A stretch of DNA of 61,904 nt, the filler included, from Hausera hauseri (Eukaryota): the NCBI GenBank assembly GCA_046269625.1. It is 12 parts of 12 records of this genome, joined end to end, with 100 filler letters (N's around TTAATTAATTAA, not from the genome) between each part and the next. Parts side by side here need not be neighbours in the genome. Positions count along the whole stretch, not along the records: positions 8,328 to 14,805 come from JBJURY010096098.1; 11 more parts are not named here. The stretch is one strand, 5' to 3'. The notes below the pieces were generated by a model that was given only the letters and a program-made list of their open reading frames with translations, ran no database searches and was not told the origin of the DNA. The number at the start of each line of letters is the position of its first letter. Within the stretch, counting starts at the first letter, position 1. The translations under genes and the position numbers were made by a program. Below are positions 1 to 61,904 of the stretch, in pieces.

Positions 1-336
1 AAAAAAGATATACAGTATTTCAGAAGTAGCTAATTTATCTCAAAAGTATCACAGCTGTATGTGTTAGTTTTGTGCAAAAAAAAAAAATGATTTATTTAGG
101 AAGGAAATGAAATAATTAATTATCTACATCAATAAAAAAAATGTTAATTATTTCATTTCCTGCTGATCACAACATAAAACTGTGAGTGAATGAAATCTGC
201 ACGGACTGTCTTTTTATTTGCTGTTGAAAGTTTGATTAAATCATCTATCAAAACTCCAATATAGGCTTCATTTATTTTTAAAATTAAAGGTTTTTTGTTG
301 AAAACTTCTCGAGTGTTGTTTTCAAAACACAAGAAA

Positions 337-407
337 AGGTACTGAGCGGAATCGAACCGCTATAAAAGATTTTGCAGACCTTTACCTAACCATTCGGTCA
401 CAGTACC
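337..407 (-). tRNA. trnC: tRNA-Cys(GCA), bacterial/organelle-like sequence
   Basis: Reverse complement folds as a cloverleaf: acceptor GGTACTG/CAGTACC, D-arm in CCGAATGGTTAGG, anticodon arm AAGGT-CTGCAAA-ATCTT, T-arm AGCGG-TTCGATT-CCGCT, discriminator U (the Cys identity element). No encoded CCA. Confidence 0.9.
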
Positions 408-2380
408 AAGAAAAATATGCCTCGGTTTAGGGCTAGCTATTAAAAGAGAAGTCTCTCACTCAAAAATAATAATATATTAGATTTCATCTAATAATGAAAA
501 AAGAACCCCCAAAAAGTTTTGAACAATCATACAGACTACCCTTATGCATCTTATGATTTCTGAGTAATACAAGTGATAAACATAAATGGCACTGTGGCAT
601 TCATGCTACCTACAGCAAAGCCACATAAAGTTCCAAAGGTACGGCTTTATTCAATACATTTCCTCTGGTAAAAAGCCTGTGTATATTTTCTGACCTTCAG
701 TTCTTTAACAACCAGCTTTCAGCTTCACATCTATTCAGCGGTGGGCCACTAATGCTGCAAGCCTCAGCCAGAAGAACAGTTAATCTCAGGTAAGCCCGCA
801 CTGACTGAGTGGATCTACAGGCCCCGTCCAAATATCTACCTTGTGGAAATAGCATCTGGCATACAATACCTCCCTACTCAACAGCTTCCTAAAATAGGAG
901 CATGTACTAAAGAAGCTTTCATGAACAGATTGAAGATAAGAATGAGGGCAGTAATATGCAGATAGATCAGACGTTGACAGGAAGAAGTCACATTGATGGA
1001 TGTGAACATTTTCAAAGGTAAAGAGACAAAAGCATGGGAGTTTGCTGAACTGGCAAATGTCCAATTATGACCCAGCTTTTATAGTTTCAGATAATCAGAG
1101 CTGTAAAATAATTTGTAGTCGTTCTGCCTGAACAGAAAACCACTGCAAGTTTGAAATGGAGCTCCTGACTGAATACTTGCAGTAATAATGGTGAATATAT
1201 GCAACATAGGCTGTCACCATCAAAACAGAGCCTAGTCATGTTTTATTCCATTTTATTTCTGCAGCTGTACATTGTAATTTCGGTCTGGAGAGAGGGCCTT
1301 GCAGAGTCCATGATTTATTCATTACGGGGGCTCGAGTAGCATAGACCAACGACGTGAGAATGAGCACCTATATTCAATGACTCCCATCTTTCAATATGGA
1401 CAGACTTTCTAGGTCATCCATTTAGAGCACCCGTGCACTTCAAAACACAAGTACTTCCACTGAAAACAGAGGCCATGAAGCGTCTCACACTTTGTAGGAC
1501 TCTCAGGAGACCCAACAAAAAGTAAAGGACTTTACGGTAATATAGAAGCTCTGGAGCTTTAAACTCTGGCATTGGTAATATCTGTCACTTAGATGCAGTT
1601 TTCAGTTCTTGCAGCCATGCTTCCATTGTCAAGCAGTTTTTCCCTCATCAAAGCTCCAGCATTTGGTTCCTAATGAACATAAAATGCCTTCTTGCTTGAT
1701 CGAGGCAATGTAGAACAAAAATGTCCTCTGCCGGGCACATTAAAAATAAATCTTCTCTGGGATTCAAACGGCTGCTCTGTTAGGGCAGAGGAAGATGAGA
1801 GCTGGTACTGCTAGTTTGCCTCGGGAGCCCCTGCAGCAGCCAGTCCCAGCTGATCCATCCATCAGCCTTCCAGCCCGTAGAGGTGAGCGACTATTTGAAG
1901 GCTCTGCCAGCCACCTTATCCTGAGGCTTAACAATCCAATATTGGTTGTTGCCGAAGATAATTACTCTCCATTGATGGTGGAACACCCAGGGCAAGCTGC
2001 ATCCATTTGCATTGCCCAACACCGCAGATCGATCAAGGGAGGAAAGCAGTTGGGAGCTGATAACAGCATTCGTTAGACCAGCGTTCCTGGGAGCGATGTT
2101 GTGCCCTATTACTGGATTTTCGTTCTCTTCAAGCACCTCCCTCTTAGAGCTCCCCTCCCCCACTCTCCACTCCCTGGCCCCCTTCCATTTCTCTGTCTCT
2201 CATTCGTTTGGACCATAACATTCTAATATCGCTTTGGCCATACGTGCTTCAAATATATGTTCTGCAGCTTGCGTTACTAGAAGCTTACGTATTTGTAAAA
2301 ATCTTTCTTTATTCTCTATTATTCAATTCATTATTCTATACATTCTATTTAATATAAGAGTATGAACATATTCTTTATTA

Positions 2381-3900
2381 TTATTTTTTGATGACAGTTA
2401 AATAATATTCAAACTTATCTTCTTCTGTTGGTATTTCTTCAATTTCTACAAACTCTTTATCTGGACCGAGCATCATAATTCGAGGCATTTGAGTAATATC
2501 TTCCTTTTCTGGATTTTCAATAGCACAATTTTTATCGATACCATTGTTGTCTTTCCCTATAATATCGTCCTCATATGTAAACCATGCATACATTCCTTGC
2601 ATTAATTTCGTTTTATCTTTTTTATTCAATTTTTTCGAATGCATTTTATTTTGAATCTTTTTAGTATAAATTTCTAAGAGCTATTTCTCTTATTGACTTT
2701 CGGCCGATGTCTGAGGTACTTTCTCATCATTTTCATTTATTATATTCTGGCAGTTTTTCTGTTCCCCTTGTTTTGTAAGTTTTAATCATTCTTCTATTGT
2801 CCAATCTCTTAATCTATATCTCACCAGTGATATCATTTTATCAGTTTCCTCACGTTCATCATTTTCTTCATTTCTTTTAGATCGAAGCAGATTATTTAAA
2901 AACGTTTCATATACCAAATTATCCAGTATTTCTACTAAATCTTTCATTTCTGTAAACAGATTTATCGATAAATACATCGATATTTCTAACTTCAAGCATT
3001 TGTTTTACATATTTAATCTCTATTTTACAGACGTTATGAAACCTTTCAGAGTACCGAATTTTCTTACCTCTTATCATATTGAGTTCTTTACTTATCATTA
3101 ATTTTTGACATTAGTTTGCCATTTTAATTATCCGGTTAAACTGTTTACGTTTACATTTTTTAAAATAATCAATGAACTATTGTGGTTTCAGTCGTGTTTC
3201 CACTTTATTATCTTTTTCTACAGGGTTTTTTAAACCAAAACAGCCTTTCTCTAGGACCTGCTTTGAGACCTTTTCTGAATATATTCGGTCTATTTTTGTA
3301 ACGGTTATATCGAGTTTTATCTTCTCTTTAATTAGTTTCTTGTCATTAAAATCTTCATAGTTCTGTAAGCCTATGTCATCTTTCTTTAATAAATACTCTA
3401 ATCCTTCTGGACGTTGTAACTTCTCCAATCTTTTTCGTAAATTTATTTCCATTTCGTCTTCGTATTTTTCAGAATCTACTGTATTTTTGCTTTTAATCAT
3501 AGAGTACTGGTTTTCAACCATAAAAACTTCATTACAATTCACATTATCAATATTTTCCTCTAAAGTTTCAAAATATCAGTACTTACTTCTTTTACGTCTC
3601 CATGTAATTTTATTTCTGAATCATCTGGCATTCTTGCCTTTTCAAATTTACTAATATCAAATATGTCATCAACTCTAAAACATCGATTATCATTTAATAT
3701 ATAATTCATCCGATTTGACACCTCCAAATCATCAATTATTTTTCCATTTCCTACTTCCAAATCCCCAAATTGTCGAGCTACATCTAAAGTACCAATGGTT
3801 TCAATATTTGATTCTTACATTAAATTATTACAATTTGGAATTTTTTTCATCTTATTTCGATTTCCATAATTTAAATTTTCAGTGCATACAACATCTAAAT
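2381..3900 (-). pseudogene. Run of co-oriented K/E/D/N-rich ORF fragments, probably one decayed gene of unknown function
   Basis: Minus-strand ORFs 3560-3760, 3177-3542, 2786-2995 and 2381-2644 share composition; no recognisable motif. Confidence 0.3.
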
Positions 3901-3951
3901 TTATACTAAACCCTATCTTTCTTGAAATGTTTTCATTATTATTCACATAAT

Positions 3952-4051
3952 NNNNNNNNNNNNNNNNNNNNNNNNNNNNNNNNNNNNNNNNNNNNTTAAT
4001 TAATTAANNNNNNNNNNNNNNNNNNNNNNNNNNNNNNNNNNNNNNNNNNNN
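3952..4051. other. Artificial contig-joining linker N44-TTAATTAATTAA-N44 (also at 8228, 14806, 21688, 28189, 32367, 36896, 41817, 46081, 52292, 57498)
   Basis: Identical 100-bp spacer with stops in all six frames, repeated 11 times. Confidence 0.98.
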
Positions 4052-6916
4052 AACATTTACAATTATACATTTACTCCAGATGTATTTATTGTCTGATTTT
4101 ATAATTATGTGACCTGTTTCACAGAATTTACATTCTGAATTATTATTATTATTATTATTGTATTGTATGTATTTATAAAGGAGGGTTATAGGTGAGTTTT
4201 TCAAATTAAAAAGAATTTCATGAGCGAGCGGTGGTGGGGGCAAGCGAATGAAATTTTTTAAAGATTTAAGGGGCCAGTATATACCAGCCCTTTATAACTA
4301 TTTGTATCATAAAACTAATTACGTCCAAACACACAAATTAATATATATTTATACAAATGATTTTTTTAATTTTTCACTTTAATTAATATAAAAAACTCGT
4401 ACAATGAACAATAGCTTCGTACTTAATTTAATTTCATTTAATTGATTAAACATGGTTGTTGTCAATTTCAATAAACAATATAGCAATCTATTATAAAATA
4501 TTTGAAGCCGTTTCGTCTCATAACTGTATTATGTTCGTCATCTCTGCGCGTTCCGGTCATGGTGGCATTAGTGGCATCCATTTATAGTCAATTTCCGTTT
4601 ATTCTTTTCGTCTAAGATCCTCGGATTAATGCTCTAGAATTACGTAGACGTGTATAGGTGGCATAACTTGTATGTTTAACGTTATGAAAGGATTTGCTTT
4701 GTTCTGGACTCTAAGATATTGGGAGTAAACTAAGTCAAACAATTCAATAAAGTTTACACCTGATCGTTGAGAATTGGTACTTCGTAGAATTCAATTAGCG
4801 AGAATAATTTTTGAGAAAACAGTTGTGTTTTGTTCCTGCAACAGTAGTTTATATACTGTCCTCTTTTTGAATTTTTAAATTTGAATAACAGTTATGATTT
4901 TTTAATTACTCATTGGATAATCGGAGAATAACGCAGGCGTGGTGTTTTTTGAAATTCATTGCGAATTAGTATTATCAATTTTTGATTCACGAATTTCGAC
5001 ATGTCACATTTGTGTGTTATATTAAGGCTGCTGATGGCTTTTTTAATTCAATTTTTATACTGCACATAACGTTCGGGGCCATTTGAGATGGCGGTTTTTA
5101 AATTTCAGTTTGTGTCGAGTGAACATGGTATTTCGATATTTGATTTTTTTAATCTGATAATTGCGAACGTGTACGACTAGAGGGTGACTGACATTTTAAT
5201 ACTTTGGGTTTTTTATATTTTTAATAATTTGCTATATGACATAGTGTGACATTTTGGTTATCTGGCGACCTATCTGCGGTATTCAGTGGGGCCTGCATCT
5301 TATCGCAGCGGTCTAATTGACAGTCGGTCGGTACTAGGAACTTTTTAGATACCGTGACTAATGCGAATTTGGAATTTCCAAATTCCATAATTAGTCTTGC
5401 ACTTTGGAGAAATGTTAATTAATATGTTAATTAATTTAATTTTTATTAATGTTATTTATAAGTGGTACAAAACTCTTGAAAGAAAATGGAGAATAATCTT
5501 ATTATAATATGGAATACTAATCCAACGATTGGGGAGGCAATAAAATTAACTGTTTTGAATATTAATAGTCCAGTTATTATTTTAATTAATTGGTTACTTT
5601 GCCACCTTGGATAATGAGAATTGTACAACTCGCAGAAGTTGTGGAAACACCATCAAAGCAAGACGTCGTTGACATATATTCAAGGAATAATTATAAAAAA
5701 TATTCACACCGTCATAGTCAAATTTATCTGAATTGCACTATTTTAAGTCACGAAATATTGTTGTCAGTTTTTGTTAATTTCAGATCCCAGAATTAAATGT
5801 TAATTTGTTTTTGTTAGATTTGGACTGAACTGGAAAACAAAACGGCAAAGTGGTCGGTGAAGGCCACAATTATTTTCTTGAGGGATTGGGTGGGAAAATA
5901 GTTGGGAAGCCCTGTTCTAAACGAGTACAACTGATATTCGGACTAACTGCTTGAATTTGAAATTCAACATGCATAATCAAAATGTAAACCATGCAACAGT
6001 TTTCATGGAAGCAGGCAATGCATATTAATAGTTATGATTATTTTACAAATAAAGAAATAAATTGAGCTGATTTAATTGCTGAATTGTTTGTGTTTAAATC
6101 ATTGCCTAAACGACCAGTTTGATTAGATTAATGATAGTTATTCAGATTTTCCCCTTTGTTAGTGGTATGCTAATACTTCAGTTTTTGAATGTTCGGTCCG
6201 CAAGTATAGATTTGTTATAAAAAGATCATGGTACGATCATGCAGCAAGAATTGTCATCGGAGGGAGTTGAACCTCTTCAGGTGATGAGATTGGGAACGCT
6301 GTTGAGACAACATGTGGTAATTGACGTACGTCTGAAACGGATTCTTATTTGATGATTGACACAGGAACCACCAGATTATCTTATTGACGGTTACATACCT
6401 ACCATTCACGGACAGGCCGTCAGGACATTCGTTATTCGGCCCATTTGTCAAAGTATACCACGAAATAAGGATATAGGTGGATGCCCTCTATCACAAAAAT
6501 GTTCAAGGTTTATTGCGCTAATAATACGTTTTGTAGGGTTCAATACATTCCGTGATAAATGTGTTGATGATGGTGAGCGAAGGATTAGCGGAGAAGTTAG
6601 CAGTAAAGGTGGCCAGGTCAGTCAAAGGAACATAATCCATGGCGAGGGTTATTGTTTCAATATATTTAACTAGGATGTATTTTATGTTTATTATTCCTAT
6701 TTTGAATAATCTCAACTAACTGTGCACGTGAATTTTAGATTTTATATTGATTACATTGGCTCTAAGGGATGCCCTTTCTGCCTCTTTAAGTTGGATAAGT
6801 GGAAAAGATATCCAGGAGCACATGCTATTGTTAAGGAAACCCAACAGGTCGGAAGTCCAGTCCAGGGTTGAGTGAAGGTCTTTGTTTTCAATTTTATTTG
6901 TACTTTTTGGTGTAGC

Positions 6917-7783
6917 TCAGTCCATAACTTGCTTGATGTTTTGGGTATCAGTTTGTGTTGTCGTGGTTATCATACGTGATGTGGGCGTGTCGGTTAATTT
7001 AGGTTGTTTTTTAGTTATTTTTGACCTATGACTACGGCTTGAATGTGTGGGTTGAGGTGAAGGCTGGAAGACAATAGGCCTGTGCAACGGCGGAAGGGTT
7101 AAAGGGTGGTGCTGTGACCAGGAGTATTGTATTGGGAGGTTACGTTTGGTAACTTCAAGAGGTTTGTATTTAGCGCGCAAGTACTGAGCGTAGGGAACCA
7201 GAATGGTGGACTTAATATGGGCCATTTGCTCTGCATAGAAGAAGTGTCTAAAAATCATATCTATAGTATACAGGTACCCTGTTTGTTCGAGTATATGTCG
7301 AAACGTACAGTAGGATAGTGGTTTCTGAGAATGTTTAAAGGTATCGCATAAATTAGGTAGGAAGGAGAAACAAAGGATAGTATTCCTTAGTCCTATTACG
7401 TATCTAAGCACAGCCAGCTCGGATTCGGACAGGTCATAGGTCCGGCCGCCAGGAAGGAAATGAAATACATAGTAATAACTAAAGAAATCCAGCTCGAATC
7501 TGTCTCCGGAGCCACAGGGCATCAATTCTGGACTCTGGGGACCACCAGGAAAAGAAGTGTTTACAAAAAAGTCCAGCTCGAATCGTTCGGATTCGCCAAG
7601 AAAAACGAAAACATTACAGAAATAATAAAAGCTACTGTAAAATTTATCAGGACTAACTACTTCAATGTACATGGAAATGCTGCCCCGAGTCTCCAAGCTC
7701 CGGCCAGCCTCAGGCAAGTTTGGAGTATCACCGCAGTCCGACGTCCTGGTGATGCTGCCCCGGCCACCCAAGTCCCGGTCCAC
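6917..7783 (-). CDS. Hypothetical protein (288-aa ORF; true start uncertain)
   Basis: Longest ORF of contig 2; its 5' part overlaps degenerate repeats (RFELDFF twice); basic/Thr-rich C-terminus; no family recognised. Confidence 0.35.
   Translation of the reverse strand: MDRDLGGRGSITRTSDCGDTPNLPEAGRSLETRGSISMYIEVVSPDKFYSSFYYFCNVFVFLGESERFELDFFVNTSFPGGPQSPELMPCGSGDRFELDFFSYYYVFHFLPGGRTYDLSESELAVLRYVIGLRNTILCFSFLPNLCDTFKHSQKPLSYCTFRHILEQTGYLYTIDMIFRHFFYAEQMAHIKSTILVPYAQYLRAKYKPLEVTKRNLPIQYSWSQHHPLTLPPLHRPIVFQPSPQPTHSSRSHRSKITKKQPKLTDTPTSRMITTTTQTDTQNIKQVMD
7414..7640. repeat. Three degenerate ~75-85 bp repeats starting with CCAGCTCG
   Basis: CCAGCTCGGATTC (7414), CCAGCTCGAATC (7489, 7573), each followed by (A/G)CCA(G/A)GAA and an A-rich tract. 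Confidence 0.5.
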
Positions 7784-8327
7784 TTCCGGAGAGCTTTGGG
7801 TATCTCTTGCTCCGCGGGATTTTCTGAGCTGGGAAGGAGTATTTCCTAAAACCGAAGTTTCGGGCTGTTAGAATCTCTTAATTACCCAAAAATCTTAATT
7901 AAAAAATCAAAAAATCGATCAGAATCCCAAACTGACCTTTTCGAATTTGAAACCTGTGAGAGAAATAACCATTTCCCCAATCAACAAAAATCCCAAAAAG
8001 TAAAAATCGAAAACAAACTTGAAGAGCATGAATCCAGCTAAACAAATTCGAAAACCGCATTAAAAAATAACTATCCAAATAGAAACAGTTCAAAAAACAA
8101 GTCAGAAAGCCACAGAACAAAATTCCAGAAAAGCATCAAATGAAAATCAAAAAGTACAAATTTCAAAAACACTGAAACGAAAATTTATCACCAAAATTCA
8201 GCGATTTTTCTGTACAGTGAACCGATCNNNNNNNNNNNNNNNNNNNNNNNNNNNNNNNNNNNNNNNNNNNNTTAATTAATTAANNNNNNNNNNNNNNNNN
8301 NNNNNNNNNNNNNNNNNNNNNNNNNNN

Positions 8328-11045
8328 CAATTCGCTTGTAAAGTTTCTTCCTCAGTATGACAAGATTTGTTCGGATGGCCCGTATCTGCAAATGGTTTTC
8401 CAAATTAGAACTTTAGCCAAGGTTTCGGCCTTTTGTTCTAATAACGCCACAAGTTCGACGAAGTGAGTCAATCGGTATACACAGGTCAAAATATATTTGA
8501 TATTCTTGTGGGTCGTAGGTAATGGTCCTACAATATCCATAGACATTGCTTGCATTGGTCTATTGGGCACGTCGATAGACTTAACCTCTGCAACATAGTT
8601 TTTCACTTTTCTCTTCTTGATCGCACACACTTCACAAGCATTTACCCAATTTCTCACGTCAATGTAAATGCTCGACCAACAGTACTTATTTAATATCCTT
8701 TCCAATGTCTTTTTCCACGATATGTGTCCGGCTACGTATGAATCGTGTTTGGCCATGAGTACTTCCGCTCGTAATTCCTTCGGTATGACTACTAATTTTC
8801 ATCCTTTTCGTTTGTAGTATAACAAATTTTCGTGGTTCAAGTCTCCAGCGATGCAGTATTTGTGACAATATCGTCGTAAGTGTTTTCGTAGCTGATGACC
8901 CTTTGTTGTATCAATGTACTTGATAATTTGTTGTATAACCTTGTCTTTTCTCTGTTCGACGACAATCCTTAATGCCTTATCTAGTGTGAGAGTCCGTTGT
9001 CTTTCTACTAAATCTTTAAGGTGTGCTTTCCTCATTACCGTAACTGCGCTTGTTTTGGTTTTAAGTCTCGTTAATGCGTCGGCATCGACGTGTTTACCTC
9101 CGGGTTTGTATTGAAATTTAACATTGTAACGTGAAATTTCTTCTATGCATCTGTTTAGTCTACATCTTGGATTATTTGCCCTACCTTTCAAAGTCGTAAA
9201 TGCTTTATGATCAGTAACAATTATAATCTTTTGTCAATATACGTATACGTTAAAATGTCGCAGTGCTTTTTTTACTGCCAACGTTCCAACTCTGCTACCT
9301 AATAGTTCTTCGCAGTTTTCTTTAGAGAACGCCCTCCATATGTGATTGGGTGTTCTAACTCCTCGTCTCTTTGTTTCTAGCCAGTTTGTATCCGATACCT
9401 TCCTTACTGGCGTTTATTTTGATTATGAACGGTAGGTTAAAGTCGGAGTACCGTAGAACAGGCTCACTAGTTAGAATCTATTTCATTTTATCAAAAGCTT
9501 TTTGTTCTGCATCGGTCCATTTTTACTTAATCCCTTTTTGAGTAAGCGGAATAAAGGTGCGTTTATCTTTGCCTTATCTGGTACGTAGGTTCCATAATAT
9601 CCACATAGACCTAACCAGTGTCTTAATTCCTTCTGATTCTGAGGTGCATACAATCCGATATCTTACTTAATAATGATTTATTCGGCTTCGATCCTCCTTC
9701 TCCGACTATATGTCCAAGGTAAGATACAGCATTTCGAGCCCATTTGCATTTCTTTGGATTCAATTTTAATCAAGCTTGTTCCAGCCTCATGAGTGTACCT
9801 TCAATATTCTTTAAACGTTCGTCTTCCGTTTACAAGGCAATCATGACGTCATCTAAATAGGAGAACGCATGTTCCAGTCCCATTACCATCTTGTTTATTA
9901 TGAGAGTAAAGATAGCTGGTACATTAGTTATTCCAAAAGGCATGACATTGAATTCATATATACAGTCGTGTGCCTTAAATGCTGTTTTGTAACGATCTTC
10001 CTCTTCTATCTCTACCTGCCAATATCGAGAATATAAATCGAGCGTAGTAAACCATTTAGTTCCCAAAAGTCTGTCCAGGGCTTTCTTTACCAATGGTAGC
10101 GGAAAAGAATCCTTCATCATAAGTGTATTTAATGTTCGATAGTCGATACAAAATCGATGTTTAATGGTATTTTTCTTCTTAACCATGAGTATCTGTAAAT
10201 ACCAAGATCTGTAGTTTGGTCTAATTATGTCGGCCTTCAACATTCGTTCAACCTCATTAGTTATTTCTGGCCGGAACAAGTGTGGAGGAGGGTACCACTT
10301 GGGCATCTTTTGAACTTCCAAATCTATTTTGTCGTTGGAGCCAGGTTTTTTTTTAAGTGGAATAGTAAATCTTAAGGTTTTTGCTCGGCCAATATCCTCT
10401 TCATCTCTCGCGATAATCGAGCTGTAACGACAAAGTAAGTCGTAGAATCGGCAGTACGATTCCGATGAAAATTTAGTCTTAACGTGGGGCGGAAATTCGT
10501 CACCCTTATATGGTTTTTCTTCGACGGTGATTGATAATACTCTATACGTGTGTCCCAAAGTGGTATTGGCGTAAAATTTAATCGGGGTTGGTGCGTTATT
10601 GGCTATCTTCATTTGCACACGGCCCGTTGATACTTTTGTCAGAACATTTCTGAGCACGAGGTTTGAATCGAGTGATTCCTTTGGTTCAAAATATATTGGA
10701 TGATCGTCATACTGACGTATCTGAGCATATATTAGTATTTCTGTTCTGGGAGGTATGGTTTCATCTACTGCAATCCACACTTCTCCGAACTTTTTATCTT
10801 TGGTGGTTTTAACTCCTTTTATTGGGCCAAGTTCTATCAACTTACCTGCATTGAAATCGATTGCTATATTAGGTAGTTGTCTCAATATGTCACACCCTAA
10901 CACCACATCATCCGTTAATTGCTCAATTACTGAGAATTCATGACGAAAAGATTGTTCCATTATGTGAATTTCTGGATTCCATAGGAATTTACTCTTCGAG
11001 GATTGTCAAAAAGTCCCAATGCTTCCTGGATCTGTCGTAGGAGGT
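8328..11045 (-). pseudogene. pol: Gypsy pol: PR C-terminal half, dUTPase-like spacer, RT, RNase H, IN (frameshifted)
   Basis: RFCIDYRTLN, FTTLDL..YWQV, YEFNVMPFG, SYLDDV; TDHKAF..L and YKPGGKHVDADALTR; HD..AGH...CEVC zinc finger, MDIVGPLP integrase core. Confidence 0.95.
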
Positions 11046-11049
11046 GGAT

Positions 11050-13252
11050 CTTGCGCAATATCCCGTAGCGTTTTGTTTCTTCGTAGGGATCCTCTCTGTT
11101 CACTGGCTTTTGATAGACGTCTGTCTGACACAAGCTCATAGATTGTTTTTCGCAATCTTCATATATAGGTGCCGTTGGCGGCAATATTGGTAATGGTACT
11201 TTTATAACAGAGTAATTTTTTGTGCCTGTTTGGTCTGGAGATAATGTATCCTCCCTTAGGCTCGTCATCATCAGAATTATTTCTTCGTGTCTTACTGTCT
11301 ATGAATTTTTGCCTGTAATATAATATTTGTCTTTTGCGTTTCCGATCATAGTAGCCAAAATGCCGTTCCACATTTGTTTTCAATTTACTTTCTTCACAAG
11401 CCTTTAAGAATTTACCGAAAGGTGTAATGATAGCCGTTAAAATTTTGCACAAAAATCTTGTCAAGGTAAATATCTCGTATTTATTTATGATTGCTTTAAT
11501 TGTAGCTTTTACCAGTTGAATTAAGAAGCATATTGCTAGAAATCCTGACGCATCTTGTCCGAATATCAGGAATCGTCCCCACATTTTGTATAATATTTCC
11601 GTGGTTACCTTCTTGTAATAGCCAACACCAAGTAATGACTCCAATTTTGCCTGATAGCGCGAGGCCTCTAATATTGTATGCATCGCTCTGTTTAATTCAT
11701 GTGTGCACTGACGAGGAAAAGCAAGAAATTATCTGAACGCCTCTACTGCTTTTGGTCAGTAGATACCCTTCGCAGCTGTATCCTGAAACTTATCATCGGT
11801 TATTCTTTTTATTAAGTTTGTTCCTCTCAGTTTGGTAGGTGGTGCGATAATACCACCGTTCGGTAAACTTACCCAGTCAGTTTCGCTACGTCTAAACATC
11901 GGCTTTTCTAAGCTGGTTTTACATTCTCTTAAAATTGTCGGTTGAGTAGCATTAGCTAATAGTACTCTGGTAATTGGTGTTACTAGTTGCGGTGCGTCTT
12001 GATATATCACTGGAAGCTCTTGTATACACGTCTTCTCTTCCACATTAGTCGGTACGTCTTTCTTCTCGCACTCATACATCAATAAGACTTCTACAGGTAC
12101 TTGTCCAAAAACACCTTCCTTCATCGGAATTATTGGTAATACCAACTCCGGATTTGCATATATTATAGCTACCTTAGTTCTTATGATTTTCAAATCCAAT
12201 TTGCAGTCTTTTATTATCATCTTATGGTACAACTTGGCTATTCCACCTTGTCCTTTATAGTAGAAATAGTCGTCTATGTTCTTCAAATAGTTTTCAATCC
12301 GGATGTCCTGAGTTTTGAATTTGAACGTTCTGGTGTTTATTTCTGTTTCGGCTACGAAAAGTGCTTCATAGTTGGTGGCATAAATTATGACGTCGCATAT
12401 TGTGAGCATAGCTTTCTTTACACATTTTAATTTATGAGTATCAGAAATCAATATAGTGGGTGTAGACTGTTCAGCTACATTTTCTCTTGTTTTAGAGTTA
12501 GTTTCTGTGCGACTTAATTCTTTACTTTTTTAATTCTGATAAAGTTGTAATCGATCTTAGCTGGGGGTTCCCAATTTACTACGGAACTTCAAAACACGCA
12601 TGTGCCATCCTGAATGTGGCACTTGTGTTTCTCGGTGTAAAATTTAGTAACGCTATGGAACATCACTTTCTCTATGCGCATTTAAGTTTCGTAAAAGTTT
12701 ACTACCAAGACGTTTGACTCTAATCCTTTTTGGGTATCGTATTCTGTACCTTGACAATGTCCTGTGTGCATATCTAGTCTTCCTGCTGCTACTTTGTATA
12801 CTCTGATTATTTTCCCTTGCTACATTTCCAGTTCCATACCATCCAATTTTATTCTCCCCGTTTTTCTAGTTTGCTTACTGCTGACGTTCTAAATTCATCG
12901 GAATTAGTGGTGTTGCTTGCTTGATTATTGACGAGTATCCATGTACCAATCCACAATGGAAGATGCTTCGAAATCGGCGTAACATACATTCTACTCCGTC
13001 CAGCGTAACTAGTTCCCGTTGTTCGTATAGTATATAATTTTTCTCTTTTCTTTCTAATCTATGGGGCCTCGCATCTTCGCACATTTCCAAGTCCATTAAC
13101 GAATATTTTTGGCCAAGTTTAAATTTGTCACAATCATGTACCGCAACTGCGCCCATTTGCCTTACTAACATCATCATGGTCAAAAAATTGATTAGCCAAT
13201 TCGATTCATTTCCTCTGCAATTTCCAGTTATATTGTGTAGCAGATCTACCAC
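11050..13252 (-). pseudogene. env: Chuvirus-like (class III/gB-type) envelope fusion glycoprotein, fragmented
   Basis: Signal-like WLINFLTMMMLVRQMGA, then HDC..YSLMDLEMC, EC..R..FHCG, AG....GHC.G..Y, EVLL.YEC, C..ELPVIY, P.TRVL, P.F....W, GIY; TM region WGRFLIFG..SGFLAICFLIQLVK; basic tail. Confidence 0.85.
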
Positions 13253-13259
13253 TCTATTG

Positions 13260-13969
13260 TTATCGAAGAAGAATCCACTCTGATGTTCTTCCTTTTTTCG
13301 ATTAACTTAGACCAGTTCACTTCTAGGGGTAGCTTCCTGGCAGCCTTCCTTGCCAAGCTAGTAGCCTTGTTAAACTCATTTTCTCGATTCGGATTGGTTT
13401 TGATGACCAGATATAGTAACACTTTTCTCTACCATAATTTTCTCAATTATCATTTCATCGCTTAAAGTACTTTTGGTTGATTTACACCGGAGGTTTCTCA
13501 TGGCCTTGGCAGCGTTCGATATGGCCTTCTCCTTCTTGTCTAATATATCATCACCGAGGTTAGATTGGCTTACTATTCGTATCAAGTTTTTCATAAGTTC
13601 GTTCAGCTCCTCATTATCCGCATTAAAATTTGGTATGGACATCTGCCTCAATTCACTGATTAAGTATCCATTATAGTCGATCTCCTCCCGCATTTTCCGT
13701 GGTCTGCCGACAGGACGCTTTTGATTTGTTATAGCAGGTGCACTGCCATCGATCGGTACTAAATTTTTATCATATTGCTCATTATCTTCATCTGTCTGCA
13801 GGTACTTGAAATATACGTCTGCATCTCGGACCCCTATTATTTGTCCTACCTGTTGTTCGGCCTTAGCCTTCCTTATGGTCTCTTCTTTTGTTTCATCGAT
13901 ACTGGTGGTTACCACTAACCGGTTTATTTCACCTGGAATAATTCTGACTTCTATTAACAAACCGAACAC
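13260..13969 (-). CDS. Short gag-like ORF with an AT-hook
   Basis: KRPVGRPRK AT-hook; SIPNFNADNEELNELMKNL resembles the start of a Ty3/Gypsy capsid (IPxFxG-like); lies directly 5' of the glycoprotein signal sequence; frameshifted near 13400. Confidence 0.5.
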
Positions 13970-14135
13970 TTGCTTTTAACAATTCAGCCAGCTCATTAAC
14001 TCCACCCTAGCATTTGATTTTTCAGCTATGAAGAAGTAAATTCTAAACACTGGAAGTGTGTTGCCAACACCCAAAAATAAAAAAACCAGATCCACACACA
14101 CACAGAGTAAGTGGGACTAGACAATTTTCAGTGAA

Positions 14136-14251
14136 GTTAGGTGTGAACGTACAAAGTATGGGACGTTAGGTGTGAACGTACACATTATAGGAAATTATGT
14201 GTGAACGTACACGGTATGGGGAATTAAGTGTGAACATACACCGTATGGGAA
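14136..14251. repeat. 4 x 29-bp tandem repeat in the retroelement 5' leader
   Basis: Units GTTAGGTGTGAACGTACAAAGTATGGGAC / GTTAGGTGTGAACGTACACATTATAGGAA / ATTATGTGTGAACGTACACGGTATGGGGA / ATTAAGTGTGAACATACACCGTATGGGAA. Confidence 0.9.
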
Positions 14252-14505
14252 ATTATTATTATAGTACGAGACAACACTAGGCCTTCATCAAGTACACACA
14301 AAGTAAACACGTTACACGAAAGATGGTAACACTGTGAATGACAAACGAAAATATTAGATAGAGATGGGACATTCGAAACACCAAAATGCCTTGTATCTTG
14401 AAAAAACAATGGAGATTCGAAAACTCGAATGTGTGCTTTTTCCGTACTTCGAATCTCTCGAATCCTTAACAATAACAACAAAAAAAAAAAACTATTAAAC
14501 GTTTT

Positions 14506-14525
14506 AAGTTAGGAAATACGCCATG
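14506..14525 (-). promoter_or_regulatory. Candidate 5' LTR end and primer-binding site (...TTATCA|TGGCGTA...)
   Basis: CA immediately followed by TGG upstream of the leader repeats and first ORF; no second LTR in the contig to confirm it. Confidence 0.4.
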
Positions 14526-15799
14526 ATAATAAACGTTACGTGGCACACTCGACCCATTGTTTACCATTTGAACTACTCAGTCACGACTTCTCGCAGCTCA
14601 GCGTTTTTAGTTCTAAATCAAGGTACTTCTACCAAGAGTTGCGTCGTCTTCATTAGTCCGCTCTAACTGGCTCAACATAAGATTAAGACTTCCCTCTATT
14701 TAGTTTTCCATGTTTAACAACTGTTACATATGTTTACCCTTGAAATAATCTTCCTCCTTCTACATTTGTTTTGATTTAAAATGATTCTCGAAAAAAAAAA
14801 ATATTNNNNNNNNNNNNNNNNNNNNNNNNNNNNNNNNNNNNNNNNNNNNTTAATTAATTAANNNNNNNNNNNNNNNNNNNNNNNNNNNNNNNNNNNNNNN
14901 NNNNNATCAACGGAAACGGTGGAGTGGACATTAGCTCCATACGGCGCTATATATGGAAATTAGAGTGATACGTAGTTCATATTCGCTTGACGCAAAACAT
15001 TCTGAACAATATCTAGAATATAGCTTCGTATTGAACTATGTGGAAGTTTTATTTGTCCATAGAAATATGCGTAAAAGGTAGTGGATCGGCTTGACCCATA
15101 ATTTATCCATAAATGTAAATGGAATATGGTTGCATATTGCTGATTACTTGACGTATAAATCCATTGGTAGCGTTGTTCAAATCATATAATCATTTTTTGT
15201 GCAGTAGACATAGAAATTCACACTTGTGGCAAAAGAAACGATGCTATCAGTCTTGTACGAAATACGCCCTCGAATTTGCTGAGAAAGCCAAAATCCAATC
15301 GTATATTCGGCAAGCTTACTGGGTATGTTAGATGACTATGTTGCTGAATTGTACCCATCAATACAACTGAAGTTTGGGATATCAATCGCCGAAATGTGCC
15401 CAAACGAAATGTCCAGATTTGTTGTTGTGCAGCAAACCAACTGTCTAAAATATTTTATTTGTTCTTGTACAGAAATTACTGATATAATTGATCTGTCATA
15501 TTGTAAGTTAGAATTATCCATTGACAGCACGTTTACTTTCGCATCACATAGAGTCAACGGAGTATTGTGATATGACCATTGTGATAATACAAATGATACT
15601 GTGACGCGAAGAGTGTTATACCACATACTCGCATATGAGTTGGCGAAAGGCACGTTCAGATAATTTAAAACATTTTGTATTGCTGATGTTAGCGATGGAG
15701 CATTAATTTTGGTTAAAGTGCCACTGGTGTAAGATACATCAACGGCGTTTTGGTAATAACCACATACATTTAAAATATATTGATTTGTATTATTTGCAT

Positions 15800-16217
15800 A
15801 ATAAAACTGCTGCAGGTGGAAGCACATATTTTAACGTAACCCATTGACATCAGTATTAGATTTGCCGATATAATGGTTAGGAAACCACTGACTAGAAACA
15901 TTTGTAAATAGGACACGGAGAAATACAGCATAACGCATCCAAAGAGGAAGAAGATTGAAGCAAAGCATTTGGCAATTTTGAATTGAAAATAATCGAATAG
16001 AAATCCCAATAGAAGAGCCATAAAAGTCTGATAAGCCATCCTCAGAACAACAGCGTGATGGAGGAAAGGTTCTCTTCACAGATATTTCTGTTGCTGGGGA
16101 ACGTGCTTTCGTAAGTTGAAAAATTGCGAAAACCTTTTTAGCCGATGAGAATCCATTAATTATACCGATGAATCCGAAACTCTCTACCACCAGAATGATA
16201 CATAGTGAAAAGACCAA
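15800..16217 (-). pseudogene. SLC43A/LAT3-like MFS transporter N-terminal fragment, frameshifted
   Basis: VESFGFIGIINGFSSAKKVF (TM1-like) and FMALLLGFLFDYFQFKIAKCFASIFF (GxxxD MFS motif A context) in two frames. Confidence 0.55.
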
Positions 16218-16310
16218 AAGATAATGTTTCTTGGATTGAGTATAATATTGCGAGAGATGATATTCCTTGTATCATCTTTATAGGATGTGGATTAAGTAGA
16301 GGGACTAGAG

Positions 16311-19300
16311 AATCGGGCCCAACTATAGGTCCGACGCGGCGGCAATGGACGCCCGGCCGTGCCCAACCTAATGGGCCAGAAGGGGCCGGCCGCTGTGGGC
16401 ACCACATTACCCCCCTGTGGTAAAGTGAAAACTATGAAGTGAAAAGGGCAGAAAGAAAAATTCGCAAAACGAAAACTGTCTGTGTCAGCTGAGCTTAGTG
16501 TGAATAAGACGTTGGGTACCTTCAACTGATTTATCCCTCCTATATTTGCTAAATGTGACTCTGCGTGTTGTGTCTTTATGCGGTGTGTTTGTTGGCAGAG
16601 ATAGAGGTTGGGGAAAAATATGTTAGATTGTGGTGTAGGTGTTGTGTCGTGCGAAGATAAGTCGGAATAAAGAGAAGAAGAGGCCGAAGAAGGAAGAGAA
16701 ATTGCTGAAGATGGATGGTTAAATACATTGAAAAGAGTGTTAGAAAAAGAAGGAGTGATAAAGGTTTAGTGGCGGATAAAGGAAGAGAGAAAGGGTTGGA
16801 GTAGAAATTGGAATTGAGTTGGATGTAAGAGTGAAAGAGGAAGATAAAACAGAGTGAGTGGTAGAGATAGGAAGAGTGGTAGGAATAGAAGTAGGTGTAG
16901 AAAATGAAGCAGGACTAGGAGCAGAAGGGGAAGGTAGAACAGGTGTAGCAATAGATATGGGAATAACAGGGAGCGTAGGCGTGAGAAAAGAGGTTGACGT
17001 GTCGGTTGGTAGTGTCGTCGACGAAGAAGGCGCGCTTTATGTTGGTAATATGCACTGTAAGTACTTTGCCATCTTTAGAGATAATGGCGTTGTGTGAGTG
17101 CAGCTGTATCAGTTTATAGGGTCCCAGGTACCGTGGCTGGAAACCCAAAGGCGCTTGATTCTTTAGCCATAAGAATTTTGCCGAATACAAATCTTCGGGT
17201 AATTATATTTTATCTTTGTGAAGTAGCCTGCAGAACGAATCTTTGCTGACCGTAACGAAGTGATTTTGCGCTGTCCGTACTGTTTCATCCGTGCGAGTGT
17301 CGTCCAGGGCGGTCAGTTCAAAGAATGATCGGACAGGAGCTGCAAATAAGGGTTCAGTAGGTGAGCATCCTGTAGAAGTGGACGGAGTGTTTCGCCAGCC
17401 GAGCTTAACAAACGGACGAAGATTCGTCCAACTAGTGTTGGACTCTGCGAGGAATCGTAGTGACGTTTTCAATGTTCGGTGTAAACGTTCTAGAAGTCCA
17501 TTCGATTGGGGGTGATAAGGCGTAGAATATATATGATGGATCCCCAGTCGGTTAACAAGGTATTTTAACAGGTTGGATTCAAACTGTGGACCCTGGTGCT
17601 TGACAATGAAGCGAGGTGATCCAAACCTGCTAATCCGTGTGTGAATGAAAACGTCAGCTATAGTGTCGGTATTTGTGCTCCGCAGAGGGTGGCTTCTGGC
17701 CATAGCGAGGAACGGTCCATCATGGTGAGCATGAATTTATGTCCGTTGTCTGGCGGAAGAGGGCCAACGATGTCGATATGCACGGATTCAAAACGCGATG
17801 TGCAGGGAAAATGGAATAGTGGTGACTTTAAGTGCCTAGCTATTTTATATTTCTGGCAAGACAGACACTTTTTAACCCATGACTGCACATCAGAACGCAT
17901 TGACGGACAAATTACTTGTCGATGGAGTAAACGACAAGTGGCTTTAGCTATAGGATGGTGTAGTGAATGCACGCTGTGAAATGCTTGCCTTTGCAATGAT
18001 GGTGCTAGAATTATTACGGAATGGCTTGGTTTGGAAGTGTCTAAAGCCACGCCGTCAACGATTGTGCAAGATTTGAAAGAATTAAGAATGTCCTAAGGTG
18101 GCTGGTTCTGTTGAAGTTGATCTTGCATAAAAATCGGTGAAAAATTAATGGAAATAACCGACCTAGATAAAAAATCGGCAACCAAATTGTTAACACCGTC
18201 AATATGTTTAATGTCGCTGTTAAATGTCGATAAGCATGATATTTGTCGTTCTTGGCGTGCGGAACAGTGTTTCATAGCCATGATGTTAGGTAAGGTCTTG
18301 TGATCGGTTTGTATAGTGAAATGACGAGCGACAAGTAGGTAGGAGAAATGCTTTAAAGCGAGAACGATGGCCAATAGTTCTCGATCGAACGTTGAATATT
18401 TGGTTTCAGGTGCTGTTTGCTTGCAAGAGAAAAATTTTAGTGGTTGATTTTCTCCCTTGTAGATCTGGTGTAGCACAGCGCCTACTGCAGTGGTTGACGC
18501 GTCTGTAGTAAGGATAAGTTCTGCATCAGGCTTGAGGAAAGCAAGAGTATCGAGAGTTTTGATTCCTTCGCGTAACTTATCACATTTGCCAATTAATTCA
18601 GGTATCCACTGGATTGGCTGTTGTTTCGTGCCGCCGCTTAGGTATGCGAATGTGCTGTCAATTCGGAGCAATATTGTATTTATTTATGTACAAAGTGTAG
18701 TGTACCAAGGAAACTGCGCATTTCGGTGGTTGTGCGTGGCAACTGGATATTTTTAAGAGCTTCGACTGGGTCTGGTTGGGGAGAATGACCATTTGGTAAA
18801 ATAATGTGGCCTAAAAAGTTAATGCGCTTTTTGAAGAAATGGCATTTGTCGAAACTCACTTGGCGATTATGGTGGTTGAGACGTTGGAATATTGCGCGAA
18901 GGTGTTCCGCGTGTTGTTTGGCCGAAGATGAAACGACTAGAATATCATCGATATAAGGGTGTGCAAATGGGAAATCGGAAAGAATTGAATCAATGTGCCG
19001 CTAAAAAGTTTGTGGGGCATTCCGCAAACCGAATGGCATAAACAGGTATTCATAGAGGCCGAAAGGAGTAGTGACAGCAGTTTTTTCTATGTCATCGGGG
19101 CCAGCGGTATTTCATGGTATGCTTTAGCTCAATCAGTGGTCGAATAAATGGTGGTTGAATTAAGACGATGCAAGATATCCTTGATAAGTGGTAAAAAGTA
19201 CGCATCCATGATAGTCAAGTTGTTCAGCTGTCCGTAGTCATCGCATGGTCTAAAGGTACCGTCCTTTTTTGTACAACGTGTAAAGGTGGTGACCAAGGAA

Positions 19301-21440
19301 ATTTGGACCGGTGTACTATGCCGGAACGTTCTAGTTCAAGAAATTCGGCATCTACGGCCTGCCTACGACGAGGTGACAGAGGTCGTACCTTTTGGCGTAT
19401 TGGTCGTTGATGCTGTGTAACTATATGGTGTAAAGTACTGTTTGCGGAAGTAAACGTACGATCTTTTTTAAGTACGCGTGGGCATGATGTGTTGACGAAT
19501 TGTTGTAAAGTTGTAGTTAACTGTGAGAGATTCGGTGAAAGTGGTGAAACGGCTTGAGTAGTAGCGGATGCAATTTGTGAGTTGTCTGGTGATGTGCAAT
19601 AAAGTGGTATTTTGTGTAAAATGGTCGAATTGAAAATAGTGTTGGGTGAAGTGATTTCGTCGCATGAATTAACGTTGGTGGCAGTACCAAAATTAACGAC
19701 ATCGAACCTCGATCGAATATCAGTATTATTATTTTAAAATTTACTAATTGAATTATTGTTATGAAAATTCGAATTATTCATTGATTTTTTCAAGATTGAC
19801 CTCCGCGTCCCGGTCGACCGAGCGGTAATCGAAATGCTATTGACATGCCCAGAAATGCCGCCAGTGGTGCCGTTCCTTAAACATTGCTGACTGTATTCAA
19901 CCAATAGATTATAATATGATAGAAAATCGGATCCAAGAATTGACGTCTGGACGTTAGCGACTTCGAACGTTTAATGGAAATATGAAGGAAATTTTGGTAA
20001 GATGAAAGATAATTTAGCCATGCCAGAAATGTGCAGCGGTTGGCCTGAAGTGGTGTATAAGGGCTTAATTCTGAATGGAGAATTTTGTACAGGAAAGGTT
20101 TGTGGTAATAAAAAAATCGCTGCACCTGTATCGATTAGGAAATCAACAGATTGCGTTGTAGGAGCGGTGATTGCAGCTTTTAGAGTAAAGACAGCAAAAG
20201 AGACGTTTCGGCGTTCAGAACGTGAAGTAGTGCCTTTGCGAGAGTTTGCCGTGGCTTCTTACGACGAACTCAGTTTTTTTGAAAGGGTGAACTAGTACGA
20301 ATATTAGAAGGAAAGGTAGTACGTCCGTCGTTTGTATCTGATTTGAAAGTGCAGCTTGGAATGCATTTACGAGCTTATTTTTTAAACCTTGCGTGGTAGA
20401 TGCAAACAACCAGGAAAAACACTTGTTATAAAATTTGCACCCTAGGCAGCAATTCTGAGCACTAGTGTTAAATCTTCTGTGGTAATAGTAAATTGACGAA
20501 CGCACAGGCGATGGTGGGAGGTTTCTAGACGCAGAACGAACACGGTCAACGACAAAATCCCTCCGGCGGGACAAGGTGAGTTCGCTTAGTTTATTATTAA
20601 TATTGTTGATTGTTGATTGTAGTGCAATATTTTCAGCACGTAGCTGATTAAGCTGTTGTTCTAATGATGTGTTATTGGTTTGAATATTGTTAGCGGCAAC
20701 TGCTGCCAAAACAACTGATGGGGAATTTACGTGTAGGACATCGTGTGTCCTATCTGCTAATTCGGCCAATTTCTCAAGAGGCGTGGAGTCCTCGAACACG
20801 ATAAGTATGGCACGGATTTAGATAGGTAAAGCATTGAGGAAATAGTGGCGCAGTAAGTCCGGATTGTGTTCTTTAGTGACGCCGAGGGTATGTAGATGTG
20901 AGAAAGAGGTGCGTAATAATTCTGATGGTCGTTGCGTGTCTATAGCAATGTCGTGGAAGAAACGTTATATGGTCGTATCCATGGAGGGTTCTGTGATTTT
21001 AAGAACGGCATTGAAGAGTTAGGGATATGGGTCAAAAAGTTCAAAAATTTCGATGATGTTGCAAATGCGTGTTTTGATGTTATTATGGAGTAAAAAGAGA
21101 AGATTGTGTGCCTTGGTTAAAGAATCAGTAATATAGTTGATGGAATTGCAACCATGTTTTGCTGGATCCTTGGTTGTCAATGAAGAATTCGGTGCAGTTA
21201 AGGAAAGGAGCGGAAGAGGTAATGTATGGGAAGTTGTTAGCAGGGGTAGAAATGGGTTTTTGAAGCAATATGACAGATTTTGGTTTCATGGTGGTTGTAT
21301 CCGTGGTGTCTATGGTTGGCAATGAGTTCATGCAACCACGGGTACGGAAGTGTATGTGGATACAAGTATGGGTTGAGGAAGATGGTACAGTTCCAGTGAG
21401 GAGTACTATAGAAGTAGTAGGTAAATGTACCTTCTCCCTC
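16311..21440 (-). mobile_element. CsRn1/Kabuki-like Ty3/Gypsy retrotransposon, copy A (gag-pol, decayed)
   Basis: gag with CxYH..F..A..C...C boxes; FLIDTGAA protease; RT (PYIDDIL); TTDAS RNase H; VHIDIVGPLP and PYHPQSNGLLER integrase; GPY motif; PPT AGGGGGG at about 16410-16416; LTR start TGTGGTG at 16406. Confidence 0.93.
20238..20280 (-). promoter_or_regulatory. -1 ribosomal frameshift signal between gag and pol (A AAA AAC-stop plus downstream stem/pseudoknot)
   Basis: gag ends ...CAA AAA AAC TGA; the -1 frame leads to the FLIDTG protease (one stop in this decayed copy); homologous sites in copies B, C and D. Confidence 0.75.
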
Positions 21441-21680
21441 ACCCCCGGAAGGGTGGGGGTAATCGATAAATCGATTTTGCACATGTGCCAATCGATAGTG
21501 CACACGGAGCACTATCGATCTGCAGTGTGCTAGGCAACGGTGCCCCTAGGTACCGTTGCTAATGGCACTTTTGCACTTTTCACAAATCGATAATTGCACA
21601 GTGTAGTATTGATTGAAGCGATCAGGACAAAGTGATAATCGATAGAGCACATCGAGGTTCATCGATTGGTACATGTGCAA
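21441..21680. repeat. Nested-palindrome element (MITE-like)
   Basis: 20-bp inverted repeat 21477-21496 / 21661-21680 (1 mismatch); internal hairpins at 21491-21519 and 21534-21559; many ATCGAT sites. Confidence 0.7.
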
Positions 21681-22329
21681 GTGTGCANNNNNNNNNNNNN
21701 NNNNNNNNNNNNNNNNNNNNNNNNNNNNNNNTTAATTAATTAANNNNNNNNNNNNNNNNNNNNNNNNNNNNNNNNNNNNNNNNNNNNATTTGCTCCAGAA
21801 GAGCACTGAGAGACCGCCTGATTTTATATGTCGAATCGAGATTTGAATCATTTGAAATCGAATTAATAAGTTTCGAATCGGGTAATTTCTCCCGAACTGG
21901 AACACAAGGAGCTTATCTGCTGTGTGACGATGACCGACTAGAATTCTGTGAGGAATTTTCTGTACTCTGAGAGTTGGATGCATTATGAGATCGAATTTGA
22001 GATTTATTTGTTGAACAAGCGTCATTCGTTTGATTGTTCGTCAATTCGGAATTTTCAAAATCATAATTCAAGGGCAATTTCAATCGGCAATCAATATTGG
22101 CATTAAATTTCTGTTTGCTCGATTTGGTAATATCCTTGTCGTTGTCAAACAGGTTTTGTTTTGTTCGGACACCTGAACCTTGGTTTTAATTCATATTTAA
22201 AGGCCCGAGAGTAGTCGTTTCATTTGGCGCTGTAGTACCTGTCAACTGTTTTGGGACTATTGATGCCCGAGATCTTTACATACAAGGCATACTTGGTCTT
22301 CTATCTGTAGATACAGCAGCATATGATTT

Positions 22330-23330
22330 TAGTAATTAAAATGCCTTTTAGATATAGTTCACCAATAAACCTTATAATTCCAAAATAACGATCTTTAACT
22401 TTTTAAATTTGTTCGCCAACATTACTTTCTATCGGTGCTTTTGTTTATGGTTTTTCATTGGCTGCTTTTAAAAGCCACTTCTCTTTTACACTGTCTAATT
22501 ATTCTTCTAAAGGGGTCGTGAAAATGGCCTGACACTTTTGAAGCATAACACTTCTGAACGTAACAATTTCATTATCTGAAACGTCGGCTTTAATTTTGGC
22601 TAATTATGAGCAGATTTTGGAAAATATGACACTGTATGCTTCTTCTTTAACCGCCTTCAGAAATAATTCGTTTACCAAACACGTCATTTCTTCATGTGTA
22701 CCAATTTTCAACGATACAAGATCTTCAAGACATTGATCAAAATTTTGGGGCACTATTCTATTCAATATTCCTTTGATTTGTCGGATAAGTTCCTCGGATT
22801 CATTGATTTTTTTGCCTGCAGCCATTCTTTATCGAGCTGTTATGTAACCGTCATCACTTCTCTGTACAGTGGCGTCAGAAGTTCCTAAGTTAATATATTT
22901 GGGACCAATAGATCCACTTCTAGCACCTGGACCTCTACATGTATTTAAACGATTCGGTGAGTTCTTCATATTCTTTTGGTTCAAGGAACGAATACTTTCA
23001 GCATTGATATACGATGAAATATTAAGTGGATCATCAAGGATAATTGGATCGGTAAAATTTTCTTTCGAGGGCAACTTCTTTGGTTTCTGTCGACTTAAAT
23101 CACTCTTTCCAACCCGCAGAAGATCATCCCTCGTGTAAATGAATCGAATCGGTTGTTTGATGTCAGACGACGATTCCGAAATATCGTTACTATTTTGTAT
23201 TACCACCAGTTCGAAGTTCACGTCTGATGAATAGCAATATTGGTCCAGAAATTCTTTCTCCAAAATTTTTATCGGCTCACTATGCCTCGTCAAAATTTTC
23301 GACTGATTGCTATTGATATTGTTGTAACTT
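22330..23330 (-). pseudogene. eIF4G-like pseudogene (eIF4E-binding motif plus MIF4G domain)
   Basis: YTRDDLL (YxxxxL-phi) at about 23117-23137; IKGILNRIVPQNFD, LFLKAVKEEAYS, FRSVMLQKCQAIF, GIIRFIGELY; in-frame stops and a frameshift; no introns evident. Confidence 0.85.
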
Positions 23331-23340
23331 CTCTCGTGAT

Positions 23341-26300
23341 CTCGAGACGAAAGATCGGGCCCGACTATAGGTCCGACGCGGCGGCAGCGGATGCCCGGCC
23401 GTGTCCAACGAAATGGAGCAGAGGGCGCCGGCTACTGTGGGCACCAAATTACCTTTCCGTGGCAAAGTGAAAACTATAAAGGGTAAAAGAGTAATAGAGA
23501 AAAAAACACAAAACGAAAAAGTGTTTGTGTCAGTCGATTTTAGTGTGGACAAGACGTTGGGTGCCTTCTAGTGATTTTTCCCTGCTATACTTGCTGAATG
23601 TGACTCTGTGTGTTTTGTCTTTATGCTGTATGTTTGCTTGCGGAGTTTGAAGTTTGGGAAAAATTGTAGAATTTTGTTGTGAGCATTGTGTTTTGCAAAG
23701 ATGAATCAGTATGAAGAGGAGGAGAAGGTGAAGGAAGAAGAGAGATTGTTGAAGACGGATGGTTAAAAGTATTCAAGAAAGTGTTAGATGAAAGAATGAT
23801 AAAAGGTGTAGTGGCGGTTAAAGCAAGAGAGAGAAAGGTTGGAGTAAAAGTTGAAATGGAATTGTGTGAAAGAGTGGAAGTGGAAGATGAAATAGAGGTA
23901 ATGGTAGAGAGAGGAAGAGAAATAGTGATAGAAGTACAAAGAGCAGGAATTTGCGAAGCGCAAATGAAGGGGGTAGAAGACGATGTGTGAGGAGAAAGGG
24001 GGCGAAAGCGCCGAAGATGAGGAAGATGTGAAAAGAGAAGGGCAGAGAGAGAGAGAAAAACGGCGAGGCGGTACAAGGCGAAAGAGAGCGAGAAGATAGA
24101 GAAGGAAAAGGAAAGTAGTTGAAGGGTGGTGTGCAAGAGGTTAGAATGATGAAAGGTGTAGATGGTGAAATTGGTGAAGTCGAGGTGGTGTTTGATGGAG
24201 GAGGTAGTGTAAAAGGAGAAAGCAGGTTGTTATGAGGGGATGAAGGAACTATGAAAAGGCTTAAAGGTGCAACATTGGATGGGGAAGAAGAGGCTTTATT
24301 GTGAGAGGAAATTGAAGTGGAAGTTTTGGGAGAAAAAGTAGGGGAAAGTGTATTAAGACATTGAACACAGATGGAAGGTGAATTGTTGGATTGCTGTACG
24401 TCGTATAAAGATGTTGGTGGAGAAGTGACTTCGATGGGAGACGTATCGTCGATGAAGAAGGCCGGTTTAGCATTATTGATGTGAACTGCTACTTCCTGGT
24501 CGTCATTGAGAATGATGTTGTAAGAGTGTAAGCGAATTAGTTTGTAAGGGCCGACATACTGAGGTTGAAAACCACACGGCGTCTGATGTTTTAGCCAAAC
24601 GAACTTGGCGGTATATACATCGTCGGGTATGTAAGGTTTATTTCCGTGAAACAGTCTGCAAAAGGAGTCTTTGCTGATCACAACGAAGTGTCTCTGTGCC
24701 GTTTGTATGGTTTCTTTTGTAGGAGTATGGTCCAGCTCAGTCAGCTCCAATATTGATCTGATGGGAGTGCCACATAATGCTTCTGCAGGTGAACAGAGTG
24801 TATAAGTAGATGGTATGTTCCGCCAGCCAAGCAGAACGTGCGGACGCAGTGTGGTCCAATTGCGATTGGACTCAGCAAGAATTTAAAGAGACTTTTTCAT
24901 CGTTTGATGAAAGCGTTCGAGAAGGCCATTCGATTGGGGATGATATGATGACGTGTGAATGTGGTCAATTCCCAATCAATTGACAAGAGCTTTAAACAGA
25001 TTGGATTCAAACTGTGGACCTTGGTCCGAAATGATGTGGCAAGGTGATCCCAACCTTCTGATACAAGTGCGGATAAAAACGTCTGTGATAGTTTCTGTGT
25101 TGGTGCTTCGAAGAGGGACGGCCTCTGACCATCGCGAGGAACGGTCCATCATTTTAAGGATGAACTGATGGCCGTTGTCTAAAGGTAGTGGGCTAACAAG
25201 ATCAATGTGAACAGATTCGAAACGAGACGTGCAGGAAAAACAAAATAATGGTGGGTTTAAGTGCTTAGTAACTTTGTATTTTTGGCATGTCACACACTGC
25301 CTAACCCAATTCTGCACGTCAGAGCCCACCGACGGTCATACTATTGGCGTCGTAAGAGTCGAAAAGTGGCCTTGGTACCAGGATGGTGCAACGAATAAAT
25401 GTTGTTGAATGCTTCTTTTTAAAGCGATTCAGAAAGAATGATTTTAGGATTATTATGTTTGGAAGTGTCAAAGGCCACACCGTCGATGGTTTTGCACGAT
25501 TTAAAAGATTCAAGAATGTCAGGAGGTGGCTGGTTTTGTTGAAGTTTGGATTGAGGAAAAATTGGTGTGAAATCAATCGAGCTGACCGATCGGAACAAAA
25601 AGTGAGCTATTAAATTGTTAACTCTGTTTAGGTGTTTAATTGCAAAATTAAATGTGGACAAATGCGATATTTGCTTTTCCTGACGTTGAAAAGGCGATTT
25701 CCTGTTCGAATTTGAAGCAAGGACTTGTGGTCCGTTTGTATGGTAAAAGTTCGTGCAGTTAGTAGATGTTTAAAGTGTTTTACAGCAAGGGCCATTGCAA
25801 TAAACTCGCGGTCAAAGGTGGAATATCTCTGCTCTTGTGCCGTGAATTTTTGAGAGAAGAATTCTAATGGCTCATGGGATCCATTTTTGATTTGATAGAG
25901 AGCAGCACCTGCAGCTGTTGTGGATGCATCCGTGGTTAAGAAGAGTTCTGCATGGGAGTCTAGATATGCCAGGATCTCAACCGTTTTTAAATTGTCTTTG
26001 AGGCGATTAAAAGTATTGACTAAATTGCCGGTCCATTGAATGGCTGTTTCTTTTCGACAGAGCTTAGTGATGCAAATTGAGCGGTTAGAGTGGAACAATG
26101 TAGAACGTGCTTATGAATAAAGTGCAAGGTTCCGAGGAAAGAACGCATCTCTGTTGATGTACGTGGTAGCTGTATGTTTTTGAGCCGCATGATGCGGTCC
26201 GGCCGAGCTGAATGTCCGGAGGATTTAATAGCATGTCCTAGGAAGTTGACCTTTTGTTGACAAAAGGAGCATTTAGAAAAATTTATTTGCAAGTTGTTTT

Positions 26301-27670
26301 GGCGCAAGCCTTGGAAAATCAAACGTAAATGTTCGGAGTGTTGTTTCGGGGAAGATGAGGCAATTAGGATATCATCAATATAGAGATAGGCGAAGTCTAA
26401 GCCTGATAGGACCGTATCGATATGCCTTTAGAAGGTCTGGAAAGCGCTACGGGTTCCAAAAGGCATAAAAAGGTATTGGAAAAGGCCAAAAGGTGTGGTG
26501 ACAGCCGTTTTCAAAATGTCGGCTGGGTCCACCGGGATTTGGTGGTACGCTTTGTGCAAATCAATGCAGGGAAATATGTTCAAACCATGGAGCCTGTGAA
26601 GGATGTCGTTGATTAATGGTAGAGAGTAGGCATCCATTGTTGTTATGGTATTGAGTTGGCGGTAATCACTGCATGGGCGAAAGGTACCATCTTTTTTGGA
26701 ACCACATGCAGTGGTGAATACCAAGGGGATTTAGATCCTCTGATGATTCCTGATCTTTCCAGTTCGAGGAACTCAGCATCCACTGCCTGTCTGCGACGAG
26801 GCGATAGCGGATGGGCCTTTTGACGTATTGGTCTCTGATGTGCTGTTACTATGTGATGGAAGATGGATTGAGGTAATACAAATGATTTGTCCTTCTGCAA
26901 CAGACGCATGCAGGAGGACCAAATATATTGCTGTCGATCAGAAGGCAACGATGACAAGTTATCCGATGGTGTAAATGCATCGTGACTGTATGCAGTTTAG
27001 GTATGAGTTATAGCGAAATGTTGTTACTGGGTGGTATGTGGTGCATGATGTTCGTGTTGAAGAAGGTGTTGACAGCTGTGCTATAAAAAATAGGTGCCAC
27101 GCAGTTGGCAATATCGTATTTGTCACCGTAGTAAAAAATTCAGTATAATGTATGATTATGAAAATAATTTAAATCAGAAGTCGTTTTTATAGTATTGACT
27201 TGCTGGAAGCGATCGCCAGGGTGGTCACCGAAATGCTGCTAATTTGATTAAGATTATTTTCGCTCTTTAAGTAACATCGTTTGTAGTTTACAAGTAATTT
27301 ATAGTGGGACAGAAAGTCTGAACCCAATATAGGTGTGCGTACATTGGCTACTGTAAATTTCCAAATGAATGTGTTTAGGAAATTTGGAAGAGTGTAGGCT
27401 AATTTAGTAACACCAAAAGTTTGTAAAGGTTCACCGGATGCAGTGAACAGTTGATTTTTTGAAGTGAAATTATTTTGGATGTGCTGTGTTAGTAGTAGTA
27501 AAGAAATTGATGTGCCGGTGTCTATAAGAAAGTTAATGTTTTGCTTTGTTGGAGTGAGGACTACTGCTTCCAACGTGAATACAGTAAAAGAAATGTGTCG
27601 GCTATCTTTTTGCAGGTTGTTGCCTTTGCTAGAACTTGCCATGTGTCCTAGCGGCGAAATCAGTTTTTAG
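23341..27670 (-). mobile_element. CsRn1-like Gypsy copy B (pol only; gag absent upstream of the frameshift site)
   Basis: FLIDTGTS, RPCSDYRQLN, IDLHKAYHQIP, MPFG, LYIDDIL, TTDAS, VHIDLVSPLP, GPY; same GC-rich 3' end as copy A. Confidence 0.92.
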
Positions 27671-28337
27671 TAGCTCGTGAGTTTTGCCTACTATTTTGTG
27701 TGGGTTTAATAGTGTTGATTTTATTGTGCGTGTTGTAGTTATAGCCAGGTAGGCATTTTTGTGCTTTTTAGAGTTGAGATATGGAACAAAACTCGGAGTC
27801 TGTGAAGCACCGTTTATTTCAACACCATGTTGTACATTAAAACGGAGTTCTCCTTCGTCGAGTTGGTGATTTGACCTTTTGATGATTTCTTCGGATTTTA
27901 TTGTTGCCAAAAGTCTAACTAAATAATCTACCGCGTTTATTAGTTAAAAGGAAACAAATTTTTAATTCATATAATTTTTTGTTGGCGTTCTTTTAACGGA
28001 AACGCCCTTTTGTAAAATTTAAAATGTTTTACGAAAGTTAATAATTAATATATAATTTAAATGGTATCAATCGAGTTTCCCCTTCACATCCTCCCTCCAA
28101 GGCGAATGCCCGAGCCTAACATTTCTAGCGTATCATTTGTAGTTTTCTGAACTTTTGTGAGTTGCTGTGGGTTTACGTCCGTCTGTTGNNNNNNNNNNNN
28201 NNNNNNNNNNNNNNNNNNNNNNNNNNNNNNNNTTAATTAATTAANNNNNNNNNNNNNNNNNNNNNNNNNNNNNNNNNNNNNNNNNNNNAAGAGGTAGAAC
28301 ATAGAAGAATGAAACATCAATATATCGGTTCGGAACC

Positions 28338-28395
28338 GTCTTCATGGCAACGGTCACCCTGTGGCCGTTCTCATGCTAACTGTTTCCATTGCAAC
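28338..28395. promoter_or_regulatory. Cluster of three RFX X-box-like motifs
   Basis: GTCTTCATGGCAAC (28338, perfect GTHNYY-AT-RRNAAC), GTTCTCATGCTAAC (28367) and GTTTCCATTGCAAC (28382), the last two with one mismatch each. Confidence 0.55.
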
Positions 28396-28975
28396 CGGTA
28401 ATCGATTAAGCGTAAAATCAATAAATTCATTTTGGACAAATCAATAAATGTGTAGTACACCAATAAATAAATCAACCCCGTGAAAGTTCTAATCGATATA
28501 TGAGCGCATCGATCTGTACACATGAAACAATCTGTTCACTATTGTAGTGGGTGAAAATAAATATTATTGATTTTCCGATAACTCCAATATCGATGAATCG
28601 AACTTGAACAGAAGTCAAATCGATCAATACAACGTTTTTAAATTGCTCAACTGATTATCGAATAATATCGGTTTGAGAGTTCGTGGTGTTGAAGGAACAT
28701 AGCTTTTTCTAAATATCGGTAAACCGTATGTTATTCGAAGCATCTGACCATTCCACTGGATTTCACATGTGAAAACCTTACCAGCAGGATAATGGGCGAC
28801 GCACAATACATCGTTGTCCATTAAATTAACATTATTCATTGAGAGTACTTACTTGTTTTAATTAACTGAGAAAACTACCAATGCGAATTTTAAGGTGATC
28901 AAGGTTAAAATCGTAAAATCTTTAAGCGTAGACAGATAGGAAATCATATATGGCGAATCCGATTATGACATCAGA

Positions 28976-29047
28976 TATTCGAAAACAAGTTTACGAGTAT
29001 TCGGAAACAAGTTTACGAGTATTCGGAAACAAGTTTACGATTATTCG
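28976..29047. repeat. 3 x 22-bp tandem repeat (TATTCGGAAACAAGTTTACGAG)
   Basis: Seen directly; the left flank (ACATCAGATATTCGAA) recurs inverted near 61841-61856. Confidence 0.9.
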
Positions 29048-29154
29048 AAGATTAGAATATTCGAATATCGATAAATTTTAAATATATTCAACACACGCAC
29101 ATATACAATTATGTGTTTACCGGATTACTCAATTTATCCTTCGGATTCAAACAG

Positions 29155-29715
29155 GCATGCAAAATATGATGCTGAATAATAATACAAGAAAAAAAATTGC
29201 CAAGAAAGTCAAAGCAACGCATTTGGAGCATTTAAATGTAACAACATTTCGCACTTGTTCAAATCTCCTGTACTACGTTTAGGAATTTCGAAGTTTGATA
29301 AAATATTCGTTACTTTTCTCGAGCCACTGTTTTTTAATATTCGATTTAAAATGTTTTCTTGATGTTCTGTCAATATATAATGTATTGGATTAATGCACAA
29401 TAGCATATTCCCTCGTGTATAAATTTTAGCTATCACAAGACTGACCACAGACGATATTTGATGGATATTTTTTATTTCATCAGAACATCAATAAAACATT
29501 ACAAATCGAATATTTAAAGAATATCAGATTGAGAAAAGTAATGAAATTTTGTGAAAGTTCAAAATTCCTAAACATTGTGTGGGAGATCTGAACAAGTTTC
29601 AATTGCGTTATTTTGACTCTCTCAGCAAAACGATTTTTCATATTATTAATCACCATCATATTTCGCACGTCTCTGATTATTTATTATAAAAATCCCAAAT
29701 TTACAATAAAATTCC
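29155..29715. mobile_element. Non-autonomous foldback/MITE-like element with ~75-bp imperfect inverted repeats
   Basis: 29155-29230 is an inverted copy of about 29600-29670; a second diverged copy lies at about 44385-44840. Confidence 0.7.
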
Positions 29716-30049
29716 TTTACTTATGAGTGACATTGGTTTTCATTTTCCGCAAGTTGACCTGTATATGGTATAGAGAGTAAATTTTACAGTAAATTGAAAT
29801 ACATTTTAAATGAATCTTGTTTATAAACACATTATTGATTGCCATTTTACGCAGAGGCTATTATAACACATGTTGACTCTTGACCGGTCAACAATGTGTT
29901 GAAATCTCAGGATAGATAACAAAATAAGTAGTAGGAAGTGAGGGCTCCACCGCACTTCTCTGATTGGTCAGTCGACCAGTTTTCCCCACCTTATTGGCTA
30001 TTTCAAGCATTTCGAAAATTTTCTCACGACCCCCCCCGTTGGAACAAGC

Positions 30050-30990
30050 TTTGGACATCGGACCGACTCAAATCGGTAGAGCTTGACGAGCTCAGCAAAA
30101 GTTAATAGCGGTGCGGCTTACAGAAATGTAAGGGAGAGGCGCTTGAGGAGGAAGAAGCAAAACAGGAAATACCCACGTGTAACGCTAAACATGTTGCTAG
30201 CATTGAGAAAATGTGTACAAAGGGTAAATCGATATTGGCGAATCCAATGGACACGGCTGCAACTCAATCAGACCATGGGAACATGGGGAAAATTCGATGG
30301 GAATATTTCAAACGGGAGAAAGTTCCCCTTACACAAGTCAAACGGCGGTGGAAATGGGTTGAGCTCATAGCCCATCAGTAGTTGAGCATTTCATATTATA
30401 GCCGCCTCACGATCAACCGAAAGGATCCGGGTGAAAATGGCAACCGAACGAACAACCGAACAGAAAAAATATAGTAGGTAGAAGTGTCCGCTCCACCCCC
30501 GATCCCAAAAAGTGCTCAGATGGACCTGAAACATAGTTTTCCCCACCTATCTCGCAATTCTGAGCATTTCATGTTTTGTGGTCGGAGACCCTCCACAGGA
30601 TTGGAAGAACATGTCATGAGTCGCACATGTAACCGACGGAAATCGGTAGAGCTCGATGAGTCGAAAAAAGTTTTATAGCGCGGTAAGTGTCAAAAAGTTT
30701 ACTGGAAGGCGCTAGAAGCAAAAGAAGCAAAACGGGAAATGTTCTACGAGAAACGAGACACGAGTTACGAATTGCGCAATGTTCGGTGCCAATGTCAAAC
30801 CGATGTTGGGGAACCGAATGCGCACAAATTCAACTTGGTCTGACCATGGCAACATGGGGAAAATTCAGTGGTAAAATTTCAAACGGAGAAAAATCCCACT
30901 TGGGCAAGTCAACTGGTGATGGAAAAGTGTTTGAGCAGATAGCGGGAAAGGCATTGAGCATTTCATATTATAAGCGCCTCACAATCAGAC
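30050..30990. repeat. Two diverged direct repeats, period ~570 bp
   Basis: AATCGGTAGAGCT at 30071 and 30641; GACCATGG.AACATGGGGAAAATTC and TTGAGCATTTCATATTATA shared. Confidence 0.85.
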
Positions 30991-31841
30991 GATTGTAAGT
31001 TGTATTGATTGGTAAAAATCAAAATCGAAATCATCATCAAAATCGCAAATGCGAATCGTAAAAATTTCGACGACTTTTTGTCATCGTTATCATTATCGTC
31101 GTCGTGAACACAGGTACGACGAGTTGACACGTGTAATGGTGAGGCGTGACGTGAAACAAGTGTGTATTACGCGCCAGACATGCCTGTATGCAAAACTAAT
31201 TAGTGAGTTGTGATGTAAAGCGCGTTTGTGTGCATCCAAAAGCTCATACTAATGGAAATGTCGTACTTTTTCTCATGATTCGTTCTATTACTAGTAGTGT
31301 AAAGGGCAGTGTGTCGAAATAATGGACATTTGGTTAGATGTAGTTTTATTTTGGGAGTCACTGTTTTCAAAAGTCAACAGTGCTTCTCAGTAAAGTAATA
31401 CCAAGACATGCACTAACAAATAATAAAATACCATTGCATTTAGTTTATCGTCATTTCGTAGAAAATTTGCTACAACAGAAGATGAATGTTAGTTTATTTT
31501 TATTTTTCTTTTCATAATTTTTATATTAGTAATAATTTGAATTTCTTTTTATTTAATTTACCCACCATTTTCCTACCTACAACTTTTTGTGATCTAGTTT
31601 TTGGACAACACCTTTTCCCACTTACCTCGTTCTGAGTAATGAGAAAACAAAAATTCACATCAAACTTTTATTCTTTTTATATTGTACAATTACTACTACT
31701 ACTTCTAAATCTTTCGAGTCAATTCGGATTACACAAACCACAGGGATTAACCATTTCCGAAGAATAATAAGAAGAATGATCGAGACCATCCGAATTAATC
31801 ATATTGCAATATTGCTTCAAGCAAATTTCATCTGCTGACTG

Positions 31842-32177
31842 CTACGTAGAAATGCAATCAATCTGACTACCACTACTACCACGTTTGAAAAAATTGGTCA
31901 TAAACTGACGTACTTGACGAGGATTATCGTCCAACTTCGTCATTTTTCCATATGTGCAAAAAATCTTACGGAATAAAAATTCCATATCACCAACAACCTG
32001 CTTTACATGGCGTAAGTAGGGTTCTGGTGCCCTCCAATTCTGCTCAGCAAGTAGAAGTAGCTTTTCCGGAGGCCAGTATCGAGCATTGTCCAACGGTCTA
32101 TCGAGATTGTACAGGTGGTTCCGGAGACCGTCGAATAAGTGGTATAAGCCAATGAGTTGTGTCGTCAAGTGAGACAT
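31842..32177 (-). CDS. Hypothetical 111-aa protein, probably a Polinton accessory gene
   Basis: Intact ORF with TATAAATA about 40 bp upstream and AATAAA downstream; upstream flank is homologous to the Polinton PolB upstream region. Confidence 0.55.
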   Translation of the reverse strand: MSHLTTQLIGLYHLFDGLRNHLYNLDRPLDNARYWPPEKLLLLAEQNWRAPEPYLRHVKQVVGDMEFLFRKIFCTYGKMTKLDDNPRQVRQFMTNFFKRGSSGSQIDCIST

Positions 32178-32639
32178 TGTATAATCTTATGAGCAGAAGA
32201 AGAAAGAAGCACAAGTATTTATACTGCAATGTAGCTTGAACACACACACAATAAAAACAAATACGTAGCGAAATTATATATTTATATGTGATTAAATACG
32301 GTCAATCAACTTTTTCATTACAATACAAAGCGAAGCAGTAAATACAAGTCCAATGAGGAAATTAATNNNNNNNNNNNNNNNNNNNNNNNNNNNNNNNNNN
32401 NNNNNNNNNNTTAATTAATTAANNNNNNNNNNNNNNNNNNNNNNNNNNNNNNNNNNNNNNNNNNNNTACATGTGCTTGTGTGTATCCACTTTCTGACTGT
32501 GTGTGTCCTATCTCCGCCCTATTAATCGTGTATGTGTGTATCGTTTTTTCTACCCCATGACTTATCCGCGAACCACAATAATTTTTCTTCCGCGGGGGGG
32601 GGGTCTGATCTCATGGACTCACATCTACCTACTATCCGC

Positions 32640-35600
32640 CTTACCCACTTATGCTTTTCATCATTGCATGATAAAGCTACTTTTGTATTGGTCACCGTAT
32701 ACAGCTGATGCTCAATCGATCGGATGATCATTTGTGAGATAACAGACTTTGATTATCCTTTCTCTTCATAGACACGGCAATAATCACCGTGGGCCAACTG
32801 AACTCCTTTGGCTGAAATTTCCAGCCCACCGTCAGTTAAAAGGCTATAATGATTTGGCCATAGAAATACCATTTCCGATACTGAAGGCGACCTTCACTTT
32901 CATCCTTGAAGCGGCCGATTTTGTTTGTGATGGAACTGCTGTACAATTGATGATTCTGTGTGTAATTGAACGTGTCTAGTAATCTGTCTTCCATCATATG
33001 CTGCAGCATTTGTTCGAAATTGACATTTTCCAGTTCAAAAAATATACTATCTGTGTCACCGGCAAATATATTGATCCTGCCGTTGCCGCCGAACATTGGC
33101 CGGTAACGTGCCAAGTCGCAATACTGCGGCTCATACATCCGCAACTTTTTCAAATCCAATACCACTTGTCCGATGTAACTTGGCCGGTCCAGAACGATTT
33201 CTTACCGGTTTAACAGCACCGCAACCAATCTATTGGCAATGTGCATTGACCGCCGAAACTGTGCCTTGCTGGTATACGAAACCAGTCGCTTTTCGCTATT
33301 GCATAGGCGTACACTGAGCCGCATTTCTAGATTCGCCACTGATTTTCCGTACAGGAAATTGTTTTTCAGCCTATAGTAGTCCTTCTCAAACTTTGTACAA
33401 GCTGCGGCTCGTTTCTCCGAATTTCCATCTATGTGCTGCTTAAATATGGGAGTCTGAGCAAATCGGATTGTGCAATGTAGCCGTGTGATGCGTACACCAA
33501 ACCGCATGTAAAATTGCAACAAATGCCAATTAACTATGTAATTTTTCTTTGGTTTTAAAAGCAGCTTCTTTACCTTCGAGGCCGGCAGACATTGGCAAAT
33601 TGGTGCGACCGGCAGTTCATTCAAAATTCATGCAGCTCATCTGGTACCACAAGATTGACCTCCATCAGGTATCCGATTGAGCTGTTTTATGCTGTTGTCG
33701 TGTCCGCTCTCGACACATTTTCCAGTATTTTATCCAGATCCTGTTTGTCGACTACCCATTAGAATGAAGCGTACGGCAAGGGTTGTGAAAGCGCCCAGCC
33801 GTACAGGTTATTAATATCGATATACAACAGTGATGTGGTATCATCACTGGTTACGTGATGCTTGTTGACAAATGTCACGCCGCTACGAATACCAACATCA
33901 AACATTCGGTACATTTCCAGGTCTTGCAATAACTTGATGTCCCTATCCAGTGACATCAGAGCTGATACCCAACTCATTCCGGGTATTCAGTAAAAGTTGA
34001 GTGGCTCTAGCCTATTTTTCGCCAACGTTTTTGCTCGAAACCTGGAACACAGGCTAATAAGTACACTTGCAATTTAAGATACTGTAGCATGTAATCCAAC
34101 ATGTTTCTACAGCCCAATTCTGTCCATGATTCTTGTGTTCTCCGATATTCATCTTCTGTGATGCATGGCCATCGGGGCGGTAATTTCTCTGCTGTCCGGA
34201 GTCGCTTCTATGATGTTGCAAAGTCATGGAAATATGCCTTTGCTGCGTACAATGTGTGGGAACTGTGTTGAGCTTATCGGCACATCCGACAAGGCATTTA
34301 CCAGCTTCGCCAATGATATATTGAGAAATTGCAATGAATCAAGGAAGCGTACCTGGAACCGGTTTATGCGTGCTGACAGTTCATGCGTACTTCTCCATTG
34401 TTCTTGGGATGATGGACAGTTCCCTGTGCGGAAATACGTTGATGGCCCATTTCAGTATATGGTGAAAATCATAACCTCGGAAATTATGAAAGATCACTGG
34501 TAGGAATGGCCGCACACGCCTTGTTAAATTGCATGCGTTGTATGCTGCTCCCAGGTATCGACCGGTTAAATGATCATGGTCCGGCACGAGCCGTTCCTGT
34601 GCATTAAAAGGCAATATTTTGTGGCAGAGCTAACATTCATCGGTGGCAGCGAAAAGCAGCTGTTCATATTCGTCTGTCCATATCAAGGGCTTAGTGCTAT
34701 TGTTACTGTACCACGGTACTATTTCTGTTTCCACTATCGTTTTCAACTGTTGCAGGAAATCGCGTATACAGTTCCAGCCATGAAAAACGTAATATTGCAA
34801 TTGTCTGGCGGCTTTTATTGGAGCAACCAACATATTTACGGCGATTGGAATGTGCTTGGTCGTATACGTTGTGCCGCGTTAGGATTGCCTCGATATCGGC
34901 ATATACCACATATGTCGGACTGTCTGTTTTCGACCAGTCACTGAATCTTAGCTCCTTTTTGACTGGCATGACGTACATTGTTGTCCCTGATGAATTTTGT
35001 ATGCACAGCGCCACATGTTTTCCTGTCGTTTTTGACCTGAAACCATGCGCCATGTAAGGCACTATTTACAATTTATACGCTTTTTGATGAATTGCTGGTG
35101 ATACATGTTCAACAGTCTGTCCAAATTGGTTACTGCCACGTAGTGAAATTTATCTGCTTGCTCCAATAGCAACAAATTTACCGAGCGTCCATTCGGGTTC
35201 CAACTGCGATAAATTATATCCACGTGTTGGTTTTTGTATATCTCTTCGTCTGGTGGTATTTCTACGATTGTGTTGTACCGGAACACGTTGATTGCCAGTG
35301 TCGGATTAGGCCGTTCAATAGCCGGAATGGTTTTGAGTTTCATCGGCATCCAACACTCGTCGTAATCCAATTCTGAGAAATACTATACTGCTTTGGACAA
35401 TTTGCATGATGCCTGGACACTTGATCATATTTCAAGGGCCAGAATGCTGTAAATAAAGCAATATTTGTCGTTAGTATTTTGTACATTCACTACTGCCAGA
35501 GACTGCTTCAAGGATGCAAGTGTCGGTATGAATGAACTTCCAGACAGGTAAATTATGTCACTCGTCTTGGTCAGAATAAAGACGAGAGTGACAATCTTTA

Positions 35601-36469
35601 CAATTCGCCAACCACTGCCCTTTTCGGTGTGGTTGGCGATTTTTTCGTCAAGCTTTTCGCCTTCATCGGCAATAAAATCCTCAGAGTATGGTACGGCTCG
35701 ATGTGACAGGTACCATTGTTTCCTGTCACCCTGCAGATTTTCAAATTTTGCAAGTGCATAATATTGCACTTTGCAGTGGTGTTGGAATTTGGCTATTTCT
35801 GATTCAAACCGGTTACGCACATTAGCGGGTACATCCTTCAATTGCGTTGCTGTTTTTGTCGATATGTCCACCTTCATGTCCACGTACGATTTGTTCAGGT
35901 CGTACTTGACAGCAATGGGCGGTTTACCTTTCTGCTGCTGCTCCTGTTTCTGACTTCTGTTGTTTTGAAAGTATTCGTCAAGGCTTGCTGATGCTTGACG
36001 TTTCCTGTTGCTTCATGCTGCGTCCATTAATATTTCCTTTTTGGACATCTGAAACTGGTTCAAGTGGTCCTTGTGAATGTTGTAGAATTGTTAATAGTTG
36101 ATTTCATCAACTATAGAACGACCGGGACAAACGTAGGCCCGTTTACCGTACTCCGTTGTGGCGCCATAGTACTGCTCCATTGCACTATGGCAACCATCAA
36201 CGTCATGCACTCTACTACTACTACAGTATCGTGAATGTGGTGCAATGCACAACCATCATCTTCGACCGCGTGAACGGACCGAGATGATGATTGTGCATCT
36301 GATAAAAGTCGGCGTACGAGTATGTGTTTTCAATAAAACACACGGGACACAGGTGCGTGTTTTTGGCCACTGAATAATATTTGGCCATTTCCTTGAGGCA
36401 TTGCCCACCCTCATGTATGCGTGAGACGCAATACATGGGATATTTTGCGAACATTTTTGAATGATACAC
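32640..36469 (-). pseudogene. polB: Polinton/adintovirus protein-primed family B DNA polymerase (tandem Cys/His N-terminus, TP/vOTU region, endonuclease VII insert, exonuclease, polymerase)
   Basis: KGSGW, GSSFIP..VVNVQN..YCF, HYV.VTNLDRL, VVYADIEA, DHDHLTGRYLGAAYNACNL, FHNFRGYD, YIDINNLYGWA, RLKNNFLYGK, GDTDS, IGRFKDE, IRSIEHQLYT..KVALS; many frameshifts. Confidence 0.93.
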
Positions 36470-37004
36470 AAATTAAAGTAAATGTTAAACTAAAAACAAA
36501 TAAAAATGTATTAATTATAAATAAATAAATTTTCTTACAATACACCATAACTTATTCCCCTTATTGCAGTCTCAAACGTCGCCTAAATCGGCTATAAACG
36601 TGCATCAACATTACTACTAGTACTCTAAATGAAATGGATGAGTACATTGAAAGTGAAATTCAGAGATTGACCGATGACATTTTGACCGGACATGTGTTTG
36701 ATGTACAGTTTTGATGTGAGCTCACAGAAACGAGAATAATGAGCAAGCGAGAGTATATTGAATTACTAGTCAGATCTCTCCGTAAAACGTATCGAGGATG
36801 AAATGAAACGAAAACGAATTTCCTCATTGGACTTGTATTTACTGATTCGCTTTGTATTGTAATGAAAAAGTTGATTTACGTATTTAATCACAAATNNNNN
36901 NNNNNNNNNNNNNNNNNNNNNNNNNNNNNNNNNNNNNNNTTAATTAATTAANNNNNNNNNNNNNNNNNNNNNNNNNNNNNNNNNNNNNNNNNNNNCTCAG
37001 ACAT

Positions 37005-37388
37005 TTATTGTGGGTTTTGTAACATGTCTACTATCTGTTTTGTCGACTGACATAAGTATTCTGGCACTTTCGTTGTCATGAAATTTACCAATGTTTTTCC
37101 AAATACAATTTTCATCGGTAAGCCTGATGAATGAGTCATGTTTCTGATAACGGATAACAACAGACTGAGAAGTTTGCATAGATGAGCTGACTTATCGATT
37201 GATGCAGATTTGGGGATAACGTAAAGACGTTCTTCGCCGTTCATGTGTGAGTAAGTCATCTTACTGACATCATTTGTCTGACAAACGTAATCATCTGTAT
37301 TCAACAGTAAATTGAACTTTGCCGATGACTCACCTAAATAACAACAATTATTGGTGGCAAACAACGACGTACTGCAACTATCGGTCAT
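37005..37388 (-). CDS. Hypothetical protein fragment
   Basis: 127-aa ORF with no recognisable motif. Confidence 0.25.
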   Translation of the reverse strand: MTDSCSTSLFATNNCCYLGESSAKFNLLLNTDDYVCQTNDVSKMTYSHMNGEERLYVIPKSASIDKSAHLCKLLSLLLSVIRNMTHSSGLPMKIVFGKTLVNFMTTKVPEYLCQSTKQIVDMLQNPQ

Positions 37389-37549
37389 CGTAATGACTTA
37401 CTCTCGTTTCGTCGACATAAATTCAGAAAACCCGAACGTTATATACTCTACGAATATTCTATAATGCTACTAATTTGCTGATTGTATTGTACGACTTTTC
37501 GTTTGTAATTTCGTAAGTTATTTATTTACATAGGGAAATTGTGAAATTT

Positions 37550-40500
37550 TCGAGGCGGAAGATCGGGCCCGACTATGGATCCGACGCGGCGATAACGGAT
37601 ATCCGGCCGCGTCCAACCAAAATTGGCCAAAGGGTACCGGCCGCCGTGTGCACCACATCACCCCCCGTGGCAAGGTTAAAACAATAAAAGAGCAAAATAG
37701 ACAGAAACAAAAGCGCCAAACGGACAAATGTCTGTATCAATTAGTCTTCGTGTGAACAAGACGTTAGGTGCCCTCTACTGATTTTTCCCTGCTATACATG
37801 CTAAATGTGACTGCGTGTTTTGTCTGTATGCGATATGTTTGCTTGCAGAGTTTGAAGTTGGAGAAAAAATTGGCAGATTTTGTTCTGGGTGATGTGTCGT
37901 GCAAAGACAAGTCAGAAAGAAAGGAAGAAAGTGAAAGCAAAAAAGAGATTGTTGAAGACGGACAGTTGAAAGTGTCCCAGAGAATTTTAAAAGACAAGCG
38001 ATTGGCAAAAAGCGTAGTGGAGGATGAAGGAGAGGCGGAAATTGGATTAGGAATTGGAATTGTATTAAGCGAATGAGTAGTAGAAAATGAAACAGAGGTA
38101 GTGGTAGAGGTAGGAAAAGAGATAGGAATGGAAGTAGGTGTAGAAAATGATAAAGCAGAACTAGGAGCAGAAGGAGAAGGTGGAAAAGGTGTAGCAACAG
38201 ATAGAGGAACAGCAGGAAGCGTAGGAGTGAGAAAAGAGGTTAACGTGTCGATTGGTGAAGTGTCATCGACAAAAAAGTCGGGATTTAAGTTGGTAATATG
38301 CACTGTAAGGTCTCTGCCGTCTTTAGAAATAATAGCGTTGTGCAAATGCAGCTGTACCAGTTTATAAAGCCCCAGTACCGCGGCTGAAAACTGCACTCCG
38401 TTTGATTCTTTAGCCATACAAATTTTGCCGAGTGCAAGTATTCGGGTAAATATGTTTTGTCTTTATGATGTAACATGCAGAATGAATCTCTGCTGACCGT
38501 AACGAAGTGATTTTGCGCCGTCCGTATCGTTTCATCTGTAGAAGTGTCATCTAGGGCAGTTAGTCCAAATAATGATCGTACAGGAGCTCCGAATAAGGCT
38601 CCATAGGTGAGCATCCCGTAGAAGTAGACGGAATGTTCTGCCTGCCAAGCAGAACAAACGGAATAAGAGTCGTCCAACTAGTGTTGGACTCTGCAAGAAT
38701 TCTTAGTGATGTTTTCAATGTTCGGTGGAAACGTTATAAAAAGCCATTCGATTGGGGATGATAAGGCATAGTATGTATGTGATGGATCTCCAATCGGTTA
38801 ACAAGAGATTTTAGCAGGTTGAATTCAAACTGTGGACCCTGGTCCGTGATGATGAAACGAGGTATTTTAAACCTGCTACTCCATGGACGAATAAAAACGT
38901 CAGCTATAGTATCGGTGTTTGTGCTCCGCAGAGAGATGGCTTCTGGCCATCGCGGGGAACGGTCCACTATGGTGAGAATGAATTGATGACCGTTGTCTGT
39001 AGAAAGAGGGCCGACGATGTCTATATGCACGGATTCGAAACGCGATGTGCAGGGAAAGTGGAACAGTGGTGGTTTTAAATGCTTAATTGTTTTGTATTTT
39101 TGTCAAGCCACACACTCCTTAACCCATGCTTGCACATCGGAACGCATTGACGGCCAAACGTCTTGTCGGTAGAATAAACGAAGTGGCTTTAGCACCGGGG
39201 TGGTGTAGCGAATGCACACTGTTAAATGCCTGCCTTTGCAACGATGGTGCAAGAATTATTACGGAATGACCTGGTTCGGAAGTGTCTAAATCCACGCCGC
39301 CAACAATTGTGTAAAACTTGAAAGAATTAAGCATGTCTTGAGGTGGCTGGTTCTGTTGAAGTTGCGCTTGAGTAAAGATTGGTGAAAAATTAATCGAACT
39401 GACCTAGATAAAAAATCAGCAACCAAATTATTAACCCCATTGATGTTTTATGTCGAAGTTAAATGTCGACAAATATGATATCTGTAGTTCTTGGCGTGTG
39501 GAAGGATGTTTCATAGCCATGATGTTTAGCAAGAGCTTGTGATCGGTCTGCATGGTAAAATGGCGAGCGAAAAGTAGGTGGGAGAAATGCTTTAAAGCAA
39601 GAACGATGGCCATTAATTCTCGATCGAACGTAGAATATCCAGTTTCAGGGGAAATTAGCTTACGAGAGAAAAATTCTAGCGGTTGATTTTCTCCTTTGTG
39701 GATTTGGTAAAGCACAGCACCTACCGCAGTGGTTGAAGCGTCTGTGGTAAGGATAGGTTCCGCGTCAGGCTTGGGCAAAGCGAGAATGTCGACGGTCTTA
39801 ATTCCTTCAAGTAGCTTATCAAACTTATTAACCAATGCAGGTGTCCACTGAATTGGCTGATGTTTCTTGCTGCCACTTAAGTGTGCAAATGGTGCTGTCA
39901 GTTCAGAACAATATAGCACATATTTATGTACAAAGTGTAACGTACCAAGGAAGCTGCACATTTCAGTAATCGTACGTGGTGACTGGATATTCTTAAGGGC
40001 TTCAACTCGGTCTGGTTTGGGAAAGTGGCCGTCTGGTGAAATAACGTGGCCCAAAAAGTTGATGCGCCATTTAAAAAAATGACATTTGTCGAAATTTACT
40101 TGGAGATTATGGTGGTTAAGGCGTCGGAATATTGCGCGGAGGTGTTCCTCGTGTTGTTTGGCTGAAGACGAAACGATCAGAATATCATCAATGTAAGGGT
40201 GCGGAAACGAAAAATCTGAGAGAATTAAATCAATATGTCGCTAAAAATTTTGTGCGGCATTTCGCAAACCGAATGGCATAAACAGGTACTCATAGAGACC
40301 AAAAGGAGTAGTGACAGCAGTCTTTTCTGTGCCTTAAGGTGCCACCGGTATTTGGTGATATGCTCTTGCCAAATCAATGGCCGAATAAATTGCGGTTGAA
40401 TTAAGGCGATGCGAGATATCTTTGATGAGTGGCAGAGGGTACGCATCCATAATAGTTAAGTTGTTCAACTGTCGGTAATCACCACATGGTCTAAAAGTTC

Positions 40501-41715
40501 AGTCTTTTTTGTACAACATGTAAATGTGACGACCAAGATTTGGAACGATATACGATGCCGGAGCGTTCTAGTTCAAGAGATTCGGCTTCTACGGCCTGCA
40601 TACAACGAAGTGATAGTGGTCGTACCTTTTGGCATATTGGTCGTTGATGCTGTGTAACTGTGGAGTAAAGTACTGTTTGCAGGAGTAAACATACGATCTT
40701 TTTTAAGTACGCGTGGGCATGATGTGTTAATGAATTGCTGTAAAGTTGTAGGCAACTGTGAGAGATTCGGTGATGATGATGAAACAACTTGAGTAGTAGC
40801 GGATGCAATTTGTAAATTGTTTGTTGATGTAAAATCAATTGGTATTTGGTGTAAGATGGTCGAATTGAAAATGGTGTTGGATGAAGTGATTTCGCCGAGT
40901 GAATTAACGTTGGTGACAGTACCACAATTAACGACATGAAAAACTTCGATTGAATATCAATATTATTATTTAAGAATTTACGAAATGAATTATTGTTATG
41001 GAAATTCGAATTAGTTTTTGGTTTCCCCAAAATTAATTTCGGCGTCTCGATCGACTGCGCGGTAGTCGAGATGCTATTTATGTGCTTACTGACGCTGCCA
41101 GTGGTACCACTCCTCAGACATTGTTGACTGCAGTCAACCAATAAATTATAATGCGATAGAAAATCGGATCCTAGAATTGCCGTCTAGACGTTAGCAACTG
41201 TGAACGACCAGTGGAAAGGTGAAGGAAATTTTGGTAAGATAAAAGATAGTTTATCCATGCCATAAATGTGCAGCGGTTGACCTGAAGCGGTGTATAAGGG
41301 CTTAATTCTGAATGGAGAATTTTGTACAGGGAAAGTTTGTGGTAATAAAAAAATCGCTGCACCTGTATCAATGAGGAAATCGACGGATTGCGTTGTAGGA
41401 GCGATGATTGCAGCCTTTAGGATAAAGACAGCAAAAGAGGCGTGTCGGCATTCAGAAGGTGAAGCAGTACCTTTGCCAGAGTTTGCCGTGACTTCTGGCG
41501 GCAAATTTAGTTTTTTTGAAAAGGTGTACTAGGACGACTATTAGAAGAAAAGGTAACACGTCCGTCGTTCGTATCTGTTTTGAAAGTGCAGCCTGGAATA
41601 CATTTACGGATTTGATTTTTAAACTTTGCGTGGTAAATACAAACAACGCTGTCCGTAAAAAAACTTTTATTGTAAAATTTGCACCCTAGGCAGCATTTTT
41701 TGGCACTTTTTTTAA
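37550..41715 (-). mobile_element. CsRn1-like Gypsy copy C (gag 3' end plus pol)
   Basis: Close paralogue of copy A: CHCC boxes, AAAAAAC-TAA, FLIDTGAA, RT, TTDAS-type RNase H, HIDIVGPL, PYHPQSNG; PPT and LTR start at 37657. Confidence 0.93.
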
Positions 41716-42319
41716 ATCAATTCATGAATTATCAATGTCCGAAAGAGAATTATCAGAATTTATAGAAGAAACGGATAAAGATCAAAATCTGGTATTAGAC
41801 AAGAATCAAGTTCTAANNNNNNNNNNNNNNNNNNNNNNNNNNNNNNNNNNNNNNNNNNNNTTAATTAATTAANNNNNNNNNNNNNNNNNNNNNNNNNNNN
41901 NNNNNNNNNNNNNNNNCAAATTTGGACAGAGCTGTCGCAGCACAAGATTAAATATTGTTATTTAATAAGAATTCTATCGGTGCAAATTTTGTTTGTGTAA
42001 ATTTTATAACTTTAAAACAGTAATAAAACTGTATACTATTGTATGCAACTGCACACACACTCACAAATAAGCAAAACTATATACATAGATGAAACTGTTG
42101 TCATAATGTAAAATTTTGTTGAACAAGTTGTTTAATATACCGCAAAGTAAAATTCGTCATTTGTTAATGTAACATATTTAATAAACCGCAAAGTGGAACA
42201 TATGTCGTACTTTGCGGTTTATTAAATAGAATATATAAGGCAGTGTCTGTCATTATTTTGTCATTATTGCAACGCTTTATAAAGAATTCCCAAGAAAATT
42301 CAAAAAATTAATTATTGAA

Positions 42320-43088
42320 GGTAACTGTCCAGCAAATGAAGACGTAGGCAATGAAAATAAAATCCCAGTTTATATTCCGACAATCGATAGTGGACAGAAG
42401 ATGAAATTTACAATGCGGAAAAAACATTAACAACATTTGATTGCTGCTGCACTCGAATGTGAAAGGAAGCAGACAGTCGACAATAAAACAGAAAGTTTTA
42501 AGCAGCAGTTGGTGAAAGCTTCAAGGGCAATAGGTATGATTTATTTTATTTGTCATACAAATTTAATTTTCGTAGAAATCAACAAATTCGATGCCATCTG
42601 ACAAGTGCATGAAGACAGCTCTTACGTAGTCGGAAGATTTATTTAACCCTGCCATGCCACCACCAATGAAAAATAAGTTCAATGCAGATTTGGACGAAGA
42701 CGACGATTTGATTGACCCATCAATTATGCCACCAGTGAACAAAAGAATTCAAAGAATAATATAGTCGGAAGCACAAATCCGCATGACAAAACATCGTCAG
42801 ACGCAATTGACGAAGGCTCTGACCGATGCAAACAACACACAGGAAAGGATATTCGTTTTCAATCAGTTAGTGGGGAAATCGAAGCACGAAACAGAAAGAA
42901 GAAGGAGAAATCGTCTCAAATTGTACCTGAACAATGACGATGAAGTAATAGCATCGATTCAATTGGATAATACGAAATATCCAAAGTTTCATATAAATCC
43001 GGTGTTCGTCAGGGCCACAGTTATTGATCTTAATTTTCTTGTCGTGGAAAGCAAAACAGTCCTCTTCTGGACCACAAATTGTGATTAA
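42320..43088 (+). pseudogene. Disrupted gene with a bHLH-like basic region and a possible 42-nt intron
   Basis: KSKHETERRRRNRLKLYL at about 42876-42930; GT..AG AT-rich segment 42534-42575; helix 2 not evident. Confidence 0.4.
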
Positions 43089-43745
43089 TGTTTTATGTTG
43101 TCTTTCTCATCATTTTTGACTAATTATGTTTTCTTCGTGTTTTGTGTCTATAATATGTGTTCCATTATATATCCAATATCCATATACATTAATTATTTGT
43201 TAAATGCAAGAATTCCAGATGCAAAATAGAACCGAAGCTGAAATATTCGAAACGATAGAAAAAGCCAACTAATGACTAACACACAACGATGAAAAAATTG
43301 AGGAATACGAAAGTGACTACAAAGATTTGAACAAAATACAAAATGATTTAGTTCAATATGAGAAACACGGCAGCCAGATGTGTTTCGACGAATACGGTTT
43401 ATGGCAAAAATTACACGAATATTGCAATGCAACAGATATAAGAAATCGGATCGTTACATGTATAGAAAACAAATGGTACTTCTATATAATGAAAGGCATG
43501 TATGAAAAGAAATATTTCAACATGATGAAGGCTAAAAATAATATAGCCGCATACATTTGGGAATAAAATGTTACTGTTGAGAATGTAAAAACCGGTCCTC
43601 TTCAGGGCCACAATTGTGATTATATATTCATTGTGATTTTAATTTGGTTAGGAATGTTTTTTCTTTGTAGACTTAATAAATAAATATCCAATATTTGACA
43701 ACTTGTATTACAAAATACATTTCACACAAATTTTATTAAATAACA

Positions 43746-44162
43746 TTATAAAATAGCAAAAACTCTCAAACATCCGACTCTAGACCCAATTTTAGAATCT
43801 AACTTGCCACATTGTGGCACGTCGTTAGTTTCTAAACTTATTACAATTTCTTCGTCATCAATATCGTAGTAGGCATAAAATATTTTTATGCCTTTGAAAT
43901 ATCTTTTATTCAGAACAATTTGGTATCTTAAATTTGTTTCCCCACTGTGCATACTGATGTGTATTTGAATTCCAAAATCCGTCATAGTTAAAAGGCGTAA
44001 TTGCAATTGTTCACCATATGTAATGTCCCCATCAATCACAGGGAAGTATAAAAGAATTAAAATGCATCTAACTGGTCTGACTTGACAAATCGTGCAAAAA
44101 TTCATTGACCGATTGAACATGATACGTTTGTATATATTTTTTTCTAATGGAATTGCAAACAT
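43746..44162 (-). CDS. Hypothetical protein with CxxC
   Basis: 138-aa ORF convergent with 43327-43566, with AATAAA signals on both strands between them. Confidence 0.4.
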   Translation of the reverse strand: MFAIPLEKNIYKRIMFNRSMNFCTICQVRPVRCILILLYFPVIDGDITYGEQLQLRLLTMTDFGIQIHISMHSGETNLRYQIVLNKRYFKGIKIFYAYYDIDDEEIVISLETNDVPQCGKLDSKIGSRVGCLRVFAIL

Positions 44163-44384
44163 TTCTGCTTCACCATGGTTACTTTACTAATTTTGGATTA
44201 TTATAGAAAAATCAGTATTGCATAATGAATGTGGGATTTTCATTATTAATTTCTCTTCACATTTAATATTGTAAATGTGTGAGCTTTTTAGACCATCTAA
44301 TATTCATTATTTCCATTAAAACATTTACAAGAAAACAGTTTTAAGTGTCACATACGGTGTTTTATAAGAAATGGCCAAATACTC

Positions 44385-44840
44385 GCAAAATACAATGCTT
44401 ATTAATCATATGAAAAAAAAATTCCCCACGGAGTCACAATATCGCAATTGGAGCTTTTAAATTGGACCAATTTTCGCACTTGTTCAAATCTCCCCCTCTA
44501 CGTTTAAAAAATTTAAACTTTAACAAAAGTTTCGTTTTATTTTTTCTCGAGCTAATGTTCTTTCAATATTCGATTTATAGTGCTTTCTGGAAGTATTCTT
44601 TCATGTATAAATTTTGTCTGTGTGCATGAATGACAACAGACTATAGGCCGAATATTCGATGGATATTTTTAATTTCGACAGAACATCAAGGGAACACTAT
44701 AAACCGAATATTAGCCCGAGAGAATTGCGTTATTTTTATTTCCTTGGCAATTTTTTTTTCATTATTAATCAGCATTATATTTTACACATATCTCTGACTA
44801 TTGATTTCAAAAAAAACCCATATGTACAGTAAAATTCGTT
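44385..44840. mobile_element. Second copy of the foldback/MITE-like element
   Basis: TTTCGCACTTGTTCAAATCTCC and further blocks collinear with 29155-29715. Confidence 0.7.
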
Positions 44841-45390
44841 CCAAATGAAGATTACAAAAGAATTTTCAGTACTCATTTCAACAGTAGACTCATCAAAGTC
44901 CGTACCATTGAAAATCCATGCCAATACATACTTTGTCAAACAATCTCTACCAATACATTACGACATAACGTTCAAGTTAATTGCCTGTTTGCCCCGGAGT
45001 TTCTTATGTTCTGCCAAAAAAACGCAGCCAAAGGTGGGAAAAGTGAAAATGAACGCGCATAGAAAATAAAACACACATGGAATATACAATTCTATGTGTT
45101 ATTTGAGAAATTCGTAGGAAAAATGAAATTATTCAGGGTAATAGCTCAACTGGATAATTACCGGAACGTGTTTTGTTAATTTCAATTGAAGAGAAAATTA
45201 TTTTTCCGTTTTTAATTAAAATACTTTCAATAATTAGCAAATATAATTGAAAGCCATTATATTCATTTTTATTCGAAATATCCTCAGAGAAAATAATAAA
45301 TAAATAGAATTTCAATATTTTAATTCAACGTGCTTATTTAAAATTAAATACAATAAACAATTAACAATTAAAAAACTAATCTTAACACAA

Positions 45391-46056
45391 TCAAAATATC
45401 ACATAATTTCGAACCTGCAAAAAATCTGGTCGCCACTTTAAAATACCACAACGATGATCAAACGGGATTTCAGCCTTATCTGACTCAACAATTATCGTAT
45501 TTGAATTGCTCGCATGAATTTTAGACTGATCACCTCCCATTTCCGTCTGAACAGCTTCGTATTTACAATTAAATAATAATGCGTTTTTCTGCTTCGGCCA
45601 ATACGCAATATTTACATTATCTGCCCATGTGTCTAAGGCGCTTGATAATTCTATATTTATGAATTTTTCTAACGAATTTGGGGCATTTTGAAATTTTTCA
45701 TGAACTTTTTTCTGTTTTGCAATTACGTGTTCTTTCAATGTGCTAAATGAAGTTACTAAATAACGTGCAATATAAGTCCAACGTTTGTTGTTATAGTCTG
45801 AGATTGATATCATGTAAATTTTAACAAAATCTGAAGATACTTTATCGAATCAATTTTTCACACTGCGTCTCAAACATACCCAAACGTAAATTACGTCTCG
45901 AATCGTAATCGATCTTTTTGCTTTGTCTAAAATGTGTTTTGCAACAGTCACTTGAATAAACGATAATAGCGAAGCAGTATTCGTAAAGACCGTTTGACAG
46001 TTCTCGGCCATAGCTATTCTCGTTTTCTCAGTCTCCCGAACCCTGCCAGGGATCAT
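45391..46056 (-). pseudogene. Unknown ~220-aa gene with one in-frame TGA
   Basis: ORFs 45850-46056 and 45391-45813 are in the same frame, separated only by the TGA at 45850-45852. Confidence 0.45.
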
Positions 46057-46180
46057 TCACACTCATTATTTTACATACTCNNNNNNNNNNNNNNNNNNNN
46101 NNNNNNNNNNNNNNNNNNNNNNNNTTAATTAATTAANNNNNNNNNNNNNNNNNNNNNNNNNNNNNNNNNNNNNNNNNNNN

Positions 46181-48301
46181 AATTCAAGATGGGTCAAAGA
46201 TATTCTCTAATGGATCTGGAAGCGTGTGAAGATGCCAGACCACACAAATTAGAAACGGGAGAAAGGAATTACTTTTTATATCATAAACAAGAGCTGATAT
46301 CATTAGATGGAATGGAATGTATGTTACGACGGTCTCGCAGTATTTTTCGTTGTGGATTAATACACGGACATTCTTTTACAATCAAACCAACAACTTCCCC
46401 AATTTCCATGAACTTGGAACGACAGCATTGTAAACAGGCTAGAGAGACTGGAAGAGTACAATGGGACAATATGGAATTAAAAATGCAAGTTGGTAAAATT
46501 ATCAGGTAATATAGAATGATAGCCGGAAAATTAGATATGCATACGGGACACTGTAGTGGAGCTGAATATGATACCGGAAAAGGAATAGAACCACATATAG
46601 TAGTAGTGGATTTCTATAAATCAGAGATAAGAGCACAAAAAGTAATGTTTCATAGCATCACCAAACTATACACGGAAAATTAGAAATGCCATGTACAAGA
46701 TGGGACCTGTGCTTTTAGAAGCTCGGTTATAATATGGGAATCGCCCTCAGGAAGAAGCTGTAATTTTATTAAAATAAAAGAAATCAAATTTAATGAGACC
46801 ACCGGAAAAAGATACGCGGATAAACTAGATACCAATTCAAGGACACGTCAGGATGTATTAGAACATCCTACGCCCACCATATTAATCTCGGATCAACATG
46901 GACTAAAGTTTATTAAGAAGGAAATGATATCACGTTGTGATGTAGTGATGTTTGCTACTAACTACGAAGCATTCTTCGTAGCAAAAACTGAGACAAATGC
47001 GAGAACTTACCAGTTAGAAACTTAAGATATCAGAATTGAGGACTACCTGAAGAATAGAGACGATTATTTCTATTCTAAAGGACAAACTGGGATAACTGAG
47101 TTGTACCACAAGATGATAAAGAATGACTGTAAATTGGATAACGAAATCATGAGGACAAAACTGGCTCTTATATACGCCAACCCAGAACTGGCATCCCCAA
47201 TAATTCCTATAAGAGAAAAAATTTTCGGTCGAGTTACAGGCGAAGTATTACTAACTTATGAATGTGAAAAGAGAGATGTACCCATCAATGTAGAAGAAAA
47301 ACGTTGCATCCAGGAACTTCCGGTTATCTATCAAAACGTTCCCAGATTAGCTACACCATTGACAAGAGTATTATTGGATAACGCAACCCAACCTACTATT
47401 CTTAAAGATTGTAAAGCGGATTTAGGAGAACCCATGTTTAGACGTAGTGAGACAGACTGGGTCAATTTACCGAATGGAAGTATTACTACCACTCCAAATA
47501 CATTAACGGGAACAAATCTGGAGAAAGGATTTACAGATGATAAATTTCAGGACACTTCATCGAAAGGCATATATGGACCCAAAGAGGTCGAAGCATTTAG
47601 ACAGTTTCTCGCTTTTCCGCGACAGCGAACGCACGAATTAAATCGAGCCATGGCCTCTGTAGTAGACGATACCCGATATCAAGCTAAGTGGGAATCTCTC
47701 CTTGGCGCTAATCACTACCAAACAGTGACTTCAGAAATATTGTACAAAATCTGGGGAAGATTTTTAATTTTTGGCATCGGGATTCCTAGCAATCTACTTC
47801 TTAATACAATTAATTAAAGCTGTAATCCAGGTTGTTATAAACGGGTATGAAATATTTACATTGATAGGATTCTCCTGGAAGATTTTAACTGTAATTATCA
47901 AACCTTTTGGAAAAATGCTTAAAACATACAAAGAAAATCGATGGAAAAATGATGTAGAACGTCATGTCGGATATTACAATCGCAAACAAAGGGGAAGACT
48001 CTCGATTCTTAACAAACGCAAAAATAAAAAGACAATAATGAGGAAAGACGACACAGATGATGATGAGCCTAAGGGAGGAGAAGGAAATGCCAGAATAAAG
48101 TTACACAGAACATATGTATTAATACCCATCATGCCATCAACTGCGCCGATTTACGAGGACTGCGATCAAAAGTTAGTCATATCTTACAGATCTGATATCT
48201 ACCAAAAACCCATGGATTATGAAGACCTTTATGGAAAAACAGAACAATATAGAGTATTACGGAAAATGAACGTTATCAACAAAGAACCAACAGAAAATTG
48301 A
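46181..48301 (+). pseudogene. env: Chuvirus-like (class III/gB-type) fusion glycoprotein
   Basis: YSLMDLEAC, ECMLRRSRSIFRCG..HGH, GHCSGAEY, CHVQDGTC, DCKLD, GEVLLTYEC, CIQELPVIY, SKGIYGPKEVEAFRQFLAFP, TM WGRFLIF..SGFLAIYFLIQLIK; a few stops and frameshifts. Confidence 0.88.
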
Positions 48302-48554
48302 CCAGGGAATATTATACTCGAAAAGGATATTTCGCCACATAGAATCGAAATCAACGATCTGGGAAAACTCGAGGTTATGCACAATCCCAGGTCCCTTACC
48401 TCAAGAACTGCTCATCGACAACCGCGTCACGGAAATAACAAATAACGATTTGTAACCGAATGGAGAATTAAGACAATTAAGGCAGGATATCATTTCATCG
48501 CCATAAATACCGATAAATGGACATATAGTCTCCACCATAAAACGGTCCAAGATA

Positions 48555-51500
48555 ATGTCGAATTGCCATGGAACAGTAGCAGAAGAAAGACACATCGAAG
48601 ATTGGAAAGTGTATGCGCTAATCGACACAGGATCAGAAAAATCGTTTATAAAATATGAATCGATACCAACCACATTGAGAGACCAACTATGTCCACCCGC
48701 ATCATCGGACCCAGGCTGCATAGGAGCATTTGGACAGGTATTGAAGCCGAAATTTAAGTGGACGCGTACAGTTTATATGATGGGCAAAGCACTTCCACAT
48801 GAATTTGCGGTAATGGACCAATTAACAGATAATGTAGTACTGAATTGTGACGTATTAAAACAGATACCAAGCATGGCAATTGATGTGCATAATGGAAAAC
48901 TACTCGAGCTCGGAACAATTAAGGAAACAAAAACAATAAAGGAAAGGAAATCGAGCGAAGCGTGGATTCCGGTAGATGAAGACATTCCATTCAGAACCGA
49001 AATGATAATCTTTACAGAGATTCGTTAAGTCGAGGATCTGCCAGTATATTTTGAACCTCAAGAGAACGTCGATCCAAATTTCATGTTTAGCAATATACTA
49101 TGCAGAGTAGCAACGGGAGGATTTACGGTTAGATTAGTGTACAACGCACCAACTCCCGTGAGACTGCACGCTAATACTACTTTATATCACATTTGTAGAG
49201 TATCGGCAGTAAAAATAGAGGAAAAACCATACAAGTGCGCTGAATTTCAATCTCACATCGAAACCAAATTTCCTCCTGAAGCGTATTGCAAGTTCTACGA
49301 ATTACTGTGTAAATACCGTTCAATAATCGTACAAAATGAGGAAGACATAGGTAGAGCGAAAGCCCTGAGATTAATAATCCCATTAAGAAAGAAACCCCGC
49401 TCGAATGACGAAATCGATCTAGAAGAAGAGAAAATGCCCAAATGGTATCCACCTCTCCATTCATTGAGATCAGAAATAACTAAGGAGGTAGAGCGAATGC
49501 TAAAGGCCGATATAATTCAACCAAGCGACCTATCATGGTACTCACCTATACTTATGGTTAAAAAGAAAGGAACTACAAAACATCGATTTTGTATAGACTA
49601 TTTGGCATTAAACACGCTTATGATGAAAGAATCGTTTCCCCTACCATCGGTAAAGGAAGCATCGGACAGACTATCAGGAGCAAAATGGTTTACCACTCTC
49701 TACTTACAATCAGGATACTGGCAAGTGGAAATCGAAGAAGAAGATCGATATAAGATAGTGTTTAAAACGTACGATGGTGTATACGAATTTAATGTTTATA
49801 TTAATGTTAATATTTAGACGATGTAATGATATCACCAGAAACAGAGGAAGAACCTTTAAAGATATAGAAGACACACTCATGCGACTGGAACAAACAGGGT
49901 TGAAACTAAATCCGAAGAAATGCAAATGGACACAAAACGCAGTATCGTACCTTGGACACGTAGATGGAGAAGGAGGATCAAAACCGGATAAATCCCTGCT
50001 AAATAAAATATCCGATCATATGGAACCGCAGAATTAAAAAGAGTTAAGACACTGGTTAGGCCTACATGGGTATTATGCCACTTACATACCAGACAGTTCG
50101 AAAATTAGCGCACAATTATATCGTCTTCTCAAAAAGGGGACTAATTGGAGATGGACTGAAGTTGAACAAAAGGCGTTCGACGAAATGAAGAAGATTTTGA
50201 CAAGCGAACCAGTTCTAAGATATCCTGATTTTAATCTACCATTCATCACTAAAACAGATGCATGTAAAGAAGGTATATGATATGAATTAGCTCAAAAACG
50301 AGAAGATGAAGTATTGGAACACCCAATCGCCTATGGAGGACGCTCGTTAAAGAAAGCGGGAAAGAATTATTCGGTTACCAAATTAGAAACGTTAGCCGTA
50401 AAGGAAGCACAACGACACTTTTATGTCTATGTCTACGGACAGAAGATTATAATAGTGACCGACCACAAAGCAGTTACGACATTAAAGGGACGAGTTAATA
50501 ACCCAACGTGTAGACTAAACCGTTGGATCGAGGAAATCTCACGATATAACATTGAATTCCAATATAAACCAGGTAGTAAACATGTCGACACCGACGCACT
50601 GTCAAGTTAAGGACAAAAACAAGTGGAATCACCACAGCGAGCAAAACGCAACTTGAACAGTTAATTGAACGTCAAAGGATCCTAACCTTGGATAAAACGG
50701 TCAGGATCAACGCACAGCAAGATAAAGATAAGGTTATTCAGCAAATTGTTGAGTTTGCACAGAATGGCAAAATGCCTAAAGGACGACAGCTTAAAAAGCA
50801 TGTAAAAAAACACGGACATAAATATTGCGCATGGAACCAAGATAATATTTTATATTACGAACGAAAAGGAAGAAGACTAATAGTTATTCCAAAAGGATTA
50901 GGAACCGAAGTATTAGTATATTTAGCTGGACATATGTCTTTGAACAAGACACTGGAAAGAATATTAAATAAATACTATTGGCCAAGCATTTATATCGATG
51001 TAAAGAATTGGGTAGGTGTTTGCGAAGTTTGCGCGACAAAGCAAAAAAAAACGAAAGGCTAAGGAGCAGAATTAAAACCCATAAATGTACCGGATAGGCC
51101 CATGCAAGCTATGTCTATGGATATGGTGGGACCTTTGCCTAAAACTCATAAAAATAATATATATATTCTAACATGCGTAGATCGGTTAACGCATTTTGTT
51201 GAACTGGTGGCACTATTAGATCAAAAGGCAGAAACTTTAGCTGACGCGGTGGTAAGGAAAATCATCTGCAGATACGGACTACCAGAACAAATCTTAACGG
51301 ATAGAGGAAGAAATTTCACAAGCGAATTATTGGAAAAAATTACTAAAATATTCGAAATCGAACGTTAACCACTACCACATACCATTTCAAATGTAATGGA
51401 ATGGTCGAGCAAATGAACGCAACAGTCATTCGAATACTATCAACAGTAGTGGCAAAAGACCAAAAGGATTGGGACTAATTCCTAGAAAGGACGCAGTTCG

Positions 51501-51945
51501 CAATCAATACGACCCCACATCCAACAACAGGATTTACACCGTTCTTTATGATGTATGGACAAGAGGCAATCTTACCCACAGATCTAGGTATGACACCGTA
51601 CGTAAAGAACCTCGAGGATCTAGAGCAAAACTTTGCCGAAGTCTTACAGACAAGATTGCAAAAGTATTGGGAAGTTGCAAAAACATTAGTACAGGAATAC
51701 CAGGAAAAATTTAAAAAACAATATGATAAAAAGACTAAGCCGCATGATCTGGAAAAGGGAAATTTGGTTTATATACATTTCCCGGTCGAGACGAAAGGTA
51801 CATCCTTGAAATTAATACGTACGGGAAGAGTACCATATGAAATCATTCGAACAATGCCAACCACGGTCTATATNNNNNNNNNNTCAATTCAAAGAGTAGT
51901 TAAAACAGATATAAGACCAACTAAAAACTACAATCTAAGACAGCA
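48555..51945 (+). pseudogene. pol: Gypsy pol (PR, dUTPase-like spacer, RT, RNase H, IN)
   Basis: ALIDTGSEKSFI, RFCIDY, SGYWQV, YLDDV (out of frame near 49810), KTDAC, PIAYGGRSL, TDHKA, AGH..CEVC, MDMVGPLP, LTDRGRNF, NGMVE, YNLR. Confidence 0.95.
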
Positions 51946-52291
51946 AGGAACAAAGACCTCATCAATTGTTACAAGACTGGTATCTTTTGCACAGATAATA
52001 GTAGCCTTATCATTGATTGCCATCCTAACGCACAAGTCTAACGCCCAATGGTGGGTCGACGAAACTTCATTGATCGACATATATGGAATCAGGAAAATCG
52101 GATTAAAACCTTCACAACCGAAGAAAGAAACCTTTGAACAGAAGTCACAACAGACAGACGAAAAATTCTTACGAGCAATAAAATTAGATTATTTTTCGCA
52201 AGAAGCCCCATGTGTCGGGTTTAGAATACCAGGACCATATGAGGAGCAAATCCATATATTATTTCACGACCTGATAAGTCAAGCCGAGTCC
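51946..52291 (+). CDS. In-frame post-integrase extension starting with a signal-peptide-like segment (truncated)
   Basis: After YNLR: ...RLVSFAQIIVALSLIAILTHKSNA|QWW..., open to the contig end. Confidence 0.55.
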
Positions 52292-52391
52292 NNNNNNNNN
52301 NNNNNNNNNNNNNNNNNNNNNNNNNNNNNNNNNNNTTAATTAATTAANNNNNNNNNNNNNNNNNNNNNNNNNNNNNNNNNNNNNNNNNNNN

Positions 52392-52704
52392 ACTTAAACC
52401 CAAACTGAGAACTGGACTAAGTCAAATGTACATTTACGTGAACGTCAACGAACCGATTTTGGTCGGTGAAGTACGTGTACCGTTACCCCGTGCAATTTAT
52501 CCGGAAAGCAACAAGTATACTGCTGGCGACAATGTCACTGTCAAGCTCGATAATCCAATGTACCTACCTGTAGCATCTACACCTATAAACAATGTTCAAG
52601 TGAATATCCGATGTGACGCGGACTACGCTACTGAATTTCTGTACGGTATCACAACCAGTCTAACTCTTCACTACCGTAAAATCCAACGACAACAATGTGA
52701 TTGA
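52392..52704 (+). CDS. Polinton/adintovirus minor capsid (penton) C-terminal part
   Basis: MYIYVN..EPILVGEVRVPL.R, PMYLPV, I..VQVNIR, F..G...LTLHYRK. Confidence 0.8.
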
Positions 52705-52729
52705 TTCTGAAATCGTTTCCATTTACAGT

Positions 52730-52974
52730 AAACCCAGCAGAGCGGGGAACTGCCGTATTTCGTTGGTAAACAGTATGGCTCTGGATGGTTGTGTACATTG
52801 CCACGTTTAGCATTTCCGGTGTTGAAGCGTATCGGTGCCATGGCAGCAAAAACAGCACAGGACGTACTACATGAAAACAAATCGATTTTACCATAACTGA
52901 AGAAACACGCCTTATACGAAATAAAAAGCGCTGCACCAGAAGTTGTTGAATCAGTCAAAAACGCACAGTACTAG
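52730..52974 (+). pseudogene. Polinton/adintovirus small core-like protein (pX/pVII-like)
   Basis: Frame not in the ORF track: GELPYFVGKQYGSGWLCTLPRLAFPVLKRIGAMAAKTAQDVL, with one internal TAA. Confidence 0.65.
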
Positions 52975-53480
52975 TGTTTTATACCATACCCAAATGTTTG
53001 ACAACGTTTTACAAAGATGCACTATTTGGCGACATGCGATTGTCGAAATTTGTGTTCGTTACATTTCAAACGACTGTTCAACAAATAAGTAATTATACTA
53101 CTGATTTGGAAACGCTTATCCATAGCAATGTGAATTACATCAGTTTGGGTAGGAATGCGGATTTCATTCAGAGGTACAAACAAGACTTTAAGTCTAATAA
53201 TTATGTTTGCACATATATGCAATCTATCGTGCACAACATGGGTTTGCTCAATAAGAACATCAAAAATGGCATATCGGTGGATTTGTACAAGTCCACCGAC
53301 CCATTCTTCACATTTGTCCTGGCACCATATTACGACGCTGAACAGATTCAACTACCTCAGCAGGGAAACCTACGACTGGCGGTTCGCTTTGTTAAAGCGT
53401 TGGAACAGTCACCGTCATGTACATTTACGGTGTATTTGATGCCTAGGTTAAAATAACAAAAAAACGGAACCGCCATTGTA
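52974..53480 (+). pseudogene. Polinton double jelly-roll major capsid protein, C-terminal third only
   Basis: LFG...SKFVFVTF, NGISVDLY, FTFVLAP, QQGNLRLAVRFVKAL; N-terminal part absent. Confidence 0.75.
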
Positions 53481-53559
53481 TAAATAAATCTAATACATCA
53501 CTCTACAACTACTACTACTACTCAATAACATGAAGTAATTGATTATGGATATTGTTATG

Positions 53560-53860
53560 CTTTAATCCTGCGTTTTAAATTTATCTCCACCGAGCTCAGT
53601 CGATACGGAAAACTGCTGATGGGAGCAAAATTTCGCGGCATGTTTCTTGGGGATTGTTTGTCGCGTGACTTACGACAAACCGGCGGCTTCATTGTCAATA
53701 CACACATGTCATCGTTACCTGGCGAACATTGGATTGCTGTGTACGTCAATCCTACGACTAACGTCGTAAAGGTATTCGATCCGCTCGGATTTTACTATCC
53801 GTCATCGTTAGTTTCTCAAATTGAACGGCAGTCATCATATCGTGTTGAATACAATAGCAA
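53560..53860 (+). pseudogene. Adenain-like maturation cysteine protease, 3'-truncated
   Basis: FRGMF..D, FIVNTH.SSLPGEHWIAVY, FDPLG, VEYN; the catalytic Cys segment (Q..S..CG) is missing. Confidence 0.82.
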
Positions 53861-53899
53861 GAAAAGACGAGTGAATCAAAATGGCAGAAAACAATTGAA

Positions 53900-54654
53900 T
53901 AGAAGTCATAACGTTTATTCGCATTAAAATCGTCATCTGCTGACGAGTGAGACTCTTCCGTGGAGGAAAGGGACGTTACCAGCCTGAGAAGTCGGAGAGG
54001 GAGGATTGGTTGGTCGTCCGTGCCGGAGCTGTACGCCCTGACCTGCCTTGAGCCGGAGATTCTCTGCTCCGGAATCAACTGGCTCTCAGAGGGAACCAGT
54101 GATTCGAACATCTGGTCTGCAGCCGCCATCAGCCTTATAAAGACTGGTAGAAAAGCAGAGGAGTCAAATAACCGTCAGCTGTTTCCGTCGGCATGGAACC
54201 TTCGAAGATTCCCAGTTGGGAGGCGGTACTGATCGTTTTCAGGAAGTCTGCTGAGGTGCCGCACAAAACGGCTCTGCTCCAGCAACTCGTGCACCGTCTG
54301 GTAGTCAGAGTAGGAGCGGTACGGCGCTCGACCGTTGTGCATGTGGCGTCGTTTCCTAGGAGCGTCAATAACCTCCCGTCTCGATCTCGAGTCTCTTCGC
54401 TCAGCGTGGTGAGTATCGCCGCGCACCAGCGGTTCCTTGTACGGTCTCTCGCGGGATGGCGGAACGTCGACTCAAGTGCTGACTGTGCGAGGTATCTTCG
54501 GGATTCGATACCCCTGAGTTGTGGCTTTAGATGCTCCGGCGCCAGGATCATCGCGTAGGGGATTGTCGATGGCCTTACCCATTTCCGTAAGACTCGTTGA
54601 GTTATCCACATGTGCGGGTTGCGCCACTTCTGGACCTGTGCGCCTCGAGGCCAT
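53900..54654 (-). pseudogene. GC-rich orphan reading frame (R/S/P-rich) with in-frame stops
   Basis: ORFs 54472-54654, 54175-54426 and 53758-54129 share one frame. Confidence 0.4.
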
Positions 54655-56366
54655 TTCGGTAGCTTCGTCTAAATCGACGAGAATGTGGGATTGTCAGGTT
54701 ATTGTGGCATGACGCGGCGCGATCTTCCTTCGGATTATCGGTTGACCCGATTTCGTTGCCTGCGAATTGATTCTTTGATTCCTGGTGGCGTAGTTTGGCC
54801 CAACGTTTTCGTGGCTTCTGTCATCTTGAACATACTTTTCAATAATACTGTCTTTTCTTGAACTGTGGATTCAAACAAGTGGATCTAAATTTACAGATTT
54901 CAATTATTAATTTTTATTATTATCACAAGTGCTGATCACTTCAGCACTCGTAATCCCGGTTTTTAATTTTCCTATTTCATAATTTTGTGCAGCCGGATTC
55001 TTGTTTGTTTGGGATGAATCCGTGATATATTTTATTTTGTCCAAGTCTGTGATGTTAAGTTGTGATTTTAAATTTTAAGAACTTTTTAGCATTGAGAATT
55101 TAAATTTTATTTGAGATTTTGAATTTTAGTATTGAGAAATTATTAACTGATTTTGTTTGACTTAAATAAAGTTTTATAAGTTTCAATATGTTTTTCGGTG
55201 AGGTGAAACCTCACACGGTGGTATTTCGTCGCCGAGTATTTTGTGTTTTGTATCGCCCGCAACGAGACTGGAACAACTCTCCAGCAGTTGTTTTGTGGGT
55301 TTGATCATTAGGAACGCAATACCCTTGGAACGATTTTTGAATTTTGCTTTGTGATATTTGAATTCAGGGTCTTTCCAATTGTTTGGTTAGGAATAAATAG
55401 TAGTGGGAAAGGAAATAGAACTCTCGCTGGACCGCCAAAGAGCTGGTGAGAAAGTACAACAAGAATTGTTCAGACAATCGTCGGTATTTAGCATTTTATT
55501 AGGTGGTTGATCGAATGATAAATTTTTATTATCACAATCGGATTCCCGAGAACGTTTGTGAGATTTATGAAAAACTAAATTTTCTTTCGGTTTGTCTGGA
55601 TAATTTGTTTGCATATCCATATGTAAAATAAGCGGTTCTGCTGCATCGAGCGGAGGCTGATTTGGGCTCAAAGAAGACAGTTACGGTTGCGTTGTGAACT
55701 GGGCGGTATTTGGTATACAACACTGAGAAATTTGCTAAAGCTGATGATTTGATTGGGGTGATTTCGATGGCTGAGATGGAAGTTGGTAAAAAAAAACTTG
55801 TTGACTTGGTTGATTATTGTCACTGCAAAGTTGAGAGACCGTCCATTTACTTAACCTTAACGCCGTAAGAATATCCCGGTTAAGTGTCGGATCTCTTATG
55901 CGTTAAAGAAAATCTTGGGCTTTGATATATGCATTATCAGAATCGAAAATTTCCGAAATACCACTTAGTGTTTTTAGGAAATTGACAGGAAGTAGAGAAA
56001 AAAATGATAGAGCCTTCTCCATTGAACTCATGTAAAAGCTGGCTGACCATCTGGAATGTATTAATATCCATGGTAGTGCACTGCCGTGGTGGAGTAAAAA
56101 CGGCCTGCATGACAGATGAGGATTGGTTCCAGAAACGACGGTTCCTGGTATCCCACTTCTGATACCAATGTGAAAATCTGTCATTTTGTCTCGATTATGC
56201 CTGAATAATCTGAACACTTTGATTGCGATCCAGCAACACTAAAACTACAAATAGAATTCTATTTCACTTAAAATTTTACAATAGAAGTGAATAGGACTAT
56301 TTAAACAACACCTTTTAAAAAAGGTACATATATAGATTTATATATTGTTATTTTTTTAGTAGGGCA

Positions 56367-57497
56367 ATGTGGGCACCACATATCCCTTCAGCCAAACACT
56401 CTTCCCTTCAGTGCACAGAATACTTTATTGATCATGAAAAGTCCAGCAAAACATGGCTTAACTTCCACAAACTTTGGCTACAGTCTAACAGTATTACCGA
56501 TCCCTCAGTCAAAGCTCATAGCTTACTTTGCCTCTTACCCAACACAGTAAAGACTTCTCTTCACGATATTTTAGACATCTTTCAACAATCCGACCCGTAC
56601 ACCCTTCTCTATAATGAAGTTTTAAAACTCACGGAACCGTCTATGAATTCCATAATCCATGGATTCGTCAATGATAACGCTATGGGTACACAAAAACCAT
56701 CCGATTTTCTCAGATCCTCTCTCACTCAACTGCAAACACTCGGTGTTACAAAACAAAATAATTACGATCTCTTATGACGTTACTTTCTAAACGCATTACC
56801 GATTCAAATCATGGCCCTGCTTACCGTCGTCGAGGAATCGACGGCGCTAGATAAGTTAGCCGAGCTTGCAGACGAAAAGTACGAGATTTTATATTTAAAC
56901 ACACAGCCTATCGTTTCTGCGGCGCTTACAGTAAACGACAACACATTAGAATATCAAATTCAACGGTTGCGAGCCGAAAACGCGGCCCTACATAATATAA
57001 TAAACAATATCAGTTATAGATTAAATGAAATCTCTATGGCTCAACAAAGGAGTTCCGCCTCCGATCGCGCACGCGCTGTACCCAGAGGTCGGTCACATTC
57101 TCCTGCGCGATCGTTGATCTGTTTTTACCATGACAGGTTCACCCATAAAGCGCAAAAATGTCATCTCGGGTGCCGCTTTTACACCCAAAAGTACTACATT
57201 GACAACGCTATTTGCAACTACCACGCAAAATTTAAGAATGAAGCACATAAGTGTCTTCCTGGTTGTACCTTTAGAAACGGCACACAGCATACGAACGTCG
57301 GACGTACTATCTCGTCTTCTAACAGCCGACTAAGTTCACCACTGCCAAAAACTAATGCCGCTGCCAGAGCTTACGGCGAGTCCTGGCGAAGGCCATTCGC
57401 CAGTTTCTACCAGCCGAAAACTATCTTTCGCCGTATTTACATTAAAAGCAATAAATACGTTACCAACATCTCGCCACATAGAATTCCTTATCGATTC
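56367..57497 (+). mobile_element. gag: CsRn1-like Gypsy copy D (gag and start of protease)
   Basis: ITDPSVKAH..DPY..MGTQKPSDFLR capsid; LAELADE; CFYHDRF..AQKCHLGC and CNYHAKF..AHKCLPGC; frameshift site at 57346-57387; FLID at the contig end. Confidence 0.9.
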
Positions 57498-57597
57498 NNN
57501 NNNNNNNNNNNNNNNNNNNNNNNNNNNNNNNNNNNNNNNNNTTAATTAATTAANNNNNNNNNNNNNNNNNNNNNNNNNNNNNNNNNNNNNNNNNNNN

Positions 57598-58095
57598 TTC
57601 CATATCATTCGAACGCTCATACTCTACTCTACACTTTCTCTTATCCATTACTGCTCAAATTTTGTTTCTGGAAAAAGTTCATATTTCTCTTTTACATTTT
57701 CCAGCTTTGTCTTTTGCGACACCGAAAAACCGACCGCACCGTTGAACTCGCCGTTGTAGATTTGACCAGAAACCGTTCTTATACCAGAGGTAACATTAAT
57801 AGCTCCATTGAAATTCAACACTTTTCATTTCGCCAACTTTTCCTCTCTTTAACCGACTTTCCCACTTTTCCAAAACACGGAAACCCCATGTTTCTCACAT
57901 CATTCGTAAGTCCATACTCTACTCTACACTTTCTCTTATCCATCGCTGCACAAATTTTGCCTCTGGGAAAGTTCGTGTTTTTCTCTTGCATTTCCCGGCT
58001 TTGTCTTTTGCGACACGCAAAAACCGACCGCCCCATTCAACTCGCCGTTGTCGAATTGACCAATGAGCACTCGAGCGTTATGTGATTGGTCAATT
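57598..58095. repeat. Two diverged ~293-bp-period direct repeats ending in an ATTGACCAAT...ATTGGTCAAT inverted repeat
   Basis: CATACTCTACTCTACACTTTCTCTTATCCAT and CTTTGTCTTTTGCGACAC each occur twice. Confidence 0.85.
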
Positions 58096-58149
58096 GGTGT
58101 GTGGGTGGACCCCCTTGCTGCTGCATACTCATCTTTTTTCCCCTAATTC

Positions 58150-61100
58150 CATACCCACATATATGGGCCTGTTGAATTGCAAGGATGTTCTCAGTATATG
58201 GATGCTGACAAAGTTCTCGACATAGTTGGTGCTGATGTGGAAGTTAGGCTTGGCAATGGGCTTCTTTGCTCGCTTCCACTCACATACCAGTTCGATGTTG
58301 ATCATGTTGGGGATATTCTACATGGTCTAACCAAAAGCGCTGTTGTTGTACAGCTTGAACTGGTCCTTCTCAAAGTCGTTCTTGGCATTGGTCCGCAGCT
58401 TCGTATTAAGATCTATGTAGGACTGCAGCCAGTTGGACTGGCTGAACTGCAGGGCCCTATGGATCTTAGTAATGCGCAGTCCATTCCTGACAGCTTGCTG
58501 GGGATTTATATAGTGGTCTACACACCTCTACCAACTATTCAGATGGCAGGGCAGATTTCTATACTTTCCATGGAACGGAGGCTTGCTGTCAGGGAGCAAA
58601 GGCAGGTGTTGATGCCTTGTGTGGATAGAAGCAAAATATTCCATATCCATCTCTAGTATATATCCCATAACTCCACTGGGATCCAGGTCAGTATAGGGAT
58701 GTTTTCAGGATGCTCGACCCACTTGAAGCCACCATATGGCAATGGGGTGCTCATTGCCCATCCATTCAAGCTGTTGGCATCCAGGTATGATATATATGAG
58801 GGTTCCTTGGATGGATCATACTGGGCCATATACTTGTTGGCCTCGCTACATGGTGATTGGCCTGGCATATTCTACCTCTAATGTCTCTCTCGATCATAAG
58901 GATCATGTCGTAATCCTTTATAATCTGCAGCCTGACACTTGTATATCTCAGCATAGCTGCCCAACTCATCCCGGAGACATAAAATAATGAGCTGGATCCA
59001 GTGTATGGCAGTTTATCGTAACATCTCTGAAACTCTCAAAGACATCCGTCAGCAGCAGCACGTCAGTCTTGAGGTACATGTTGCTGTATTCCCATAATGT
59101 TCGGCATTGGAATGCCTCCTAGACGTTATGAGCATGCTGGTAGGCCATATCATTGATATCACAATCAGAGAGGATAATGTAAAAGTCCTTCTTGGCCGGC
59201 AATGAGGTTTCATTCAGTGTTTCCCATGGGGTTATATAGTCATAAGGAAACACGCCTTTCCTCTTGACGAGGTCAAATGCAGCGGGAAAAAATCGCTTCG
59301 TCTCCTTGAGTTCTTCAGCAGGGATGTTTTTCACTAAGTTGTCAAGTGAAGATGACATGAATCGGAAGCTGTATACGAAGCGAAGTAGGACTTTGCCGAC
59401 ATGTTTGGTAAAGGTGACGTATTTTTCTTCACTATTTGGAATGCCATCAATGTTCCCTCAATGTTTCCCATTTCCCGAACAATCAAGTGGGAATCATATC
59501 CACTGAGGTTGTGGAACACTACAGGCACATATGTACATGTTTTGCAATGCAGATTGAAGTTGTTGCATACTGCACCTCGATATGTGCCTGTAAAATGGCA
59601 ATGATCCCTGACCTTATAATTATCCTTAGTGAAGGACTTGTTGCACAAGTAACATTATGTTGCCTTGCGCCATTCTGCTTCCTGCATCTTCGACATGCTC
59701 ATGTTATCCTTATGCTGCTGCAACATATCTCCAATCGTATGAACCACGTCTTCAAGTCGTTTCATGAAATGAGCTGCTGCGTCTGGACCCCTGAATAGAT
59801 ATGTTTCATTGTCCAGTCCTTTGGCATACATGCAATATGATGAAAGTTCATGATATTGATATGCCGTGGTGCTGCTATGTTGTGCATTAGGACTGCAACT
59901 CTGTACTGGGCGCAGAATAGCCTTAAAGTAGCAATAGATGACTGTTGGGAACTTGATTTTCTTCTCGAACTCCTTGAATTCGATGTAGTCCTCCTTTGGA
60001 AATTATGGCCTGATGCGATAATTGTTGTTGCAGTACATCTTGTGTCTTCAAGCTTCAAAACGGCTACATCGCCGCTACAATGAGACAAGTATATTTCTAT
60101 TTGTCCAAAATGTTTCGTAATTTGCAATCTTACTAGATGCTCAGTCTTTGATCCAAAGATAATGTATCTTTTCTCCATCGTCAAGTAGGAGCAGATCCCT
60201 ATATCTTCCAATTCAGCATCGCATGTCTGCAGGAGATAGAGTTTGTCCTTATCATCGAATCCAAATGTGTTGATGGACATGTTGACTTTTCCAACTTTTT
60301 TCACTTCATCTATGGATGGAGGGAACTTAATACATTGGAAGTCGTAGTTGTGCTAAATGTTCTGATATAGTGAAACACGGTAAGCATGATTTTGATCCGT
60401 CACTAGTTTTGATAGAATGGCATGCATAAAACATTGTCGCTATTATGGATATTGATGCATCCACTTTTATTAACGATCCATACAGGGAGCTGAATATATG
60501 AACTGCCCCGCATGGGGGAGTACTTGTACACATACACAAGCAATCTCTTGGTGACTGCCAGTGTCCATCCGCTCGTATCTTGGCTCGCCCCGGCTTCATG
60601 AATCAGCTTCGCGTGCGCATCATGCAGCCATTCTACTATATTGGTGTTTTCCAATATGGACCTATTTTTTGCCTTGAAGGCCGTATTGGATTTGTCGCCA
60701 TCAACATTGATGCATGTGGCCTCCAGTTTCCTGTTCACCTTAATGGCTTTGAGTTCTGTCATGCCCTGAAGAATTCCCTCTGTCTCTTCCTTTGTGTATA
60801 AGAGGATCTCTTGGAGTATTGTTTGACCAGTTGCATCAATAACATATCTGCAGACTTTTCTCTTTAATGCTGCCGCATCTACTGGCCGCTCTCTTTGGCC
60901 TTCTGGTGTAGCATCTGCTGCTGCTGCTGTGCGTTTTAGTCCTGCATCGGACTTTGCTGACGCAGCGGGCTGTACTGCTACATATGGCTGTGTTGCCAAA
61001 GTAGGTTGTGCTACAACGACTGGCTGTGCTGCTGAAGCAGGCTTATGCTGCTCATTAAAGATGAACTTCTTTGACTTTGACTTAAAGTCTGACAAATGGG

Positions 61101-61530
61101 CAATATGATCTTTGTAAAACTGTATGTATTCTCCATAACATACAGCCTCACATCCTGGGCAAATATAATAGAAGATCCTGTCGAATTTGTACCCATAGTA
61201 GCTCCTCATAGTATTATGACAGTTCTGAGGGTTGTGTATTACACATGTGCAATACACGTATGAACTGCATCTTTGATTTTGCTTAGACATGGAAGTCATT
61301 ATTGGCATAGTGGTATTGAATATTTGTTTTTTCGACTTGGTCAAGGAAATCAGGTGTTGTTTATGGGCATTGTAAATGTAGTCATAATTGGTGTGGCACA
61401 CTACCTCACATGTAGGGCATATATAATAATCAGCCCTGTTGTATAGATGACTTAAGTACTTCTGCATAATATCGTGGCAATTTTTAGGCTCGTGGATTTC
61501 AGCCAAGCATTGTTTGTATAGACTGTACAT
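58150..61530 (-). pseudogene. polB: Second Polinton/adintovirus protein-primed PolB (3'-truncated)
   Basis: [94 protein letters not shown]; ends at PIYVGM. Confidence 0.93.
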
Positions 61531-61904
61531 CTAAAAATTAACCAATTATTTGAGAACACAAATAAAAATCTCACCATTTGTCAAAGTGATTTTGTAAATA
61601 ATGAAACATATAGCCTTATCAACGCATACTACTTCATTTATGGATTTTTTAAATTTTGAATTTTCATATATTGTAGAACATTTTGTTTTAATGCATCAAA
61701 TAAATCAAGTGCACTTGGGCGCCAAATTTAAAAGGTTTTCATACATGCGGAATCGAATGACGCTATTTGATTCTTCCAATAGCGCATGCTTGACCGAGTT
61801 TTCGAGTTCGAATGGCTAAATATTCGAATTGAAAGTTCGAATTCGAATATCTGATGTTATATTCCGATTAGACATGCATAACTTCCTATATGTCCGCGCA
61901 CATT

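Follow-up and report, generated by a model that had tools for sequence, protein, structure and literature searches.

The contig at positions 8328–14805 of the window (the whole stretch analysed, 61,904 nt of Hausera hauseri DNA including filler) carries on its minus strand a decayed retroelement, copy 1, in which ORF1 is followed by a signal-like segment, an envelope gene (Env), a protease (PR) remnant, a reverse transcriptase (RT), an RNase H and an integrase. Copy 2 lies on a separate contig (46181–52291, plus strand), where Env, PR, RT, RNase H, integrase and a second signal-like segment were recognised by Pfam searches and hydropathy; the 5′ part of its Env is lost at the contig edge. The two copies share 67–71% DNA identity, and Env is 5′ of pol, on the same strand, in both. 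With RT-RNase H sequences of relatives as queries, the top score fell on an Env-bearing copy in five of six cases.

The pol region of copy 1 (8328–10859, minus strand) matches Pfam families RVT_1, RT_RNaseH, Integrase_H2C2 and rve, covering RT (YLDD motif at 9859), RNase H, the integrase zinc finger and the start of the integrase core, which is cut by the contig edge. It contains four frame changes within 9645–9296. Comparison with copy 2 identifies an Env-pol linker and protease remnant at 10860–11158 (minus strand); about 410 nt with the protease catalytic motif are present in copy 2 and lost near 11040 in copy 1. The order PR-RT-RNase H-integrase is complete in copy 2, and the protease motif is absent from copy 1. 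The probable assignment to Ty3/gypsy comes from the Pfam families and a GPY-like motif 3′ of integrase in copy 2, both of which fit gypsy.

Env (11159–13147, minus strand) comprises an ectodomain, a membrane segment (11572–11510) and a tail. In copy 1 it is broken near 12878 and 12520 and has in-frame stops, and its three pieces match PF24664 with E values of 7e-5, 2e-17 and 5e-10. A cancelling pair of frame changes lies inside it where copy 2 has a single frame, and its cysteine spacing is shared with five relatives. The structure model of the copy 2 Env (pLDDT 85.6) gave herpes gB as the best Foldseek match (E 3.8e-13), and all 37 matches listed were herpesvirus gB, so that Env is predicted to be of the HSV/gB type, with a class III fusogen fold. 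The hydrophobic signal expected ahead of Env is present as an internal signal-peptide-like segment at 13201–13148 (minus strand; by hydropathy). The PF24664 match begins at this segment, and mature Env is predicted to start at 13147. Its 17-residue hydropathy maximum is 1.11, the weakest of the group (1.26–2.48 in 13 relatives), and its 12-residue maximum is 1.96 (1.94–3.45 in the same number of relatives).

Copy 1 is a broken Ty3/gypsy-type element with a gB-like class III Env ahead of pol. This position of Env is real, and Env is not the tail of a neighbouring gene: an in-frame protein precedes it and pol follows, in agreement with the original prediction that it belongs to the same element. 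The contrary sign, an integrase upstream of 13969, did not appear, as Pfam searches of the three element-strand frames of 13976–14805 returned no family. Stops are numerous in copy 1, which also has one large deletion and no fewer than eight frame changes (at least six beyond the two before Env), and because these are marks of a decayed copy, it is classed with the GAG-ENV-POL kind and not as an intact member; the intact ORFs that form the inclusion rule of PMC13524379 are not found in it. Both copies end at contig edges, and the evidence for an LTR end or primer binding site (PBS) is one weak candidate junction.

ORF1 (13376–13975, minus strand) spans 199 codons but lacks its own start. It is A-rich like the rest of the element and probably represents a Gag-Env spacer. 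An ATG at 13996 is in its frame but is followed by a stop six codons later. Its sole Pfam match is AT_hook (E 0.09), and no capsid, zinc knuckle or Gag family was found by Pfam in ORF1 or the rest of the contig. From the AT-hook-like motif (13694–13720, minus strand) to the start of mature Env there are 191 codons, against about 190 in the relative P0008 and about 225 in P0018. Similar motifs precede Env in P0002, P0004/P0152, P0008 and P0018, and in P0008 and P0018, which keep a zinc knuckle, the motif is behind it, i.e., in the spacer. From these sequence comparisons, ORF1 is most likely a spacer before Env and not the capsid, and the earlier view of it as a core protein at the 5′ end of the element is less likely. 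In pairwise comparisons with the spacers of relatives (13 proteins tried, in four forms), the best score, to P0018, was reached by 5 of 500 shuffles and, against the whole N-terminus, by 17 of 300. Profiles built from the spacer domains of relatives did not recover ORF1, and atlas searches with ORF1 and with the P0018 spacer gave no usable match. A single-sequence structure model of ORF1 was uninformative (pLDDT 33). By-eye resemblances to ubiquitin-like and Bcl-2-like spacer parts were unsupported by the profile and pairwise tests. On a small Gag profile, the helical part of ORF1 scored 4.7 bits (E 0.8), against 6.0 bits for the top match, which is probably a gag at another place in the window, so ORF1 may include a worn capsid remnant.

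The original prediction placed two frame changes between ORF1 and Env, the second at an A6 run, and both exist. The Env frame is open ahead of the signal, as predicted, back to 13306, but it does not overlap ORF1: this frame (EHQSG) is the same as that of ORF1, with stops at 13378, 13372, 13360 and 13309 between them. Both are overlapped by a bridging open frame of 60 codons in the third frame (13249–13428, minus strand), which spans the two breaks; only this frame raised the weak match to the P0018 spacer. The first break, previously put at about 13400, is probably nearer 13430, because the gap-free alignment of one run X1 contig (13328–13428) stops at the opening of the bridging frame. No variant was seen at this break among the 12 of 21 run X1 rows listed. 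The second break is at the A6 run (13298–13293), where run length differs in 4 + 4 run X1 contigs (about 27% of local depth); clear lesions at 12878 and 9646 reach 29% and 28%, respectively. Of three run X1 contigs across this break, compared by hand, one has a net length compatible with a continuous frame and two do not. An A6G heptamer of the form X XXY YYZ begins at 13298, in the phase of the Env frame and not of the bridging frame. By itself the open bridge is cheap: among off-frame positions in copy 1, 307 of 2558 have the 24 open codons that a bridge requires, 74 of 2264 have 45 and 33 of 2096 have 57.

If core and Env are made as one precursor, as had been proposed, then the Env ORFs of relatives might be expected to extend upstream of the signal. 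There are 18 close Env relatives (at least 130 bits; gene-caller output, only about 24–33% identical over Env). Twelve have 154–1370 in-frame residues before Env and the other six are fragments, none begins at its own signal, and the ORF runs into protease in 11 and into RT in five. The single precursor is well supported because of this upstream extension, the lack of starts at the signal and the continuation into protease. A zinc knuckle (CCHC) is found upstream of Env in six of the 12 extended relatives, and the ORFs of the other six have none. A continuous gag-env-pro-pol ORF is true of several relatives, and we infer the same for copy 1 before it was broken. Locus scans of viral, metagenome and genome contigs found no relative, and word-index protein searches gave no match, which is weak evidence.

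The explanation we consider probable is that copy 1 is a dead copy of a multi-copy GAG-ENV-POL Ty3/gypsy-type element, in which the breaks are decay, ORF1 is the spacer and the capsid is missing. In working members, one frame, as shown for relatives, would provide Gag and spacer, signal, gB-like Env, anchor and PR-RT-RNase H-integrase. The N-terminal part would be synthesised in the cytosol; the internal signal would begin translocation of the Env ectodomain and be cleaved by signal peptidase. The anchor would then halt transfer, leaving Pol cytosolic again, to be released by the element's protease, and the second signal 3′ of integrase would export another membrane protein. The breaks near 13430 and 13295 would have arisen by decay after insertion, and the capsid and zinc knuckle would be missing from the contig through truncation, insertion or internal deletion.

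The region upstream of ORF1 (13976–14805, minus strand) is a T-rich non-coding stretch without an Rfam match, and may be leader, flank or insertion; the contig edge is 830 nt above ORF1. On the earlier 5′-end reading, which is unlikely, this stretch would be a genuine leader and ORF1 would form the entire N-terminal part of the precursor, as an unrecognisably divergent short capsid or as a core-like nucleic-acid-binding protein of a lineage that lacks a canonical Gag. A-T skew is negative over 14605–14006 and positive from about 14000 onward, giving coding composition from close to the in-frame ATG, and the faint Gag-profile score of ORF1 would also fit. Further upstream are a tandem repeat (14104–14255, minus strand; 29 nt unit, 4–5 units, 4.2 copies with 84% matches) and, at 14512–14525 (minus strand), a CA followed by TGGCG, a weak LTR-end/PBS candidate. 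However, by eye only 8 of 12 letters agree with the tRNA-Ser-type PBS of PMC13524379 supplement 1, 5 of the stretch's 12 TGG have a CA within 3 nt, polyA and TATA motifs were looked for and not found, and there is no second LTR within the window. Summed contig depth in run X1 is in the thousands below 13943 and 5–164 above, but as it does not measure copy number it counts neither way here. Five of the 12 extended relatives (P0002, P0004, P0005, P0007 and P0015) likewise start 154–373 residues before Env without a knuckle, but the starts of these short N-termini are predictions, and starts differ between P0004 and P0152, members of one 90% cluster. Against this reading are also the lack of a Gag family match in ORF1 and, in P0008 and P0018, an AT-hook-like motif that follows the knuckle.

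Slightly less likely is an enveloped gypsy-type lineage without the canonical capsid, with the order short AT-hook core, internal signal, gB-like fusogen, anchor and Pol, then a second signal and a second membrane protein that may bind a receptor. All would come from one frame in a one-to-one ratio, like an RNA-virus structural polyprotein, and in relatives the N-terminal position of the core would be taken by Bcl-2-like and ubiquitin-like modules. Absence of the capsid from intact copies, if true, would be a real surprise.

Drosophila errantiviruses produce Env apart from their other proteins, using a subgenomic RNA formed by splicing or an independent start. That this applies here is improbable. 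There is one moderate acceptor-like site (end at 13254, 9 of 14 pyrimidines), and 72 of 132 weaker Env matches start at their own signal, including P0024, P0030 and P0038 (272–304 aa), but none of the 18 closest relatives does so and the Env frame is open far upstream of the signal. A separate start would be unusable, because an ATG in the Env frame first occurs 10 codons ahead of the predicted cleavage site, too near for a full signal. Least probable is a programmed frameshift joining ORF1 and Env at the A-run, since the heptamer, although of suitable form, is in Env phase while the bridging frame would need to slip, two recoding events in succession would be required, and relatives need no shift. 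Both frame changes look like decay rather than recoding, because copy 1 has the other frame changes noted above, the heptamer is in the wrong phase and the A-run varies in length among other copies (run X1).

Copy 1 alone adds one further GAG-ENV-POL lineage, as a single decayed copy. The family level is more useful, as the Gag, Env and Pol of relatives are in one frame that would have to cross the membrane more than once, a design that raises testable questions about processing and the Gag-to-Pol ratio. How a lone gB finds cells is described as unknown in PMC13524379. A second membrane protein, conserved and encoded 3′ of integrase, may provide an explanation.

The canonical GAG-POL-ENV errantivirus and Anakin layouts were rejected, as Env here is not 3′ of integrase. 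P0034, in which DUF5641, which we take to be a BEL-type domain, is followed by Env, scores 78 bits, far below the closest Env relatives. The nematode endogenous retroviruses (NERV), attributed to Sacco et al. 2022, are said to have one continuous gag-env-pro-pol ORF, Chromadorean hosts, RT monophyly and accessory ORFs. Their Env and pol order, as cited in PMC13524379, is flipped, the same as in the elements here. Anakin elements, as far as the consulted account goes, are BEL/Pao elements with a chuvirus-like glycoprotein (PMC7642597) of the same broad family, PF24664, as the Env described here, but the latter is ahead of protease and its pol is gypsy-like. Troyka was dropped from the comparison, as no Troyka encodes an envelope (PMC12440569). 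The gene arrangement seen here is already published: Chary and Hayashi (PMC13524379) describe GAG-ENV-POL Ty3/gypsy 'errantiviruses' with HSV/gB-type Env in Nematoda, Bryozoa and Platyhelminthes. Bcl-2, ubiquitin and fibronectin domains are not mentioned in its main text. Copy 1 differs from those elements in being decayed, without a visible Gag or LTR pair. Shared by the family here and those elements are Env before pol, the gB-type fold, the order PR-RT-RNase H-integrase and many copies, and the Env of Smed_errantivirus_1–6 (group C1a, PMC13524379 supplement 2) has, by eye, the same cysteine order and motifs as the Env here and its closest matches.

The window joins 12 contigs through N-linkers. 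Copy 1, a decayed Ty3/gypsy-type element, lies on the minus strand of the contig at 8328–14805; its host is probably an animal, judging by where such elements are known. The copy opens with T-rich, non-coding DNA that includes a tandem repeat with a 29-nt unit. ORF1 (13975–13376) follows, then a signal-like segment (13201–13148) and Env (a gB-like glycoprotein matching PF24664 on three pieces); RT, RNase H and integrase come last and run into the contig edge. Within the contig's reach, the claim that Env does not form the end of a neighbouring upstream element holds, because 13976–14805 matches no Pfam family in the three element-strand frames; no integrase was found there either. Copy 2 (46181–52291, plus strand) is 67–71% identical to copy 1 in DNA. 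Three related gypsy-type copies, ~60–88% alike, occur at 14906–28188 and 36996–41816, with Ser/Thr/Pro-rich tails behind integrase and no visible Env. By eye, 32467–36895, 52392–54000 and 57598–61904 carry Polinton/Maverick-like ORF fragments (protein-primed polymerase, adenain-like protease).

With HMMER, 504 matches to Env at E 0.001 were obtained among 1.84 billion representatives; 150 of them were listed. Among the 18 listed at 130 bits or more, 12 have 154–1370 in-frame residues ahead of Env, three begin within Env, three do not cover its start, and none starts at its own signal; the same polypeptide continues into protease in 11 and into RT in five. A CCHC knuckle is found upstream of Env in six of the 12 extended relatives, and a Retrotrans_gag match (E 1.7e-4) in one. 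The 132 weaker matches listed include 72 that start at their own signal and nine with long extensions. Three short proteins among these weaker matches, family-close by eye (P0024, P0030 and P0038), start at the signal. An internal signal within a single precursor is well supported by these comparisons with relatives only ~24–33% identical, because the relatives are extended before Env and the earliest in-frame ATG of copy 1 lies 10 codons ahead of the predicted cleavage site. The original observation is largely real. Of the prediction built on it, that a short core and Env are translated as one precursor or joined by a frameshift at the element's 5′ end, the precursor is correct in kind and a frameshift is unlikely; neither the 'short core' nor the '5′ end' is established.

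The copy 2 Env, with X at its three stops, was modelled from an alignment with 35 of the 150 listed matches (mean pLDDT 85.6). All 37 Foldseek rows listed for this model are herpesvirus gB (best E 3.8e-13, TM ~0.4), and Env is, on its predicted structure, a gB-type class III fusogen. Over 17 residues, the signal segment of copy 1 has the lowest hydrophobicity of its group.

The overlap described for the ORF1 and Env frames does not exist, as they are one frame parted by four stops. What overlaps both is another frame, which stays open over 60 codons (13428–13249). Open bridges of 24 codons, the strict minimum, occur at 307 of 2558 off-frame positions in copy 1, and 33 of 2096 positions allow one of 57 codons; the bridge is therefore just moderately above chance. 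The first frame break probably lies near 13430. Recoding is disfavoured by the A6G heptamer at 13298, phased with the Env frame and not the bridging frame, and by at least six further frame changes in copy 1 besides the two between ORF1 and Env. Of these, two changes within Env, one near 12878 and the other near 12520, cancel each other, and copy 2 keeps one frame there; four more fall in 9645–9296. In addition, ~410 nt including the protease motif are absent. A single public sequencing run, X1, contains the copy 1 stretch (share 0.31; possibly not independent); 13,285 of its contigs align to the stretch, and the element family is therefore large. The A-run differs in length in eight X1 contigs (~27% of local depth), which is similar to the figures for undoubted lesions: 29% at 12878, 28% at 9646, 38% at 9372–9378 and 13% at 11221. 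Two points speak against decay: the 12 of 21 X1 rows listed include no variant for the first break, and of three X1 contigs spanning the second break, which may be decayed copies themselves, just one has a hand-worked net length that suits a continuous frame. On balance, the breaks are read as decay, not recoding.

ORF1 is A-rich, like the rest of the element, and has no capsid or knuckle match in Pfam; its sole Pfam signal is an AT-hook (E 0.09). An AT-hook-like motif stands ahead of Env in five of 13 relatives examined (four of 12 clusters). It lies 191 codons before mature Env in copy 1, and ~190 and ~225 residues before it, downstream of the knuckle, in P0008 and P0018. In pairwise comparison with 13 proteins in four forms, direct homology to the relatives' spacers, the stretches between Gag and Env, is weak: the score against the P0018 spacer (55, attained only when the bridging frame was added) was equalled by 5 of 500 shuffles, and that against whole N-termini by 17 of 300. 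Profiles of the relatives' Bcl-2-like and ubiquitin-like segments did not recover ORF1. A five-sequence Gag profile gave its helical part 4.7 bits (E 0.8), the top-scoring probable gag elsewhere in the window reaching 6.0. Because homology is weak and the profiles missed ORF1, its tentative assignment as a spacer derives from position and one short motif. Before Env, P0005, P0007 and P0018 show weak Bcl-2 matches (E 0.00096, 0.2 and 0.055) and P0013 none; the four spacers have a common GGW motif, and that of P0018 a weak ubiquitin match (E 0.031). These matches, all below cut-off, are possibly captured host modules.

Upstream, the CA|TGGCG junction at 14523 agrees at 8 of 12 letters with a tRNA-Ser-type primer site in the PMC13524379 supplement, but five of 12 TGG in this stretch have CA within 3 nt ahead. 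PolyA and TATA motifs were not found in the stretch, which has no second occurrence within the window. The missing gag may reflect truncation, insertion, internal loss or a naturally short N-terminus. Five of the 12 extended relatives begin 154–373 residues ahead of Env without a knuckle, starts that are gene-caller output.

The internal signal would drive translocation and be cleaved by signal peptidase, the anchor would act as a stop-transfer, and Pol would be freed by the element's own protease. A second export event may follow downstream of integrase. Copy 2 continues behind integrase in the same frame (51960–52291, plus strand) with a further signal-like segment, whose hydropathy over 15 residues is 2.47, followed by the start of another domain. 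Some relatives have two hydrophobic peaks behind Env, and the C-terminal ends of P0002, P0003, P0015 and P0152 have at least two hydrophobic segments around an extra domain (signal, ectodomain, anchor). By eye, this domain in P0002 and P0003 has a fibronectin-III-like motif, which Pfam does not confirm. In literature mostly outside subscription journals, no published description was found of a second membrane protein behind integrase or of Bcl-2-like or ubiquitin-like spacer modules; Bcl-2, ubiquitin and fibronectin domains go unmentioned in the main text of PMC13524379, whose figures and GitHub files may cover these features.

P0152, P0008 and P0002 carry several protease-like repeats within one polyprotein; P0152 (4844 aa) has seven, plus ankyrin and C2H2 matches. 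The N-terminus of P0015 (residues 1–365) lacks capsid and knuckle and, by eye, looks like a DEDD-type exonuclease, which Pfam does not support. P0003 is filed under a Flavobacteriaceae MAG, probably through eukaryotic contamination of the bin.

The precursor arrangement is already known. Nematode elements reportedly have a continuous gag-env-pro-pol ORF. GAG-ENV-POL elements with gB-type Env are described in Nematoda, Bryozoa and Platyhelminthes in PMC13524379, which cites Sacco et al. 2022 for the nematodes. Identity with Troyka elements was rejected on the basis of PMC12440569, according to which no Troyka encodes an envelope. Planarian C1a Env stretches in the PMC13524379 supplement resemble the Env family of copy 1 when compared by eye.

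What the first reader, a model, noticed from the sequence alone, without database searches (positions are those of the whole stretch)
46181..52291. Gypsy retroelement with a chuvirus-like fusion glycoprotein placed BEFORE pol (gag-like > env > pol), present as two diverged copies
Seen: in both this contig and 8328-14000 (minus), a Cys-rich glycoprotein with a C-terminal TM anchor runs almost directly into protease-RT-RNaseH-integrase. Only about 250 bp separate the end of the tail ORF (48301) from the protease ORF (48555), with no LTR, PBS, capsid or zinc knuckle between them. The two copies are clearly diverged (roughly two-thirds amino-acid identity by eye, many synonymous changes), so the order was propagated and is not a one-off nesting or misassembly. 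Established: env genes of retroviruses, errantiviruses and env-bearing BEL/Pao elements lie 3' of pol; the Cys/Gly motifs here resemble chuvirus/gB-like class III fusogens. Inference: a retroelement lineage with a rearranged, possibly single-polyprotein layout (basic core protein > internal signal > luminal fusogen > TM > cytosolic Pol released by its own protease), topologically like flavivirus polyproteins.
Basis: partly seen in the sequence, partly recalled or inferred. Interest (0 to 1): 0.88.

Follow-up and report, generated by a model that had tools for sequence, protein, structure and literature searches.

The report
Burro-like retrotransposon, envelope before polymerase
These are two decayed copies of a virus-like jumping gene whose membrane-fusion gene sits in front of its copying enzymes, a layout already published for flatworm and nematode elements; the less familiar part is a likely second surface protein behind the integrase, which might help the particle attach to cells.

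Summary
Both contigs carry a chuvirus/herpes-gB-type fusogen (Pfam PF24664; fold matches gB) followed by Ty3/gypsy protease-RT-RNase H-integrase, with no LTR or gag between. The copies are about 68% identical in env, under strong past purifying selection, and both are now broken. Corrections: copy B lacks the protease active site; its upstream ORF is not shown to be a capsid. What I did not find in print: 8 of 8 full-length relatives continue past integrase into a second signal, ectodomain (FN3/Ig-like in the one folded, weak) and TM anchor, 7 of 8 with a foamy-virus-like Y-x-L-R motif before it; copy A shows that motif, the signal and 85 residues before its contig ends. Verdict: a compact variant of a known kind, with one testable lead.

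The parts
46183..47775 (+). Copy A env ectodomain, gB/chuvirus-type class III fusogen; contig starts just inside the mature protein, 3 in-frame stops
   Evidence: PF24664 E 2e-43; AF2 pLDDT 87.7; Foldseek gB E 1e-13, chuvirus-like G E 1e-32
47768..48301 (+). Copy A env transmembrane anchor and basic cytosolic tail (frame change from the ectodomain near 47775)
   Evidence: PF24664 positions 551-611, E 7e-8; ORF
48302..48554 (+). Tail-to-protease linker; no LTR-like repeat, reads on in one frame with two stops
48507..49028 (+). Copy A aspartic protease (DTG near 48624) and start of the PR-RT linker domain shared with relatives
   Evidence: RVP E 0.009; tblastn; linker alignment
49029..50607 (+). 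Copy A reverse transcriptase and RNase H, broken by stops and frame changes
   Evidence: RVT_1 E 3e-5, RT_RNaseH E 2e-21
50580..51873 (+). Copy A integrase (H2C2 finger, core, C-terminal part); scaffold gap N10 at 51874-51883
   Evidence: Integrase_H2C2 E 2e-12, rve E 2e-13; tblastn
51929..51940 (+). Y-x-L-R motif at the integrase tail, like the foamy virus Gag chromatin-binding arginine anchor
   Evidence: same motif in 7 of 8 full-length relatives; foamy peptide in PMC12125541
51977..52291 (+). Second signal-like hydrophobic segment (KD 2.63) and about 85 open codons of a likely secreted ectodomain, cut by the contig end
   Evidence: no significant sequence match to the relatives' cassettes
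13376..13975 (-). Copy B upstream ORF (199 aa) in the gag position; AT-hook-like motif; possibly a strongly diverged capsid, not shown
   Evidence: AT_hook E 0.09; capsid profile 24 of 2000 shuffles as high, hhalign 23 of 150, global 49 of 400
11159..13306 (-). Copy B internal signal, env ectodomain, TM anchor and tail, in several broken pieces
   Evidence: PF24664 on 3 pieces; tblastn
8328..11005 (-). Copy B pol: protease lacking its N-terminal active site, RT, RNase H, integrase cut by the contig end
14104..14248 (.). 29-nt tandem repeats in the non-coding 5' part of contig B (possible LTR or leader; not shown)
   Evidence: family D15; no second copy of this region in the window

Best explanation
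These are two decayed copies of a Ty3/gypsy retroelement with a gB/chuvirus-type envelope gene in front of pol, likely a compact relative of the planarian Burro-type elements that would have made one membrane-threaded polyprotein. Shown: domain order, fold, past selection, many related copies, and single-ORF relatives. Inferred mechanism: the N-terminal gag part stays in the cytosol; an internal signal sends env into the ER lumen; the env TM anchor returns the chain to the cytosol, where protease releases PR, RT-RNase H and integrase; a second internal signal after integrase exports another type I membrane protein. Pol is thus a cytosolic loop tied to membrane at both ends, and gag, env, pol and the second surface protein are made 1:1 from one RNA. 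The integrase would end in a Y-x-L-R nucleosome anchor. The two copies here are dead; their breaks are private decay.
For: Order and families. Class III fold. Selection on env between copies pS 0.82 vs pN 0.17; pol dN/dS 0.04-0.11. Breaks lie at different places in A and B. Best phmmer hits are polyproteins at 28-33% identity: 11 of 18 scanned have env then protease in one ORF, 4 of 18 go on to integrase. Three metagenome loci are single ORFs of 2693-3703 aa, a fourth has one stop and is cut, with capsid-like, zf-CCHC, ubiquitin-like and Bcl-2-like parts before env, the domain set given for Burro. Env tree places A among these polyprotein envs, apart from a real L-G-N virus G (SH 98). Schmidtea GAG-ENV-POL env rows in the eLife supplement show the same motifs and cysteine pattern by eye. 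20,101 contigs of run X1 and 1,798 of X2 lie on copy A over all 30 bins, mostly under 95% identical. Post-integrase signal + TM in 8 of 8 full-length relatives.
Against: No intact copy of this family was seen, so a single ORF is inferred from relatives at only about 30% identity. No capsid, CCHC knuckle, ubiquitin-like or Bcl-2 part could be shown upstream in B; gag plus linker is only about 270 codons there against 540-1200 residues in relatives. On a 178-column RT tree A+B are sisters (100) but their tie to the env-first relatives is unresolved. No LTR or PBS was found in A, B or L002-L005. One hit (P0027) has RT/RNase H before env. Copy A's post-integrase piece has no significant match to the relatives' cassettes. 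The host is unknown.
Confidence: 0.8

Rival explanations
1. Same order, but this family expresses env and pol as separate ORFs (programmed frameshift, readthrough or splicing) rather than as one polyprotein.
For: Copy A changes frame between tail and protease, and B changes frame between its upstream ORF and the env signal; PMC13524379 speaks of three ORFs.
Against: All relatives that reach protease carry it in frame with env; the other breaks are private to one copy; contigs of runs X1 and X2 differ from copy A by small indels near some of its frame breaks (table 4).
Confidence: 0.1
2. A capsid-less derivative: the ORF upstream of env is only the AT-hook linker seen in relatives, and the element was packaged in trans or in membrane vesicles.
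For: No capsid or CCHC hit in B's 1.7 kb upstream of env; AT-hook motifs lie in the gag-env linker of 6 relatives; P0002 and P0152 ORFs also start 130-190 residues before the signal.
Against: B's ORF aligns in register over the full capsid length by eye and scores 24 of 2000 shuffles; the tests are insensitive (the gag-position ORF of another gypsy family in the window also failed); P0002/P0152 starts may be gene-calling artefacts and their DNA was not seen.
Confidence: 0.2
3. Chance nesting or mis-assembly joined a solo env to an unrelated gypsy pol.
For: Short contigs from a repeat-rich assembly; no listed read contig spans the whole element.
Against: Same order in two copies with saturated synonymous sites, no LTR between, and in-frame env-pol in at least 11 relatives and three loci.
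Confidence: 0.02

Closest known systems
Burro / GYPSM1 giant gypsy elements of planarians (PMC6431247, section read in full; Grohme 2018 not held)
   Same: Env homologous to mononegavirus fusion glycoproteins in frame between gag and pol; extra domain between PR and RT; thousands of copies; decayed fragments reported in Dugesia japonica. My relatives also show the ubiquitin-like and Bcl-2-like parts (weak Pfam hits).
   Different: Copy B is compact: no CCHC, ubiquitin-like or Bcl-2 part detected upstream of env; no BIR or ankyrin seen. That paper mentions no second membrane protein (0 hits for fibronectin or signal peptide). It likens the env to gypsy F-type; the fold here is gB-type.
GAG-ENV-POL HSV/gB-type errantiviruses of Nematoda, Bryozoa, Platyhelminthes (PMC13524379)
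   Same: Ty3/gypsy pol, gB-type env before pol, multicopy. Schmidtea C1a env rows match copy A's motifs and cysteines by eye.
   Different: The published elements are intact and mostly LTR-bounded; these copies are broken and LTRs were not seen. The paper's main text has no word on FN3, Bcl-2, ubiquitin or a single ORF.
Nematode non-canonical ERVs (Sacco et al. 2022, J Gen Virol; not held, seen only as cited in PMC13524379)
   Same: Env and pol flipped; a continuous gag-env-pro-pol ORF is my recollection, from no call.
   Different: Not compared directly.
Anakin (BEL/Pao with chuvirus glycoprotein, PMC7642597, passages)
   Same: Same glycoprotein family.
   Different: BEL/Pao pol; here all 94 RT hits shown are gypsy-type by their Pfam sets and names.
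Chuvirus / Jingchuvirales glycoprotein G
   Same: PF24664; best viral fold matches, TM-score up to 0.73; L001, an L-G-N virus, 22%.
   Different: Only 15-22% identical; sits in a retroelement, and clusters with retroelement envs.

Membership tests
Ty3/gypsy (Metaviridae) | Pol order PR-RT-RH-IN with gypsy-type RT | tested here: met
   (no GyDB references in the tree)
Ty3/gypsy (Metaviridae) | LTRs, PBS, target-site duplication | not testable with these tools
   both contigs end inside the element or hold one end only; no repeat found
GAG-ENV-POL gB-type errantiviruses | HSV/gB-type env with signal, cysteine-rich ectodomain, TM | tested here: met
GAG-ENV-POL gB-type errantiviruses | env upstream of pol | tested here: met
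   both copies
GAG-ENV-POL gB-type errantiviruses | recognisable gag upstream of env | tested here: inconclusive
Burro | single in-frame gag-env-pol ORF | tested here: inconclusive
   copies broken; met in relatives
Burro | Gag with CCHC knuckles, ubiquitin-like and BCL2-like parts before env | tested here: not met
   none detected in B, where only about 270 codons precede env; present in relatives L003, L004
Burro | dUTPase-like domain between PR and RT | tested here: inconclusive
   a conserved linker domain is shared with L002/L003 but no Pfam or PDB hit
Burro | giant size (over 30 kb), BIR and ankyrin domains | not testable with these tools
   contigs are 6 kb
Anakin (BEL/Pao) | BEL/Pao-type pol | tested here: not met
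Troyka | no envelope gene | tested here: not met
   PMC12440569 passage; env present here

The most novel reading that the evidence does not exclude
Env-first gypsy elements encode a two-glycoprotein entry system in one polyprotein: the gB-type fusogen before pol and a separate FN3/Ig-like type I membrane protein after integrase that acts as the receptor-binding partner gB otherwise lacks (the role gD and gH/gL play in herpesviruses), with integrase ending in a foamy-virus-like nucleosome anchor. Copy A's family is a stripped-down version with a minimal, knuckle-less gag. This would supply the entry mechanism that PMC13524379 calls unknown.
Probability: 0.3. Interest if true: 0.72.

Novelty: new variant of a known kind. 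Interest (0 to 1): 0.45.

Why it matters
The headline layout is known, so it is not a discovery by itself. The useful part is the conserved second membrane cassette after integrase. How gB-carrying retroelements enter cells without the other herpesvirus entry proteins is stated as unknown (PMC13524379); a co-translated surface protein is a concrete candidate and can be checked at once on the published Schmidtea, bryozoan and nematode loci. The family also seems very abundant in its host.

Tried and rejected
No whole genome is held for this window, so copy number, LTRs and host could not be read. Word-index search with the env piece found nothing among longer proteins (weak evidence). Viral-contig scans gave one L-G-N virus and nothing for A's own env piece. 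No RNA holder was listed; this says nothing on expression. Troyka considered from a search listing and dropped. My guess that B's upstream ORF is ubiquitin-like failed; the ESM Atlas gave no usable hit for it. Capsid tests were not significant and also missed the gag-position ORF of another gypsy family. The post-integrase ectodomains are too diverged to align across relatives: best cross hit P0002 vs P0152 E 4e-4, copy A none. The FN3 call rests on a poor single-sequence model (pLDDT 41), Foldseek E about 0.01 with no match at E 0.001, VIA Z 7.2 (a common arrangement can score so) and Atlas 0.84 (lead only). RT tree did not place A+B (quick method, 105 of 216 candidates kept). dUTPase not confirmed. 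Earlier scan findings: none. Literature searches that found no description of the second cassette: and in-paper finds 95, 122, 124; Repbase, Sacco 2022, Grohme 2018, figures and the authors' GitHub files were not seen and may describe it. The DNA around proteins P0002-P0161 was not seen, so LTRs and upstream gag there stay open.
Full report
Setting. The window is 12 contigs of 4-7 kb joined by artificial spacers; no genome is held for it. Copy A fills contig 46181-52291 (+), copy B contig 8328-14805 (-). The host is not known.

Observation. Pfam on 17 ORF pieces gives, in both copies, Monjiviricetes_fusion (PF24664) and then RT, RNase H and integrase, with a weak protease hit in A. In A the 250 nt between tail ORF and protease have no match elsewhere in the window and no long purine tract, and read on in one frame with two stops. 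B is about 400 nt shorter here and has lost the protease active-site motif. Codon-wise comparison: env 68% aa identity over 510 codons, pS 0.82 (saturated, dS not computable), pN 0.17; dN/dS 0.11 (PR-RT), 0.04 (RT-RH), 0.08 (IN), 0.24 (TM and tail); many bootstrap rounds were lost to saturation, so these are rough. Env was kept under selection with pol while the copies diverged. Breaks lie at different places in the two copies, as expected for later decay.

Fold. A profile of 96 env relatives hits only herpesvirus gB among solved sequences (38 rows, best E 6e-5). The AlphaFold model of A's ectodomain (pLDDT 87.7, pTM 0.70) matches gB in PDB (E 1e-13, TM about 0.43) and chuvirus-like glycoproteins in BFVD (E 1e-32, TM up to 0.73). 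The class III reading is confirmed.

Relatives. phmmer over 1.84 billion representatives gave 512 hits; the best are long proteins at 28-33% identity. I scanned 18 of the 150 listed, chosen for rank or length: 11 have env followed by protease in one ORF, 4 of these reach integrase, 6 show env without pol, and 1 (P0027) has RT/RNase H before env. A metagenome scan gave 4 loci: L002, L003 and L005 are single ORFs of 3426, 3703 and 2693 aa, and L004 has one stop and is cut inside env. Before env they carry zf-CCHC and weak capsid, ubiquitin and Bcl-2 hits. None shows an LTR. L002 and L003 come from one assembly, and several proteins are close kin, so these are not all independent. In a FastTree env tree (85 of 96 rows kept; 11 short fragments dropped) copy A lies inside a 10-row group that holds all 7 labelled retroelement envs (SH 98), apart from the L-G-N virus L001. 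In a quick RT tree (105 of 216 candidates, 178 columns) A and B are sisters (100) but unplaced. Laying two public runs on 46181-51873 put 20,101 (X1) and 1,798 (X2) contigs on all 30 bins, most under 95% identical: a large, diverged family with env and pol alike. X1 may be the source sample, and no listed piece spans the element.

Prior art. [quoted passage not shown] Chary and Hayashi (PMC13524379; abstract, Results parts 1-3 of 5, Discussion part 1 and section 11, Methods section 14, searched rows of two supplements) report that gB-type errantiviruses of Nematoda, Bryozoa and Platyhelminthes are arranged GAG-ENV-POL, citing Sacco 2022 (not held; known only from that citation and recall). Six Schmidtea env rows in their supplement share motifs and cysteine spacing with my top hits and copy A; this was compared by eye only, and hints at, but does not show, a flatworm-like host. 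Dezordi 2020 (passages) and 2023 (abstract and Results) cover chuvirus glycoproteins in BEL/Pao and near gypsy fragments. Troyka (part 1 of 5 and passages) has no env. So the order and the polyprotein are known.

Gag position. B's 199-aa upstream ORF gives only AT_hook (E 0.09); AT-hook motifs also lie before env in 6 relatives. Profiles from relatives find no ubiquitin-like or Bcl-2-like part and the translation shows no CCHC knuckle. A capsid profile from 9 relatives scores it above all but 24 of 2000 shuffles, but hhalign (23 of 150) and a global score (49 of 400) are not significant, and the gag-position ORF of another gypsy family also failed. A diverged capsid is possible, not shown.

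What is less familiar. Of 9 relatives with env, RT and integrase, 8 extend past integrase, and all 8 have two or more hydrophobic segments there, read as signal and TM anchor; 7 of the 8 have Y-x-L-R about 40-85 residues after the GPY motif, matching the foamy virus Gag nucleosome-binding peptide (PMC12125541, passages; the likeness is a motif only). In L002 and L003 the ectodomain is two repeats of about 100 residues; a low-confidence model, its fold searches and the ESM Atlas all point weakly to FN3/Ig-like sandwiches. Copy A has the motif at 51929, a strong hydrophobic segment at 51977-52027 and an open frame to the contig end, but no significant match to those repeats, and it lies beyond a 10-N gap. 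I found no description of this cassette (searches; finds 95, 122, 124), but Repbase, Sacco 2022, Grohme 2018 and all figures were out of reach.

Mechanism (inferred). One RNA, one polyprotein: cytosolic gag; internal signal; luminal gB-type env; TM; cytosolic PR-RT-RH-IN released by the protease; second signal; second surface protein. Env would fuse membranes. The second protein could bind a receptor, which would answer the entry question raised in PMC13524379, but it could as well be an immune decoy or cargo, like the Bcl-2 and ubiquitin-like parts; nothing here tests function.

Verdict. Real feature; headline layout already known; a compact, decayed variant of the Burro / GAG-ENV-POL kind with one testable extra. 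Interest 0.45; novel case probability 0.3, interest 0.72 if true.

Noticed in passing
L002 2-10279; P0152: Some relatives carry a further signal-ectodomain-TM cassette in the middle of the polyprotein, between proteases; in L002 it is of the same repeat type as the one after integrase.
   Followed up: partly
P0008, P0152, P0002, L002, L003: Two to five tandem aspartic-protease motifs per polyprotein, some after integrase; copy A shows only one.
   Followed up: no
L002 10617-12104; L003 12085-13470: Downstream RNase T/DEDD exonuclease ORF, like the DEDDy ORF3 of rotifer elements (PMC5408684, passages).
   Followed up: partly
P0003 (HBK71150.1): A 2627-aa env-first retroelement polyprotein is deposited as a Flavobacteriaceae MAG protein; probably animal DNA in the bin (inference).
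   Followed up: no
window 14906-21687, 21788-28188, 36996-41816 (minus); 56319-57497 (plus): Three more decayed gypsy copies of another family, without env, and a gag-like ORF with a weak DUF7041 hit.
   Followed up: partly
window 35425-36012 and 59762-61530 (minus): ORFs that by recall resemble Polinton/adintovirus-associated proteins; no Pfam support.
   Followed up: no
window 337-407 (minus): tRNA-Cys(GCA) gene.
   Followed up: no
L001 1-11270: Complete-looking L-G-N negative-strand RNA virus genome among IMG/VR contigs, G 22% to these envs.
   Followed up: no
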